Source: a virus. From it: a stretch of DNA of 64,000 nucleotides. The stretch lies in the IMG/VR virus record IMGVR_UViG_3300005265_000001, positions 41,898-105,897 of that record. One strand, given 5' to 3'. The notes below the pieces were generated by a model. It did not search any database and was not told the origin of the DNA. It was given only the letters and a program-made list of their open reading frames with translations. Positions within the stretch are counted from its first letter, which is position 1, and every line of letters begins with the position of its first letter. Below are positions 1-64,000 of this stretch, piece by piece. Position numbers and translations under genes: made by a program.

Positions 1-2
1 CT

Positions 3-206
3 ATTTCATCATTAAATAACAAAATTTACTATAATCATGGAAGATGGGATGCTCAAACTCCCCCTCATGATGATGGAAATAGAGAATACAACCCTCAAAC
101 AGATACTTTCACAACTGATATGGACGGTTATCTTTCAGAAGGAAATGGTGCTTTTGTTGTAAATGAGAAAATTCATGTATTTGGTGGGGGCATAGTGCCC
201 TATTAA
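3..206 (+). CDS. 3' end of a Kelch-repeat protein (partial, enters from the window edge)
   Basis: My translation of frame +3: ISSLNNKIYYNHGRW..REYNPQTDTFTT..VVNEKIHVFGGGIVPY*. Same blade pattern as the other Kelch ORFs. Confidence 0.65.
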   Translation: MSSLNNKIYYNHGRWDAQTPPHDDGNREYNPQTDTFTTDMDGYLSEGNGAFVVNEKIHVFGGGIVPY

Positions 207-219
207 AGGAAAAGCAAAA

Positions 220-705
220 ATGAAAAGTAATGATTTTGATGGACTAACATTTTCCAATGGGGCGGCTGGATGCGGATATAATTTAGCACGAAGAGAAGAC
301 ACAAGTCATTATGAATATATTCCTTTCGTTTCAAAAACAACGAAAACTGATATGCCCTATGCCGTTTATTTTCACGCTTATACAGATTTAAATAATAAAG
401 GATATTCTTTGTGTGGAAAAGATGATTATGATGATTATGCCACAACTGGATATGTTTTTGAATATTTACCCGATACTTGGGTATCTAAAACAGATTATTC
501 ACATAATTTGTCCCAAATGGGCGCCACAATAGTCAATAATAAAGTCTATGCGTTAGGGGGATATGAAGTTTATGATGATGAATTTGGATATATGCAATAT
601 GCGTCTGTGAGTTGGGTTAATTATTTAGAAAATGACACTTGGACGACAGATGAGCAAATGCCCGATTCAGTAAATCACATGGGGGCATTTAATAATGTTT
701 CTTAA
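220..705 (+). CDS. Short Kelch-like protein (2-3 blades)
   Basis: FEYLPDTWVSKTD, NNKVYALGG and ENDTWT motifs; AGGA upstream of the ATG. Confidence 0.6.
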   Translation: MKSNDFDGLTFSNGAAGCGYNLARREDTSHYEYIPFVSKTTKTDMPYAVYFHAYTDLNNKGYSLCGKDDYDDYATTGYVFEYLPDTWVSKTDYSHNLSQMGATIVNNKVYALGGYEVYDDEFGYMQYASVSWVNYLENDTWTTDEQMPDSVNHMGAFNNVS

Positions 706-1584
706 ATGAAATTTTTTCATGTTTCTCCAATAAAACCACAAGGTATTTTCAATTCAGTTAAAACACTATCGAATTATACAAAACAACCATTATATTTAAT
801 CAATTTTCCTCTACATATCCCCAAAAATATTCCGATTCATTTAAATGTTCCGTGGTCTTTTTCTAAGGTTTATCCATATTTGGTTAATACCTTATCTATT
901 TTTACAATTCATCATTCGAGTAATTTAATTGGTATCAAAAGTTTTGAAAATGTTTTTTATGTTGTATTGACAAAATGGTTGTATAATAATTTGGTTGATA
1001 ATTTGGAAAATGTTGTTTATATTCCTAATGGAATAGATTTGAATTTTTTCAAACCAAACAAATCATTTTTAGAATCCGAAAAGTTTACAATTCTAATAAA
1101 TGCCAAGAATTTCAATATGTTGTATAATATTTTAGATAAGTTGAATGAAAATGATATTAGAGTAATGATATATGGAAATCATAAGAAAATAGAAAAATCA
1201 TTTAATTTTGAAATAATAGATTGGGGTTGGGTGGAAAATAAAGTTTTGCTATTACATATTTTGAACGGTGTAGATGTTTTTATTCCTTTGTTTGGAAAAT
1301 CAATGTTACCTAATGTTATTTTAGAAAATATGGCTTGTCAGAATGTTCCAATTGTTTTAGATTATTATGGTGTAGATGAAATAATACGTAATAAAATTAA
1401 TGGTTATGTTGTTAATAACATAGATGAGTTAATTGAACAAATTTTTGTTTTGAAAGATAACAAAAAGATTTTGAGAAAAATAGGTATAAATGCAAGGACT
1501 AATGTTGATAAGTATTTTAATCCAATCATTCAAGCTAACAAATTTTTGAATTTTTATGACTCCATTTCCAAATACCATATATAA
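706..1584 (+). CDS. Glycosyltransferase, GT-B fold (GT4-like)
   Basis: YIPNGIDLNFFKP and ILENMACQNVPIV..GVDEII..NGYVV match the GT4 C-terminal domain. Confidence 0.8.
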   Translation: MKFFHVSPIKPQGIFNSVKTLSNYTKQPLYLINFPLHIPKNIPIHLNVPWSFSKVYPYLVNTLSIFTIHHSSNLIGIKSFENVFYVVLTKWLYNNLVDNLENVVYIPNGIDLNFFKPNKSFLESEKFTILINAKNFNMLYNILDKLNENDIRVMIYGNHKKIEKSFNFEIIDWGWVENKVLLLHILNGVDVFIPLFGKSMLPNVILENMACQNVPIVLDYYGVDEIIRNKINGYVVNNIDELIEQIFVLKDNKKILRKIGINARTNVDKYFNPIIQANKFLNFYDSISKYHI

Positions 1585-2065
1585 AAATGCTGAAAATTTA
1601 CAACATATTCCTTTTGAATGTTTAATGCTATTTGATAAGCACGGCAATTTATCAGTTTTTTATACGTCTTTTTCAAAAACCAAAGTAAAATTAAAGAAAA
1701 AAGAAATCAAATATCCAATTGAATCTCGCCATTTTTCTATTCATAATCATTTGAAAGATAATTCCTTTTCTCTTGTGGATATTATTACAATTATGAATTT
1801 ATTGATAAAATGGTCAATAGTTGTAACACCTAATAGATGGTTTTGCCTGGAATTGGATGTGAAAAATTTACTTTTATTGAATAGATGGGAAGAAATGCAA
1901 AAAATTAAAATGGAATGGAATCAATTGAAACGATATACCCATACAACAAACCATTATAAAATGAAAGAAATAACAAAAAAGTATCCAAACATATTTAATA
2001 GTTATATTATTTTACACAATGGAAAATTCAGTAATAAATCTAAATTCATGCTCAATAAACCATAA
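1556..2065 (+). CDS. JAB/MPN-like metalloprotein
   Basis: Upstream Glu (FECLMLFDKHG) followed by IHNHLKDNSFSLVD, an HxH..S..D pattern. Confidence 0.45.
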   Translation: MTPFPNTIYKNAENLQHIPFECLMLFDKHGNLSVFYTSFSKTKVKLKKKEIKYPIESRHFSIHNHLKDNSFSLVDIITIMNLLIKWSIVVTPNRWFCLELDVKNLLLLNRWEEMQKIKMEWNQLKRYTHTTNHYKMKEITKKYPNIFNSYIILHNGKFSNKSKFMLNKP

Positions 2066-3308
2066 AATTGAAGTATCAAATTCCACTTTAGAAATTAACT
2101 CAAGCAATGCTCAAAATGTTGATTTGAAGAATGGAAGTGCGGGTAAAATTAGTTCAAGTGATTTGTCTGAATTAAATATTGAAACGGATAATAATTCAAC
2201 CGCAATAGTTTCAACTGTAAAATCAAGCAATTTTAATGTAAAAGCTAAAGATGGATGTAATATAAATGAAGTTCAGCAAAATAGCGGAGATGTTAAGTTT
2301 TTTTCAAAAAATTATGATGAGAGATTAATAGAAAAATTTCAATCACTTTCAGATATTTTACAACATTGTTATAATACTGATGTTTCTGGAATTTGTGGTG
2401 TCTGTGGAAGTGGTGGACCTTCGCATGTTCCAAAAGGTTATATTTTTGGGGGATTTAGTGGGTCTGATGGACAACCAAGTTATTCAATTATGGATGATAT
2501 TGATGAATATGATGAAAATGGTGATTTGTGGTCGTCTAAAAGCAATTTATTATCTCCCGCAAGGGATTATACGTCGGCTTTTTATATTTCCACAAAAGGG
2601 TATATAGTTGGGGGAAGGGGTGGATATCATACTTTGGATGATACCATTGAATATACACCCGAAATTGATAGTTGTATTTTACGTGGAAATATGGTTCATG
2701 ATAGACAAGATGGCACGGCGTTTTCTATAAATAATAAAGGTTATTATAGTGGCGGATTTGGAAGTGATAGTTCCAATCAATCAAATACAAATTTTGAATA
2801 TGATGTAGCCGGGGATAGTTGGGTTACAAAACACACAATTCCCTATCCCGCAAGAAGGGAATTAAGGTCTTCTACTATAAATAATAAAGGATATTTGTTT
2901 TCTGGTTTTAATATGAGTCTTCATTATCTAAGAGATACAGAAGAGTATAATCCTTTGAATGATACATGGGTATCAAAAACAGATCATAATAGTCCAGGAC
3001 GGGGACTAAATGCGGCGTCTCCATTTGATAATAAAAGTTATATAATAGGTGGGGATACTGGTAGTTCTTATATAAATGATGTTGATGAATATGAACCTGG
3101 TGGTGATACATGGGTATCAAAAACTAATTATCCTACAATTATAGGAAGACAAGTTAGTAATAATTTATCAAATGGTATATGTGTCTTTGGAGGAGAAAAT
3201 TCATCTACAATTGTTCGAGATGTATATGAATTTAATAACAATTCATGGACTTCAAAAGCAAGTTTACCATCGCCTTCAAGAGCAAATGCGTCAGGAACAC
3301 CAATTTAA
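2019..3308 (+). CDS. Kelch beta-propeller protein with N-terminal beta-helix-like segment
   Basis: Six blades of KGY..GG...EY....D.W.SK; the N-terminal ~90 aa are N/S/I-rich. Confidence 0.8.
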   Translation: MENSVINLNSCSINHKIEVSNSTLEINSSNAQNVDLKNGSAGKISSSDLSELNIETDNNSTAIVSTVKSSNFNVKAKDGCNINEVQQNSGDVKFFSKNYDERLIEKFQSLSDILQHCYNTDVSGICGVCGSGGPSHVPKGYIFGGFSGSDGQPSYSIMDDIDEYDENGDLWSSKSNLLSPARDYTSAFYISTKGYIVGGRGGYHTLDDTIEYTPEIDSCILRGNMVHDRQDGTAFSINNKGYYSGGFGSDSSNQSNTNFEYDVAGDSWVTKHTIPYPARRELRSSTINNKGYLFSGFNMSLHYLRDTEEYNPLNDTWVSKTDHNSPGRGLNAASPFDNKSYIIGGDTGSSYINDVDEYEPGGDTWVSKTNYPTIIGRQVSNNLSNGICVFGGENSSTIVRDVYEFNNNSWTSKASLPSPSRANASGTPI

Positions 3309-3310
3309 TT

Positions 3311-3356
3311 TTTATATTATTTTTAAAAAATTGGGGAATAAAGTTTTTATATTATT
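3311..3356 (+). promoter_or_regulatory. Two copies of the putative late-promoter motif TTTATATTATT (3311-3321, 3346-3356)
   Basis: Exact motif, intergenic, upstream of the sheath gene; recurs before other late genes. Confidence 0.6.
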
Positions 3357-3385
3357 AAAAGAGAAAATAAAAGGAGAGCTATATA

Positions 3386-5761
3386 ATGGGTAGTTATGTA
3401 TCACCGGGTGGTTACGTTAGAGAAATAGATTGGAGTCTATATGCACGGTCTTTATCTTCAACTTCGGTTGGATTTATTGGTGCATTTGATAAGGGGCCAA
3501 TAAATGAGGCAACTTTAATTACTAATGTGGATGAATTAGTAAATGTTTTTGGCACACCAAATTTAAATACTTATGCGTGGGATGCCATAAAGCAATATTT
3601 AAGAAGTGGTAGAAGGGCTTGGGTTGTAAGAGTAGCGGATGATGATGCGGCAAAAGCAAAAATTGATGTAAATTCTGAAAATCAATATGGATTTATTTTG
3701 TCGTCAAATAAAAATTTGTTTACTTTTGATCCACCTTATGCTGGAACACTAAAAGGAAGTGAGGTTGAAACATATATTATAAATTCTTATGATGCCTTAA
3801 AATTTAAGGTTGATGGGAGTGATATAGTTGCTGTTAATTTAACTTCTGGAATTAAAAGCGCACAAGCAATTGTAAATGAAATCAATTCACAAACAACTGG
3901 AATTACGGCGGTTTATAATAATGGGTATGTTTGGGTTAAATCAAACACAATTGGAAGTTCATCTTCAATTGAGGCAATGGCGGTTGATTGTGTGAGACTT
4001 GATGTTGAAAGTGTTTCAGGGGATTTTACAATTGGAGAAACAATTACAGGCGGAACGTCTGGGGCAACAGGGGTTTTATATGCCACAGATAATTCAACTT
4101 ATATGGATTTACATAGTGTAACAGGAACATTTTCGCCTTCCGAAACGGTTACAGGTGGAACATCTTCTGAAACGGCTGATATTACGGCGGCGGGTGTTCA
4201 TGAAAGAACAGATGCAAATTCAACATTGGGATTTACAACAGGAACAGTTTACACTGGAAGTGACGGAAATAATACATTAAATGTTTCAATTGATGGCGGT
4301 GGGACACAAACATTTAAAATGATTCCCGATACGGCAAATGAAACAATTTCCAAAACGGCACAACAAGTTGTAAATACTATCAATGCGTCAATTTCAGGCG
4401 GAAAGGCATATAAAACTTATGATGGAAGTGTCAAAATAGTCACAGATACGATTGGAAGTTCAGGTTCGGTTCAAGTTTTGTCTTCTTCAACGGCTGATAC
4501 TGTTTTGGGATTTGATAATAATGTTCATTCTGGAAACGATTCAGCGGCTAAATGCTTTTCAGTGGAAGCTATTAATGAAGGTGTTTGGGGGAACAAAATA
4601 TCTTTAATGATATCAACTGGAACAAGAACAAATACTTTTAGATTGGCCGTGATTTATGATTCAAAAACAGTTGAAGTTTTTAATAATCTTTCAAAGGTTC
4701 AAACTTCAAGTGACTATTTTGTTAATAAAATCAATGGAGTATCAAGATATATTACAGTCACAGATAATACAGTTGAAACAAATATGCCGGCATTTGATAC
4801 TTATACTTTGGTTGGTGGAAATTCAGGAATTTCTTCTTTGAATGATGCTGATTATATAGGTATTAATACAGGGTCCACAAAAACAGGATTACAAATTTTT
4901 AGAAATGCGGAAAAATTGCAAATTAATTTACTTGCAATTCCTGGTATTTCAAGTGCGGCTGTAATTTCTGAAATGTTATCTTTGTGTGAGGATAGAGCCG
5001 ATTGTATGGCAGTGGTTGATCCACCAAGGGGCTTGACACCACAAACAGTAGTTGATTGGCATAATGGAGAAGGAATTTGGTCTGGAAGTCATACGGCTTT
5101 TAATTCAAGTTATGGGGCTTTATATTGGCCTTGGGTTAAAGTTTATGACAGTTATAATGAAATTGAAAAATGGGTTCCACCTTCAGGGTTTGCCTTGGAT
5201 AGAATGGCATATACTGATAAAATTGCGGAAGAGTGGTATGCACCTGCTGGATTTACACGTGGACGTTTAACAAATGTTCTTGGATTGGAATATGATACGT
5301 CACAAGGTGACAGGGATTATATGTATTCCGATGGAAATGCTGTCAATCCAATTGTTGACTTTACACAAGAAGGTGTTGTAATTTGGGGTCAAAGAACACT
5401 TCAAAGAAAACCAACGGCACTTGATAGAGTTAATGTTAGACGGTTGTTACTTTATATTAGAAAAGTTGTAGCAACTACTACAAAATATTTCGTCTTTGAA
5501 CCTAATGATAAATTATCATGGGCAAGATTACGAAATGCCCTTATTCCATATTTTGATTGGTTGTATGATCCTGAAACTGGTAGAGCATTGTATTATTACA
5601 AAATTCAATGCGATAAAACAACCAACACAGATTTGGATATTAACAATGGAGTAATGAGGGTTAAAATCTTCTTACAACCGGTCAAAGCGGCTGAAATTAT
5701 TGTATCAGATTTGATTCTGTTACCAACAGGCGTGACTGCGGAAGATTATGTTATTTCATAA
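3386..5761 (+). CDS. Contractile tail sheath protein (T4 gp18-like) with inserted surface domains
   Basis: N-terminal SPGGYVREID..GFIGAFDKGP; C-terminal YWPW..VPPSG..WYAPAGFTRG..WGQRTL..DRVNVRRL..FEPND. Confidence 0.95.
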   Translation: MGSYVSPGGYVREIDWSLYARSLSSTSVGFIGAFDKGPINEATLITNVDELVNVFGTPNLNTYAWDAIKQYLRSGRRAWVVRVADDDAAKAKIDVNSENQYGFILSSNKNLFTFDPPYAGTLKGSEVETYIINSYDALKFKVDGSDIVAVNLTSGIKSAQAIVNEINSQTTGITAVYNNGYVWVKSNTIGSSSSIEAMAVDCVRLDVESVSGDFTIGETITGGTSGATGVLYATDNSTYMDLHSVTGTFSPSETVTGGTSSETADITAAGVHERTDANSTLGFTTGTVYTGSDGNNTLNVSIDGGGTQTFKMIPDTANETISKTAQQVVNTINASISGGKAYKTYDGSVKIVTDTIGSSGSVQVLSSSTADTVLGFDNNVHSGNDSAAKCFSVEAINEGVWGNKISLMISTGTRTNTFRLAVIYDSKTVEVFNNLSKVQTSSDYFVNKINGVSRYITVTDNTVETNMPAFDTYTLVGGNSGISSLNDADYIGINTGSTKTGLQIFRNAEKLQINLLAIPGISSAAVISEMLSLCEDRADCMAVVDPPRGLTPQTVVDWHNGEGIWSGSHTAFNSSYGALYWPWVKVYDSYNEIEKWVPPSGFALDRMAYTDKIAEEWYAPAGFTRGRLTNVLGLEYDTSQGDRDYMYSDGNAVNPIVDFTQEGVVIWGQRTLQRKPTALDRVNVRRLLLYIRKVVATTTKYFVFEPNDKLSWARLRNALIPYFDWLYDPETGRALYYYKIQCDKTTNTDLDINNGVMRVKIFLQPVKAAEIIVSDLILLPTGVTAEDYVIS

Positions 5762-5815
5762 ATGGATGAATTAAATCCATTTTTCTCTTAAAAAACAAAA
5801 TGGAGGATATATTAA

Positions 5816-6295
5816 ATGTTAAGAGCAACACATTTAACTACTAATTTTGAACCTCAAAGGAAATTTGATTTTGAGATAGATTTTGGGGATGATATTTTGA
5901 GACTATCCGTTTCAAAGGCGTCTCTACCTTCGGGTTCAAATGAAGAAATTGAGTTAAAATATGGAAATGAAAGGGTATGGATTGCGGGTCAAGCTAATTG
6001 GGAAGCCTCTACGCTTGAAATTCGTGATACTCTTGATGCTGGAACGGCGGAAATTTTGTGGAATTGGCGTCGGCAAGTATATGATGAAGAAACGGGGGCA
6101 ATTGGACGGGCGGCAACTTATAAAAGAGTTGGGTCTTTGTTTTTACTTGCACCCGATGGGTCTGATTATAGAGAATGGCAGTTAATTGGATGTTGGCCTC
6201 AATCACTTAAAATGGGTGATTTGGATATGAGCGACAATAATATTGTTTTAATTGAGGCAACTATTCGATATGATAGGGCTGTCTTTTTGGGATAA
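5816..6295 (+). CDS. Tail tube protein (gp19-like)
   Basis: Follows the sheath; WQLIGCWP..GDLD...IEATIRYD motif. Confidence 0.9.
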   Translation: MLRATHLTTNFEPQRKFDFEIDFGDDILRLSVSKASLPSGSNEEIELKYGNERVWIAGQANWEASTLEIRDTLDAGTAEILWNWRRQVYDEETGAIGRAATYKRVGSLFLLAPDGSDYREWQLIGCWPQSLKMGDLDMSDNNIVLIEATIRYDRAVFLG

Positions 6296-6335
6296 TCAAA
6301 AAATATATTTTAAATCTTTAAAAGGAGATAAATAA

Positions 6336-7070
6336 ATGAGTGAAGTTATTAATCTGCCTTCAAATGGATGTTTTGGTTACGATAGTGAAATTTCAATTAA
6401 AGAAATGAGGGTTGGGGAAGAAAAATTACTTTCTAAAATTAACAAAGTCAATTTTACAAGAACAATGATGGACATTTTTGCACGGTTAATAGATGGAAAA
6501 GACATTGATTTTGTGAAAAATATGTTAATTTCAGATGGAAATTATTTGTATATGAAAATACGGGAATATACATACACCCCAAAATATGAATTTTCTGTAA
6601 AATGTTCAAATTGTGGTGAAATTATCAAAAATGAAATTGATATTCCCGATGATTTAAACATTACAGTTGCAGAATGTGATAAAATAGAAGGTGATGGAGA
6701 AATTACATTTACACTACCCAAATCTTCCGATGAAATTACATATCGGTTTATAAGATATGCAGATCAAATTAAAATTGAAAACAATATTAGACGATTAAAA
6801 TCAAGTGACAGTGCTATTGATTATATTTTTTCAATAGCATACGCAATTAAAACAGTGAATGGCAATGAAATGAAAATTACTGAAAAACTGAAATATGTTG
6901 AAAATCTATCAAGTTATGATTACTCATATTTACAAGAATATGTCAATTCCTTAACACCCGGTGTTGACCCATTTATAAATGTAGAATGTGGTGAATGTGG
7001 CTATGAAGATAGATATTTGATGCCATTCAATGAACACTTTTTTCGTCCAAGAGTTATTCGGAAATCCTAA
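6336..7070 (+). CDS. Tail/baseplate-hub assembly chaperone (T4 gp26-like, two CxxC)
   Basis: LPSNG start, CSNC and CGEC, FFRP end; lies between tube and tape measure. Confidence 0.75.
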   Translation: MSEVINLPSNGCFGYDSEISIKEMRVGEEKLLSKINKVNFTRTMMDIFARLIDGKDIDFVKNMLISDGNYLYMKIREYTYTPKYEFSVKCSNCGEIIKNEIDIPDDLNITVAECDKIEGDGEITFTLPKSSDEITYRFIRYADQIKIENNIRRLKSSDSAIDYIFSIAYAIKTVNGNEMKITEKLKYVENLSSYDYSYLQEYVNSLTPGVDPFINVECGECGYEDRYLMPFNEHFFRPRVIRKS

Positions 7071-7227
7071 TTTAGCCGAAATACTTTCAATTCAATATTA
7101 TTTATCAAAATTCCTTCACCTTTCTATTAGTGAACAGGATATTTTAAATGTTTCAGAATTTCAATTCTTTTGGGAAAAGTTGAAAGAAGAAAATGAACAA
7201 CAGGAATATGTAGAAGATGGCTACTAA
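7030..7227 (+). CDS. Small tail assembly chaperone extension (possibly a frameshift product)
   Basis: Overlaps the chaperone in the +1 frame across TTTTTTC; no obvious SD; ends at the tape measure start. Confidence 0.55.
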   Translation: MNTFFVQELFGNPNLAEILSIQYYLSKFLHLSISEQDILNVSEFQFFWEKLKEENEQQEYVEDGY

Positions 7228-9745
7228 AGACACAGAAAAAACAGAAGCATTAACCGGGGATTTTGAGCAAGATATTAAACGGCCAAAGGCTGTAATAAAA
7301 GACATTCTTTCAATGCTTGAATTACTTTCCCAACGGGGGGGTAAAACAGGCAAATCTTTTGAGGGAATGTATAATATTATAAAGGACGTTTCATCATTAA
7401 AATTAAGTAAAGAACAAATTGAAAAGTTGACAGGTGTTTTATATGGATATGGTCAGACAATGGCTGACATATCTAATAAAGGTGAAACGTGGAACACTAT
7501 TAATAATGCTTTGGCATATACAATGAACATGCGGTTACGTGGTGTTCTTGAAAATTTGATGAGGGATTTTACGGAAGTTAGAAAAGAAGGTTCCAAAACA
7601 AATGCTGTAATTAAGGCCATTATTGGAAACATTGTAAAATATGGTAGAATGTATTTAGGTATTCATACATTCAGAAAGTCTTTTTTAATGACGGCACATT
7701 TACAAGATGAGGCAGTTGAACTTACTGAATTAACTGATAAATACAAAAATGTATTTGAAGCACGTCGGGCACTTATCAAATTTTTTAATCAAATTCCTAT
7801 TTATGCCGAAAATGCTGTGAAGGTTTTGGGGGAATTGTGGAAAAGTGGGTTTACAGGTGGAAAAGAGAAGGCGGAAGAATTTGCAATGGGAATTGCCAAA
7901 ATATTTCAAGCGGTCAAGTATTTAAATAATGAAGTTTTGGTTAAAGGTGCCGTTGGGTTTGAAAAAGTGGGCCTTTCAATCCATGCTTATCAAACCATAG
8001 TGGGAAACTTAATTCAATTAAAACGCCATGCACAAGCCACAACTGAACAAATCAATAGAGCTTTACAGGATGCAGTGGAAAATCATGCAACTTTAGCGTC
8101 AATAGCAAAAGAACAACATAAAAATTTAGTAGAAGTTGTAAGTGATTATAATAGAGCGTCAATTGCGGCCAATAAACTTGGAAAGGGTGGTAATGAATTA
8201 TTTCAACAAATGTTCAAAGCATATAGAACTAAAGATTATGCTGTTTTAATGGATTTATTTGGGCCAAAATTGGGAAAAATGGTCACTGTTACAATAGATC
8301 AAATGAGAAAAGGTGGAAAAGGATTTACTGAAACTTTTGATGCAATGTTAAAAACAATAATGAGAAGTGGAAATTTTAATGAGGCACTTCTTAAACACTT
8401 AGGTTTTGATGTTTCAACGGAACAAATTAAAAGATTTAGATTGCAATATGATAGATTTATGAAATCCGCAAAACATATTGATTTTGAGGCGGGAGCTGAG
8501 CATTTTGAAGAAGCTGTTCATAAATATGAAAAAACATGGGAAGCATTTAATAAAAATTTTGTAAATCAATTTAAAGGTGCATTTTTAACAGTTGGAACAT
8601 ATTTACTTGATTTTTTTAACAAACATAAAGAAACTATTAATAAATTTTTACATACAATTTCCGGGTTTATCAAAAATCACCCCATTGTTACAATGTTAGC
8701 GGGTGGGGCTTTAACATTTGGGTCCGGAAGTTTGATTAAAACATTATTTAGTAAGATTTTTGGGGGATTTTTTGGAAAAGGTGTGTCTGATAATACCAAA
8801 AAAACCGCCACAAACACAGGTCGTATTTATAGACTTTTATTAAGAGGTGGTATGTTTGAAGGCGGGGCAATTACAAAATTAAGAGGGGCAATTTTATCAA
8901 GATTGGGAATTGATAGTTTCAAATCAATGTTTACGGCAAGTTTGCCCGCTATGTTTTCAAATTTATTTGGTGGTGGAATGATAGGAAGTATTGCTGGAAT
9001 AGTTGGTCCTATTGTAATGGTTATATTGGGATCAATTGCAGTTTATACAATTGTTTCCAAAATTTTCAAATTTTTTGGATGGGATAAAAAAATAGAAGAG
9101 GCAAGTGCAAAATTTTTCAATGATGTTGAAAGGGAACGTAAAAAAATTACAGGATTTTATGAAAAAGAAAGAGTGGCAAAACAAGAAAAAGTTTATCTTG
9201 ATGTTCATAAAGGGGATATAATCAAGTGGAAAAATGAATTAGTAAAGGCCGGATTGATATCAAGTGGCGAAAAATATGGGCTTGGAGAAAGTTTATCAAA
9301 AATTTGGCAAGCAAAACAAATGGGATTAAATGGAACAGAAAATTTAACAAATAAAGAAATGGTTATAATTGCACGCAAAATGGAAAATGAAAGATGGGGC
9401 GGAAAAACATATTCGGCTTGGGATAGGGGTATATTAACACTTTATCAACTTGAATCATATTTACCATTTTTGAAAAAATATAGTCAAAAACGGGCCGCTG
9501 AATATATAGAAAGAGAAAAACTTGTCACAACAGAAGGACGTGGACCTGTAACTTTAAATGATGTTAGACAAGTAATTGAAATCCCAGAAGCCAAAGAATT
9601 ATCAAGTTCCGCACAAAATTTACAAATATCTTCTGATAATTTGAATAAAGCAACAGATAAATTATTAGCATTGGTAAATGGTATTCCAACATTAAACCAT
9701 TCAACTCAAAACCAAAGTCTTGCGAGATCATGGGGGGTTCCTTAA
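7217..9745 (+). CDS. Tape measure protein
   Basis: Long helical protein with Gly-rich hydrophobic segments, in the canonical position. Confidence 0.8.
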   Translation: MATKDTEKTEALTGDFEQDIKRPKAVIKDILSMLELLSQRGGKTGKSFEGMYNIIKDVSSLKLSKEQIEKLTGVLYGYGQTMADISNKGETWNTINNALAYTMNMRLRGVLENLMRDFTEVRKEGSKTNAVIKAIIGNIVKYGRMYLGIHTFRKSFLMTAHLQDEAVELTELTDKYKNVFEARRALIKFFNQIPIYAENAVKVLGELWKSGFTGGKEKAEEFAMGIAKIFQAVKYLNNEVLVKGAVGFEKVGLSIHAYQTIVGNLIQLKRHAQATTEQINRALQDAVENHATLASIAKEQHKNLVEVVSDYNRASIAANKLGKGGNELFQQMFKAYRTKDYAVLMDLFGPKLGKMVTVTIDQMRKGGKGFTETFDAMLKTIMRSGNFNEALLKHLGFDVSTEQIKRFRLQYDRFMKSAKHIDFEAGAEHFEEAVHKYEKTWEAFNKNFVNQFKGAFLTVGTYLLDFFNKHKETINKFLHTISGFIKNHPIVTMLAGGALTFGSGSLIKTLFSKIFGGFFGKGVSDNTKKTATNTGRIYRLLLRGGMFEGGAITKLRGAILSRLGIDSFKSMFTASLPAMFSNLFGGGMIGSIAGIVGPIVMVILGSIAVYTIVSKIFKFFGWDKKIEEASAKFFNDVERERKKITGFYEKERVAKQEKVYLDVHKGDIIKWKNELVKAGLISSGEKYGLGESLSKIWQAKQMGLNGTENLTNKEMVIIARKMENERWGGKTYSAWDRGILTLYQLESYLPFLKKYSQKRAAEYIEREKLVTTEGRGPVTLNDVRQVIEIPEAKELSSSAQNLQISSDNLNKATDKLLALVNGIPTLNHSTQNQSLARSWGVP

Positions 9746-9750
9746 AATAA

Positions 9751-10269
9751 ATGAATAGCACAGAATTTTTAAATCAATGTTACATAAAAGACCTGGTTGA
9801 TGAATGGATTTATAAATTTCAATTGATGCCAAATGAAATAACACTTGAAAAAGGAACTAATTGGGAAGATGTGGAAATTCCTGGGCGGTCTGTTCCACTA
9901 AAATTTTATAGGTCGTCAAATTCTGAAAAATTATTATTAAATTTGCAATTAGTAACATCTATGTTTCAAGGGGATAATGCTGAGGCTATGGTTTATCAAG
10001 CTATAAGAAATTTAAAATCAATGCCTTATCCTGATTATTCTGGAAGATATGTTAAACCACCGCATAAATATTTAATTGTGATTAGTAACACTTTTAATGA
10101 CCCAACTTTTGATATGTATCAATATATTGCAGTTTGTCGAAATGTTAGAGTCACTTATAAATTACCTTATGATTTTACAAGCGGTCGATCAATGTATGTT
10201 GAAGTTCAAGCGGATTTTGAAGAGGTAAGAGATGAACCTTATGATTTGAATATAATTAGAGGTGTTTAA
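9751..10269 (+). CDS. Tail tube initiator / baseplate protein
   Basis: FQLMPNEI...W....IPGRS.P..Y pattern; follows the tape measure. Confidence 0.65.
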   Translation: MNSTEFLNQCYIKDLVDEWIYKFQLMPNEITLEKGTNWEDVEIPGRSVPLKFYRSSNSEKLLLNLQLVTSMFQGDNAEAMVYQAIRNLKSMPYPDYSGRYVKPPHKYLIVISNTFNDPTFDMYQYIAVCRNVRVTYKLPYDFTSGRSMYVEVQADFEEVRDEPYDLNIIRGV

Positions 10270-10271
10270 AA

Positions 10272-10631
10272 TTGTTAAATATCAGTAAAAAACAATCAAA
10301 ACATTTAAAATATGAGGTAAATACTGTTGATGATAAGTTACTTTCAGATGATAAATCAAGATATTATGGTTTGAAATTTTTAGAATCGGCGGTTGTTACG
10401 GATTCCTTGTGGATTGAAAGTTTTGAAAGAAAAGAAATTCCTGAAAGTGATAATGATTTATACATAGAATTTCAAAAAGGTGACAGATTAGATTTATTAT
10501 CATTTCATTATTATGGAACTTCAAGGTTATGGTGGGCTATTGCAATAGCCAATAATATCCAAAACCCATTTAAAGAAATAAAACCGGGAACAATGATTCG
10601 GATTCCCGATATAAATTTAATTAGAAGGTAG
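10272..10631 (+). CDS. LysM-like baseplate wedge protein (gp53 / P2 gpX-like)
   Basis: GDRLDLLSFHYYGTSRLWWAIAIANNI.NPF..IKPG..IRIP. Confidence 0.85.
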   Translation: MLNISKKQSKHLKYEVNTVDDKLLSDDKSRYYGLKFLESAVVTDSLWIESFERKEIPESDNDLYIEFQKGDRLDLLSFHYYGTSRLWWAIAIANNIQNPFKEIKPGTMIRIPDINLIRR

Positions 10632-10636
10632 GTTCC

Positions 10637-12031
10637 ATGTTCAATTATAATCAATACATACCCCAACCCGCTTTTGGGTTTGTTCATTTTGAATTGTTTA
10701 ATAGAAATAAAAAAGTTGTATTGAAAACTCCAAGTATAAATGAAAAATTAAATTCAAGAATAATTGAAATGCAATACACACGGAACATGGCGAATAGAGC
10801 CAATCAATTGACATTTAAATTGTTTGATGAAACATGGGGGGAACTTGAAGACGATATTATTGAAATTTATAGAGATGATGATTCAAGATTGTTGTTAAAA
10901 TATGGGTGGATAGGAAATGATGGCGAAATTTATGAATCTCAGTATTATTCTTTATCTTTGACACATATTCGACCTGAATTTAGAATTGATGGACTTATTT
11001 TAACTTTTGATGCTATTTCAAATGTAGATGATTTTTTTCAAAACAAATTCAAATATAATACATTTGCTTTAAAGGAATTTGCGTGTAGGCATTTACCATA
11101 TTTGAATCAATATCTTAAAATGGATCATAAAACATCTAAAGTAAATGCTGATTTAATAGAAAGGTCTCCCGTTTCCCCTTCGGATGTAGTAAAAGCCTTT
11201 GCAATATTTAAAAAATTTGATTATGATATTGATGAAACTCATATTGTTTTGCACCATTGGTCCCATACAAAAACGATTAGACAACCTTGGGTTCCACCAA
11301 TGAATGATGTTACAATTGGGAGCTATATAAAAGATGAAATTCTACCAATTTCATGTGGTAGAAACAATAAACCTGGATATTATTTTTGGGTTGAAGACGG
11401 GGAAGAAAGGCCAAAAATAATTTTTAAACAAATGAAAGAAAGTGATGATGTTTTGAAATATATATATTTAAGAGAAGAAAATAGTGAAGTGATAAGTTTT
11501 AGTCCCGTTTTATTAGGAAAATTTGCAAGTTTAAAAACACCTTCTGAATCAATGCAATATGTAGATTTGCAAACAGGGCACAAAAAAATCATACTGAAAC
11601 ATGCGGAGAGGGTTAATTGTGGTGGAAATAATCATTTGCCAATTGATAAAATAGGCGGGAATTATGTTACTTTGAAAAAAAGAGATAATGACACAATACC
11701 AGAAAAAGAAAAAATTGCGAAAAACACACATAATATTAAAGATCAACATCACACCCTTGAAATGAGTGAAATTAAAACGGCGCATAGTATGATTTATGAT
11801 ATGAATACAACTTTTGAGGCGGAATTGCGTATAATTTGCAACCCTAAATTAAATCCATACGCAACAATTTATGTAGAAGTTCCAAAACCAAACGGGGAAC
11901 TTCATTATGCAAGTGGGCAATATAGAATAACCGAAATCACAGATAGATATGTTAATGGTGTTTTGGAATCAACTATAAAATTGATAAGAAATTCACTTTT
12001 AACACAATCACAACAAGTGGTGAAAGACTAA
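10637..12031 (+). CDS. Baseplate hub protein (gp27 / P2 gpD-like)
   Basis: Position between LysM and spike; C-terminal NPKL..SGQYRITEITD..STIKL. Confidence 0.7.
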   Translation: MFNYNQYIPQPAFGFVHFELFNRNKKVVLKTPSINEKLNSRIIEMQYTRNMANRANQLTFKLFDETWGELEDDIIEIYRDDDSRLLLKYGWIGNDGEIYESQYYSLSLTHIRPEFRIDGLILTFDAISNVDDFFQNKFKYNTFALKEFACRHLPYLNQYLKMDHKTSKVNADLIERSPVSPSDVVKAFAIFKKFDYDIDETHIVLHHWSHTKTIRQPWVPPMNDVTIGSYIKDEILPISCGRNNKPGYYFWVEDGEERPKIIFKQMKESDDVLKYIYLREENSEVISFSPVLLGKFASLKTPSESMQYVDLQTGHKKIILKHAERVNCGGNNHLPIDKIGGNYVTLKKRDNDTIPEKEKIAKNTHNIKDQHHTLEMSEIKTAHSMIYDMNTTFEAELRIICNPKLNPYATIYVEVPKPNGELHYASGQYRITEITDRYVNGVLESTIKLIRNSLLTQSQQVVKD

Positions 12032-12999
12032 TGATAACAGGAATTTTTTTAGCAACAGTTGAATATAATCTTGACCCATTACAAAGGGGGAGAATAAAGG
12101 TAAGAGTCAATGGAATTGATGATATGGATAAACCAGTTGATGATTTGAATTGGGCGGAAATTATTAATATTGGGGGGGCTGGAAATGATTTTGGAAATAT
12201 AAATATCCCTGAAGTGGGTTCAACTGTTTACGTTTCTTTTTTAAATGGTGATCCTAATAAACCTTTGGTTTTGGGGGGATATTATCAACATTCGGCAAAT
12301 GATAAAAATTATGTTTTTAATGAGGAAAGTGAAAAATTAAGAGAAAATATTTATGAAGATGTTGGAGAAATGTGGGCTGTTACTACAACTCCAATTATAC
12401 CAACACCGCATAATATTAATGAATATCCAATAGAAAGTCAAACATTATTGAATAATCAACCAACAAAAAGATTATCAAAAACTTTAAAAGGGCACACAAT
12501 TTTAATTGATGATATGGATGGAGAAGAGTCTTTTGAAATTATAGACAGGGCGGGGCAACTTTTAAAATTCAGGGCGAATGTTATAAAGAATCACAATGCA
12601 CTTAACAAAAACAGACGTGGTATAAAAAGAGCGGATGCAAAAAACACCTTTTCAAATGATATTTTTGAAGATAGTGGAACCGAAATTGATTTACTTGACA
12701 TAAAAGGGCAAGGACTTAAAATCAAATCCAAAAAACACTTGGAAGAAATAAACATAAAATCTATTTCAAAAGATAGCACACAGGAAATTCAATTAAATTC
12801 AGGAAAAGATGATTTTAACATAACAATAAAAAACAAAAATTCTCAATCAACTATTAGAATAAATAATGGAGAAGTTTCTATATTTTCAAATGGCAACATA
12901 AATATCATATCGGACAAAAACATTGTAATGAGTGGCAAACAAATAATAACAAATGAAACAAATGAAATTGATGATGAATTTTTTACGGGAAAAGACTAA
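12031..12999 (+). CDS. Central spike protein (gp5/VgrG/gpV OB fold plus beta-helix)
   Basis: DPLQRGRIKVRV..WA..IPEVGSTVYVSFLNGDPNKPLVLG; KTLKGHTILIDD. Confidence 0.9.
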   Translation: MITGIFLATVEYNLDPLQRGRIKVRVNGIDDMDKPVDDLNWAEIINIGGAGNDFGNINIPEVGSTVYVSFLNGDPNKPLVLGGYYQHSANDKNYVFNEESEKLRENIYEDVGEMWAVTTTPIIPTPHNINEYPIESQTLLNNQPTKRLSKTLKGHTILIDDMDGEESFEIIDRAGQLLKFRANVIKNHNALNKNRRGIKRADAKNTFSNDIFEDSGTEIDLLDIKGQGLKIKSKKHLEEINIKSISKDSTQEIQLNSGKDDFNITIKNKNSQSTIRINNGEVSIFSNGNINIISDKNIVMSGKQIITNETNEIDDEFFTGKD

Positions 13000-14951
13000 T
13001 GGGTGATATACAGAATCTTATTGATAAATCTTTAACTGAAAGTGAAAATTTTGTGTCTTCAATTAACTGTATTCGGTTAAATGATACAAATGTCAATTTA
13101 CCACGTGGAAATTCCATTAGATTTTATCATAGCAAAATTACAGGTATATTTAAAAATGTCGAAACATATAAGGGGCGGGGGGATATTTTCAATAAAAGGG
13201 AACAAACTGAATTTATTGATGATAATAACAAATATTATAATGCAATAGTAACAGAATATTCCCTTTTTAATAAATTCCATGTGAAAGGATCGGAAATAAT
13301 TGCAGTTTCAACAACATTTCAAGAAATTGAGCTTGATGGTTGCAATGCAAAAATTATTGGAAATCCCTATTATGGTGATATTATTGAGGATTATCATGGA
13401 GCCATTAAAGATACTTATATAAATGTTACAAATGGGAAATTGATAATCAAACACATGATAATAAAAAATTTGGATGTTTTACTCAAAGATTGTGAAAATG
13501 CTGTAATTGAATTTATAAATTGTGATTTTGATGCTATTAAAGAATTTGGGAATGTTACAAATTGTGAGATATATTTTGCACAATGTAGGGGAGTATCATT
13601 TTTGAGAAAAGGGCTTGTAATGACCAAGTCAAAAATTACTATAAATAATCAAGAAATAAAAAGTAGAAATGATGTAATTTTTAGTGGCACAGAATCGGAA
13701 ATAATTATAAACAATTCTCCCAATATATACTCTTCGGTTGGAATTGTAAATGGAAATGGAACTGATATTAGTATTTATAATTCAAAAATAGATGGAAATC
13801 CTCAATGCGCTTTTGAATTGAGTAATAAAAGCAATTTGAAAATTTCAAAAATTTTTGATGATATAAATTCAGAAGTCTTTCTTAAAAGTAATGATTCGGC
13901 AATTGATATAAATAATATTCAATCAATATATTCTGAATCAAGTTGTTTTAGTGTTAAAAATTCTTTTGTGAAATTGAATGGGTTTAATATTATTGAAAGT
14001 CAAGATGAAATAATCAATTCAAATCAATCAACCATTAATTATTTCGACGGGAACACAATAAAAGGAATTTCTTTGACTTCTAATAATGATAATTCAATTT
14101 TGTTTAAATCTATAAATACTATTGAAATAGAAACATCGTCATATACCAATTCAAATGTTAAATTTATTGATATAACAGATTTAGATAGTATTATAAATTA
14201 TAGTAATTCCAATATATTGAAACTTAATGTTGATACAATAGATAAAGACATAACAACAAACAATTCTAATTTATCTATATATAATAATAGAATACTTAAA
14301 AATGTCACAGCAAGCAATAAAAGCATTTTTAAGATTTTAACATTTAATGAAATGGGCAATTTTACTTCAAATGATAGTGTGGCAATTATAAAAAAAGGAA
14401 CTAAAACAGGAAATATAAATTTGAATGGATCAAAGATAAAAATAGCAAATCTTAATGAAATTGGGTCAATCAACGCAAATAATGATAGTTATTTGGAGGT
14501 AAAATATATTTCAAATGTTGATGATATAAATGTTTCAGATGGTAGATTCTTAAATCTTTATGATTTGGCTATAACAAGTGGATTGAACTTTGATGGATTT
14601 ACTTGTATTTCTAAAGATATAAAAATGGGGTCTTTAAATATTGCCGCAAAAAAAGCGGATTTGTTAAAAATTTATTGTAAAGGAACAATGGAAATTTCGG
14701 GGGCATCTAATGTTGATATGGCCGATATTAGAACAAACGGTTTAAATATAGCAAATTCGTCTAATGTAATGGGAAAAACAGTAAATTCGGGAAGTTTAAA
14801 TATTAGTGGTGGAAGTGTAAATATAAACATTTCGGGTCTTAATGGATGCGGAACTATTTCTGTAAGTAGTTCTCATGATGTTAGCATTTCGCCTGTTACT
14901 GCCACAAACATCACAATATCCAATTCTAAATGTAATTTGATAAATTATTAA
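12999..14951 (+). CDS. Long beta-helix-like virion protein
   Basis: N/S/I-rich short strands throughout; translationally coupled to the spike gene. Confidence 0.5.
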   Translation: MGDIQNLIDKSLTESENFVSSINCIRLNDTNVNLPRGNSIRFYHSKITGIFKNVETYKGRGDIFNKREQTEFIDDNNKYYNAIVTEYSLFNKFHVKGSEIIAVSTTFQEIELDGCNAKIIGNPYYGDIIEDYHGAIKDTYINVTNGKLIIKHMIIKNLDVLLKDCENAVIEFINCDFDAIKEFGNVTNCEIYFAQCRGVSFLRKGLVMTKSKITINNQEIKSRNDVIFSGTESEIIINNSPNIYSSVGIVNGNGTDISIYNSKIDGNPQCAFELSNKSNLKISKIFDDINSEVFLKSNDSAIDINNIQSIYSESSCFSVKNSFVKLNGFNIIESQDEIINSNQSTINYFDGNTIKGISLTSNNDNSILFKSINTIEIETSSYTNSNVKFIDITDLDSIINYSNSNILKLNVDTIDKDITTNNSNLSIYNNRILKNVTASNKSIFKILTFNEMGNFTSNDSVAIIKKGTKTGNINLNGSKIKIANLNEIGSINANNDSYLEVKYISNVDDINVSDGRFLNLYDLAITSGLNFDGFTCISKDIKMGSLNIAAKKADLLKIYCKGTMEISGASNVDMADIRTNGLNIANSSNVMGKTVNSGSLNISGGSVNINISGLNGCGTISVSSSHDVSISPVTATNITISNSKCNLINY

Positions 14952-14974
14952 AATAAAAACAAAGGATAATAAAA

Positions 14975-16396
14975 ATGGATTTAGAACCAAGAATTTCATA
15001 CATAAATAAAACTTATGATGATATTAAAGAATATATTATAAGGTTAATTCCAAAAATAACTGATAAATGGACAAATTTCAATGAATCTGATATTGGGATT
15101 GTTATTATTGAATTATTTGCGGCAATTGCAGATATGTTAAATTTTTATATTGATAATCAAGCCAATGAATCCTATCTCAAAACCGCACTTGAAAGAAAAA
15201 ATATCTATAAATTAGTTCAATTAATTGGTTATAAACCACACAATTATATATCCTCACAGGGAACGGCAATAATTTCAATTGATAGTCCAATTTCAAATGA
15301 TATTTTGATACCAAAATGGACACAAATATCCTCAAAATCTAATCTAAAATTTTATACAATGGAAGAGGCAATTATTCATGCGGGTGATGTTTCCACAAGT
15401 GTTAAAATAAAAGAAGGATTGTTGGCAATTGAAACAGTAAATTCACCTGGTATTCAAGATTGGGAATATAAATTAAACAATCCACAAATTGATATAACAA
15501 CTATTTCAGTTCGATTCAATAATATTGAATGGGAATGGAAAAAAACACTTATAAATTCCACAAAAGATGATACTCATTACACAACTTATTTGGATGCGGA
15601 GGGAAATGTGTATTTAATTTTTGGAGATGGTATAAATGGAAAAATGCCGGATTTAGAAGATGTTGGAGAAATTAAATACTTGTTATCAAATGGAGAAATT
15701 GGAAATGTTGGTAGTGATTTTTTGACAAATATAGACAATGTGATTTATGATTCGGCTGGAAATAAAATTGACAATATCAATGTTCAAAATAATGAAAATA
15801 TTACGGGGGGAACGGGGGTAGAAACACTTAATCATATCAAAAAGTATGCTGGAAAAGAATTACGGACACTTGATAGAATGGTGACAGTTGATGATTATAA
15901 AACTATTATAGATTTACACCCCTCTATTTGTAAATCTGCGGTTTATGATATTTCAAATGCCGATAAAATTCCATTTCGATTTGCAAAGATTTATGCCATT
16001 CCTAATGGAGGTGGAAATTTAACAACATCTCAAAAGGCAGATTTGCTTGAATATGTCTCAAATTATGCTTTAATTGGAACAACTGCTATTATTGATGATG
16101 TGAAATACAAAAATATTGATTTTGAAATAAATGCCTATTATTATTCACAATATGATAAAAATGTGATTAAAAATACTTTGAATCAGATTATTACTGATTA
16201 TTTTTCCGTGGAATCTGAATATATTGAATTTGGAACTAATATTGTAAATTTAACTGAATTATATTCAATGTTAAATGAGGTTGAAGGTGTAGCATACATT
16301 GACAACATAAATCCAACTGAAAGTTTTATTGAATTGGAAGAGGGCGAATATCCTCTATTATCAACATATAAAATAAATATGGAAAAGGTGAATTAA
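14975..16396 (+). CDS. Baseplate wedge protein (T4 gp6 / P2 gpJ-like)
   Basis: WTNFNESDIG..ELFA..DMLNFYID.QANE.YL.TA; FGDGINGK.P; RMVTVDDY. Confidence 0.9.
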   Translation: MDLEPRISYINKTYDDIKEYIIRLIPKITDKWTNFNESDIGIVIIELFAAIADMLNFYIDNQANESYLKTALERKNIYKLVQLIGYKPHNYISSQGTAIISIDSPISNDILIPKWTQISSKSNLKFYTMEEAIIHAGDVSTSVKIKEGLLAIETVNSPGIQDWEYKLNNPQIDITTISVRFNNIEWEWKKTLINSTKDDTHYTTYLDAEGNVYLIFGDGINGKMPDLEDVGEIKYLLSNGEIGNVGSDFLTNIDNVIYDSAGNKIDNINVQNNENITGGTGVETLNHIKKYAGKELRTLDRMVTVDDYKTIIDLHPSICKSAVYDISNADKIPFRFAKIYAIPNGGGNLTTSQKADLLEYVSNYALIGTTAIIDDVKYKNIDFEINAYYYSQYDKNVIKNTLNQIITDYFSVESEYIEFGTNIVNLTELYSMLNEVEGVAYIDNINPTESFIELEEGEYPLLSTYKINMEKVN

Positions 16397-16398
16397 CT

Positions 16399-17388
16399 AT
16401 GAAATACATATTAGATAGAGTTATTTTGATGGTTATAATTGCGGGGATGCTTTTTGCTGGATTGTGGGCTTTTAAATCTTATTTGGAAACAAAAAAAGCA
16501 ATTGCATACAAACAACTTGAACACCAAGATAAAGAATATTTGAAAGAATTTGTGAAATTGAAGGATGAAATAGTAAAATTAAAAAGTGAAAGTGTTTCTG
16601 AAAGAAAAATCAAAAAAATAATCAAAGAAGAAATGGGAAAGGTTGTAGTTGATGCAATTAAAAAACATAAAGAAAAACCACAACTTATAACTGTTTCAAC
16701 CGTAAACACGAAACAAGAAGTCGAATTGGACCCAAAAATTTGGAAACATTATGAAAATAAAGATAATCCCCATGCTGAATACTATTTTATGAAATTATAT
16801 AAAACTGATTCAAGTGGAACGAAAATTCCTTGGGCATGGGTCATGTATTTTCCAAATAGAGATAAAAAATGGAAATATGGGTTTTATCCATTGAAGTTAA
16901 GGTCAAAAACAGTTGTAACTAAACAAGAAACGGGCGGATTAAATACCTATACTCAATTGACAGTCGAAAATGAAAAGGATAAAGATTCGGCGGGAAAAAT
17001 TCAAAAATTAACAATTTCCCCAAAAGATTCTTATGTTAAATTTGTATATCCCCCAAAAAGAGAACGTTTTCATTGGTGGAATCCTAATTTGTCAATTGGT
17101 TATGGGGTCTATTATAATATAGATGATGATAATTTTGTAAATGGTTTGGAATTTGGTTTTAACTTTTTGAATTATGGAGTTAAAGAACGTGTAAATTATA
17201 AATTTTTAACATTTGGAATTGGGTCTAATTTTGGTGATGATAATTGGGGCTTTGTAAGTCCTGTGGAAATAAATTTGCAAAAATTTAGAATCCCTCTAAT
17301 TCACCATATTCATTTGATACCTGTAAAAGCGGGATATACAGATGGAAGTGATTGGTTAATTGGAAGCGGATTAAATATTGAATTTTAA
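16399..17388 (+). CDS. Membrane-anchored protein (N-terminal TM, coiled coil, beta-rich C-terminus); spanin-like candidate
   Basis: Hydrophobic residues ~8-26, then a K/E-rich helix; ends GSGLNIEF. Confidence 0.4.
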   Translation: MKYILDRVILMVIIAGMLFAGLWAFKSYLETKKAIAYKQLEHQDKEYLKEFVKLKDEIVKLKSESVSERKIKKIIKEEMGKVVVDAIKKHKEKPQLITVSTVNTKQEVELDPKIWKHYENKDNPHAEYYFMKLYKTDSSGTKIPWAWVMYFPNRDKKWKYGFYPLKLRSKTVVTKQETGGLNTYTQLTVENEKDKDSAGKIQKLTISPKDSYVKFVYPPKRERFHWWNPNLSIGYGVYYNIDDDNFVNGLEFGFNFLNYGVKERVNYKFLTFGIGSNFGDDNWGFVSPVEINLQKFRIPLIHHIHLIPVKAGYTDGSDWLIGSGLNIEF

Positions 17389-17408
17389 TAAAAAAGGAGA
17401 TTGTAAAA

Positions 17409-18419
17409 ATGGCAATTAAAAGAATACCTGGGTATTATGTTTTATATGATAGGTTGAGAAGTGATAAGTATTTTATGGGATATGATTATGGATTTAGAGT
17501 TCAATTAATGCAGGCTGATTTTGTATTTGATCCTGTAAATCATAAGTCTTGGAATAATATTTCGTCACACGCTTTACCTTCTGGAAACGGTTATTCTCCA
17601 ATAACAGTAGATCATGGATATTTAAGAGACCCAACCAGAGCAGGTGCAATTTACACTAATTCAGAAGGAAATTATGTATCGTCAGCAAGATATAAATATA
17701 ACAATTCTACTGATTCTGTTTTGTGGACGGCTTCTGGGGGGGACATTGGTCCAACTTCGGGGGCCTGTATATGGCATACCTATGGGAATGCAAATGCGGG
17801 AGTTGCGTATGCTATTGTTGGTTATATTGATTTTGGGCAAAATATAACTATAACAGATGGTGACACTTTAAAATTGGATCATTGTTTTTGGTTCGATTTT
17901 GTAAATGATTCAGAATATATTTCCAACTCCATATTTAGGAATTTTGCCTATTATGATGTTTATAAAAATAGATGGGACGTTTTTTCGTCACAATATGAAC
18001 TTCAAACATCTGAAAAAGTTCAAATGGCTTTGGTTAAACCAAGTTTTGTTTGGAGTAAAGGTATTAAAACAAAAGGGGATGTAAATTCGGCGGATCTTTT
18101 ACCCGCTGGAAATGGTTATAGTGTAAAAAATTTAAAAAATCCCCACCAAACCATTGTGTATGAGAGTGATAAAGCCTATGTTCAATTTTCGTGGGACAAT
18201 GTTATTTGGATTGCGTCTGGGGGAGATATTGGACCAACGTCGGGAGCAATATTATATAGTTTAAATACAAATGTTAGATTGATAACATCTACTTCTAATT
18301 ATGAAAGCGTAAATTACCCAATGTTAGGTTATATTGATTTTCTCAGTGATATTACTGTAACAGATGGTCAAACATTAACAGTTAAAAATATAAAAATTAA
18401 AATAAATTCAATATATTAG
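17409..18419 (+). CDS. Tandem two-domain paralogue of the 43370 fibre subunit (tip subunit A)
   Basis: Two copies of GNGY...W.ASGGDIGPTSGA...GYIDF...DG.TL. Confidence 0.7.
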   Translation: MAIKRIPGYYVLYDRLRSDKYFMGYDYGFRVQLMQADFVFDPVNHKSWNNISSHALPSGNGYSPITVDHGYLRDPTRAGAIYTNSEGNYVSSARYKYNNSTDSVLWTASGGDIGPTSGACIWHTYGNANAGVAYAIVGYIDFGQNITITDGDTLKLDHCFWFDFVNDSEYISNSIFRNFAYYDVYKNRWDVFSSQYELQTSEKVQMALVKPSFVWSKGIKTKGDVNSADLLPAGNGYSVKNLKNPHQTIVYESDKAYVQFSWDNVIWIASGGDIGPTSGAILYSLNTNVRLITSTSNYESVNYPMLGYIDFLSDITVTDGQTLTVKNIKIKINSIY

Positions 18420-18431
18420 GACTAAAAACCT

Positions 18432-20678
18432 TTGGCGGCTATTGTAATTGAAAGCAAAATTGATTTTAAAGAAAACGATTTTCATCCATTATATGATGTG
18501 GATGGAACCAATTTTGTTCATTCTAAAATTGATTTTCAGGGGATACCGTCAAAATTTTCAACTAATGAATTAACCTATGATGGGCATGTTATAGACAATT
18601 ACACACATGCCCAAAGTAACCTTTATTTACAAAGTGTTGATATTTCCCATGAAGAAGCAATAGGTTCCGCAACACGAGTTGATTCAAAACTTTATTTAAT
18701 TTCAGAAATCAATGGTGATTATGATATTGACCATTATAGGTTTGTAGATACCTGGATACAATTTAAAGGTATTCCAAACAAATTTTCAACTAATGAATTA
18801 ACCTATGATGGACACGTTATAGACAATCAAACAAACGCCAAGTCTAATTTGTTACTTGAAAGTTCGGGGCCAAGCGGTGAAACTGATATTAGAGATGCCA
18901 TAAGAAAAACTTCTAATATTCAATTTAGTTCTGAGCATTTATTGGGATTTTATGATGTTGATGGTGTTGTTTTTGCCCATTCAAAAATTGATTTTGAAGG
19001 TATTCCAAACAAATTTTCAACTAATGAATTAACCTATGATGGTTATACAATTGATAATCAAACAGATGCAAAGTCTAATTTATATTTTGAAAGTGATTAT
19101 ATAAGTAAAGAAGTTGAAGCTGGTAGGGGGGAAAGAATTGAAACTAAAAAGGTTTTTAATGTAACACTTGAATGTGAAATAGATGATAATGTTAGTATTT
19201 TTGATATTTCTTTACCAACAGAAACATCATTATCATATTTTTTACAAGTTGATAGATATTTTTATAATTTAGGGTTAGATGGAATTGCGGAAATATCCGC
19301 CACAGAACCGCATTTGGGAAAGGTTTTAGAAGCAATTCCAATTGAAAGTGATACTGAAATTAATGCTGTATTTGCGGAAGAATATTGGGCAACCCCCGGA
19401 AATGTAGAATCTATTTCAGAAATTTCAAATGGATTATATGTAGATAAAATACTTTATGGCAATCTTTTTAATTCAGAAACTAACATTGGTTTTGATTATG
19501 TTGTAGATGTTTATATAAATGAAAATTTATTAAATATTTCTACTGAACTTATTTCAGAATTGGCAGTTGGTGTTTTGGTAGAACCAACTGAATTAAATGT
19601 TGATTCTAATATAGATGCCACACAATTTTTGAATATAAATGCTTTTCCTGGGCCTATTGAATCTATAACTGAATTAATTGGATTTTATACACAAGACACT
19701 ATTATTATGAATCCCACCCTTATAAGTGAGGGTGAAAATAAATTTGATTCACTTATTTTAGAAGTATTTGGTGATTATTTCAATTCAATTGGAAGTTTTG
19801 ATTTTAATATTGTTAAAGGTCTTGTAATTATTCCCAATTCTTTGAAACTTTCTACTGATATATCTTTTAATTTAGAGGTTGGGTGGATAAATATACATGC
19901 AATTGTAATGTATTCTAATTTATCTCTTGGGGCACATGCGGCAACTGATACACTTATATATCCAAACCCATTAAATTCAATAAATTCTTTAAATTATTAT
20001 CAAATAACTGATCTCATAGTTAGGGATTTTGATTTAGAAAGTATTGCTAAATTAAAATATTTGCCCGATACAGTTGTAAATTTAAAAGACCCGATTCTAT
20101 CAAATTCGGAAGTATTATATTTATTAGGGGATTTAAAAGGGCCTCCATTACACACAAACACTGAAATTAAGTATAATTTTGAAATTTATTATACAAAAAA
20201 ACCTGGACATGATTATTTAGTAAGTATAGAGCGGTTAGGGAAAAGAAGTCAAGAATTATTTTCCCAAAAAACTCAAAAAACAATAGGAAATGGGGTAGAT
20301 TTTCCGTTTAAATATGATAAAGAGGGGCTTGATACAAATGCTGGACTTGAATTGATAAACGATTCGATTGAAATGATACTTTCAACTTGTAAGGGGTCGA
20401 GATTTTTTGAACCTGAATTTGGGTCAAATTTATGTAAAATGGCCTTTGAGCCAATTGATGAATTGTTTTTTGAGAGATTAAAAATTGAAGTTGTTGATGC
20501 GTTAAGAAAATGGGAAAAAAGAATAAAAATTAAAAGGGTTGAATTATCAGATAAAGATGAAAACTTGATAAATAATGGAATAGTATATATTAAAATATTT
20601 TATTCCATTAGAAACACACAAATAGAGGGTAACTATGTTTATCCATTTAGAACAAAAGAATTTTATGAAAGACAATAA
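18432..20678 (+). CDS. gp25-like baseplate wedge protein A with long N-terminal repeat scaffold
   Basis: C-terminal INDSIEMILSTCKGSRFFEPEFGS..FEP..LRKWEKRI; three ~76-aa repeats then ~21-aa repeats. Confidence 0.85.
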   Translation: MAAIVIESKIDFKENDFHPLYDVDGTNFVHSKIDFQGIPSKFSTNELTYDGHVIDNYTHAQSNLYLQSVDISHEEAIGSATRVDSKLYLISEINGDYDIDHYRFVDTWIQFKGIPNKFSTNELTYDGHVIDNQTNAKSNLLLESSGPSGETDIRDAIRKTSNIQFSSEHLLGFYDVDGVVFAHSKIDFEGIPNKFSTNELTYDGYTIDNQTDAKSNLYFESDYISKEVEAGRGERIETKKVFNVTLECEIDDNVSIFDISLPTETSLSYFLQVDRYFYNLGLDGIAEISATEPHLGKVLEAIPIESDTEINAVFAEEYWATPGNVESISEISNGLYVDKILYGNLFNSETNIGFDYVVDVYINENLLNISTELISELAVGVLVEPTELNVDSNIDATQFLNINAFPGPIESITELIGFYTQDTIIMNPTLISEGENKFDSLILEVFGDYFNSIGSFDFNIVKGLVIIPNSLKLSTDISFNLEVGWINIHAIVMYSNLSLGAHAATDTLIYPNPLNSINSLNYYQITDLIVRDFDLESIAKLKYLPDTVVNLKDPILSNSEVLYLLGDLKGPPLHTNTEIKYNFEIYYTKKPGHDYLVSIERLGKRSQELFSQKTQKTIGNGVDFPFKYDKEGLDTNAGLELINDSIEMILSTCKGSRFFEPEFGSNLCKMAFEPIDELFFERLKIEVVDALRKWEKRIKIKRVELSDKDENLINNGIVYIKIFYSIRNTQIEGNYVYPFRTKEFYERQ

Positions 20679-20696
20679 AAATAGGAGATTTTAAAA

Positions 20697-21629
20697 ATGG
20701 CACATAAAAAAATTATAACACCTGAAGTATTAAAGGAATTGTTATATAAAGGAAGTAGTTCTACGGGAATTTACAGCACAGGAAGAACGTTAAAAGTTTA
20801 TTTAATGAATGATTCTTTTGTGTTTAATCCGGCCACTCATAAACAGTGGCCTAATGTTTCTTCTTATGTTCTACCTTCTGGAAATGGGTATTCTCCAAAG
20901 TCGCATTATTTTAATTCTCGGGCACATTGGGCGAATTATTCATATAATACCGCAAAATTATATTACTATCCTGGGGATAGTTGGGCGTCATGGACAGCAA
21001 GCGGGGGGAGTATAGGACCCACAAATGGGGCAATATTGTGGCTTGATTATTCAAGTCATGATTATATATGGGCGTATGTTGATTTTGGTGGAAGTATTAC
21101 TATTCCCGATGGAGAAAGTTTGGTAATAAAAAATATAGATGCTTTTTATTTTAATGATTTATCTACAAGTTGTATTTATAAAGATATTGTGGTTTCAGCA
21201 CAACAAAATTCATTATACATGACAGATATAAATGGTCATAATACACGATTATATTTAATGCAGTCTGGATTTACATGGAATCCTAATGTAAAAAAATGGG
21301 ATGATATTTCCTCACAAGCGTTAGCGTCTGGAAATGGTTATACGGCTGGAACAAAATTGAGTTATGTATCTTGTGGAGCTACAACTTCGGGAGAACTTTA
21401 TAGTTATATAAAATATGGAGATTTAATATTTGCGGCAAATGGGGGACCTATTGGGCCGTCACCTGGGGCTATTATAATGGCATATAAAAGTGTTTATGTA
21501 GGTTCAACAACTATAAACAATCCAATTTTGGGGTATATAGATTTTGGTGGGGATAAAACCGCAAATGATGGAGACAATTTTGTTATTAACAATATAATGT
21601 TTAAACTATCTTCAAAAGATACTATTTAA
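20697..21629 (+). CDS. Tandem two-domain paralogue of the 43370 fibre subunit (tip subunit B)
   Basis: Two copies of SGNGY...(W/F).A.GG.IGP..GAI...(A/G)Y.DFGG...DG. Confidence 0.7.
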   Translation: MAHKKIITPEVLKELLYKGSSSTGIYSTGRTLKVYLMNDSFVFNPATHKQWPNVSSYVLPSGNGYSPKSHYFNSRAHWANYSYNTAKLYYYPGDSWASWTASGGSIGPTNGAILWLDYSSHDYIWAYVDFGGSITIPDGESLVIKNIDAFYFNDLSTSCIYKDIVVSAQQNSLYMTDINGHNTRLYLMQSGFTWNPNVKKWDDISSQALASGNGYTAGTKLSYVSCGATTSGELYSYIKYGDLIFAANGGPIGPSPGAIIMAYKSVYVGSTTINNPILGYIDFGGDKTANDGDNFVINNIMFKLSSKDTI

Positions 21630-21640
21630 AAAAGTGAATT

Positions 21641-23536
21641 ATGGAATTTGATGTTTTATATTCAACAGGATTTATAACAAACGGTGTTGGAAAAATTTCC
21701 AATGATTCTGTTCTTGTAAATAGATACGATGTAACAGATTTTATAGTTCCTGCTAATGGTAAAATATCAAATGATTCTGTTCTTGTAAATAGATACGATG
21801 TAACAGATTTTATCATTTCCGCTAATGGTAAAATATCAAATGATTCTGTTCTTGTAAATAGATACGATGTAACAGATTTTATAGTTCCCGCTAATGGAAA
21901 GGTTTCTAATGATTCCATTTTGGTAAACGCAAACCGTGGAATTGCTTTTAGATTGAGGGGTGCATATAATTATGAGCAATTAATTGATGAGCCTGAAAAA
22001 GTTACTATTGATGGATATGCCGATTTAGATTTTAGTCATTTAGCAATTGATAAAATAATGACAAATTCAGAAGTTGATTCAACATCAGAATTGACTTCAA
22101 TGGAACCTCATTTAGGAAATGTATTAAATGCAGATTCTTTAAATTCAATAGCTGAATTAACTGGTGGGAATTATTTTGAAGAGTATTGGGCCATTCCAAC
22201 ATCTAATTTGGGCATAAGTAGTCAAATTTCAAATACATTACTTGTTGATAAACTATTTTACGGTCTTGTTTTAGAATTAAATACTCAATTATCCAATTCA
22301 TTAGTAGTTGACAGAATTTTTTATGAAAACAATTTTGAATCAAATGGAGAAATTCTAAACGATTTGGCCGTTGGTTTTTCTAATCTTAACAGCACAATTT
22401 TATCACAAACATCATTAGAATCAAGTCAATTTATTAATAATAATGTTTATGTATCTGAACTTGATGGAAATACTGAAATTGATTTTTCAAGTGTTGGTAT
22501 AGATATTTTAGTTTTTCCATTGAATATTGTTTTAGACATTTTATTTGATTCTATAAATATGGAACAAGCGGTAAATCCATTAACAACCAATAGTAGTTTG
22601 GATAGTCAACTTTCAACGGGTGTGGTTGAAGCCGTTCCAATGATATCAACTGCTAATATTGGGTTTGATGGTTTAGTTTTTGAATTTGAAAATTTGGCAC
22701 CATTTAACTCAAATACAAATATAACTTTCAATCTTGAAGAAGATGTAATTTCTCATGTTTTAGATACAAATTCTGATTTAGATTTTGATGGAGCAATAAG
22801 CGATGTCATTATTAGGCCGTCCGAATTGACAACAGGAAATTCCTTATATTATTTAAAAATAATAGATGTTTTTATAAATAATGGTGTCATAAATGCTCAA
22901 TCTGATTTAAGTTTCCTACCAGACACCAATATATATTTAACGGAGGCGATTTCTACAAATTTAATGTTGTTATATATGTTGGGGGAATTAAAAACCAGCA
23001 AATTAACAACATATAGTAGATTAACATACAACATTGGAATTTTTTATGATAAATTAACTGGACATGATTATTTTGTAAAAACTGAACGATTTAATTATAG
23101 AGAGGAAAATAAAGAAATTTTAGAAAAAACGGGCAAAATAATAGGAACGGGGGTTGATTTTCCTTTTGAATACGATCATTATGGTGTTGATAGAAATGTT
23201 GGTATTGAGGTAATAAATGATTCAATTGAAATGATTTTGTCAACTTGTAAGGGGTCAAGATTTTTTGAACCTGAATTTGGGTCGAATTTATGTAGATTGG
23301 TTTTTGAACCGATTGATAATATTTTGTTTGAAAAATTAAAGGTAGAAGTTGTTGATGCTTTGAGAAAATGGGAAAAAAGAATAAAAATAAGAAAGGTAGA
23401 AATTTCAGATAAAGATATGAACGCTATAAATAATGGTATTGTTTATATAACTGTTTATTATTTAATCCGAAATACACAAATTGAAGGAAATTATGTTTAT
23501 CCATTCAAAACAGAAAATTATTATAAAAGGATTTAG
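21641..23536 (+). CDS. gp25-like baseplate wedge protein B with long N-terminal repeat scaffold
   Basis: gp25 C-terminus nearly identical to 18432; scaffold colinear with it. Confidence 0.85.
   Translation: MEFDVLYSTGFITNGVGKISNDSVLVNRYDVTDFIVPANGKISNDSVLVNRYDVTDFIISANGKISNDSVLVNRYDVTDFIVPANGKVSNDSILVNANRGIAFRLRGAYNYEQLIDEPEKVTIDGYADLDFSHLAIDKIMTNSEVDSTSELTSMEPHLGNVLNADSLNSIAELTGGNYFEEYWAIPTSNLGISSQISNTLLVDKLFYGLVLELNTQLSNSLVVDRIFYENNFESNGEILNDLAVGFSNLNSTILSQTSLESSQFINNNVYVSELDGNTEIDFSSVGIDILVFPLNIVLDILFDSINMEQAVNPLTTNSSLDSQLSTGVVEAVPMISTANIGFDGLVFEFENLAPFNSNTNITFNLEEDVISHVLDTNSDLDFDGAISDVIIRPSELTTGNSLYYLKIIDVFINNGVINAQSDLSFLPDTNIYLTEAISTNLMLLYMLGELKTSKLTTYSRLTYNIGIFYDKLTGHDYFVKTERFNYREENKEILEKTGKIIGTGVDFPFEYDHYGVDRNVGIEVINDSIEMILSTCKGSRFFEPEFGSNLCRLVFEPIDNILFEKLKVEVVDALRKWEKRIKIRKVEISDKDMNAINNGIVYITVYYLIRNTQIEGNYVYPFKTENYYKRI
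21689..21930 (+). repeat. 69-bp (23-aa) tandem repeat, x3 plus a partial copy
   Basis: GKISNDSVLVNRYDVTDFIVPAN units start at 21689, 21758, 21827 and 21896. Confidence 0.9.
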
Positions 23537-23539
23537 AAA

Positions 23540-25216
23540 GTGTCTTTATTAGTATTATTTAATCAACCAGTTGAAGAGTATATATTAGAATCAACAGGTG
23601 AATTAAATGCAACATATTTTATAGGTATTGAAAATATAGTTGTAGCAAATCCTTTAGAAACCACCGGATCATTACAAAGTGAATTAGGCAGTAATGATTT
23701 AAATTTAATTGCAGATGCGCTAAATTCAACTTCGATACAATCTTTTAATGGGGTATCACTTGGAAATGTTATAAATACAAGTGAATTAAATGCCATTACC
23801 ACAAATTTATTTGATAGTTTAGTAATAGATTCAATATTAAACGCCACAGAATTAAGTGCAAATACAGAAATTCTTGAACCTAATACTTATTTAAATTTAA
23901 ACGTCGATGTTTTAAATGTAGTTTCAAGTCAATTATATTCGAGTGTTGTTACTGATAATGGAGTAATTGCTACACCATTAGAAACAAATTCAGAAATTGA
24001 TTTTGCAAATATAGCAATTGGAGAAGTTGTAAGTGTCAATAATTTGACAGCAAATTCAAGTATTTTGTTTAGTAATATTATACTTGGAAATGTTGTAAAT
24101 GCCGATGTGGTAAATGCAACATCACAAATTCAAGGCATTATGGCCGTATCAAATCAAGACACGGTTTTGGAAACAAATTCTCAAACACTTTTCACACAAT
24201 TTACTAATGTTCTTATTACAAATCCAACATTAACTTTAAATGTTTCATTAGATGGTCTTCAAATCGGTAAAAAAGTAATAAATGCCGTTCCTTTTGAGGC
24301 TAATGTTGAAATTTTGGCAATTACAAATAAATTGATATATGCTGAACCATTAACACTTAATTCTTTAATAAAATTTTCAAAATTTCATTCTCATCCGGTT
24401 CAAAGTGAACATCCAAAAGATGAATATACTGAATTTGATTTATATAAACTGTTTCCAAACTATGTCCAATTTGTAGATAATTATGTATCTGATTATCCTT
24501 ATTTAATGGCATTTGCAAGAATTTTTACAAAAAACACGAAAGTTCCAAACAGTCCAATTGTGGCTGATGACGGGGTTTTTGATTTATTATTGAAAGCAAC
24601 AGATGATTTGATTAAATTATTTTCAATAGAAGACGTTCCCGAAAAATTTATTGATTATTTAGCACATTTACTTGGACATACAAATTTTAAGAATGAAGAT
24701 ATAGATAATCAACGCAAACGTTTGAAAAATTTAATATATTATTATCAAAGAAGGGGGACAAAAAGAAGTCTTGATGGAATATTTAGAGAAACAAAAATTG
24801 ATTATGAATTGGTTAATCAAGTCTATAATTTGGCGTCAACAAGTTTTAATGGGAGGTTGTCTTTCTTTGATTGCGCTTTAGAAGATGAAAAATATTGGCA
24901 CGAAGGGTCATTATTAATCAAAATGTTTACTATTATAAATGGGGTAAATTTTGAGGTGTTAAAAGAACGGGTTAAAGATGTAATTCCATTGGGATTTATT
25001 GTTTGGTATCTATTATATTTATATAGATTTTTTGATTATCAATTAGTAATAAATCATTCATATTCAATGACAATACCAGAAGAAGATTTGAATATTTTTA
25101 AATATAGCGAAAATTGGAAATGGAATAATACATGGGTTAGATTTTCTAATAGTGATTTTAAATTTAATACGGTCCCATTGAATTTGAGGGCTGATACAGA
25201 TTATCACTTTGTATAA
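23540..25216 (+). CDS. Baseplate protein (P2 gpI / T4 gp7-like) with N-terminal ~21-aa repeat scaffold
   Basis: C-terminal half IEDVPEKFIDYLAHLLG...YYQRRGTKRSL; N-terminal ~280 aa of repeats. Confidence 0.75.
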   Translation: MSLLVLFNQPVEEYILESTGELNATYFIGIENIVVANPLETTGSLQSELGSNDLNLIADALNSTSIQSFNGVSLGNVINTSELNAITTNLFDSLVIDSILNATELSANTEILEPNTYLNLNVDVLNVVSSQLYSSVVTDNGVIATPLETNSEIDFANIAIGEVVSVNNLTANSSILFSNIILGNVVNADVVNATSQIQGIMAVSNQDTVLETNSQTLFTQFTNVLITNPTLTLNVSLDGLQIGKKVINAVPFEANVEILAITNKLIYAEPLTLNSLIKFSKFHSHPVQSEHPKDEYTEFDLYKLFPNYVQFVDNYVSDYPYLMAFARIFTKNTKVPNSPIVADDGVFDLLLKATDDLIKLFSIEDVPEKFIDYLAHLLGHTNFKNEDIDNQRKRLKNLIYYYQRRGTKRSLDGIFRETKIDYELVNQVYNLASTSFNGRLSFFDCALEDEKYWHEGSLLIKMFTIINGVNFEVLKERVKDVIPLGFIVWYLLYLYRFFDYQLVINHSYSMTIPEEDLNIFKYSENWKWNNTWVRFSNSDFKFNTVPLNLRADTDYHFV

Positions 25217-25231
25217 AAGGAGAAAAATTAA

Positions 25232-25753
25232 ATGTCAACTGGAATAACAACAAATTATAGCAAAATACATAATGGAATAAGATTCAAAAATCAAACACTT
25301 TGGATGGCAATAGGTAGAACTACACCGTGGACTAATGAATCAAGTCCACCGGCTGAAACATCCACCACAACTTCAATTGATGAAATTAAAGGATTTGTAA
25401 AAATTACAAATAAATCAATGGTTTATGAAGTTTCAAGTGGTGAAGATATTGTGGTTTTGGGAAATAAATATAAATTTTCATCCGATAATGATGCTTATTC
25501 CAATAATGCAAAATTTGTCTATCTTAAAGGTGAAATTTTAAATAGTTATTTTATTGAAACACCATTTTTTAAATATAGACAAATAGGAATATATTCTAAT
25601 TTAGTTCCTGTTACTGGACATGAGGGTGATTTGTATTTGGACCCAAGTAATGTTTCAGATGCGGGAATTTTGGAATATTATTCAAATGAACAACCAATTG
25701 AACGTAGAAACGATAGAAAAGATGTTTTTGAGTTTATTTTAGAATTTTTTTAA
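25232..25753 (+). CDS. Baseplate wedge protein (gp8-like)
   Basis: WMAIGRTTPW.NE..PP, YRQIGI and FEFILEF motifs. Confidence 0.7.
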   Translation: MSTGITTNYSKIHNGIRFKNQTLWMAIGRTTPWTNESSPPAETSTTTSIDEIKGFVKITNKSMVYEVSSGEDIVVLGNKYKFSSDNDAYSNNAKFVYLKGEILNSYFIETPFFKYRQIGIYSNLVPVTGHEGDLYLDPSNVSDAGILEYYSNEQPIERRNDRKDVFEFILEFF

Positions 25754-25765
25754 AGAGGTAGAAAA

Positions 25766-28700
25766 ATGAGTTACTACAAAAGATATATAAAACCGCTTGA
25801 AGGTCCTAAAGATGTTGTGATATCTTGGACGGGAGATGTTGGAACAAGAACCTATTATTATGAAATCACCGTTTATAATCTTGACGGGGAATCAACGTCT
25901 TCTGGATTGATTTCAATTCCGAATTGTAAAGATGTTCTTGATGATTTGAATAAAGTCACTTTAACATGGAATAAAGTTAAAGGGGCTAAAGGATATAGAG
26001 TTTATGGAAGAGATTTAAATTCAAGAACATTGATTAAAGATATTACAAATCCTGACATTACAAGTTATGTAGATAATGGTCTCGATTCTCCCGATGGCAC
26101 AACCCACGTCCCAACAGTAAATAGAACACATAGATTGGAATGGGATGAATTGTTATTTAGAGAAGGAAAAATAATTCAATCGGCTGAATTAAATGATATT
26201 CAAGGAATTTCTAATATCAATTTGCAGAGGTTGGGAGATAGATTTTATAATGATGGCGATATTATTAGTGGGGCACAATTAGTCACAAAACAATACAAAA
26301 GTTTGCAAATTACTAATATTTCAGGTGATTTTGAATTAAATGAATTAATTACTGGACAAACTTCTGGAACAAGTGGGAAACTTGTAAATACTGATAACAA
26401 CACCTATATTTTTGTGAGTGATTATAATGGCAGTTTTTCAGTTGGAGAAACAGTAATTGGGGGAACTTCGGGTAATACGGCGGTTATTTCTGGAATTTTG
26501 GATCATTATGAGGCATATATAACAGATGGTGAAATATATCTTTTAGGAAAAATTAGAAATGTTGAAGGAACAAAAAATCCAATTGTTTTGACTGGAAGTG
26601 GAATTGAAAAAATTGGGCTAAAATATGAAGAAAAAATAATAACTGAAAGTGATGATTCAATTTTACTTGACCCGGCAGAGGGCGTTCCTAATTATGGAAA
26701 ACCTGGGGCGCATAGATTAACTTATGATTTTACATGGATTAAAGATGATCCTAATATGGTTGAAGTTTTTCAATTAAAAGATGGGAAACAATCAATTAGA
26801 CGGGCAAGTATGAGTGAATTGGAAAAATCACTTGCACGAAGAACTTATGACGAAAGTGGGAACTATACAGTTACAGATGTTAAATTAACAGCTAAAAATC
26901 TTACGAGTTCAAAATTTGAATTGTGGCTTGATCCAATGAAATGTTATGTTTTGGGATATGAATTGGAAAAAATAAATCCCGAAAAAATTGAAATTGATAG
27001 GACACTTGATAAGCAATATCAAGACGATGTTCAATTTCAATATACGGCACCAACACCAAATTTTATATATTTGGGAAATGAATTTATTTCTGATGTTGTA
27101 AATGTTACTGGAATTAAGACAATTTCGGATGAAATGCAGTCTTTTGGGGCGTCGGCACCCAATAATCAAGTAACATTAAATCATACACCTGTATTTACGG
27201 TTGATAGTATATGGTCTGGGCCGGGGGAAACAGGAACACAATTTATTGAGGGAAGTGATTGGGAACGAAATGGTAACACTGTTACAAATTTAACTGGAAC
27301 AGCACAAACATGGTATATCAATTATAAATACAATGCCTCTTTCCAAAAGGCAGTTAGAACGAAAACACATGAAACTGAAACTGGACTTGATTTTACCACA
27401 ACAAATCCGGTCACTTTATCTCATTCTGATTTAATTAAAGTTACAGATTGTTATCAAGGGGCCGTTCATTATTCCGAAGGTGTGGATTTTGAAATAGATA
27501 ACGGTCAAACTGATACGGCATATAATAACGCTACAATAACATGGTTGGGGGGAACTTTACCAACAAACTTAACACTTGAATATGATTATTGGGCACATAC
27601 AGTTGAAGGGGATTATGTAAGTGCGGATTCTTATGATGTCTATGATGAAATTTTATCATATAAAGGGCAAAATTTAAGAGATGTTATTGATTTTAGAACA
27701 AATGGGGAAAAACCGGCAAATCCTTCCGTTGTAGTGGTTGATTTTAATTATTATTTATCACGGGTTGATTTGGTTTATATTGATAGCAATGGAATTTTTA
27801 ATTATCAAAAAGGAAAACCAGAATTTAATCCAATTAGGCCAAAAGAGAAAGATGAGGTTTTGTATATTGCCGAAATTTGGTTGCCTCCATATATTTATAG
27901 CATTGATGATGTTGCAATTGCATATAGAGAACCAAAAAGATTTACAATGCACGATATTCATTTATTGGAACATCGTATTGACCAATTGGAATATTATCAA
28001 TCTTTGAATCAACTTGAAAATGAAGCTAATTATGAACCAACTGCTTATAATAAATCGGGAATTTTTGTGGATAATTTTACAGGTCATTCAAGAGGTGACG
28101 TAAATCATCCTTCTTATAATTGCTCAATAGATGAAAAAGATAAGGAAATGTTATTGTCATTTACTTATGAAATTAAACAGTTGGAATATGAGCCTTCATT
28201 AACTTCGGGTATTAAAACAGACAATGAAAAATTGTTTACACTTGGATATACAGAAGAAGAGTGGTTAAAACAACCATTTGCAACTGATTTTATAAATGTC
28301 AATCCCTACGATGTTTTTGAATGGACGGGGGTAATGAAATTAACACCTGAAACTGATTTTTGGGTTGATACAGAACGTGTTCCTGATATTCAGGTTGATT
28401 TTGATAATAATAACGCTGGATGGAAAAACGATGGATGGAAAAAATATTACGGAAGTTGGAGGGGACATTGGACAGGGTGGCATAGATACGCAAGAAATTG
28501 GCCTTATCATAAATCAAAACAATTTCCAAACGGGTCACAAATGAGAAATTTGTATGTGGCTAAAAGAACAGTAACAGCAATTAAACACGTTCCAAACACA
28601 GTAACAAAATCACTTGGGGATAGAGTGGTTGATGTTAGTATTATTCCATACATTAGACAAAGACCAATTAGTGTGACTTGTGAACGAATGAGACCTGATA

Positions 28701-30112
28701 CCGATAATATTTCACTTTATTTTTCAAACATAAAGGTTGATTTTATTCCCGCTAATGCTACTTATCAAGGTTCGACGGCTGGAACTGGAAAAACAGACGC
28801 ACATGGCATTTTAAAAGGGTCATTTATGATACCAGAAGGTGTGGCGGTTGGAAAAATAAAGGTTGAAGCCAAAGATGATTTGGGATTAACGGCGTCTGCG
28901 GCATATTATACAGCACAAGGAATGACACAAAAGAAAAACAAAACAATTTTGGGAATAACAAATTGGACAACCAAGAAAATGACTTGGACTGAATCTAAAA
29001 TTATTGCAAAACGATATGCTGATCCTCTTGCTCAAACATTTCTAACACCCGAAGAAGATTACATTTTTGTGTCTTCAATTGATTTATATTTTAAAACCAA
29101 GTCGGCAAATATTCCCGTAACTGTTCAGATTCATACAACTGATAATGGATATCCGGCGGATACTGTTTTACCAAACGCTTCAAAAACTTTATATCCAAGT
29201 GAAGTAAATATTTCAGACGATGGAAGTGCCGCAACACGCTTTACTTTTGATGACTTGGTTGTTTTACAGCCCGGAACGGAGTATTCAATAGTTATTTTGG
29301 CAAATTCCAATGAATATTATATTTGGAAATGCACATTGGGCGGCAAAGATATTTCAAGTGGGAATCTTGTAACAAAACAACCTTATAATGGTGTATTTTT
29401 TAAATCTCAAAATGCTTCAACATGGACAGCGGATCAAAATTCCGATTTGAAATTTAAGATAAACAGGGCAAAATTTCAAACAAGTGGAAGTTTGGTATTC
29501 AAAAATGTCAATTTGAATCAAGCCAATGGTGGATTCGGGGTATTTTCTCCAATGATTACAGATTTGGTTTTGGAGAACACCAATATCACTTATTTTTACT
29601 GTCTTGATGGAAGTGGGGCAATATGGAATCAATATGATCCCGCAAATGATGTTCAAATGAATGAACCAAAAGCCAATTTAATGATTAAGGCAGAATTTTC
29701 AACCAATTCAGATTATGTTTCACCAATGATAAATAAAGAAAGATGTGGTGTAAATGGAATTTTGTTTAATCCAACTGGAGCCTATGTTAATTTTGAAACT
29801 AAATTAAATAATGATTCCAATAACATAAAACTGATTGTTCAAGTAGATAAAACGGGTGTTGTTGGGGTTGATGGATTTAAACCATATTTTTCAACTTCAA
29901 AAGATGTTTCAGTCGATCCCGGAAGTGAAACATGGGTTCCAATGACTCAAACGTCTTCAACTTATATTGATGATGGTGGGGCATTTTATGAATATTATTT
30001 TGAAAATTCTGGATTGAGTGTGTTTAATTATTTTAGAATAAAAATTGATTTGGATACAAATAATAGAGCATTTTCACCGAAATTGAGAAAATTGAGAGTA
30101 ATAACGGGGTAA
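25766..30112 (+). CDS. Large baseplate/fibre-attachment structural protein (DUF4815-like)
   Basis: LFREGK.IQSAELNDIQ, PGAHRL, LARRTYDESGNY, GIFVDNF, DPLAQTF, FKSQNASTWTADQ..DLKF. Confidence 0.8.
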   Translation: MSYYKRYIKPLEGPKDVVISWTGDVGTRTYYYEITVYNLDGESTSSGLISIPNCKDVLDDLNKVTLTWNKVKGAKGYRVYGRDLNSRTLIKDITNPDITSYVDNGLDSPDGTTHVPTVNRTHRLEWDELLFREGKIIQSAELNDIQGISNINLQRLGDRFYNDGDIISGAQLVTKQYKSLQITNISGDFELNELITGQTSGTSGKLVNTDNNTYIFVSDYNGSFSVGETVIGGTSGNTAVISGILDHYEAYITDGEIYLLGKIRNVEGTKNPIVLTGSGIEKIGLKYEEKIITESDDSILLDPAEGVPNYGKPGAHRLTYDFTWIKDDPNMVEVFQLKDGKQSIRRASMSELEKSLARRTYDESGNYTVTDVKLTAKNLTSSKFELWLDPMKCYVLGYELEKINPEKIEIDRTLDKQYQDDVQFQYTAPTPNFIYLGNEFISDVVNVTGIKTISDEMQSFGASAPNNQVTLNHTPVFTVDSIWSGPGETGTQFIEGSDWERNGNTVTNLTGTAQTWYINYKYNASFQKAVRTKTHETETGLDFTTTNPVTLSHSDLIKVTDCYQGAVHYSEGVDFEIDNGQTDTAYNNATITWLGGTLPTNLTLEYDYWAHTVEGDYVSADSYDVYDEILSYKGQNLRDVIDFRTNGEKPANPSVVVVDFNYYLSRVDLVYIDSNGIFNYQKGKPEFNPIRPKEKDEVLYIAEIWLPPYIYSIDDVAIAYREPKRFTMHDIHLLEHRIDQLEYYQSLNQLENEANYEPTAYNKSGIFVDNFTGHSRGDVNHPSYNCSIDEKDKEMLLSFTYEIKQLEYEPSLTSGIKTDNEKLFTLGYTEEEWLKQPFATDFINVNPYDVFEWTGVMKLTPETDFWVDTERVPDIQVDFDNNNAGWKNDGWKKYYGSWRGHWTGWHRYARNWPYHKSKQFPNGSQMRNLYVAKRTVTAIKHVPNTVTKSLGDRVVDVSIIPYIRQRPISVTCERMRPDTDNISLYFSNIKVDFIPANATYQGSTAGTGKTDAHGILKGSFMIPEGVAVGKIKVEAKDDLGLTASAAYYTAQGMTQKKNKTILGITNWTTKKMTWTESKIIAKRYADPLAQTFLTPEEDYIFVSSIDLYFKTKSANIPVTVQIHTTDNGYPADTVLPNASKTLYPSEVNISDDGSAATRFTFDDLVVLQPGTEYSIVILANSNEYYIWKCTLGGKDISSGNLVTKQPYNGVFFKSQNASTWTADQNSDLKFKINRAKFQTSGSLVFKNVNLNQANGGFGVFSPMITDLVLENTNITYFYCLDGSGAIWNQYDPANDVQMNEPKANLMIKAEFSTNSDYVSPMINKERCGVNGILFNPTGAYVNFETKLNNDSNNIKLIVQVDKTGVVGVDGFKPYFSTSKDVSVDPGSETWVPMTQTSSTYIDDGGAFYEYYFENSGLSVFNYFRIKIDLDTNNRAFSPKLRKLRVITG

Positions 30113-30115
30113 AAA

Positions 30116-30298
30116 ATGAGTCTTTATGATGTTATTCCACCCGGAGCTATAAGGGACAGAAAATCAAAAGCCATTGTTTTTGCCAAAAACGAAAATAGAC
30201 AACTAAAAAAAGAAATTGATGAATTGAAATCAATGATAAATTATTTGGTTGAAAAAATAAACAAAATGGAGAAAAATAATCATGATACAAGGCAGTGA
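30116..30298 (+). CDS. Small coiled-coil protein
   Basis: 60 aa with heptad pattern; coupled to neighbouring genes. Confidence 0.55.
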   Translation: MSLYDVIPPGAIRDRKSKAIVFAKNENRQLKKEIDELKSMINYLVEKINKMEKNNHDTRQ

Positions 30299-31388
30299 TT
30301 ATGAAGCAATAGTTTATTCGGGAACAACACCCGATGATGCACCAACGGGGGCACAAAAAATCAATAATAATTTTAAAAAGATAACATTTTGCCCACCCGT
30401 CGATACTTTTGCCCATTTACCAACTACAAATAATAATGCGGGTGATGTTAGAAAAACACTTGATACTGGTAAAGAATATATGTGGGATGGGGCAAATTGG
30501 GTTGATTATGAAAAAAAGATAATTGTGGATGAAATTGGAAATGCAACAATTGATACAGATACAATAGAAAAAACTTATGATCCAAGCGCACCAAGTATAA
30601 AATATGATATTAAGAATGATTCAATTACAAATGCTCATATCAAATCAAATGCTGGAATTGAATGGAGTAAAATATCAAAAAGTGGGTCTTCAATTAGTGA
30701 TTTTGATTCAGCAAACCACAATGATTTAGATAATATTCAGGGTGGACAATTAACCGAAAGGTTCCATTTAACAAATAATGAACACGATACACTTACAACG
30801 GGTTCAAACGCAGATGGTCTTCATATTCACGATCACAAAAATCTTCAAAATATTCAAGGTGGGGCCGTAAATGATTATTATCATTTAACACACACCCAAC
30901 ACGATACACTTACAACTGGGTCAAACGCAGATGGTCTTCATTTACATGACCATAAAAATTTAGAAAATTTACAGGGCGGAACTACAAATGAATATTATCA
31001 TTTAACTGATAATGAACATTCTTTATTGGTTTCAAATGGATTAGCTGATAGTTTACACAAACACACACATAATACACTTGAAGGTTTGAATTTGGGAGAT
31101 TATCAGCACTTGACAGCAACCCAAAAAACCGATTTAACGGGTGGGGCAAATGCGGATGGGCAACATTTACATTCTCATGCAAATTTAACAGGTTTACAAG
31201 GCGGAGCGTCAGGTGAATTTTATCATTTAACAAGTGACCAATATACAAAATTGGGTCAAGTGTATAATTATACTCCAACTTCTTCAAGTGACGCAAATGG
31301 AAATGTTGATGATATTGCCTATGATGGAAGTTATTTATATGTTAAAACTTCAAGCGGGTGGTTAAGAGCGGCTTTATCATCATTTTAA
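30282..31388 (+). CDS. Tail-fibre-like protein with His-rich 39-aa repeats
   Basis: About five repeats H..L..(I/L)QGG....YHLT..(E/Q)H..L..G.NADGLHxHxH; fibre-like C-terminus YLYVKT..W.RAAL. Confidence 0.7.
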   Translation: MIQGSDYEAIVYSGTTPDDAPTGAQKINNNFKKITFCPPVDTFAHLPTTNNNAGDVRKTLDTGKEYMWDGANWVDYEKKIIVDEIGNATIDTDTIEKTYDPSAPSIKYDIKNDSITNAHIKSNAGIEWSKISKSGSSISDFDSANHNDLDNIQGGQLTERFHLTNNEHDTLTTGSNADGLHIHDHKNLQNIQGGAVNDYYHLTHTQHDTLTTGSNADGLHLHDHKNLENLQGGTTNEYYHLTDNEHSLLVSNGLADSLHKHTHNTLEGLNLGDYQHLTATQKTDLTGGANADGQHLHSHANLTGLQGGASGEFYHLTSDQYTKLGQVYNYTPTSSSDANGNVDDIAYDGSYLYVKTSSGWLRAALSSF

Positions 31389-31410
31389 TTAAATTATTAA
31401 AATAAACAAA

Positions 31411-32517
31411 ATGGAGAAAAACATGAAAAAACTTTTAAAAATTTTTTGGGTATTTATGATTGTAATGAGTGTTGCATTTTTAGGGTGTAAACACCACCAT
31501 GATGATGACAATAATCATCCACCAATTTCGGAAAATCCGGCAAGTTATAATTATGTTGCGACAGAAGTTGGGCACCACCAACCTGGATTTTTCAGTTGTT
31601 ATTGGTTAAACGGTTTGAATATGGGAACATATATGGATTATAATCATAAACATGATATGCAAGCACAGTTTTGTCGATTTGAAAATGGTAGAGTTGTAGT
31701 GAAACGTGTTGTTCATGGAGCCGAAAGTATCTATAATTTAAGAAAAATTGATGATAATTCACTTTTTGCACCTGGGGAACAATCACATTTATTTGGAATG
31801 AAACTTGATGGGTCTTATTGGATTATTCATCCAAAACATTTAAGAATGGGTCATTATCAAGCACAATGGTGGAATCACGATGGAATAGCTGAATGGGTAA
31901 CAACTGAAAAAGATACAATTTCAACCCAAAACAAATCACAAATTTGGATAAATGGAAAGTTGTTATATGAAACTTCTGATTTTACGTGGAAAGAGTTTGT
32001 GATTAAGGGAAATGATTGTTATCTTGCTACTTATTTTATATGGAAACATACAGAAGGTGGGGTTCTTAAAGTTAATTTAAAAACTGGGGAACCTGATTTG
32101 TTGTATTCAGAAAGATGGACTTCATGTTATTGTATTGGATTAAATAAAAAGACAGAAAAAGTTTGGTATGCTTTAGAACATGGAAATTCAAGCACACTTT
32201 GTAAATTACCTCATGATGTTGTTCAAGATATTCCCGCAAAAGCATGGAGATTTAGGTTTATTAAAAAACCGGATCATAGTGACGGAACTTTCTTTTTAAC
32301 AGCGTCAAAAAATGGATGGAGACACGGCGGGCCTTCTTATGTGTATGTTTATAATACTGAAACGGGCGTTTTTGATTTAAAAATTACAATTCCAGAGGGG
32401 GCTTCGGAACCCTGGGATATTTGTGGTTCGGATGATCCAAACGTTTTTTATCTTGTTACAAGGGATGAAAGCAAAGGAAATTTAGGTAAAATTTTCAAAA
32501 TTACACGGTCAAAGTAA
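31411..32517 (+). CDS. Lipoprotein, probable beta-propeller
   Basis: MKKLLKIFWVFMIVMSVAFLG-C lipobox; beta-strand-rich body. Confidence 0.6.
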   Translation: MEKNMKKLLKIFWVFMIVMSVAFLGCKHHHDDDNNHPPISENPASYNYVATEVGHHQPGFFSCYWLNGLNMGTYMDYNHKHDMQAQFCRFENGRVVVKRVVHGAESIYNLRKIDDNSLFAPGEQSHLFGMKLDGSYWIIHPKHLRMGHYQAQWWNHDGIAEWVTTEKDTISTQNKSQIWINGKLLYETSDFTWKEFVIKGNDCYLATYFIWKHTEGGVLKVNLKTGEPDLLYSERWTSCYCIGLNKKTEKVWYALEHGNSSTLCKLPHDVVQDIPAKAWRFRFIKKPDHSDGTFFLTASKNGWRHGGPSYVYVYNTETGVFDLKITIPEGASEPWDICGSDDPNVFYLVTRDESKGNLGKIFKITRSK

Positions 32518-32535
32518 AGGAATAAACACTTTATT

Positions 32536-34698
32536 ATGGGTTGGTTAAGTGGGTTTAAAAATAGGAAATTACATACTATAAACAGTGCTTCCGGTGCTGG
32601 AAACGGATATCAAGTTCTTATAAATGTTAGATATGGGACTGGAACAGACACCGGAAATACTGTTTTTTTAGGGGGAAAATGTAAAGAAGACTTTAGTGAT
32701 ATTAGATTTACTCTATTTGATGGAATTACTCAATTAAGATATAAAATAATTGAAAAAACAAATGGTGATAATGCTAAAGTTTGGGTTCAAATTATTCAAG
32801 ATTTAAGTAATTATGATGTAAATATATATTTATATTATAATAATTCAAATGCTATTGATGTTTCAGATGATGATACTTTTGAAATATATGATGATTTTTC
32901 GGATACAAGTATTTCAATAGAAAAATGGTCATATTGGAATATGATTATTGATAATGGAGTTATTAAATCAACAGATGATTCCGCCAATTTAATTAGTAAA
33001 GAAAATTTAATTAAAAAGGGTCATAATTATTTACTTGAAGCAAAAATGCAATTGGCTGGAAACTATGATTTTGATTTGAATTATTATTATGATTGGAATA
33101 ATAGAATATTTTTGAGACTTAGTAATTATCCTCCTGGAACATCTCAAATATTAAAAAGAATAAACGGAACACAATCTAATCTTGGGAGTGTTGGTCCCAC
33201 TGTAAATTTGAGTGAGTGGTATTTATGTCAAATAGCAAGAATCGGAACAGACTATACGTTTTATGTAAAAAGGTTATCAACATCTGATGATGGTAGTAAT
33301 ACAATTTCCATAACTGATACAGAAGTAAATGATAAGGACCTTAAAGTTGTATTATTACCTTTTAAAACGGGCGATTCTTGTGATTATATATTTTTAAGAA
33401 AATATACAAGTCCAGAACCAACACACGGAAATTGGGGAAATGAAGAAAATGAACCATTTAGATATATAGAAATTGATGAGGGAAATGATAAAAAAATTGG
33501 AACAATTGTAATAAATTCAGATGAACATATTCAAAGAATAACTAAAGCAAAAAATGACATAAAATTTCAAGAAGTTTTGCATGGTTCCAATTTAAATGGA
33601 GCTGAATCGGATTGGATTGAATGTAATGGAATGGAAGAGGTGTATGTAAAAACATATTTTAAAAATAGTTCTGATACAGCTAATATTAGAATTGGATTTT
33701 TGGATTTTTCAGATGAAATAGTATATTCACCTCAATATACAATAAATAATTTGGGTCAAGCGGATAATGGTGATTGGGTTGGTGATTTGAAAATAATAAA
33801 TGTGTCAGGTTATCAAAAAATACAAGTTAAATTAGTAAGTTCGCCTTCAAATGAAATAAGGGTGGAAATTGGGGGAAAACCCAATTCAGTTGATATTTCT
33901 AAAGGACATTATTTTAGAAATACTCAAAATGTAGAATATACAGCACAAACCGATACTTGTTTGAGTAAAGCACCCAATATAAACATGCAAGATAGACCTT
34001 CAGGGGCAAATGTTAAAGGTCTTGGTTATTGTATAACTGGTTATGATTCATCGGCAGGGGAATATACTAAATATTGTAATGAATATAATAAAAATACAGA
34101 TAGTTGGTCCTCTAAAACGCAATGTCCAAGTCCAAGTCGAAATGATGCTTATGCAAGTAATATTTATTCTAAAATTTATATAGTTGGGGGTAGAAATTCG
34201 GCTGGTAGTGGTATTAGTGATAATGATGAATATATTCCAATAACAGATGGTTGGTCCTCTAAGACTAATTATCCACATGCTTTTGCCGGGCCACGATCCG
34301 GGGTTTTGTATAATAAAAGTTATGTCGCTGGGGAAAGTTATTGTGATATGTATGTTCTTGATAGTTGGACAACAAAAACAAACAGACCCGTAAATGAGGT
34401 TATGTGTGGGTGTTTTGTATTAACACACTCAAAGCTATATTTAGCGGGGGGATACCATTATACAAGTAGGCATGACGAATACACACCTGATACATGGGTA
34501 AATAAAACCGATTTACCTACACCCGCACGTGGTATTATGGACGGAACAACAATTCAAAATAAAGGGTATGTTTTGGGGGGTTATACTGGTTCAACAGAAG
34601 CTCACGATGTAGATGAATATGATTCAGTTACTAATTCATGGGTATCAAAAAATGATTGCGCTTCTTTTGGGGCTTCAAATACAGTTATAACATTATAG
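32536..34698 (+). CDS. DUF2341-like + shared adaptor + Kelch propeller virion protein
   Basis: DFSDIRFT..VWV..IYLYYNN..FEIYDDF at the N-terminus; YIEIDEGNDKKIGT adaptor; Kelch C-terminus. Confidence 0.75.
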   Translation: MGWLSGFKNRKLHTINSASGAGNGYQVLINVRYGTGTDTGNTVFLGGKCKEDFSDIRFTLFDGITQLRYKIIEKTNGDNAKVWVQIIQDLSNYDVNIYLYYNNSNAIDVSDDDTFEIYDDFSDTSISIEKWSYWNMIIDNGVIKSTDDSANLISKENLIKKGHNYLLEAKMQLAGNYDFDLNYYYDWNNRIFLRLSNYPPGTSQILKRINGTQSNLGSVGPTVNLSEWYLCQIARIGTDYTFYVKRLSTSDDGSNTISITDTEVNDKDLKVVLLPFKTGDSCDYIFLRKYTSPEPTHGNWGNEENEPFRYIEIDEGNDKKIGTIVINSDEHIQRITKAKNDIKFQEVLHGSNLNGAESDWIECNGMEEVYVKTYFKNSSDTANIRIGFLDFSDEIVYSPQYTINNLGQADNGDWVGDLKIINVSGYQKIQVKLVSSPSNEIRVEIGGKPNSVDISKGHYFRNTQNVEYTAQTDTCLSKAPNINMQDRPSGANVKGLGYCITGYDSSAGEYTKYCNEYNKNTDSWSSKTQCPSPSRNDAYASNIYSKIYIVGGRNSAGSGISDNDEYIPITDGWSSKTNYPHAFAGPRSGVLYNKSYVAGESYCDMYVLDSWTTKTNRPVNEVMCGCFVLTHSKLYLAGGYHYTSRHDEYTPDTWVNKTDLPTPARGIMDGTTIQNKGYVLGGYTGSTEAHDVDEYDSVTNSWVSKNDCASFGASNTVITL

Positions 34699-34707
34699 GT
34701 GTTTATT

Positions 34708-36021
34708 ATGAAATATATAACAATTAATAGTGGAACCGATAAAAAAGTTGCAACATTTAGAGTAGATGAAGAAGTTCATTTACAACGGTTATTATTTGAT
34801 AATGCTCCAATTTATTTAACAAATTTAACATATTCAAATGATAAAATTGGGCAAGCACTTATAAGTAAAAAAGTAGATTGCCGAAATTTGAAATATGTTA
34901 TTTTTAAAGTATTATTTCCTAATACCACAGATGTTTGTGATGTTGTAATTTCATTATATAACAATAATCTTGAAAAAACCACTTATCAAACCGTTTCACT
35001 TGGAAATACTGGATATTATGATTCTGATTTAAAAATGTATGATAGTGAAATGGTTATTGTGGATGTAAAGGATTTTGATTTTGCTATTTTTAAAATTAAA
35101 ACTGATATTGTAAATGAAGTTGAAATTATGGGTGGGGGAAGTAAAAATCAAGAAAGTTTTAACGGTTATGTATTTGGAGGTGGAACTGTTAATGATGCCA
35201 ATATTGATATAAAATGGTATCAACAATATTTTGTATCAGCAGATAGTTGGATTACAAAACATAATATACCTTCAACCCATTTTTCTTTTCCTTTGGATGG
35301 GCAATTTGTTTTGGGAATAGATTTTACAACATTTGTTTTGAGTCCTGAACTTGATATGTTTTTTTATAAAACGGCTATGCCAAGTCCCGCCAGGCATTGT
35401 GTAGATGGAATGGAAATTAAAAATAATGGATTTGTAGTTGGGGGAAATGCTGGTATTGGGGCGGGATGGAATGTTATGTGTAAAGATACTGATAGTTATA
35501 TTTTGGGATTGGATAGTTGGAGTGGTAGAACAGATATAAATAGTCCCGAAAGAAGATTATATGGGGCCACAAGCATTGGAAATAAAGGTTATATTATTTG
35601 TGGTCAAGCACCGTCTGGGTTTTTGAGAGATATGGAAGAATATCAAATTGATTTTTGGACAAGTAAACTTGATAAACCTTCTCCCAATGTAATTTCTAAT
35701 CATGGAGCCGGACAAATAAAAGATAAAGCCTATTTAATTGGTGGATATATGTGGGATACGGAAGTGTATAAAGATATTTATGAATTTGATCCAAGTGGAA
35801 ATACATGGACTAAAAAAACAGATATGTTAAGTCCCGCAAGAACTTCTCACGCCACAATTTCATTAAATAATGGAATTTATTTGGTTTATGGTTCAGATGG
35901 CACAAAAATTACAAATGGAAATTATTATAATCAAACAGAATTTTATCAAAATGATACTTGGGTTTCCAAGGCCGATGCTCCGTTGCCGTTAAGGTGTCAA
36001 TCCTTTGGAGATGTTTTATGA
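34708..36021 (+). CDS. Adaptor + Kelch propeller protein
   Basis: MKYITINSGTDKKVAT start after an AGGTG SD; six Kelch blades. Confidence 0.8.
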   Translation: MKYITINSGTDKKVATFRVDEEVHLQRLLFDNAPIYLTNLTYSNDKIGQALISKKVDCRNLKYVIFKVLFPNTTDVCDVVISLYNNNLEKTTYQTVSLGNTGYYDSDLKMYDSEMVIVDVKDFDFAIFKIKTDIVNEVEIMGGGSKNQESFNGYVFGGGTVNDANIDIKWYQQYFVSADSWITKHNIPSTHFSFPLDGQFVLGIDFTTFVLSPELDMFFYKTAMPSPARHCVDGMEIKNNGFVVGGNAGIGAGWNVMCKDTDSYILGLDSWSGRTDINSPERRLYGATSIGNKGYIICGQAPSGFLRDMEEYQIDFWTSKLDKPSPNVISNHGAGQIKDKAYLIGGYMWDTEVYKDIYEFDPSGNTWTKKTDMLSPARTSHATISLNNGIYLVYGSDGTKITNGNYYNQTEFYQNDTWVSKADAPLPLRCQSFGDVL

Positions 36022-38321
36022 AAAACTGGTTTAATGATAATTGTAAATATGAACGAAAAATAACAATAGATCACAGTAAAGTATCGGGAGATTTTTTCTT
36101 TTTTCCTTTCATACTCAAACTTGATTCCAATAATTTTGATTTTTCAAAGACAAAAACAGACGGTTCAGATATATGTTTTTCTAATTCAACCAAAGAGGTA
36201 TGGTTATTTTTTCAAAAAGTTGTATATGATGTTACAAATGAAATAGGAATTTTTATTATAAATATTCCAAAATTAGATAGTGTAAATGATTTAGATATTT
36301 TTATGTATTATGGGAACGATAATCCTGTTTATCCACCTATTGATACTAATAAACTTAATTCGTATTATCATATACATTTTCCGTGTATGGATTATTCCAC
36401 AACTTCAATAAAAGATATTTTTACAAATGAAATAATAGCAACAAAAAATGATTCAAGTCATGTTTATGAAGATGATGGATTTTTATATAAATCTCAATAT
36501 TTTGATGGAAGTGGATTAGCATTGTTTGATAATCCTGACCCATTAAAAAAATCTAAATTTACTATTGAAATGTTAATAAAAATACCTGATACACCAAACA
36601 ATAATGCGTGTATAATTTCATGTGGTAGATGTGATACTGGGGGATGGTCTGTTAGAACTCAAAGTGATAAAAAAATTAAATTTAATTGGTATGATGGAAA
36701 TCAACACAATTTATATAGTTCTCCTATCACTTCTAATGAATGGCATTATATTACTTTTGTTTTAGATGGTTCAAATGCAATAGGATACATTGATGGTGTT
36801 CCGTCAGTAACGTCAGTTGCCGCAGATATAACATACGATACAAATTATCCTGATATTCAATTTGGAAAAATATTTTATTGGTCGGACCCATATTATAAAG
36901 GTCATTTAGAAATGTTTCGATTTTCTTTTTATCCACGAAGTTCTAATTATGTTTTACAAGTTTATAATAATTTATTTGGAAATATGGTTCAGATAGGCAA
37001 TGAAAATGAATATCCTACTAAGATTTATATTAAAAGAGATGAAGGAATAAATGATAAAATAGGAATATTTGAAAAAAATACAAATCAGTTAATTCAAAAA
37101 TTTCAATATTTTTGGCCTAATATACAATTTACAGAAATTATGGAAGAAACAAATGTAATAAAATCTCAATCCCAATGGGTCAATTGCGATGGTCTTGAAA
37201 ATTTATTTATAAAATCCTTGTTTTCTGATTTATCTGATACAAGTGTAGATATTAGAATTGTGGTAAAAGATTATAATAATTATTGGTCTTATAGCAAAAA
37301 ATATACAATAACAAATACGGGTATTTTAGATACAAATAGCCCGTATTATTTGGGTGAATTATTTAAGTTTAATGTGAGCGCAATTAAAGATTTTGGAATA
37401 AGATTAGAATCAAGTCCAAGTGGAAATATAAAATTTGAGGTTGGGATTGACAATATATCACGATCTTTTGGAATAAATGGAGAAGAAATAGGATTATTTT
37501 TTGGGGCCGTTGCTACTTCTTATGATTATACAACAAATAGTTTTAAAAATTTAATGGAAAATACAACAAATATAAACGCTACGTCCCCCGGAGCCGGAAG
37601 AGATGGAGATAAAAATATAGTGGCTGGATATGCAACATCATGGAACGGAAATTATGAAGCACGTGTAAATTTATATAATTCCAAATTAAATATTTGGGTT
37701 GTTAGAAACAATTTTCCTCCTCCCGCAAGAAGTTTTTTTGGTTTTACAACTAAAGTTTTAAATGGAAAATTGTATTTAACGGGTGGTTATTATTATACAG
37801 GAAGTTCAAGTGATTGTATAGAAAATTCTATTATTTCAGATGTATGGGTTTCAAAAGCTAATATACCAGAAATAAAAAATGCTCACACAAATGCGCTTGT
37901 GAATGGAAAGATATATAATATTGCGGGAAGTGATAGCACCAAAAGTTCAGGTTTTCATGTATATGAATATACTCCAACTTCGGACACATGGGCAAATAAA
38001 ACAAATATGCCACAGGGACGAAAGGAAGCGGATGGAAGTGAAATAAATGATAAAATATATATTTCGGGAGGAAGAGATCAAGATGCTGGGGTTCTTTTAA
38101 AAGATAATTATGAATATATTCCCTCTGGGGATACATGGAACAATAAAACTGATATGCCAAGTCCAGAAAGAAGTCAAGTTCGTTCTATGCCGTTAAATAA
38201 CAAACATTATACGTTTTCGGGGCAATATTTGGCTATTTACAATCCAACAGATGATACCTGGGTTCAAAGTATGGATATAGCAACCAATAAATATTATATT
38301 GGGGTTGCAAATACGCCATAA
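36018..38321 (+). CDS. DUF2341-like + LamG/ConA + adaptor + Kelch propeller protein
   Basis: Start reassigned to the ATG overlapping the upstream TGA; DGSDI.F..MYYGN, WHYITFVLDG...YIDG, then adaptor and Kelch. Confidence 0.75.
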   Translation: MKNWFNDNCKYERKITIDHSKVSGDFFFFPFILKLDSNNFDFSKTKTDGSDICFSNSTKEVWLFFQKVVYDVTNEIGIFIINIPKLDSVNDLDIFMYYGNDNPVYPPIDTNKLNSYYHIHFPCMDYSTTSIKDIFTNEIIATKNDSSHVYEDDGFLYKSQYFDGSGLALFDNPDPLKKSKFTIEMLIKIPDTPNNNACIISCGRCDTGGWSVRTQSDKKIKFNWYDGNQHNLYSSPITSNEWHYITFVLDGSNAIGYIDGVPSVTSVAADITYDTNYPDIQFGKIFYWSDPYYKGHLEMFRFSFYPRSSNYVLQVYNNLFGNMVQIGNENEYPTKIYIKRDEGINDKIGIFEKNTNQLIQKFQYFWPNIQFTEIMEETNVIKSQSQWVNCDGLENLFIKSLFSDLSDTSVDIRIVVKDYNNYWSYSKKYTITNTGILDTNSPYYLGELFKFNVSAIKDFGIRLESSPSGNIKFEVGIDNISRSFGINGEEIGLFFGAVATSYDYTTNSFKNLMENTTNINATSPGAGRDGDKNIVAGYATSWNGNYEARVNLYNSKLNIWVVRNNFPPPARSFFGFTTKVLNGKLYLTGGYYYTGSSSDCIENSIISDVWVSKANIPEIKNAHTNALVNGKIYNIAGSDSTKSSGFHVYEYTPTSDTWANKTNMPQGRKEADGSEINDKIYISGGRDQDAGVLLKDNYEYIPSGDTWNNKTDMPSPERSQVRSMPLNNKHYTFSGQYLAIYNPTDDTWVQSMDIATNKYYIGVANTP

Positions 38322-38333
38322 AATGAGGTAAAA

Positions 38334-39635
38334 ATGGGTTTTGTTACAATAAATGAAGGCATAAATAAATCAATCGGAACAAATTCTAAAGATTTATTAT
38401 ATATTCAAAGATTTATAAGAGATACCTATAAACCAACTTTAGAAAATATGTTAGATTCAACTAACTTAAATGGGGCTGAATCTTTTGTAATGAATTGTTC
38501 TGAATATGATATGGTGTTTTTTAAAGTTTTGTTTAGTGTTTCAAATGCAAGCGCAAAATTTAGAATTAAATTGTATGATTTAAATGATGTTTATATTTAT
38601 AGTGAACAATATACAATAAGTTCAACTGGAATTTTAGAAGATAGTTTATATGTGGGTGAATTATTAGTGGCTGATGTTAGAGGGTTTAATAAAGTTGCTA
38701 TTAGATTAGATTCTGATATTACAAATGGGGGAAATGTTAAAATTTTGGGGGGTGGAATGGGAAATGATGTAATTGTGGATAAGGGATATATAATTTATGG
38801 AAAAGATTCATCCGTTGGACTTAGGGATACAGATGAATATAATAATCAAACAGATTCATGGGCATCTAAAACAGATGGATTAAGTCCTGAACGGTGGTCG
38901 GTGGGATCTGTTAAGATTTTAAATAAAGGATATGGAAATTATGGAAGAGATTCATCTGTTGGACTTAGGGATACAGATGAATATAATAATCAAACAGATT
39001 CATGGGCATCTAAAACAGATGGATTAAGTCCTGCCCGAATAATATTTCCTGCTAATACTATTTTAAATAAGGGATATATGTATGGTGGAAGCCCAATAGA
39101 TTATTCTACTTATTATAAAGATGTAGATGAGTATAATCCAGATACATGGGTTTCAAAAATGGATATGCTTTCTCCCGCAAAAAATGGAATATTTAGCACA
39201 ACTATAATGTTGCAAAATAAAGGGTATATTGCTTATGGAACGGCCAGTGGTATTGGGGGAGTTAAAACTAACTATGAATATAATCCCGATACATGGGTAA
39301 TTAAATCTGAAGCTATATCTCCTATAAGAAGTTTATGCGCAACTAATTCTGTAATAAATAAAGGATATATTACGGGGGGATGGGATGATAATCAAAATTT
39401 ATTACAAGATACAGATGAATATAATAATCAAACAGATTCATGGGTTTCTAAAACAAATTCACTATCCCCACCCCGGCGAGATGCGGGTTTATTTCCCCTT
39501 TTAAATAAAATATATTTTGTTGTTGGGGGGGATGGCACAAATTATTATAAAGATATAGATGAGTATAATCCAGATACATGGGTTTCAAAAATGGATATTA
39601 TCAGCCCCGCAAGATGGGTAATTGGAACAATATAA
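38334..39635 (+). CDS. Adaptor + Kelch propeller protein with duplicated blades
   Basis: MGFVTINEGINKSIGT start; blades near-identical at the DNA level. Confidence 0.8.
   Translation: MGFVTINEGINKSIGTNSKDLLYIQRFIRDTYKPTLENMLDSTNLNGAESFVMNCSEYDMVFFKVLFSVSNASAKFRIKLYDLNDVYIYSEQYTISSTGILEDSLYVGELLVADVRGFNKVAIRLDSDITNGGNVKILGGGMGNDVIVDKGYIIYGKDSSVGLRDTDEYNNQTDSWASKTDGLSPERWSVGSVKILNKGYGNYGRDSSVGLRDTDEYNNQTDSWASKTDGLSPARIIFPANTILNKGYMYGGSPIDYSTYYKDVDEYNPDTWVSKMDMLSPAKNGIFSTTIMLQNKGYIAYGTASGIGGVKTNYEYNPDTWVIKSEAISPIRSLCATNSVINKGYITGGWDDNQNLLQDTDEYNNQTDSWVSKTNSLSPPRRDAGLFPLLNKIYFVVGGDGTNYYKDIDEYNPDTWVSKMDIISPARWVIGTI
38796..39033 (+). repeat. ~94-bp direct repeat at 144-bp spacing (Kelch blade duplication)
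   Basis: 38796-38889 versus 38940-39033, 2 mismatches by eye. Confidence 0.85.
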
Positions 39636-40212
39636 AAATATTGGGGGTTTACAAGTGTATAAACTAAAAACAAATTATATTCAACCTATTTATGAAACAA
39701 ATGAAGTAAAAGAATCAAACATTTTAAAGGTTAGATATCAATTAAATTTTTCACCTTGGGATGGACCGGCATGTTTTTTTCTTGGGGCGTTGGAACCAGA
39801 AGTTTTTAATTATTTGAAGGATAAAGATGTGGTTGATGCCGAAATTGTTGAAATTTATGGTGAATTTCCATATAGAATTGACAGTTATGAATTAAATCAA
39901 AAACTTCCAATGAAAGAAGTTATACCTGAAATTGTATATAAACCCAATTGGAACGAAGATAATTTTTTTACACGGTTGGAAAAATCAATTAAAGAAGATG
40001 GATTAAAACACCCAATTCCCGTTTGTATTTTTGATGAGGATTTTGTATGGTGTGGTAAGGAATATAAAAAAGATGTTCCTTATATGGGGAATATAGGAAA
40101 TTCAAGATATGCGGTTTTTAAACACATGAGAAAACGAAAATTACCTGTAAATATATGGTATTTTTCCAAAACAAACAAAAGAGTTTTATTAGATTTAGCG
40201 AGGGTAGAATAA
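39622..40212 (+). CDS. ParB/sulfiredoxin-like domain protein
   Basis: LEKSIKEDGLKHPI...IGNSRYAV...LPV. Confidence 0.5.
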   Translation: MEQYKNIGGLQVYKLKTNYIQPIYETNEVKESNILKVRYQLNFSPWDGPACFFLGALEPEVFNYLKDKDVVDAEIVEIYGEFPYRIDSYELNQKLPMKEVIPEIVYKPNWNEDNFFTRLEKSIKEDGLKHPIPVCIFDEDFVWCGKEYKKDVPYMGNIGNSRYAVFKHMRKRKLPVNIWYFSKTNKRVLLDLARVE

Positions 40213-40676
40213 TGAAAAAAATAATTGTGTTTATATGTATGATTTTATTGGTTTTCACTTCAAATCTATATGGAAAACAAGATATTGATTATTTAATTAC
40301 AAACATAAACAAAAATACTGAAATAATTGCAAAAACCCATGACCCAAAATTATTATTACAAAATTATAACATGATTGCGGATGCCATTGCATTAGATTGT
40401 GATATGATTACAAAAAGTTGCACTTGCAATGATTGTATTAGGCAATGTCAAATGGCCGTTACAATAAATAAAGATTTAATAGATTCTATTGATAGGTTAT
40501 TAGAAATTTTGGAAAATATAGATAAAACTGAATCACCTGAACTTGGATCATTATATTTGAAAATTCAGGATTCTAAAAAAATTATATTAGGATGCCGACG
40601 GAGGGGGATAGTAAAATTACTTTATCAACCCAAAATTCCACAATTTCATGATATAGAACCGGCAAGTGCCTATTAA
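40212..40676 (+). CDS. Exported helical hypothetical protein
   Basis: Signal peptide MKKIIVFICMILLVFTSNLYG from ATG 40212; several Cys. Confidence 0.55.
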   Translation: MKKIIVFICMILLVFTSNLYGKQDIDYLITNINKNTEIIAKTHDPKLLLQNYNMIADAIALDCDMITKSCTCNDCIRQCQMAVTINKDLIDSIDRLLEILENIDKTESPELGSLYLKIQDSKKIILGCRRRGIVKLLYQPKIPQFHDIEPASAY

Positions 40677-40712
40677 ATTATTAACAAAACGATTTTGGAA
40701 AGCAATTAAACA

Positions 40713-41984
40713 ATGTCATATATTACTATAAGAGAAGGAACCGATAAAAAAATAGCAACTTTGGAAATTACAGAAGGTTCAGATGTAATACATATCCAAA
40801 GAATTGCTATTGATGTCTTTAATGTATATTTTGCAAATATTTTGGACCCAATTAAATTAAATGGGGCTGAATCCTTCAAAATATCTTGTGGTGATATTCC
40901 CTTTGTTAAAATAAAAGTTGGATTTGCGTCAAGTTCTGATTCTGATATTGATATTGGAGTTAAATTAGCTAATAATAATGGGGTTAGTATTGCAAAAAAA
41001 ATAAATGTGAATAATACTGGTATTTTAGACCCAAACCATAATTATTATATTAGTGAAGAAGTTAGTATTGACACACTTGGATTTGATAATGTAGAAGTTA
41101 TTTTATTAAGTTCTCCAACTGGTAATGTCAGAATGTGGGGGGGTGGGGAAAAAATAGATGTAACACGTGGATATGTTTTTGGTGGTGTTGATAATAATTG
41201 GGCGCAATATAATACAAATATTGAATATAGTCATGATTTGAATACATATACTTTTAAATTAAATATTCCGGTGGCGTGTGGTTATCATTCTTCTGCCAGT
41301 TATTTGTTTAAAGGATATGTTTTGGGGGGTATTGGGTTAAATAAAAATTATGTATATGATAAAAAATCAGAAACATGGTTATCTATTGCAAATATACCCT
41401 CTCCTGATAAACGCTATTCTTGGGCAAATAATGTGGGGGGGAAATTATATTTATTATATGGAAAAGACGGTTCTAATAATTATTTAAAGTCTAATTATGA
41501 ATATAACACACAAAATGATACGTGGGTTATAAAAACAGAAGGGCCAAGCCCCGGAAGGGCTGGATTGGCGGGATTTGTTCTTAATTATTATAATTATGCT
41601 ATTGGTGGTGGAACGTCTTCTGCTGTTTATGTTGATAATGATAGATATGATTATAAAACAAATTCTTGGGTATCAAAAACTAATTATCCAAGAGGAAGTT
41701 CTTCAAGATATTTTTCTGGTAGAACTATTATAAATAAAGGATATACCGTTGCTTATACAAATTATACGGATGAATATATAGATGATGTTTGGATAAATAA
41801 AACTAATTTTCCCCCACCAAACAGGGGCCACCAAAAATCATTTTCAATAGGAAACAAGTTCTATCAAATTTATGGTGATGGGGTTAGGGATTGTGATGAA
41901 TTTAATCCCCAAACTAATACATGGGCAAATAAAGCCGATGCTCCAAGCCCCGCTTTAAAAGATTCACAGGCAACACAAATTTAA
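40713..41984 (+). CDS. Adaptor + Kelch propeller protein
   Basis: MSYITIREGTDKKIAT..LNGAES..NTGILD, then six blades. Confidence 0.8.
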   Translation: MSYITIREGTDKKIATLEITEGSDVIHIQRIAIDVFNVYFANILDPIKLNGAESFKISCGDIPFVKIKVGFASSSDSDIDIGVKLANNNGVSIAKKINVNNTGILDPNHNYYISEEVSIDTLGFDNVEVILLSSPTGNVRMWGGGEKIDVTRGYVFGGVDNNWAQYNTNIEYSHDLNTYTFKLNIPVACGYHSSASYLFKGYVLGGIGLNKNYVYDKKSETWLSIANIPSPDKRYSWANNVGGKLYLLYGKDGSNNYLKSNYEYNTQNDTWVIKTEGPSPGRAGLAGFVLNYYNYAIGGGTSSAVYVDNDRYDYKTNSWVSKTNYPRGSSSRYFSGRTIINKGYTVAYTNYTDEYIDDVWINKTNFPPPNRGHQKSFSIGNKFYQIYGDGVRDCDEFNPQTNTWANKADAPSPALKDSQATQI

Positions 41985-42047
41985 ACCATAGAAATTAAAT
42001 TATATTATTTAACGTAACATATTTAACCATTTTGGAGGTAAATTAAA

Positions 42048-42323
42048 ATGGATGAAGAAATCAGAAAAATCCAAAAAAGAATCAATTTATTAAAAGAAGA
42101 ACTTAAATTACTGAATGAACTTGTGGAATTAAGAGAAAAATTAGAGGAAATGAATAAACCAAAAGAATATATTCCGTATGTTCCTTATGTCCCATGCCCA
42201 CAACCATATCCATACGATCCTTGCAAACCTTATATTTGGTATTGGTATGAAAAAGATTCAAGTGGGTCAATTTCAATTGATTCAGTATCGGTTTCATCCG
42301 GTAATTATAAATGTTCAATGTGA
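42048..42323 (+). CDS. Hypothetical protein (coiled coil plus P/Y/C-rich tail)
   Basis: GGAGGT SD; TTATATTATT motif at 42000-42009. Confidence 0.6.
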   Translation: MDEEIRKIQKRINLLKEELKLLNELVELREKLEEMNKPKEYIPYVPYVPCPQPYPYDPCKPYIWYWYEKDSSGSISIDSVSVSSGNYKCSM

Positions 42324-42363
42324 TAATAAATCTGTAAAATCTTAAAAATATAAGGGATTTAAA

Positions 42364-42534
42364 ATGATTATATTTACCGATGAGAATATTGTAGAACAAA
42401 ACATTGTAGATATCCAAAATAAAAACTATATAACAGAAGGCATTTCATTAGTTATAAAATGCAACAATAGTCTATTAGAAATCTTACTTGAAAAAAGTGA
42501 ATTAGAAAAAGCAATTAAACTATTAAATCAATAA
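42364..42534 (+). CDS. Small hypothetical protein (56 aa, not in the ORF track)
   Basis: MIIFTDENIVEQN...KAIKLLNQ*; AAGGGA upstream; fills the gap. Confidence 0.45.
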   Translation: MIIFTDENIVEQNIVDIQNKNYITEGISLVIKCNNSLLEILLEKSELEKAIKLLNQ

Positions 42535-42546
42535 AGGAGTAAACGT

Positions 42547-43218
42547 ATGCGTAAACTTTCTGAATTATTAAAAGATCACCAAATGTTTCATTCAAAATTT
42601 CAACAGGATCATTTGATTACGAAAAGGGCGGGGGGAACACTTTATGGACAATACAAACAATCTTTAAGAGAACTTTATAAAAGAGTTAGAGGATTGGCCT
42701 CAGATTGGTATCAAATGGAAAAATTAAAAAATAAAATCAAACAATTACAAGTCAAAGAAGAAAAATTAAATGTTCAAATACATGAATTAGAATATATTGA
42801 GCCACACAATAAAACAAATCTAACCAACATTGAAATCAAAGAATTGAAAATAAAAAAAGAGAAAATTCAATTAGATTTGAAACATTCTATTATGTTACTC
42901 GAAAGTGCTGAACGGTCAACTAAAGAAACATTCAGGGAATTGAAACGATTTTATTCACAAGCCAATTATTTAAAAGATGAAATTGAAAAAAAATATGGGC
43001 CTTTGACAGATAAATTAAAAGAAAAACTTGATAGAGATATGTGGATGTATCGAATTAAAGAAATGTGTGCAATTGATTTAGTTTATAATGGTCGATTGTT
43101 AAATACAACTTATGAATTTTTGATTGCTTTACCAGACGATATGAAACATGAAGTTTTTCAGATTTTAAAAGAAGGTAAAGTAATGATTGAGGATATAAAA
43201 AGAGATTTAATTGAATAA
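42547..43218 (+). CDS. Coiled-coil protein, possible fibre/propeller assembly factor
   Basis: AAGGAG SD; SKFQQDHLI...TLYGQYKQSLRELYKR then a long coiled coil. Confidence 0.55.
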   Translation: MRKLSELLKDHQMFHSKFQQDHLITKRAGGTLYGQYKQSLRELYKRVRGLASDWYQMEKLKNKIKQLQVKEEKLNVQIHELEYIEPHNKTNLTNIEIKELKIKKEKIQLDLKHSIMLLESAERSTKETFRELKRFYSQANYLKDEIEKKYGPLTDKLKEKLDRDMWMYRIKEMCAIDLVYNGRLLNTTYEFLIALPDDMKHEVFQILKEGKVMIEDIKRDLIE

Positions 43219-43219
43219 A

Positions 43220-43318
43220 TGTCATAGGGTGCATAAGATTCATACCTTTTTTTAAATTATATAAATCTATATTTAAAACTTTTTTAAAAAGGGTATGAAT
43301 CCTATGAAGGGTGTGACA
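43220..43318. repeat. Long imperfect inverted repeat
   Basis: CATAAGATTCATACCTTTTTT (43232-43252) versus AAAAAGGGTATGAATCCTATG (43286-43306); outer TGTCA/TGACA. Confidence 0.75.
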
Positions 43319-43329
43319 CAAAATAAATC

Positions 43330-43340
43330 TTTATATTATT
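43330..43340 (+). promoter_or_regulatory. Putative late promoter motif TTTATATTATT
   Basis: Exact motif 30 nt before the ATG at 43370. Confidence 0.6.
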
Positions 43341-43369
43341 AAAAAAAGAGAAAGGGGGTGTTTTAGAGT

Positions 43370-43795
43370 ATGGCTACTGAACATTCAAATCATTACAAAT
43401 ATCAGTTGGCACAGGGAGCTATTGATTTAGACACAGATACTATTAAGTGCGCTTTGATGGCGAGCGGATTTGTCTTCGACAAAGATGCTCATGCTACATG
43501 GGCCGATGTATCTGCCAATGAACTATCTGCTGGAAACGGTTATACTTCTGGGGGAGCTACACTTTCGGGTGCAAGTATGACAGAAGATGACACAAATGAT
43601 CGAATGGAAGTTACCTATGATGATGTTTCTTGGACAGCAAGTGGTGGAAGTATTGGTCCCACACCTGGGGCAATTCTTTACGATACCACAACATCCGATA
43701 GCACCGTCATTGGATATCTTGACTTTGGTTCCGATCAAACAGCGGCAGATGGAGCTAATTTTGTCATTAAAAACATTACAATCCGAATTAGTTAA
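43370..43795 (+). CDS. Small fibre subunit, probably an abundant virion protein
   Basis: DLDTDTIKCALM..GNGYTSGG.TL..WTASGGSIGP..AILY..IGYLDFG; own late motif, strong SD, many C-ending codons, 3' hairpin. Confidence 0.75.
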   Translation: MATEHSNHYKYQLAQGAIDLDTDTIKCALMASGFVFDKDAHATWADVSANELSAGNGYTSGGATLSGASMTEDDTNDRMEVTYDDVSWTASGGSIGPTPGAILYDTTTSDSTVIGYLDFGSDQTAADGANFVIKNITIRIS

Positions 43796-43814
43796 TGTTT
43801 GAAAAATTAGTTGT

Positions 43815-43837
43815 TCTTCCGGTGAAAAGCCGGAAGA
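43815..43837 (+). terminator. GC-rich hairpin after 43370 (stabiliser or terminator; no U-tract)
   Basis: TCTTCCGGT-GAAAA-GCCGGAAGA. Confidence 0.55.
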
Positions 43838-43865
43838 CACTAATCCACAATAACCTTAATAACCA

Positions 43866-43876
43866 TTTATATTATT
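43866..43876 (+). promoter_or_regulatory. Putative late promoter motif TTTATATTATT
   Basis: Exact motif upstream of the holin-like/adaptor/endolysin genes. Confidence 0.55.
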
Positions 43877-43937
43877 ATGCAAAATGAAAAAAATCTTAAA
43901 AATTTTAGGTTTTTTAAAAAAAAAGGAGGATGTTATC

Positions 43938-44126
43938 ATGAAATGGGAAACAGTCGTTGAATGGTTAGGAAAAATCTTGGGTATGGTATTGCCTGTTCTT
44001 ACCCCCTCAATCAAAGATGAATTATTTTCATTTTTGAAGAAACTTCACGAAAAAGCAGTTGAAACAGACAATCCAATTGATGATTTTCTGACACAGTTTT
44101 TACTTGATATTTTTGGAGTTGAATAA
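43938..44126 (+). CDS. Small amphipathic protein, holin-like candidate
   Basis: AGGAGG SD favours ATG 43938; amphipathic N-terminus, TDNPIDD motif; near the endolysin. Confidence 0.4.
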   Translation: MKWETVVEWLGKILGMVLPVLTPSIKDELFSFLKKLHEKAVETDNPIDDFLTQFLLDIFGVE

Positions 44127-44133
44127 AATTGAA

Positions 44134-44160
44134 TTGGGGGATTTTCCCCCAACTTAATTT
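44134..44160 (+). terminator. Hairpin / possible intrinsic terminator
   Basis: TTGGGGG-ATTTT-CCCCCAA followed by T-rich sequence. Confidence 0.5.
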
Positions 44161-44177
44161 TCGGAGAATTTTTAATT

Positions 44178-44498
44178 ATGCCGGATGCCGTAAATACTCA
44201 AAATTTTGAAAAATATAGTGAATCAATTCTCGATTATTCCTTTGATTGGAGTGATTGGTTGGATTATGATACTCATGAAATAATTCAAACTTATGATTTT
44301 GAAATAGTTGGACCTGATACAAATTTAACAGAAGTTAATAGGGATATTTCAAGTGATAGAAAAATGATTACAATTTGGGTTACAGGTGGAACACCAAAGG
44401 CACGGTATAAAATAATTGGTAAAATTACAACAAATTCAACCCCAATAAATAGACATGATATAAGGTTTATTCGTCTTTTAATACTACCAGAAGATTAG
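44178..44498 (+). CDS. Fibre-to-virion adaptor protein (Ig-like)
   Basis: K...ILDYSFDWSDWL...IWVTGGT....YKI...ITT pattern of phage fibre-tail adaptors. Confidence 0.7.
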   Translation: MPDAVNTQNFEKYSESILDYSFDWSDWLDYDTHEIIQTYDFEIVGPDTNLTEVNRDISSDRKMITIWVTGGTPKARYKIIGKITTNSTPINRHDIRFIRLLILPED

Positions 44499-44502
44499 TA
44501 AA

Positions 44503-45063
44503 ATGAAAAAGAAGATAATCGTTTTTGGCGGTCATACAACCAAAAAACCCGGTTGTTTCAGAAATGGGATAAGTGAAGTTGCCTATAATTGGCAAATGGC
44601 AAAATTGGTTGTAAATGGTGTTGATAGTGAAGATGTTATTTTAGGTCCTGAAATTGATTTACACGAAAGAATTAAATGGATAAATGAGAACTATCCAAAA
44701 GCTAAATTAGTAATGGAAATTCATTTAAATTGTTCTGAAAATGAAAAAGCGCACGGAACAGAAGTTTTATACAATGCTATTTGGAATTTAAAATCCCGTA
44801 AATATGCGAAATTATTTTTAAAAAACATTTGTATCAAATTATGGGGGACAAAAAAATCTGATAATTGCAGAGGAACTAAAACATGTCGGACATTAAAAAG
44901 AACACTTTCATTTTTAAAACACACAAAGCCTCCGGCAATTATTACTGAAAGTTTATTTATTTCAAATAATAAAGACAGTTATTATTTGGTAAAAGGTCTT
45001 GGATTTGAAAATATAGTTGAAGCGCATATTGATACAATTAAACAAATTTTGGATGGTGAATAA
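44503..45063 (+). CDS. Endolysin, N-acetylmuramoyl-L-alanine amidase (Amidase_3)
   Basis: GGH, SE..YN, EIHLN, HGTEV and PAIITE zinc/catalytic motifs. Confidence 0.9.
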   Translation: MKKKIIVFGGHTTKKPGCFRNGISEVAYNWQMAKLVVNGVDSEDVILGPEIDLHERIKWINENYPKAKLVMEIHLNCSENEKAHGTEVLYNAIWNLKSRKYAKLFLKNICIKLWGTKKSDNCRGTKTCRTLKRTLSFLKHTKPPAIITESLFISNNKDSYYLVKGLGFENIVEAHIDTIKQILDGE

Positions 45064-45065
45064 AA

Positions 45066-45860
45066 GTGAAATACACTTTTTATGAAACAGTTGGAGATGT
45101 TTATGGAAATGCGGTATCAAATGCAGATGTGTATGTGTATTTATCGGGAACTACAACAGCGGCAAAGGTTTATATAGATGGATCAGCGGTGACAACAGCA
45201 CCGCAAACTTCAACAGATAGTTTTGGATTTTATACTTTTCAAGTTGATGATGATGATTATAGTTATACCCAAACTTTTGATATCAAGGTTGCTAAGAGTG
45301 GGTATGTAGATAAATGGATAAAAAATATCAATATAATTGAAGGTGGTAAATTTGTTAGATTGGATGGAAATTCTTTACCAGAGGCCGATAACACCTATGA
45401 TGTGGGGGATTCAACACATCGTTTCAAGAATATTTATGCGGTTAATTTCAACGGAACGGCGTCAAGTGCTACTTATGCTGATATTGCGGAAAAATATACA
45501 ATTGAAGATATTGAAAATGTGAAGGTCGGAGATGTAATTATTATTTCAGATAAAGATGAATTTGATGGAAAAGTTTCAGATGAAATTGCTTCAAATAAAG
45601 TAATTGGTGTTGTTAGTGAAAATCCGGCATTTAAAATGAACTCGAATTTGGAAAATGGAAAATATATTGCTTTGCGTGGTAGGGTAAAATGTCGAATCTT
45701 TGGTGTTGTATCAAAGGGTGAAGAACTTGTATCTTATGTTAATGGTTGCGCTATTGGTATAAATAATGTTAAAAATTTCCTGGAATCCTATCAACCAGTG
45801 GGAAAATCATTGGAAAATAAGCGGACTTCCGAAGTTGGATTGATTGAAATAATTGTGTAA
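45066..45860 (+). CDS. Short fibre-like protein with C-terminal autocleaving-chaperone-like domain
   Basis: YADIAEKY..GDV..VIGVVS.NPA..MN..IALRGRV.C..G.V.KGE.LV; N-terminus shared with 54887. Confidence 0.65.
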   Translation: MKYTFYETVGDVYGNAVSNADVYVYLSGTTTAAKVYIDGSAVTTAPQTSTDSFGFYTFQVDDDDYSYTQTFDIKVAKSGYVDKWIKNINIIEGGKFVRLDGNSLPEADNTYDVGDSTHRFKNIYAVNFNGTASSATYADIAEKYTIEDIENVKVGDVIIISDKDEFDGKVSDEIASNKVIGVVSENPAFKMNSNLENGKYIALRGRVKCRIFGVVSKGEELVSYVNGCAIGINNVKNFLESYQPVGKSLENKRTSEVGLIEIIV

Positions 45861-45883
45861 CATTTAAACACAATGAGGAAAAT

Positions 45884-46357
45884 ATGAATAAATCAATTGA
45901 TGAATTAATTCTTTTAATAACTACAAGTCGATATTTATCACGAAAACATTATGAGCGTTTTTTGGAAATGTTTGAAGATATCAAAAATGATAATGTTCAA
46001 ACAAAATACAAAGACTTGATTATAGATTGTTATGAAAAAGACAGGGAAATGGTATCACTTTTAGTCAATATGGAGAGATATTTTGCTCAAAATATTGAGT
46101 ATTATGAAAATGATGGAAAGATTGGAATAAAAGATTTGATTGGATATAGAAATGTTATAGATAGAAAGGTGGGGGATGAGCTTTTTGAAAAATATAAAGA
46201 CACAGAGGAAATAAAAGAAATCGTAAAGGGGTTTAAGAATCCTTTTTATACTATGAAAGCCATTTTTCTTGTATTTTTGGCTTTTCAAAATTCCGGTTCA
46301 CCATATTCCAAAGGTGACAAATTTGAACTTACAAAATTATTTAGTGAAGATGAATGA
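45884..46357 (+). CDS. Hypothetical helical protein, first gene of the rSAM cluster
   Basis: ATGA overlap with rSAM-1. Confidence 0.6.
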   Translation: MNKSIDELILLITTSRYLSRKHYERFLEMFEDIKNDNVQTKYKDLIIDCYEKDREMVSLLVNMERYFAQNIEYYENDGKIGIKDLIGYRNVIDRKVGDELFEKYKDTEEIKEIVKGFKNPFYTMKAIFLVFLAFQNSGSPYSKGDKFELTKLFSEDE

Positions 46358-47556
46358 AACGAGATTTTTTTCAGAAAAAAGTATTAAATCGTATTCACTC
46401 GATAGAGCTTGTAATAAGCGAAAAGTGTCAAAATGCTTGCACTTATTGTTACAGAAATCGGTTGCATAAAAAATCAAACATAATAACAGTAAATCCCAAA
46501 ACAATTGAAATTTTTATTAAAAATCTATATGAATTATTTCCCGAATTAACAAAAATCGAAAGATTTGAACTATTTGGGGGAGAACCTTTTTTAGATTACA
46601 GCCATATATTTTCAATCTTTGAAATACTTAATAAATTTGATAATATTAAGAAAGTTGTAGTGCCCACCAATGGTAGATTACTACTATCTTTGAATAAAAT
46701 TGATAGAGAAAAATTATTAAATTCTTGGAATTTTGAGGTTGGAATATCAATGTCTATTGATGGAATAAACGGGCAAAGAAATTTATCAAATTTTGGTAGA
46801 ATGTTGGGATATGAGGAAATTGAAGAGAATGATGAATTTTTTAAGAATTTGAGAGATTTACAAAAAGAAATTGGTTTTGGCGTTCATCCAATGCTATATT
46901 TCGGAAATAATCAAAATTGGGTAGAGCAAGTTAAAAAATGGGTGGAACATGGATTTATACCATATTTATTAGAAATTAGACATCCTCTAAGCAATGATGA
47001 AATACTTGATTCAGTGAAAAATCTTGTATTTGTGGCTAATTACATTTTTAAAAATGTTGATAAAAAACATCATAAAAGATTCAATACAATTTTCCCCATA
47101 AAAGTTCCAAGGGGGCTTGGTTGTTCAGCGTTGACAACTATCACTATTATGCCCAATGGGGATATTCCCTTTTGCCATAGAGTTATAGAACCGCCTTATG
47201 TAATGGGGAATGTTTTGACAAAACAAATTGATTACTCTAAATTTGTAAATTATAAAACATTCGATCACCGAAACAATCCTGAATGTGTGGGTTGCCCTAT
47301 TAGAAAAATATGTTCAGGGCAATGTCTTGGGGCGGCGTATGAATATTATAGAGGCTATCCTTGGTTGAATATTCCTTCAATTTGTCAATATAATTTATTG
47401 AAATATTATGTTTTTTCAGAATTTTTTGAAATATGGAACAATTTTTTAATTGAAAATAGAGTAAATAAAAAAGATATATTGAAAGCATTGAAACGCAATA
47501 ATACAATAAAAGAAAAAATGGGAAAAATGATGAAGGAAATAAAATGTGGGATTTAA
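46354..47556 (+). CDS. Radical SAM/SPASM-domain peptide maturase 1
   Basis: CQNACTYC, FGGEP, SIDG; SPASM GCSAL..PNGDIPFCH..CVGC..KICSGQC..C. Confidence 0.9.
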   Translation: MKRDFFQKKVLNRIHSIELVISEKCQNACTYCYRNRLHKKSNIITVNPKTIEIFIKNLYELFPELTKIERFELFGGEPFLDYSHIFSIFEILNKFDNIKKVVVPTNGRLLLSLNKIDREKLLNSWNFEVGISMSIDGINGQRNLSNFGRMLGYEEIEENDEFFKNLRDLQKEIGFGVHPMLYFGNNQNWVEQVKKWVEHGFIPYLLEIRHPLSNDEILDSVKNLVFVANYIFKNVDKKHHKRFNTIFPIKVPRGLGCSALTTITIMPNGDIPFCHRVIEPPYVMGNVLTKQIDYSKFVNYKTFDHRNNPECVGCPIRKICSGQCLGAAYEYYRGYPWLNIPSICQYNLLKYYVFSEFFEIWNNFLIENRVNKKDILKALKRNNTIKEKMGKMMKEIKCGI

Positions 47557-49070
47557 ACATATATGGATTTAGCACAATAGGACCCGCAACACCCAAAGAA
47601 TATAGTATTAATTTGGGCGATTGGGAAATTATTGATATACCTTTTGATGTGGATAAAGAAGAGGCAAAAAGATATATTTCCAATTTTTTGGATAAAATAG
47701 TTGCCATTGAAATGCCCACTTCATTACAATGTAATTTGAGGTGTAAATATTGTTATATTACTAATCCGAAATATAAAAATACGGTGGTAAAATCAAGTCA
47801 AATAGAAAAAATTATCAATAATGTTAAGAATTTGCTTCCAAACTTCAAAGAAAATTCTAAGGAAAAGATATATTTTACACCTTGGGGGGCGGAACCCCTT
47901 ATCAATATTAATACAATTGAGGTAATTTATAACAAAATTAAAGAGTTCAATTATAAAAATGTCACAATGAATTTTTCCACAAATGCTACGATATTAAACG
48001 AAAAAGTAAAAGATATTCTTTATAAATTGATTGATAAGGATATAATTAAAGATATTCAAGTTTCTATTGATGGTCCACCCGATATTCAAAACTATTATAG
48101 GCCATTTTTAAATGATTCTCCAAGTTTTGATTCTGTTGTTGAATTTGTAAAATGGATAAAAGAAATAGAAAGAGAGAAAAAGAAAAAAATTTTGCATTTT
48201 TGTTCTACCATTTATTTAAGAGACGAAAATTTTATTAATGATTGGTATAAGGCAACAGATTTTTTCTCAGATAAAGATAATGAACTATTTTTTACACAGG
48301 TTATGCCGTCACGTATGAGTGGTGAGGATTTAACAAATGATGAAATGGTGGAAATTTTTGTTGAAGCCATGAGACAAAGCACGGATTTACTTACTAAAAA
48401 GGCTAAAAACCAAAATATTGGGTTAGTTGATTTTTATACAAATAAATTGTTTGGTATTCCTTCGGCGTGTAGTAGAACAGCATATCCTTATTGTTCCGCT
48501 TTAAATACTCAAATTGCAATTGATTTGGATGGATCATTATATCCATGTCACGGTCCTATAACAAATCCAATAAACGAAAAACCGTGGGTATGGTTTGGAA
48601 ACATTTTTGAAAAAAAGATATCATATAGAAGACTAAAAAGGGCAATTTTTTCATTATACGGTGGAACAATTTTTAAAGGGAAATGCAATGATTGTATTAT
48701 TTATCAATTAACTCGATCCCCTATTTGTTGGAGTTGTTATTCTCATAATTTGGCAGTTTCAAATGAACCTTTAACAGATAGTATTTATAGATGTTTTGCC
48801 TTTAATAAATCATTTAAATATTGGTTGATTCAAGCACTTGTATCTATTGAAAATTCTTATGTTTTTCCATTATTAACTAAAAAAATGATAGAGTTTTTGG
48901 GTATTGAAAAAATTGAATCTAATGTAAAAAATAAGATATCATATAAAACTTCAAGTAAATATACATACGGTTATGATGGGGTTTTGGTAAATGCCTGTAA
49001 AAAAATGGAAAAAAATATTAGTTTTGGTGGATATGTTTCTGAATGGTGGCGAATGGATGATTTTAATTAA
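47544..49070 (+). CDS. Radical SAM/SPASM-domain peptide maturase 2
   Basis: CNLRCKYC, WGAEP, STNA, SIDGP; SPASM YCSAL..DGSLYPCH..CNDC..CWSC..C. Confidence 0.9.
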   Translation: MWDLNIYGFSTIGPATPKEYSINLGDWEIIDIPFDVDKEEAKRYISNFLDKIVAIEMPTSLQCNLRCKYCYITNPKYKNTVVKSSQIEKIINNVKNLLPNFKENSKEKIYFTPWGAEPLININTIEVIYNKIKEFNYKNVTMNFSTNATILNEKVKDILYKLIDKDIIKDIQVSIDGPPDIQNYYRPFLNDSPSFDSVVEFVKWIKEIEREKKKKILHFCSTIYLRDENFINDWYKATDFFSDKDNELFFTQVMPSRMSGEDLTNDEMVEIFVEAMRQSTDLLTKKAKNQNIGLVDFYTNKLFGIPSACSRTAYPYCSALNTQIAIDLDGSLYPCHGPITNPINEKPWVWFGNIFEKKISYRRLKRAIFSLYGGTIFKGKCNDCIIYQLTRSPICWSCYSHNLAVSNEPLTDSIYRCFAFNKSFKYWLIQALVSIENSYVFPLLTKKMIEFLGIEKIESNVKNKISYKTSSKYTYGYDGVLVNACKKMEKNISFGGYVSEWWRMDDFN

Positions 49071-49095
49071 ATTATTATTTTGAGGTGTTTGTAGA

Positions 49096-49545
49096 ATGGG
49101 TTATACGTGGACGGATGAGACTTTAGATTCCGATGATGATATTAGAACGTTTCATGTTTCTGAATTAAGAACAAATCTTAATAATGAACGTAACAGAAGA
49201 AGTATGACTCAATTTAGTTGGACAGATGATCCATTGGATTCAGATACTAAGATAAAAACCGTTCACATAAATGAATTACGAAATGGTTGTGATACAACAC
49301 CTGTAAATACAGGGTGTTCTGCGGAAAAAGGAAGCTACTATTCCGATAATGATTCAACTGTATATTCAGATAAAGATGCTACGATTCATTCTGATGAAAA
49401 TACTGGAATAAATTCCGGAAGAGATGTTACGGTGTATAACGGGAGAGATGGGAGCTATCATAATGGATTTGATAGTGACCAATGCGGAACAGATTATGGG
49501 GGCGATGATAGTGATAAAAATAGCGGGATTCATAATGTGGGGTAA
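49096..49545 (+). CDS. Putative rSAM substrate peptide 1 (double leader motif + 19 tetrad repeats)
   Basis: GAGGTG SD; WTD..L....I...H..ELR twice; core in 4-residue register. Confidence 0.7.
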   Translation: MGYTWTDETLDSDDDIRTFHVSELRTNLNNERNRRSMTQFSWTDDPLDSDTKIKTVHINELRNGCDTTPVNTGCSAEKGSYYSDNDSTVYSDKDATIHSDENTGINSGRDVTVYNGRDGSYHNGFDSDQCGTDYGGDDSDKNSGIHNVG

Positions 49546-49548
49546 AAA

Positions 49549-49890
49549 ATGAGTTGGACAGATGACCCTCTTACAGCGGAACTTACAAAAGTAAAAACAA
49601 TTCATATAATTGAATTAAGAAATGCTATTGATGATTTAAGTGAGGGTTGTGTTTCTTATAATAGTTCTTATGATTCGGATAAAGACGCCACAGTTGATTC
49701 AAGTAAAAATAATACGGTAGATTCTACACAATATTCTGGGGCCGATTCATCTCAAAATAGTTCGGCGGATTCCACAAAAGATAATTCAGTAGATGGCACA
49801 AACTGGAACACAGATTATTATGCTAATCATGGAACTCACCACAATTCATGGTGTTCTGGAAACTACACAGATAGGTGTATAGGATATTAA
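49549..49890 (+). CDS. Putative rSAM substrate peptide 2 (single leader motif + 20 tetrad repeats)
   Basis: MSWTDDPL..TKVKTIHIIELRNAID then CVSY NSSY DSDK DATV ... CIGY. Confidence 0.7.
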   Translation: MSWTDDPLTAELTKVKTIHIIELRNAIDDLSEGCVSYNSSYDSDKDATVDSSKNNTVDSTQYSGADSSQNSSADSTKDNSVDGTNWNTDYYANHGTHHNSWCSGNYTDRCIGY

Positions 49891-49918
49891 ATTTAATGAA
49901 TATGATTGTTTGTAACAT

Positions 49919-49941
49919 GGGGATGTCAATCCCCTTTTTTT
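49919..49941 (+). terminator. Intrinsic terminator closing the rSAM/peptide operon
   Basis: GGGGAT-GTCA-ATCCCC-TTTTTTT. Confidence 0.8.
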
Positions 49942-49946
49942 ATGTC

Positions 49947-49957
49947 TTTATATTATT
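49947..49957 (+). promoter_or_regulatory. Putative late promoter motif TTTATATTATT
   Basis: Exact motif right after the terminator, 30 nt before ATG 49987. Confidence 0.6.
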
Positions 49958-49986
49958 TTTCAAAAATTGTGAGTTAGATACTTAAA

Positions 49987-52900
49987 ATGCCCGATATTTA
50001 TCCAAGTTCTCTAAATTCAAATACAAGTTTTTCTTTTAATTTGGGCGGAGATTTTTTAAAATATAGAAGCCTTACAATAGAGAGTAAGGATGTTGAAATT
50101 GATATTGATCCAATTATTTCAAACGTTGAATTAACATATTCTATTGAAGTATCTGATTTTTATTTGGGTTTAAGTTCTGAAATATCATTTAATTTTGTGG
50201 TTGGATTTTCTAATATAAATCCCACTTTAACAAGTTATTCTAATCTGTTTTCAGATTTGACATTAAAAGATTTTCAACTTAATTCGTATTCCAATTTATC
50301 ATATTTACTTGATGGAGATTTTTTAAAATATCGAAGTCTTGTTTTACGGGCATATAATGTAATAATCGAAGATAACACTGAAATAGAATCAAATGTAAGT
50401 GTTGATTTTGATGTAAATATAGAAAATGAAACAGATATTTTTTCTACTAATACAAACATAAATTTTCAAAATATTGATATCATTTTTCAAGCCGAAATAT
50501 TAAATTCAATAAGTCAAATAATCACTGAAATTGAGTTAATAAAATCAGTTGATTTACTTTCTACGAATACACTTTTTAGATTTGATGGAACTGCTACTGG
50601 AAATGTGGTAATTTCGGACTTATTACAGACTCAGGCTGATTTACTATATTCTAAAATAGTAACTGGAAATGCAATTGCAAGTGAAACACTTGATTCCAAT
50701 TCCAAATTATTTTATTCTGGACTTATTAACAATAGTGTTGTAATAAATGCCACAAGTTTAGGCACAAATGTAATTTTAGATTTTGTAGAATATACTGAAA
50801 AAGTTGCAAAAACCTTAAATAGTCAAACTCATTTATCTGTTTCAAGTCCTGTTATTGATAAAGTATTAAGAAATTTTATTATCCAAACCAATTCAAGCAT
50901 AGTATTTTCTTTTGTAAAAGGCATTTCAATTTCAAATAATATTTTTGAATCTGATTCTCAATTATCGTTTAATTATGCTATTGGTAAGGTTGTCTCAGAT
51001 TTTCAATTAAATGTTGATTCTGATTTGTCATATTCCGGCGTGGCTACCGATATAGTAATTGATTCCGAAAAACTTGATGCGGTTTCGGAACTTAATTATG
51101 GTGGTGTTGTAACTGGAAATGTCATAAGCAACTTTTTGTTAGAGGTATCAAGTGATTTAATTTATAGTAATTTTGTAATTGATACAATAGTAAATACCAT
51201 TCCTTTAATTTCAAATGTCAATTTGTTGTCTTCTTTTGTGATTGGAACGTCAATTACAGCAAATTCGATGGGATTAGATACTGAAATTGACTTTAATTAT
51301 GTGGTTGGAACGGTTGTAAGAAATTTTAATTTAGATTCGGTATCTGAAATATCATTTTCAAGTGTTTTTCGTGATACTATAATAGAAGTTCAGGAATTAA
51401 ATTCCAATACTTCTTTACAATTTGATTCAGTAATTATTGGAAATGTTGTTTCTAATTTTCTATTTGAAACGTTAAGTGAAATAGATTTTGGTCTATTTAT
51501 TGACAATGTTGTAAGCAATTTTAATTTAGATTCAACTTCTTATTTAGATTTTTCTAATCTTTTGATTGATACTGCCATAACACCTAATATATTAAATTCA
51601 TTGGTTTCAAATGTCTTTGATTATGCGGTTGGAAAGGTTTTAAAGGATTGGTTATTACAAACTGTTTCAGATATTAACTTTCATGTTGTGGTTGGTAGTG
51701 TCGTTTCAAATTTTACGTTTGGCACTAATACTTTCTTAACATTTTTGAAAACTGTAATTGGAAATGTTGTTACAGTAGATAGTTTAAATGTTGATCTTGA
51801 TATTGATTTTAATATTGTAAAGGGGCATGTTTTAAGAAGTGGTGTTTTATCTACCAATTCCAAACTGAATTTTGAGAAGATTGTAGATGTTAGCATACCT
51901 CAAAACTCCATTGAAACAAATTGTAATATTGGTTTTGATGGTGTTGTAACTGGTATAGCAATTCAAAATAATGTTTTTGATGGGTTTGTAAATATTTTTT
52001 ATGATTCTATTAGGGTTGGAACGGTTGTAAGAAATTTTGATTTAATATCAAATTCAAATATTTTGTTTTCAAATTTAATAGTAGATGTAATAATATCAAA
52101 AAATAATGAGATATTAAGCAATTCTGATTTATTGTATCAATCGATAGTTACTGGAAATGTGTTAATTGTAAACGAAATTGAAAGCAATTCTACTATTAAT
52201 TTTCAAAATATTGCAATTGGAAAAGTAATACATTCAGATGTTACTAATGTTTATACTGATATAAATTCAACTTTTGTAATTGGAAATGTTGTTAAAGATT
52301 TTGATTTATTGAGTGATACTACAATTTCTTTTGAAAAAATAATCATTGATACTGTAATTGACAATAATATTCAAACAACACAAACCGAAATTAACTTTGG
52401 AAATATCGAAATATCTGTTTTCGATATTGTTTTAAATTCGGCGGCTTCTTTAATATCTATTCCTGAAATTGAAGTAGATGGAAACATAATAGAATCGGCA
52501 ACAAGTCAATCTTTTCAAAACATACAAATTGAGTTTGAAATAAGTCAAATTGATTCTTTTACAAATATATTGTTCGATTTTTATATTGATAGAATTATAA
52601 AAAATAATTTCTTAGACACTGTTTCGGAAATTTCAAATGTTTTTTATGTAGATAAGATATTTACAGATAATAAATTAGAGACAAACGGTGAAATAACTTT
52701 TGGATTCTATGTTGATGTTGTATTAGATAACAATGTAATTACCTCAAATTCACAATTAAATAACACCTATGAATTACAATTTATTCCAAAGGCACTTGAA
52801 ACAGAAGGATCAATTTCATTTAATTTTATCATAGATATTTATTTGTATTTAGATAATTTGGAAAGTTTTGTTAATTTATATATTGACATTATTCAAAAAG

Positions 52901-53361
52901 ACTTTTTATTGTGGATTTATTCATTTCTTTCATATACAGGGCGGCTTGATTTTACTGAATTATGTAATATTTTCAATGTTTACAAAGAGGACAGGAAATT
53001 TTCAGTTGAAAGAGAAGATAGGACCTATCACATTTATGCTGAAACATATTCACAAGAAATTGAAATTCAAAACATTTTTAGAATCCAAAAAGAAAACAGA
53101 ACCTACCATATCTATGCTGAAACATATTCACAAGAAATTGAAATTCAAAACATTTTTAGAATTGAAAGAGAAGATAGGACCTATCACATTTATGCCGATA
53201 CAATTTCCCAAGAAATTGAATTGATTGATATTTTCAAAATACCAAAAGAAAATAGGGTATTTAAGATTTTTTCGGAGAATAGAGTATTTGAAATATCCAA
53301 AATTGATAGAATTTTTAATGTATTCAAACGGACTAAAGTTTATAAATTATTATGCAAATGA
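49987..53361 (+). CDS. Long ~21-aa-repeat scaffold ('fibre tape measure') protein with distinct C-terminal repeats
   Basis: Roughly 45 repeats like VIGNVVSNFLFETLSEIDFGL; C-terminal E(D/N)RxF/Y repeats. Confidence 0.65.
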   Translation: MPDIYPSSLNSNTSFSFNLGGDFLKYRSLTIESKDVEIDIDPIISNVELTYSIEVSDFYLGLSSEISFNFVVGFSNINPTLTSYSNLFSDLTLKDFQLNSYSNLSYLLDGDFLKYRSLVLRAYNVIIEDNTEIESNVSVDFDVNIENETDIFSTNTNINFQNIDIIFQAEILNSISQIITEIELIKSVDLLSTNTLFRFDGTATGNVVISDLLQTQADLLYSKIVTGNAIASETLDSNSKLFYSGLINNSVVINATSLGTNVILDFVEYTEKVAKTLNSQTHLSVSSPVIDKVLRNFIIQTNSSIVFSFVKGISISNNIFESDSQLSFNYAIGKVVSDFQLNVDSDLSYSGVATDIVIDSEKLDAVSELNYGGVVTGNVISNFLLEVSSDLIYSNFVIDTIVNTIPLISNVNLLSSFVIGTSITANSMGLDTEIDFNYVVGTVVRNFNLDSVSEISFSSVFRDTIIEVQELNSNTSLQFDSVIIGNVVSNFLFETLSEIDFGLFIDNVVSNFNLDSTSYLDFSNLLIDTAITPNILNSLVSNVFDYAVGKVLKDWLLQTVSDINFHVVVGSVVSNFTFGTNTFLTFLKTVIGNVVTVDSLNVDLDIDFNIVKGHVLRSGVLSTNSKLNFEKIVDVSIPQNSIETNCNIGFDGVVTGIAIQNNVFDGFVNIFYDSIRVGTVVRNFDLISNSNILFSNLIVDVIISKNNEILSNSDLLYQSIVTGNVLIVNEIESNSTINFQNIAIGKVIHSDVTNVYTDINSTFVIGNVVKDFDLLSDTTISFEKIIIDTVIDNNIQTTQTEINFGNIEISVFDIVLNSAASLISIPEIEVDGNIIESATSQSFQNIQIEFEISQIDSFTNILFDFYIDRIIKNNFLDTVSEISNVFYVDKIFTDNKLETNGEITFGFYVDVVLDNNVITSNSQLNNTYELQFIPKALETEGSISFNFIIDIYLYLDNLESFVNLYIDIIQKDFLLWIYSFLSYTGRLDFTELCNIFNVYKEDRKFSVEREDRTYHIYAETYSQEIEIQNIFRIQKENRTYHIYAETYSQEIEIQNIFRIEREDRTYHIYADTISQEIELIDIFKIPKENRVFKIFSENRVFEISKIDRIFNVFKRTKVYKLLCK
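53017..53250 (+). repeat. 78-bp (26-aa) tandem repeat x3
   Basis: DRTYHIYAETYSQEIEIQNIFRI.(K/R)E units start at 53017, 53095 and 53173. Confidence 0.85.
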
Positions 53362-54173
53362 ACAGAAAAACACTAAAATTTTTGATTATTTTAATACTAT
53401 TTTTGGTTGGATGCGCTCACAAAAAACCACATGATAGACCTTCCAACTATGCCCATAGGTATATAGATGGTGTGAATTTATTTGTTTTTGAATCCGAAAT
53501 AAATGATGTTGATTTATTGATTGCAAAACATATTAGAGCGGTTCGATTACCAATTAGATATGAATTTCAAACTAAAACGTGTCAATATATTGATAAATTT
53601 TTAAGTCATGGTGTTACAGTTTTATTAACTTTTGATTTAACTGAAAATGATAGAAAATTCCAAAAAGCAATTGATTTTTATTTAAAACGATACGGAAACA
53701 GAGTTTTTTATGAGATTTTTAATGAGCCTTGGGCATATAATGGAAATCCTGGTTACAAAAAATTTGATTCAACTGAACGAATTTTTGTGGAACAAACAAG
53801 ATGGATTGATTATATTCATTCAAAATGTCCTAATTGTAAGACATTAAACGGTGGAATTGCTGATTTTTGTAATGATATTGAAATGGATTTATTGTTAAAA
53901 TATGTGGAAAGAGGCCACCAAGATATTTTTTCAATCCATATTTACGGATATTGTGAAAATGCTTTGATATCCAAAATAAACATGATGAAAAAAACAGGCA
54001 AAAAAATATGGATAACTGAAATCGGAACAACAGGAAACAAAGAAAATTACATAAATACATATTTTCCCAACATTGTAAAAATAGTTCAACCCGAAAAATT
54101 GATTTGGTTTGATTATAATTCTGGAAATTTTGGTATAGAACATACTGATATTTTCAATAAACTTTTTGAATAG
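53352..54173 (+). CDS. Lipoprotein glycoside hydrolase, clan GH-A TIM barrel
   Basis: LFLVG-C lipobox; YEIFNEP (acid/base), SIHIYG, IWITEIG (nucleophile). Confidence 0.75.
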   Translation: MQMNRKTLKFLIILILFLVGCAHKKPHDRPSNYAHRYIDGVNLFVFESEINDVDLLIAKHIRAVRLPIRYEFQTKTCQYIDKFLSHGVTVLLTFDLTENDRKFQKAIDFYLKRYGNRVFYEIFNEPWAYNGNPGYKKFDSTERIFVEQTRWIDYIHSKCPNCKTLNGGIADFCNDIEMDLLLKYVERGHQDIFSIHIYGYCENALISKINMMKKTGKKIWITEIGTTGNKENYINTYFPNIVKIVQPEKLIWFDYNSGNFGIEHTDIFNKLFE

Positions 54174-54184
54174 GGTGTTACATA

Positions 54185-54874
54185 ATGAATTTAACAATTA
54201 ACAAATATATATCTAATTCAAGTGAATGGAATAATCTTGATGGAACAGTCAATCTTAAATCTCATAATGTCATGCAATATATAAATCCACCTAATATTTC
54301 AGGTTACTTATTCAATGGTGTTGATAGTTATATGGAATTTGATAATTCAGTTTTAATAGAGGGGAAGAAAAACTGGACAATTTATTTTTGGTTGATTCCC
54401 AAAATAAGTGACTGCTATATAATGGGCAAAGATGGATCATGGAAAATTGAATTGATGGGTGAATTATTACAATTTAGTGATTTAAAAAATTCTTTTTCCA
54501 TAAAGACATTAAATAAACTTATTGTAAATAAATTGTATAATATAGCAATTGTTTTTGATTTGAACACGTCTTTGATAAAAATTTATGTTAATGGTGTTCT
54601 GGATATTTCCGATAAAATTGAAAAACAAATATCCGAAGCCACAACTAAATTCAAAATAGGCAACAGTGAAAAAGATTATTATAAAGGAATTTTGTATAAT
54701 GTTATGATTTGGGATGATATAATTTCAGATTATCAATGCAAACATAATTATTACTATCATCCTTTATATTTATACAATACCGGCGTTATTCGGGGAAATA
54801 ATGTTAGTATTTTTACAAGTAATTTGATTGATTTTGTAAATAGGGGTATTGCTTTAGGTGGTATTCATATTTAA
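54185..54874 (+). CDS. LamG/concanavalin A-like domain protein
   Basis: FNGVDSY..WTIYFW..IAIVFD..IYVNGVL..IG..YYKG.L.NVMIWD. Confidence 0.75.
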   Translation: MNLTINKYISNSSEWNNLDGTVNLKSHNVMQYINPPNISGYLFNGVDSYMEFDNSVLIEGKKNWTIYFWLIPKISDCYIMGKDGSWKIELMGELLQFSDLKNSFSIKTLNKLIVNKLYNIAIVFDLNTSLIKIYVNGVLDISDKIEKQISEATTKFKIGNSEKDYYKGILYNVMIWDDIISDYQCKHNYYYHPLYLYNTGVIRGNNVSIFTSNLIDFVNRGIALGGIHI

Positions 54875-54886
54875 TGGAGGTTAAAA

Positions 54887-56434
54887 ATGAGGGTTAAATT
54901 TTATGAAAATGTTCAAGATTTGAGCGGAAATGCAATAAATAATGCAAGCGTGTCTGTTTATTTGAATACAAACAAAACTCCCGCTACCGTATATGTTGAC
55001 GGAAATCCTGTTAATACAATTCCACAAACGCATACAAATGAAAAGGGATATTTTGAATTTGAAGTTGATGATGATATGTATTCATCCGAAACTTTATTTG
55101 ATATTACAATCAATGATTCGGGAAATGAAATAAATTTGGTTGCTATTCCTATAATAAATCTAAGAAACGATAAAATTGTAATAAAAGCGGCACAGGTTCA
55201 AATGGATAATGGGAAATTTAACGCAAAAAATATGGATGAATTTGTTGAGGAAGTTGGGGAAACGAATTTTTGGAATGGATTTGATAGAAATTTACCTGAA
55301 ACAATGGGCCAAATAAGTTGGAATACAAATACACGTGAATTTTCTATTTCCCCCGTGAATGGAAAGAGTTTTTTCTATTTTTATGCGGGAGGTAAAAAAA
55401 TAACAAAGACTGAGACTGAAAGTGTTACAATTCCCGATGTTTCTGGAACTTATTATATTTATTATGATACAGATGGAAATTTAAACGCAATTGCCCACGA
55501 AAGTATGAGTAGAAGTGCATTTTTAGATGGGGCTTTGGTTGGTTTGGTATATTGGAATGATGAAGCTAAAGAAGGAAATATGGGGGATGAAAGGCATGGA
55601 ATAAGAATGAGTGGAATGACCCACATGGTGAAACACTTTACAACAGGGGCTTTGTATTCTTATGGGTTTGATATTGTGGGTCTTGAAAGCGGTGAAAAAA
55701 CTTATACTCATATAACAAATGGTAAAATGTGGGATGAAGATATAAGTCATGACCATATTTTATCCACAGAACATCCCTTTTTATGGAGAGAGGGTGTAGG
55801 GGGATGGAGATTTAGTGTTCCAAGCAATGAGGTGGCATATAAAGTTACCGGAAACAATTATTATTCATGGAATTATTACGATTCTAATAATAATTATTGG
55901 ATGTTAAAACAAGGACTTTCTGATAGTGATTTTTGGATAATATTTTTTGTGGCTTTTCCAAGTTTTGATGGGGCCAAAGTTTTTAAAATAATTGGACAAA
56001 ATGCCTATCCTTCACGGGGGGCGGCGAGATCAAATATTGAAAACGAAATACGAAAAATAACAACAGATGGATTGCCAACACTTGAAATGATTTGGCTATA
56101 TGCCATAATTGTAAAAAGAAATGGAAAACTTCAAACATTGGCAGATGGTAGTTTGTATTTAGATTTTAGGTTTGTAAAAGGAACAGGCGGTCAACCTAAT
56201 CCACCTTCGTATGCAAACGATATTTCCACAGATACAAGCAATTTTAATAAAATTTTAACCTCAAATGAAACAGATGTTCAAAAGGCACTTGAAAAATTAG
56301 ATGCTTTGAATTTGACAGATACAAATACTTCGGCAACGGGTGGAAGCGCAAATTTACCCCCTAATCCGGTTGGATTTGTAACATTGAATCTGAATGGAAC
56401 AGATGTTTTGATACCATATTATAATAAAGTTTAA
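54887..56434 (+). CDS. Fibre/virion protein sharing its N-terminal anchor domain with 45066
   Basis: FYENVQDLSGNAINNASVSVYL..VYVDG..PQT.T..GYF.F.VDDD.YS...FDI; C-terminal ATGGSANLP.NPVGF...IPYY. Confidence 0.6.
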   Translation: MRVKFYENVQDLSGNAINNASVSVYLNTNKTPATVYVDGNPVNTIPQTHTNEKGYFEFEVDDDMYSSETLFDITINDSGNEINLVAIPIINLRNDKIVIKAAQVQMDNGKFNAKNMDEFVEEVGETNFWNGFDRNLPETMGQISWNTNTREFSISPVNGKSFFYFYAGGKKITKTETESVTIPDVSGTYYIYYDTDGNLNAIAHESMSRSAFLDGALVGLVYWNDEAKEGNMGDERHGIRMSGMTHMVKHFTTGALYSYGFDIVGLESGEKTYTHITNGKMWDEDISHDHILSTEHPFLWREGVGGWRFSVPSNEVAYKVTGNNYYSWNYYDSNNNYWMLKQGLSDSDFWIIFFVAFPSFDGAKVFKIIGQNAYPSRGAARSNIENEIRKITTDGLPTLEMIWLYAIIVKRNGKLQTLADGSLYLDFRFVKGTGGQPNPPSYANDISTDTSNFNKILTSNETDVQKALEKLDALNLTDTNTSATGGSANLPPNPVGFVTLNLNGTDVLIPYYNKV

Positions 56435-56445
56435 GGAGAATTATT

Positions 56446-57036
56446 ATGTTAGACTTTGAAGAAAAGAAAAAAGATTTGGGACTTGTTTATTTATTTTACC
56501 AAAGAGTAAATTCACCATATTTAGAGGAAAAAAATCTTTTGATGTTAGAAAATAGAAATCCAACTAATTTAGATTTAGCACAAGAGTTGGATTATATTGA
56601 AACGTCGGTTACAAATACAAAAGATGAAAAAATAATGACACAAGATTTTTATTTTGCAGATTTGATTCCTTATAAAAAGATATTACTTGGAACTATTAAA
56701 AATGTTTTAAGTTTTGATATTAGAATGAATAATACAGGAACAATTTACATAACTAAGATTAATGTTAGTGTTATTAAAAAAGAAAATAAAACTGTTCAAA
56801 TCTTAAATACAATGGAAAATAGGGTTGGTGCTTCAAATAATACAGTTAATTTTGTAAATGTGAGTTTTCAAGATTTTATTCCAATTGATGTTCCAATTGA
56901 ATTTTTAGCACCCAATGAATTATTTGGAATAAGATTTGAGGTTTATGGGAATGTTTCAGAAAATGATGGAACATTAAGGTTTAAATGCACAAGAGGAAGT
57001 GCTGATAGTTATTTGATGGCCTATTTTGAAATTTAG
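56446..57036 (+). CDS. Hypothetical beta-rich protein (last late gene)
   Basis: AAGGAG SD; 196-aa ORF. Confidence 0.6.
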   Translation: MLDFEEKKKDLGLVYLFYQRVNSPYLEEKNLLMLENRNPTNLDLAQELDYIETSVTNTKDEKIMTQDFYFADLIPYKKILLGTIKNVLSFDIRMNNTGTIYITKINVSVIKKENKTVQILNTMENRVGASNNTVNFVNVSFQDFIPIDVPIEFLAPNELFGIRFEVYGNVSENDGTLRFKCTRGSADSYLMAYFEI

Positions 57037-57314
57037 GCAGAGTATTCCATTAAACCCAAACAATTAAATTGAATATCAGTAAATTCAATTTTAATAGAAT
57101 TTTTAAAAACCAAACAAACTAATTATTTAATCATTTATTTTTGATTTTTTTAAGTTGGTTTTAATATACATTCAAACATATACAATCAAATCAATCAATA
57201 ACATTCATATTAAAATCATATTTTCTAAAATTCCTTATAGAAATATATATAGTGTATATCACAAAAAAATCGAAAATTAAACCTCTAAAACTGACAAATT
57301 AAATTTTCTTTATT

Positions 57315-57446
57315 TTTCAAATACTTACAATAGGGGCAATTTTAAAAGTTAGGTTTAACTAACTGTGGATAACTACCCCAAATTTGCCCCCCTATTTATC
57401 AACAATTGTGGATAACTTTGTGGATAAGTTTTGTAAGTGTTTGATT
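57315..57446. promoter_or_regulatory. oriC-like element: DnaA boxes flanked by inverted IHF-like sites
   Basis: TGTGGATAA at 57364, 57407 and 57419; TTATCAACA at 57396; WATCAANNNNTTR exact on the minus strand at 57434-57446, one mismatch on the plus strand at 57315-57327. Confidence 0.7.
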
Positions 57447-57547
57447 TTATTTATTTTGTGGAATTGGGTTATTTAGTATTGATAAGGGTTCAAAAGGGAG
57501 GTCAATTTTTTATTAAAAAGGGATCATTTTTTTTTATTAAAAATGGT

Positions 57548-57576
57548 TGACTTTTTGCAATTTAGGGTATATAATA
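57548..57576 (+). promoter_or_regulatory. Sigma70-type early promoter
   Basis: TTGACT-17 bp-TATAAT. Confidence 0.85.
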
Positions 57577-57598
57577 CAGAAAAAAACGGAGGGAAAAA

Positions 57599-57850
57599 AT
57601 GAAAGTAAAAGAATACATTGAAAATCACGGAAAAAGCTATTTGGCAGGAACTCTTTTAAAGGCCATAAAAAAGGGGGAAATAAAAGAAGACGATGAAATT
57701 GTAATTGGATCGGGGTTGATTGCACCTAAAACCCCGCAAAGCAATTTATACAAAGTTATGAAAAGACATAATTCCACCAAGTTTTATGTTGGTGGTAGGG
57801 CTGGAAGAAATGCTACCAGTGGATACTATTTTGCAGTGGTAAGGGGGTAG
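57599..57850 (+). CDS. Hypothetical early protein
   Basis: GGAGGG SD directly after the sigma70 promoter. Confidence 0.65.
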   Translation: MKVKEYIENHGKSYLAGTLLKAIKKGEIKEDDEIVIGSGLIAPKTPQSNLYKVMKRHNSTKFYVGGRAGRNATSGYYFAVVRG

Positions 57851-57855
57851 AAAAA

Positions 57856-58101
57856 TTGAAAAAGTTAAGTTTTAATGCCGAAGCCGTTAGGATAACACAT
57901 GATTATATTTTGTTAAGAGATATAGGACCCTGGGATAAATTTAAAACTATTACAAATGCGGCGGAAGAAGTTGTAAAGGAACTCTATTCCAATTTAAATG
58001 GTCAAAAAATCTATTATATTGATAGTGAGGGGGATTTAGCGGAACTAAAATATGACGAAAATGGAAATTTTTTGGGTTTTGGTTCAAACGTCAAATTATA
58101 G
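57856..58101 (+). CDS. Hypothetical early protein
   Basis: AGGGGG SD, TTG start. Confidence 0.6.
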   Translation: MKKLSFNAEAVRITHDYILLRDIGPWDKFKTITNAAEEVVKELYSNLNGQKIYYIDSEGDLAELKYDENGNFLGFGSNVKL

Positions 58102-58111
58102 GGGGAATAAG

Positions 58112-58228
58112 ATGGCAACCTATGAAATTGAAAACGAAATTGTTTCATTTCAGGCAGTATGTAGTTATTTTGAAACAGATTGTTTTTGTAATGAATATGA
58201 AGATGATGAGGAAGGGGGAAACGATTGA
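58112..58228 (+). CDS. Small acidic Cys-containing peptide (38 aa, not in the ORF track)
   Basis: MATYEIENEIVSFQAVCSYFETDCFCNEYEDDEEGGND*; GGGGG SD; stop overlaps the next start. Confidence 0.45.
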   Translation: MATYEIENEIVSFQAVCSYFETDCFCNEYEDDEEGGND

Positions 58229-59289
58229 GTTTATTTGATGATTTGAAGAAACTTAAAGAAGAAGGGAAGATTTTCTTAAATTCTCATCCAACAAAACCAT
58301 TGTGGATTGCTAATTATACCCCACAAGTTCAATTTAAGGGGGAATGGTCAGAATTACTAATGATGTGTAGGGGTCTTGTGGTTGATGAAAATGGAAATAT
58401 TATTGCAAGGCCATTTAAAAAGTTTTTTAATTTACATGAACATTTAAATAATCCCGACAAACTTCCACCAATTCCCAAAACAAAAAAATTTGATGTGTAT
58501 GAAAAATTAGATGGGTCTTTGATTATTCTCTTTTGGTATGATGGGGAATGGGAAGTGGCGTCAAGAGGATCATTTATTTCAGAACACGCCAAAAAAGCAA
58601 GGGAAATGATTGAAAATAAATATGGATTTTATATAAATAGATTTGATAAATCTAAAACTCATTTATTTGAATTGATAGCACCTGAATTTAGAATTGTTGT
58701 TAATTATGGGGATATGGAGGAACTTTTTTTACTTGCTATTATTGAGACGAAAAGTGGAAAAGAAGATGGTATTTTTGGTGTTAATTTTCCGAATAAACCA
58801 AAAATTTATGATGGGGTTGCGGATATTAAAGAATTATTTGAAAAATATCCATATACCGGAAATCAAGAAGGATTTGTAATTAGATTTAGAAATGGATTTA
58901 GACTGAAATTAAAATATGAAGAATATGTTAAATTGCATAGAATGGTGACTGGACTCAATGAAAATGCTATTTACGAAATGTTAAAAAGTGGGGAAGGTGT
59001 TGTAGAATTAAAAAAACAATTACCAGAAGAGTTTTATGGTTGGATTGATGAAAAGGCCGGAAAACTTTTAGATATGTTTGAGAAAATTAAAAATTCCCAT
59101 ATTGATGTTTTCAAAAATGAAATAGATGGCAGGTTTACAAATAGAAAAGAAATGGCACTTAAAATTTTATCATATAAACCACAGTTGAATCCAAGTATTT
59201 TGTTTGCTTTGGCAGATGATAAAAATATTGATGAAATAATTTGGAAAATGATTAAACCAAAAAATAATGAAAAAGTGTGGGGGGTATAA
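58225..59289 (+). CDS. RNA ligase, T4 Rnl1 (RnlA) family
   Basis: CRGLV..ARPFKKFFN, YEKLDGSL, ASRGSF, FEL, EGFVI, RLKLK. Confidence 0.9.
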   Translation: MSLFDDLKKLKEEGKIFLNSHPTKPLWIANYTPQVQFKGEWSELLMMCRGLVVDENGNIIARPFKKFFNLHEHLNNPDKLPPIPKTKKFDVYEKLDGSLIILFWYDGEWEVASRGSFISEHAKKAREMIENKYGFYINRFDKSKTHLFELIAPEFRIVVNYGDMEELFLLAIIETKSGKEDGIFGVNFPNKPKIYDGVADIKELFEKYPYTGNQEGFVIRFRNGFRLKLKYEEYVKLHRMVTGLNENAIYEMLKSGEGVVELKKQLPEEFYGWIDEKAGKLLDMFEKIKNSHIDVFKNEIDGRFTNRKEMALKILSYKPQLNPSILFALADDKNIDEIIWKMIKPKNNEKVWGV

Positions 59290-59577
59290 ATGGTGGAATA
59301 TATGGGCGTTGCTAATATAGATAACACAAAATTATTGAGATTGGAGCCGGGTGATATAGTTGAATTATTTTCAGTAGATGGGGGAAAAATTGGAAAATAC
59401 TATATAACATATAATGGGGAATTGTATGTATATCCAAAGTCGGCTTTGAGTGTTACTATACCAGATTTTAAAAAATTTACTTTATTTCGATTTAAGGGAA
59501 ATGACTATTATATTTCTCCCAATTCTTATTCATGGTTAATTTTAATTGGTATTGAAAGGGTGGAAGAAAATGTTTGA
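59290..59577 (+). CDS. Hypothetical protein
   Basis: G-rich SD; tight gene packing. Confidence 0.55.
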   Translation: MVEYMGVANIDNTKLLRLEPGDIVELFSVDGGKIGKYYITYNGELYVYPKSALSVTIPDFKKFTLFRFKGNDYYISPNSYSWLILIGIERVEENV

Positions 59578-59734
59578 ATTATTTACTGATTTTAATGTTC
59601 AACACAGTCCAAGATATTTTTATGCACGTGGGGCAATTTGGGGAATTGTTGCAACTCTTATTTGTTGCCATTATTTTAAATATTTGTCTCCAATTATTAG
59701 GAAAATTATTTTAAAAATTAGGGGGAGAAAATGA
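59546..59734 (+). CDS. Small membrane protein (start probably the internal ATG near 59570)
   Basis: One hydrophobic segment GAIWGIVATLICCHYF and a basic tail. Confidence 0.45.
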   Translation: MVLKGWKKMFELFTDFNVQHSPRYFYARGAIWGIVATLICCHYFKYLSPIIRKIILKIRGRK

Positions 59735-59979
59735 GAAAATTTTTGTGTAAGGTGTTTGGGCATAAATGGAAATATTTTTTCAGTCTTTCTAATGGAATAA
59801 TGGAAAAAACTGAAATTAGAGTTTGTTCAAGGTGTGGGGCCGTTCAAAAATGGTCTCGAATCCCATTTATAGCGGGTGAAAGAACTTTGTGGCTTGCTAT
59901 GATTGAAAGAACTAAAAAAAATGCTAAACAGTATTGGGAAAATATTGAAAATAAAATCGAGGGGAATCAAAATGAATAA
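59731..59979 (+). CDS. Small Zn-binding phage protein (DUF1660-like)
   Basis: LCKVFGHKW...CSRCG. Confidence 0.6.
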   Translation: MRKFLCKVFGHKWKYFFSLSNGIMEKTEIRVCSRCGAVQKWSRIPFIAGERTLWLAMIERTKKNAKQYWENIENKIEGNQNE

Positions 59980-60217
59980 TGTTTGGGAAGTTTTAGAAAA
60001 AGTTGATGACGTTATTTGGGAACATGAAGAGGAATTTCTTAAACGCTTTGCACCAAAAGGTGCATTTGAATTACTTGGAACGGCGTTTACGTCCTCAAAA
60101 ATTTTAGAGTTTACTTCTTTTGTGGGGGATCATGTAAGTGTTATTTATGATTGCAAAGTTTCAGATTTAAAAAAATGGTTTAAAGAACTTGGGGTGGAAG
60201 AAATAAAAGGTTTTTAA
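59903..60217 (+). CDS. Hypothetical protein (start probably the ATG near 59972)
   Basis: AGGGG SD before MNNVWEV. Confidence 0.55.
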   Translation: MKELKKMLNSIGKILKIKSRGIKMNNVWEVLEKVDDVIWEHEEEFLKRFAPKGAFELLGTAFTSSKILEFTSFVGDHVSVIYDCKVSDLKKWFKELGVEEIKGF

Positions 60218-60223
60218 TTCAAA

Positions 60224-60511
60224 ATGAATAAGATTATGTATTTTGATACAATAGAGTGTTGTAATTTTAAATTAGTTTTTACTCCCCCATTGGGGGTTAA
60301 AGTATCGGATTTGAAAGGTTGGGTTTTGGGGGAAAATGATTTATACAAGATTATTTCGGTTGGCAGAAATGAAAAAGAAATGATTGATTTGTTTAGTGAA
60401 GTTTTTTGTGATTTGTATGTTTTTTTTAAAAAACACGTGAACATGAAAACTAACAAATATGTTAGTTTAGTGCGAAAAAATTTAGAAGGAATAGAAAAAA
60501 TTGGAAAATAA
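60224..60511 (+). CDS. Hypothetical protein
   Basis: Fits the gene tiling. Confidence 0.5.
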   Translation: MNKIMYFDTIECCNFKLVFTPPLGVKVSDLKGWVLGENDLYKIISVGRNEKEMIDLFSEVFCDLYVFFKKHVNMKTNKYVSLVRKNLEGIEKIGK

Positions 60512-60513
60512 GG

Positions 60514-60542
60514 TTTATTTTTTGTATTTTATGTGATATACT
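60514..60542 (+). promoter_or_regulatory. Possible extended -10 sigma70 promoter
   Basis: TTTATT-17 bp-TATACT with TGn immediately upstream of the -10. Confidence 0.45.
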
Positions 60543-60557
60543 TCAAAAAGTAAGGGG

Positions 60558-60881
60558 GTGATTTTAGTGAAAGTGGATGAAATGACATATTATATGCCCG
60601 ATTTTGAGAAAAATATGTATTTTACCAAAGTGGATGATGATGAATACAATATTTTTCTCAGAGAAAACGATGAGAAATTAGCAGTTGCAAGAAAGGTTGA
60701 TGGTCAATTTAAGGTGTTTTTTATTAAACGTGGGTTAATTAGACAAGAATTAGTCAATGGTTTGGCCGAAGTATTGGAATTTTTTAACAGGTTTAATGTT
60801 AATGAAACCGAAAAATCAGAAGAACCTGTTAAAATTGAAAGAGTAGAAGATTTGGAAGAACTTAAAAAAATACTACCATAA
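60558..60881 (+). CDS. Hypothetical protein
   Basis: AGGGGG SD region; 107-aa ORF. Confidence 0.55.
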   Translation: MILVKVDEMTYYMPDFEKNMYFTKVDDDEYNIFLRENDEKLAVARKVDGQFKVFFIKRGLIRQELVNGLAEVLEFFNRFNVNETEKSEEPVKIERVEDLEELKKILP

Positions 60882-60895
60882 AGGGGGAAATTGAA

Positions 60896-61168
60896 ATGAA
60901 TAAGTTGTTGCAGTTGAAAATTGAGGATAAGAATACGGATTTGTTTGTAGAGGTTGACGAAAATAATAATATTGTGAAAGAAGGTAAAATTGACGATTGG
61001 ATTGTAAGTAAATCAGTTCATAAAGGTGTCAATGTAGCAATTATTGAATTGAGTGATTGTTTTTGGTTGATTACTCTTAATCCAATTACTTTTGTGGATA
61101 AAATAGATAAAAAAGTTCTTCACAAAAAATCAGATGTAATTGGTCAATTTGAACTTAAATTTAAATAG
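60896..61168 (+). CDS. Hypothetical protein
   Basis: AAGGGGG SD. Confidence 0.55.
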   Translation: MNKLLQLKIEDKNTDLFVEVDENNNIVKEGKIDDWIVSKSVHKGVNVAIIELSDCFWLITLNPITFVDKIDKKVLHKKSDVIGQFELKFK

Positions 61169-61199
61169 GGGGTGGTGTGTATAGGATAGGAAAAAGCTG

Positions 61200-61210
61200 T
61201 TTATATTATT
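61200..61210 (+). promoter_or_regulatory. Putative late promoter motif TTTATATTATT
   Basis: Exact motif upstream of 61248. Confidence 0.55.
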
Positions 61211-61247
61211 TTTACGTTAGTAAATATAAATCTTTTGGGGGGATAAT

Positions 61248-62276
61248 ATGAAAAGATTAATGTTTATTGTTTTATCTGTTTTTTTGGTTTGGGGATTGAC
61301 ATTTAATTTGGGGTATTCTTGTGGGATTCCTGGGGCAAAATGTCAACAATCTCAAGGTCAAAGTCAGGGTCAACACCAACAACAAGGTCAAACAACTACT
61401 GTAACAGTAGATAATACAAATACAAATTCGTCAAGTTCATCTTCGAGTTCAAAGTCTGATTCTCGATCATCATCTTCGTCAAAGTCATTATCGGAAATAA
61501 GTGGGTCAGGCAATTCGAGTTCGGCGGCATCGGCGCAAGGTGGCATTGCGTATGGGGGAAGTTCATCATCTTCAAGTTCCGCAAGTGTTACACATTCAGG
61601 CAATTCAAGCATTAGCGGTTCAGGAAATTCATCTCTTTATTACTATCAAGAAGATAAAAGAGAACATATTCGTGGGCCTGAATTGTTAAATTCTAATCCA
61701 CAAGTTTTACACGGAAAACCCTTAAAAATTAAAACATACGGATTAGATGATTTTCTTGCTAATGTTGAGTTTTTAACAAAAGAAGAGGCTGAAAAATTGG
61801 CTGATAAGGCCGATGATTATACGGTCAAAGATGCGGTTTTTTTGGATGGAGAACAAGAAAGTGACGTTATTAAGATAACAAATGAAGGTCATGGTAAATA
61901 TATGGGATTAGTTTATGTTTATCCCGATGGAAATGACTGTAATATTGTGTCAATGTTTGGTGTGGCGGCATATAAAGCATGTAAACTTGGAGCCACGGAA
62001 ATAAAATTGGTGAAAGTTGACTCACAAGAAGTAGATACAGGAAAAGCAATTAATATTGGGATTGGTGGCGGTGCTTCATTTTTATCTCATGGGGATAAGA
62101 CAGCAATAGCACCTAATGGGGGAACTGGATGGGGCAAAGCCTCTTCAAGTTCGGAAGAGTTGCCAGCAATTGTTGTGGCGTTATATACTTCAGGAACAAA
62201 GGTAACATATAATTATAGTAAAATTTCAAATGATGTTGTTAGCAAAGTTGTAACAACTGATAGCGAAATTAGGTAA
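61248..62276 (+). CDS. Exported protein with Q- and Ser-rich linker and globular C-terminal domain
   Basis: Signal peptide MKRLMFIVLSVFLVWGLTF; QGQSQGQ and poly-Ser tracts. Confidence 0.65.
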   Translation: MKRLMFIVLSVFLVWGLTFNLGYSCGIPGAKCQQSQGQSQGQHQQQGQTTTVTVDNTNTNSSSSSSSSKSDSRSSSSSKSLSEISGSGNSSSAASAQGGIAYGGSSSSSSSASVTHSGNSSISGSGNSSLYYYQEDKREHIRGPELLNSNPQVLHGKPLKIKTYGLDDFLANVEFLTKEEAEKLADKADDYTVKDAVFLDGEQESDVIKITNEGHGKYMGLVYVYPDGNDCNIVSMFGVAAYKACKLGATEIKLVKVDSQEVDTGKAINIGIGGGASFLSHGDKTAIAPNGGTGWGKASSSSEELPAIVVALYTSGTKVTYNYSKISNDVVSKVVTTDSEIR

Positions 62277-62286
62277 AATTAAATAG

Positions 62287-62325
62287 AGAAGAGTGGCAAC
62301 TATTACGGTTGCCACCTTCTTTTTA
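62287..62325. terminator. Intrinsic terminator between convergent genes
   Basis: GTGGCAAC-TATTACG-GTTGCCAC followed by CTTCTTTTT. Confidence 0.75.
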
Positions 62326-62544
62326 TTTATTTTTGGGTATTAGTATTTTTTTAAAATTTTTAACAGTTTCACGTTTTTGATATGCTTCGGATATGCTATC
62401 TTTTACAAAGGTGAAACATGCTTTATCGGCGGTTTTAATGAATAAATTTTTCTTTGCAAAACAAAATTCCTCTATTTTTTCTATCGTGATTTTTTGTCCA
62501 TTTTTGAAATACAGTTTTAATTCATATAGAATTTCAGGTTTCAT
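62323..62544 (-). CDS. Hypothetical protein (the only credible minus-strand gene)
   Basis: AAGGGG SD on the minus strand; fills the gap and ends at the terminator. Confidence 0.55.
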   Translation of the reverse strand: MKPEILYELKLYFKNGQKITIEKIEEFCFAKKNLFIKTADKACFTFVKDSISEAYQKRETVKNFKKILIPKNK

Positions 62545-62622
62545 TTCAAATCCCCTTATTGGTATTTTTTATAATAATATAAATAGTTTGGGGTGTTTAT
62601 AAAATAAATTGGGAGTGATAAA

Positions 62623-64000
62623 ATGACATTGGAAGAGTATTACAAAAATAATCAAATTGGAATAGATGTGGTTCGACGAAAATATTTAATGAAATCGGAA
62701 AATCACATTGAGGAAAGTTTTTGGAGGGTTATCAATCCTCTATTGGAATTTGAAAAGGATAAATCCATAGGGGATTATTGGTTTGAGACTTTAATGGATG
62801 GAAAGTGGCGAATGGGTGGGTCCATTTGGGCAACAGTTGGGAACACCGAATTTCCCAAACAATCCACGGCAAATTGCACCACAAACATTATAAAAGAAGA
62901 TAGTTTAGAGGGTATTTTTAAAAGTGCCTATGAAGTGGCTAAATGTGCCGCATATAGGCAAGGTGTTGGAATACGTTTTTCTGAATTACGGCCAACGGGC
63001 GAAAAAATTAATAATTCTGCCAGAGTATCAAGTGGGGCAATTCATTGGATGAAATTTATTTCAAATGAGGTGGATTTTGTTGGTCAATCCGGGAGAAAAC
63101 CAGCTTTGTTATTTGATTTAGATGTTTGGTATCCAGATATTTACGATTTTGTTAAAATGAAAGATGATATTGATGTTATGCAAAATGTCAATATTTCAGT
63201 GATTATGAATAATGATTTTTTAGAAAAAGTTAAGAATGACGAATTTTGGGATTTGGTCTGGAACGGTAAGGTTTATAATACTGTAAAAGCGAGACATTTA
63301 TTTGATTTTATAGCGGAACATGCTTGGAAAACGGGGGAGCCTGGAATACAGTTGATTGATGTCATGAATGACTATTCTATGCAAAAATATGTTGGATATC
63401 CAATTGTTTGTTCAAATGCACCCGTTATTGGATCGTCTTTTGTTTTTACAAAAGAAGGAATATTTTCAATTGAAGATTTGTATGAATCTCAAAAAGAACA
63501 TGATATTTTGGTGGATTCAAGGCATTTTGAAAAAGATTTAATGGAATTGATGGAAAAAGATAGGGTAAAGGGTAGATATGGAAATGTCTTTTTTACAAAA
63601 GGAATATTTAAAAAATATGAAAATCAGGATGAATATGAAGTAAGTTTATCAAATGGAAGAAAAGTTTATTGTAATGATGAGCATAGATGGCTTACAACAA
63701 AAGGATATAAAAGAACAATTGATTTAGAAGTTGGAGATAAGATATTATTACCTTCGGATGGTATTTGGACTGAAAAATTAACGGAAAGTGAAATAAATTC
63801 AAGTGATTACAAAGATGGAGTGTTACTTGGATGGTTTGTGGGAGATGGTTTTTTTTATAAAATGTCAAATACAGGAAGATTAAATGAAGATAAAAACAAT
63901 CCAAATAAATGGGAAAGTTTTGATGATAGATATGGTGTGTCTATAATTTGGAAAGATGGTGAAGAAAAGGCACCCGAATTATTTAAGAAAAAATATCATG
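62623..64000 (+). CDS. nrdJ: Ribonucleotide reductase large subunit, probably class II, intein-containing (partial; missing from the ORF track)
   Basis: My translation is open from ATG 62623 to the window end: TANC, DSLEGIF, QGVGIRFSELRP.G..I..SARVSSGA..WM, GQSGRKPAL, NVNISV, AWKTGEPG, CSNA; no ATP cone. Confidence 0.8.
   Translation, partial: MTLEEYYKNNQIGIDVVRRKYLMKSENHIEESFWRVINPLLEFEKDKSIGDYWFETLMDGKWRMGGSIWATVGNTEFPKQSTANCTTNIIKEDSLEGIFKSAYEVAKCAAYRQGVGIRFSELRPTGEKINNSARVSSGAIHWMKFISNEVDFVGQSGRKPALLFDLDVWYPDIYDFVKMKDDIDVMQNVNISVIMNNDFLEKVKNDEFWDLVWNGKVYNTVKARHLFDFIAEHAWKTGEPGIQLIDVMNDYSMQKYVGYPIVCSNAPVIGSSFVFTKEGIFSIEDLYESQKEHDILVDSRHFEKDLMELMEKDRVKGRYGNVFFTKGIFKKYENQDEYEVSLSNGRKVYCNDEHRWLTTKGYKRTIDLEVGDKILLPSDGIWTEKLTESEINSSDYKDGVLLGWFVGDGFFYKMSNTGRLNEDKNNPNKWESFDDRYGVSIIWKDGEEKAPELFKKKYH
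63421..64000 (+). mobile_element. Intein (Pro1, class-3-like) with LAGLIDADG homing endonuclease, partial
   Basis: Block A PVIGSSFVFTKEG, block B VYCNDEHRWLT, DLEVGDKI, block C LLGWFVGDG; inserted before the catalytic Cys of N(A/P)C.E. Confidence 0.85.

Follow-up and report, generated by a model that had tools for sequence, protein, structure and literature searches.

A cysteine-poor radical SAM gene kit with tetrad-repeat proteins among the tail-fibre genes of an uncultured phage

Results

Two radical SAM/SPASM genes are coupled to genes for two tetrad-repeat proteins

An uncultured phage encodes, among its tail-fibre genes, two radical SAM (rSAM) enzymes of the SPASM type and two small proteins whose C-terminal parts repeat a four-residue pattern. 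In related phages the first position of this pattern is a cysteine, whereas here it is mostly Asp, Asn, Tyr or His, so that the enzymes probably modify a part of the virus particle by chemistry other than the usual sulfur bridges, although no modification has been observed and the inference rests on gene neighbourhood. No paper found in the literature searches describes such a system. The locus lies in a window of 64,000 nucleotides (positions 41,898 to 105,897 of the IMG/VR record IMGVR_UViG_3300005265_000001) and comprises the following features, in window coordinates:

45066-45860, + strand: tail-fibre protein (264 aa) with a C-terminal intramolecular-chaperone-like region; genomic context.
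45884-46357, + strand: orphan protein (157 aa), a possible helper, translationally coupled to rSAM-1 by a 4-base overlap.
46354-47556, + strand: rSAM-1, radical SAM/SPASM enzyme (400 aa), the signature enzyme of the Cys-poor tetrad systems.
47544-49070, + strand: rSAM-2, radical SAM/SPASM enzyme (508 aa) with a ~55-aa N-terminal extension and a long C-terminal extension.
49096-49545, + strand: substrate protein 1 (149 aa), with two N-terminal modules (about 49102-49191 and 49213-49299) and a 76-aa tetrad core (49315-49542).
49549-49890, + strand: substrate protein 2 (113 aa), with one N-terminal module (49549-49638) and an 80-aa tetrad core (49648-49887) ending in CIGY.
49919-49941, + strand: intrinsic-terminator-like hairpin (49919-49934; stem of 6 pairs, 4 of them G-C, loop of 4) followed by seven T, closing the operon.
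49987-53361, + strand: protein of 1124 aa built of ~21-aa repeats (fibre-like), without a family hit; genomic context.

The original prediction of an operon of two rSAM/SPASM genes, two genes with products in strict four-residue register and a terminator was borne out in every element, including the coordinates; starts and stops of the five genes overlap or abut. Both enzymes match Pfam Radical_SAM (PF04055) above the gathering score of 29.5 bits and carry the CX3CX2C cluster motif, rSAM-1 with 37.8 bits and CQNACTYC at residue 25 (C25/C29/C32), and rSAM-2 with 45.6 bits and CNLRCKYC at residue 63 (C63/C67/C70). Both also possess the seven-Cys set of the SPASM subfamily (CX9-15GX4C, CX2CX5CX3C and a final C). 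That of rSAM-1 is canonical (CX16C with GX4C at 257-274, CX2CX5CX3C at 311-324, and C344) and passes TIGR04085 with 44.1 bits against a cut-off of 27. In rSAM-2 all seven cysteines (C317-C335, C381/C384/C395/C398 and C417) and those of the CX3CX2C motif are invariant in the family alignment, but the spacing is CX2CX10CX2C and the Pfam SPASM score is 19.7 bits against 21.5. rSAM-2 belongs to a family of 27 other clusters at 36-44% identity, and the locus L003/L163 (L numbers denote the phage or metagenome loci fetched for comparison) carries a 39%-identical copy followed by two tetrad proteins.

The 157-aa protein has no detectable relative. It has no hit in Pfam, NCBIfam or PHROG, finds only itself among 5.8 billion proteins, gives no usable hit in the Atlas, and is unrelated to the accessory (helper) family of the sister loci (hhalign probability 0.1).

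The four-residue register is maintained at the protein level

Translation of both cores reproduces the tetrads, with 18 of 19 first positions in protein 1 and 20 of 20 in protein 2 being C/D/N/Y/H/W. In 100,000 shuffles of each core none reached the observed phase purity, and the phase/residue information has z = 7.5-9.1 at period 4 and 7.0-7.9 at period 8, with about 0 at periods 3, 5 and 7. The cores lack Pro, Leu and Met. Tandem Repeats Finder detects no DNA repeat, 24-nt units are only 40-43% identical, and Ser at position 2 uses all six codons, so the period is kept at the protein level. Two refinements are warranted. The true unit is an octad, roughly [Y/H/N/D]-S-x-[K/R/E/Q]-[D/N]-x-[T/S]-[V/I/Y], and the products, which the original prediction had called peptides, are small proteins with a folded N-terminal module, which makes that term misleading.

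The N-terminal module recurs beside rSAM genes in other loci

The N-terminal module of ~33 aa (consensus SWTDDPL..T.IKAVHI.ELR.AID) is a widespread, unnamed domain that usually occurs as three tandem copies. Such tandem triples are predicted to fold as a pseudo-threefold helical bundle (AF2 pLDDT 82, pTM 0.77, three extended-plus-helix repeats). In the window the module is split 2 + 1 between the two proteins (module HMM hits at 3.7e-8 and 1.1e-12 in protein 1 and 2.6e-15 in protein 2). The closest relative of protein 2, P0034, ends in CVGY.

A search for module proteins beside rSAM genes, with conservation of the register as the criterion, had been named in advance as a check. The module is rare overall, with 1,166 hits among 1.84 billion representatives, yet it lies beside the rSAM gene in at least ten other independent loci: L004, L006, L009/L010, L012, L022/30/41, L077, L117, L014, L061 and L103. 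The register is significant, in one unbroken phase, in 15 of 20 family cores. However, the module also occurs in many bacterial proteins with no obvious rSAM link (RHS, DUF5010 and InlB-repeat proteins) and is therefore not a dedicated recognition tag. Most of the loci have cysteine ladders (CXXX, CTS or CT repeats), often inside real tail-fibre proteins, and these share the module, the period-4 x-small-small-x register and the genomic slot with the window, but with Cys at position 1.

Five loci, L014, L061, L077, L103 and L163, share the Cys-poor [D/N/Y/H]-small-small-x tetrads of the window. L014, L061, L077 and L163 have a two-module protein followed by a one-module protein and an rSAM pair, of which only one truncated rSAM is represented for L163, whereas L103 has a single two-module protein with an rSAM pair. 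Only six Cys-poor loci, including the window, were seen, and the genomic contexts of the other 27 rSAM-2 clusters were not examined. Cysteine is not required in these systems, because L014 protein b and the 468-aa protein of L163 contain none although the rSAM genes are kept. Furthermore, the phage record of the window holds no Cys-ladder protein that could act in trans. In the rSAM tree, rSAM-1 belongs to a clade of 5 (SH-like 98) found only in the Cys-poor loci, apart from TIGR04115-type Cys-ladder maturases, and substrate type clusters on the tree (3 changes against 11.5 in shuffles, 0 of 500 as low).

Genomic context suggests a possible link to the tail-fibre apparatus

The gene upstream of the kit encodes a tail-fibre protein (phrog_19602, 9.6e-16; Peptidase_G2 IMC at 5.5e-4, below cut-off), and homologous fibre genes flank the kit in L117 and L082 (BLASTP). 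All but one of the Cys-poor loci abut tail-fibre or virion genes. In relatives the periodic region is fused to fibre-type domains: the second substrate of L163 carries Pfam Gly_rich_2 (2.6e-15), and in L048 the Cys ladder ends a genuine tail-fibre protein; in L004 it follows a GDSL esterase. No protease, peptidase, transporter or exporter was found in the window. The two proteins themselves match no fibre family in Pfam, NCBIfam or PHROG, so that their assignment to the fibre apparatus leans on flanking fibre genes, a Gp77-like adaptor and the fused relatives, evidence that does not settle the matter either way. By contrast, sister loci do carry genes typical of released RiPPs, namely an M28/M42-type peptidase between the substrate genes and the rSAMs in L077, and a YcaO, a GT1 glycosyltransferase and a third rSAM in L103.

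Discussion

We favour, with moderate confidence, the interpretation that this is a late-gene kit that builds and chemically matures two small fibre-associated proteins of the phage, a Cys-poor sister of the phage Cys-ladder fibre-modification kit whose chemistry is unknown. What the analysis demonstrates is the co-transcription of two complete SPASM-type rSAM enzymes with two proteins made of one or two modules and a 76-80-residue ladder of [D/N/Y/H/C]-[S/N/A/G/T]-[S/T/G/D]-x tetrads, the recurrence of this architecture beside tail-fibre or virion genes in divergent phage contigs, and the sharing of module and register with Cys-ladder systems; the assembly, the chemistry and the fate of the products are our inferences. 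In this view, the three modules (2 + 1) assemble into the helical bundle predicted for the tandem triples, thereby pairing the two chains and presenting them to the enzymes or the virion, much as the N-terminal domain of CrpA helps CrpC engage its protein substrate. Support for this assembly is only weak: the ipSAE is 0.53 against a best control of 0.00, the mark being reached by 51 of 78 solved complexes and 2 of 108 mismatched pairs, but at 0.60 or under by only 5 of those 78 and by all 4 mismatches that passed (of 180); the runs agree in at least 93% of contacts and the partner's pLDDT is at least 65. The enzymes would then work along the ladder tetrad by tetrad, the most likely step being H-abstraction at the beta-carbon of the position-1 residue, the site used at Asp/Asn by PapB, QhpD, NxxcB, DynA and triceptide synthases, after which a small ring would close within or between tetrads. 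With only 2-3 Cys per core, and none in some homologues, most links would be C-C, C-O or C-N bonds and not thioethers. The module would be retained and the modified rod or tip would become part of the tail-fibre apparatus.

The interpretation in the original prediction is thus supported in part. Three of its four points, namely an rSAM/substrate operon, a CXXX-like system in which Cys is replaced, and a virion appendage instead of a secreted metabolite, gain comparative support, whereas iterative chemistry beyond thioethers is pure inference. It had also noted the absence of a protease or transporter, which holds for the window, but the peptidase of L077 and the YcaO of L103 mean that leader removal cannot be excluded.

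Alternative explanations appear less likely. The tetrad or octad ladder could be an unmodified structural or metal-binding repeat, either a trimeric beta-helix like the octad repeats of T4 gp5C or a stack of Asp/Asn/His/Tyr ligands along a fibre axis, with the enzymes acting only on the few conserved cysteines, at the junction and in the C-terminal C-x-G-Y/Q, or on another target. 8-residue repeats build triple beta-helices in phage spikes, a point not tested here, the cores have an 8-residue super-period with V/I/Y at every eighth position, and all position-1 residues (C, D, N, H, Y) are good metal ligands. In addition, several members end in C[VILF]G[YQ], and a junction Cys right after the module is conserved in at least 90% of aligned family members; the enzymes may therefore act only at the junction, which also counts against the favoured interpretation. 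A confident model of an unmodified solenoid had been specified beforehand as a result that would count against modification; AF2 gave no confident fold for the core (pLDDT 35-45), but the core was modelled only as a monomer with a shallow alignment, and the model is too poor to count either way. We consider this alternative unlikely, since two family members lack Cys altogether yet keep the rSAM genes, and since Cys ladders and Cys-poor ladders share the register and enzyme context, which points to the ladder itself as the target.

Somewhat less likely still is a released RiPP, in which the module would be a leader cut off by a host or phage peptidase and the modified Asp/Asn/Tyr-rich core a free bioactive peptide, for example, an inhibitor of competing phages or bacteria, or a metal chelator. 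The leader-plus-core layout with its junction Cys, the small size of the proteins and the gene contents of L077 and L103 are consistent with this possibility; recognition and removal of a leader and release of a core were not assayed. However, the window has no peptidase or exporter, the module is a folded domain found in many non-RiPP proteins, the periodic region of relatives is internal or terminal to large fibre-type proteins, and most loci sit inside tail-fibre or virion-gene modules. Finally, phages carry many rSAMs of other function, and weak NCBIfam hits to viperin-like and MoaA models leave room for two rSAM enzymes that are unrelated to the neighbouring proteins, for example, nucleotide-modifying or anti-defence enzymes that merely sit in the late operon. 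This is very unlikely, given that rSAM-plus-module adjacency recurs in loci whose rSAMs are only 23-28% identical, that substrate type tracks the rSAM clade, and that both enzymes have full SPASM domains and peptide maturases as best hits.

A more far-reaching possibility, which the data do not rule out but which we regard as doubtful, is that phages use a dedicated pair of SPASM rSAM enzymes to install sulfur-free crosslinks (C-C, C-O or C-N) at every fourth residue along an Asp/Asn/Tyr/His ladder of a virion protein, producing an enzymatically stapled fibre element. This would be a protein modification and a mode of virion construction that has not been described. More generally, rSAM/SPASM enzymes are known mostly as makers of small peptide natural products, and modification of whole proteins has only just been shown, in CrpC/CrpA and the HXS system. 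A phage kit that applies such enzymes to its own fibre-associated proteins would add a new layer to how viruses build host-recognition structures, and, because the usual cysteine donors are missing, the chemistry would have to differ from thioether formation and would offer rSAM enzymology a new reaction. The system is small (five genes, substrates of 113-149 aa), is directly testable and comes with natural Cys-ladder and Cys-poor pairs for comparison.

Comparison with known systems

Triceptide (three-residue cyclophane) synthases such as YhhB, GrrM/OscB and XyeB act on Cys-free substrates with aromatic-x-Asp/Asn motifs, and YSD and HSD occur in protein 1. However, most tetrads start with Asp or Asn, the aromatic-X-X3 motif is present in only a minority of tetrads, and several aromatic tetrads have Gly, which has no beta-carbon, at the third position. 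The enzymes do not qualify as members of these families (YhhB NF041707, 40-56 bits against 445; GrrM TIGR04261, 42 bits against 310). In the HXS anti-phage system (HxsB/HxsC/HxsD/HxsA; Li et al. 2026, PMC13128918), two rSAM enzymes and a small protein mature a Cys-independent His-Xaa-Ser repeat within a protein effector, but this is a period-3 repeat of five copies in a bacterial defence system with a periplasmic effector. No HxS period-3 repeat is present in the window proteins, and the scores are 46 and 50 bits against a cut-off of 370 (HxsB TIGR03978/HxsC TIGR03977).

PapB of the PapB/PapA (freyrasin) system is the best-scoring NCBIfam model (NF047865) for both enzymes, and PapB and other ranthipeptide or QhpD-type enzymes abstract H at the Asp beta-carbon in C-x3-D motifs, a period of four (PMC10739248). 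Nevertheless, the scores of 64.2 and 110.8 bits are far below the cut-off of 340 and the cores have too few Cys donors for a C-x3-D/E substrate, so the enzymes are not assigned to this family. In CrpC/CrpA of Methanococcus voltae (Dieter et al. 2026, PMC13692751), a SPASM rSAM crosslinks a protein-sized substrate inside four-residue motifs, with engagement helped by a folded N-terminal domain of the substrate; CrpA is Cys-rich, the links are ranthionine thioethers and the system is archaeal, not viral. Sequence relationship to CrpC/CrpA was not examined.

The CXXX-repeat peptide modification system (NCBIfam TIGR04115 maturase with its CXXX-repeat targets), defined in silico and common beside phage tail-fibre genes, likewise pairs an rSAM/SPASM maturase with a substrate in a strict period-4 x-small-small-x register, and in the fetched phage loci also shares the N-terminal module and the tail-fibre neighbourhood (L004 and L012 score 303 and 234 bits, respectively, on TIGR04115). 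The window enzymes, with 33.3 and 62.3 bits against a cut-off of 350, are not TIGR04115 maturases by this criterion, and both fall outside the Cys-ladder clade in the tree. The proteins are not CXXX-repeat targets either, since only 2 of 19 and 3 of 20 tetrads start with Cys. Instead, position 1 is mostly Asp, Asn, Tyr or His, and two rSAMs are combined with two substrates whose modules are split 2 + 1.

Structure of the operon and its tetrad ladders

The operon lies in the 3′ 64 kb of a 105.9-kb IMG/VR virus record which is rated 58% complete by CheckV; all genes are on one strand and the G+C content is about 30%. The ORFs named in the original prediction are present at the stated coordinates, tightly coupled, and closed by a hairpin followed by a T-run. 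Both enzymes, rSAM-1 and rSAM-2, are radical SAM proteins according to Pfam, and both contain the CX3CX2C motif together with the seven SPASM cysteines. Their best NCBIfam models are peptide maturases, with PapB at 64 and 111 bits, followed by SCIFF, QhpD, DynA and CXXX-repeat, all far below the curated cut-offs. No DNA or protein match was found in GenBank phages. The operon end and the surrounding features referred to below are as follows:

44178-44498, Gp77-like fibre-tail adaptor (1.1e-13)
49919-49941, hairpin plus T-run closing the operon
49987-53361, 1124-aa protein made of dozens of ~21-aa repeats and ending in a series of near-identical ~25-aa repeats, without a family match, directly downstream of the operon
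53352-54173, GH5-like glycosidase
54185-54874, ConA-like lectin domain protein
58225-59289, T4 Rnl1-type RNA ligase (RNA_lig_T4_1, 1.8e-23), downstream of the structural genes

The two products encoded downstream of the enzymes (proteins 1 and 2) parse into four-residue units exactly as had been claimed. In 100,000 shuffles none reached the observed phase purity, and periods 4 and 8 stand out at z = 7-9, whereas periods 3, 5 and 7 do not. There is no tandem repeat at the DNA level and position-2 Ser uses all six codons, indicating that the register is an old constraint at the protein level and not the result of recent slippage. The observation underlying the original prediction is therefore confirmed.

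A widespread, unnamed N-terminal module

The N-terminal "leader" of the two proteins is a domain. A profile of the two proteins searched against 1.84 billion representatives retrieved 1,166 proteins, nearly all through the first ~35 positions. The ~33-aa module (consensus SWTDDPLTAGVTKIKAVHITELRTAIDAL) typically occurs as three tandem copies, at any position in proteins of 100-1,185 aa, and is found in bacterial secreted or surface proteins (P0032-P0178 in the profile search), its partners including RHS, DUF5010 plus B-lectin, InlB B-repeat and GDSL-esterase proteins. Its function is unknown. Pfam, NCBIfam and PHROGs contain no model for the module, for the tetrad cores or for the 157-aa protein encoded in the same operon.

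AlphaFold2 modeling of a 114-aa triple-module protein with 31 aligned relatives yielded a confident model (pLDDT 82, pTM 0.77) of three extended-segment-plus-helix repeats. Foldseek found no PDB match to this predicted bundle, and VIA-align gave only middling Z scores, namely 7.8 for a designed filament, 6.7 and 5.9 for the BARA domain, and about 4 for SLH. This is a common helical arrangement and is not evidence of kinship; neither method provides a convincing solved relative.

In the phage studied here, the three modules are split 2 + 1 between the two proteins, and the phage record holds no other copy. Among the loci retrieved for comparison (L numbers, see below), the HMM finds the same 2 + 1 split in L014 and L061; it is also present in L077 and L163, albeit by eye only, with degenerate first copies that the HMM does not score. 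A complex prediction of the module regions gave weak support only for their association. The ipSAE score was 0.53 against a best control of 0.00; the mark was reached by 51 of 78 solved complexes and 2 of 108 mismatched pairs, but at 0.60 or under it was reached by only 5 of those 78 and by all 4 mismatches that passed (of 180). The runs agreed in at least 93% of contacts and the pLDDT of the partner was at least 65.

Comparative evidence that the radical SAM enzymes and ladder proteins belong together

rSAM-2 has 27 other clusters at 36-44% identity, none of which has a functional name. Genomic context was examined for only one of them (L003 = L163), in which the enzyme is followed at once by two proteins with the same N-terminus and His/Asn/Asp-rich period-4 repeats. 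One of these has 468 aa, no Cys, and a C-terminal Pfam Gly_rich_2 domain. A metagenome scan with the full rSAM-2 alignment was swamped by the generic CNLRCxYCY pattern and returned only distant rSAMs, which nevertheless proved useful as a comparison set, whereas scans with the C-terminal half found only L163 in IMG/VR and nothing in GTDB genomes.

The original prediction had proposed to look for phage rSAM pairs adjacent to proteins with this N-terminus and to ask whether the four-residue register is conserved. We scanned about 160 loci retrieved around distant phage and metagenome rSAM/SPASM genes. Module proteins lie next to the rSAM in L004, L006, L009/L010, L012, L022/L030/L041, L077 and L117, and BLAST and a register scan added L014, L061 and L103. 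Given the rarity of the module in the library, this adjacency is not chance.

The cores fall into two kinds. Cysteine ladders are strict CXXX, (CTS)n or (CT)n repeats, often within proteins of 300-500 aa, including a genuine tail-fibre protein (L048) and a GDSL esterase fusion (L004), and their rSAMs approach the TIGR04115 model (303 and 234 bits). The Cys-ladder end of the L048 tail-fibre protein (3967-5319) matches a PHROG of unknown function (phrog_6085, residues 356-444); a phage family model covering CXXX repeats therefore already exists, although unannotated. In L012 (3606-4721), three modules and a (CTG/CTS)n cysteine ladder are followed in the same protein by a Hint (intein-like) domain that starts at a Cys (Hom_end_hint 1.2e-9), suggesting self-cleavage or thioester-mediated transfer of the modified ladder. 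In L009 (5965-9181) and L010, a module protein ending in a (CT)n run sits next to a SPASM rSAM (PapB model, 209 bits) and a B12-binding radical SAM methyltransferase-like enzyme.

The second kind comprises Cys-poor ladders, found in the present phage, L014, L061, L077, L163 and, with a short core, L103. Pooled over 20 family members, the tetrad is D30/N19/Y15/H7/C4 % at position 1, S/T/N/G/A at position 2, S/T/G at position 3 and V/Y/H/... at position 4, and it holds in one unbroken phase in 15 of the 20 cores.

In a FastTree phylogeny of 97 rSAM sequences, rSAM-1 is placed in a clade (SH-like 98) composed only of enzymes from Cys-poor loci, whereas Cys-ladder maturases form a separate large group. 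Substrate type requires 3 changes on the tree against 11.5 in shuffles, although it should be noted that branches are long and the deep forks are unresolved. The partner rSAM differs between loci. Four Cys-poor sister loci share a helper family of about 160 aa with conserved YNWN and WxPPAF..S..YL motifs and no family name, encoded at the following positions:

L014, 8012-8500 and 11165-11686
L061, 9480-9983
L077, 9440-9904
L103, 10156-10698

The present phage lacks this family within the window. The 157-aa protein shows no relation to it (hhalign probability 0.1), has no homologues, and gave no lead in an atlas search.

Association with tail-fibre and virion genes

Most Cys-poor loci abut tail-fibre or virion genes. 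In the present phage, a 264-aa fibre gene lies upstream of the operon, and the 1124-aa repeat protein, the GH5-like enzyme and the ConA-like lectin lie downstream, with the Gp77-like fibre-tail adaptor nearby; the adaptor, the GH5-like enzyme and the lectin are consistent with a host-recognition module. L014 and L061 contain 1415- and 1655-aa tail fibres and L077 a virion structural protein, whereas in L103 a fibre-like gene was recognized by eye only, with no family hit. As the original prediction had stated, the window has no peptidase or transporter. Against a purely structural fate, however, L077 carries an M28/M42-type peptidase, and the L103 kit (9663-14180) is extended by two helper paralogues, a YcaO (1.1e-43), a GT1 glycosyltransferase and a third radical SAM enzyme, a much richer tailoring set than that of the present phage.

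Possible chemistry of the ladders

The gene kit, its conservation, the intact Fe-S motifs and the selected register are demonstrated by the analyses described here, whereas repeated action of the enzymes along the ladder is an inference. Two family members lack Cys entirely, and a search for a Cys-ladder protein elsewhere in the phage, as a possible donor in trans, found none in the 58%-complete record; thioether formation therefore cannot be the conserved reaction. The favoured position-1 residues (Asp, Asn, Tyr, His, Cys) all carry an activated beta-methylene, and SPASM enzymes such as PapB, QhpD, NxxcB, DynA and triceptide synthases abstract hydrogen at exactly this site in Asp or Asn. CrpC closes its thioether rings within four-residue motifs of a protein substrate (PMC13692751). 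Our best guess is therefore one small sulfur-free ring or another beta-functionalisation per tetrad, but our confidence in this specific step is low. Pairing of aromatic residues with Asp/Asn (i to i+4) was considered as the crosslink rule and was dropped, because it fits protein 1 but not protein 2 or L077.

The alternative that the ladder is a structural repeat, either an octad beta-helix or a metal-ligand ladder, also has to be considered. A stable unmodified solenoid in a structure prediction had been specified in advance as an outcome that would count against modification; the monomer AlphaFold2 model of protein 2 was, however, too poor to use (pLDDT 48) and uninformative for the core, so that this alternative is neither supported nor excluded. 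The interpretation offered in the original prediction, a CXXX-like system with largely replaced cysteines and chemistry beyond thioethers, possibly yielding a virion appendage, is supported only in part: the relationship to Cys-ladder systems and the fibre context gain support from the comparative data, whereas the chemistry rests on inference.

Relation to known systems

Literature searches found no description of rSAM-modified phage fibre proteins or of the CXXX system in phages; one cyanophage paper mentions an rSAM maturase only as an "antibiotic gene". The closest experimental systems are CrpC/CrpA and HXS, both published in 2026. The system to which the present kit is most closely allied is the CXXX-repeat rSAM system, defined in silico, from which it differs in having its own enzyme clade and a substrate alphabet that calls for different chemistry.
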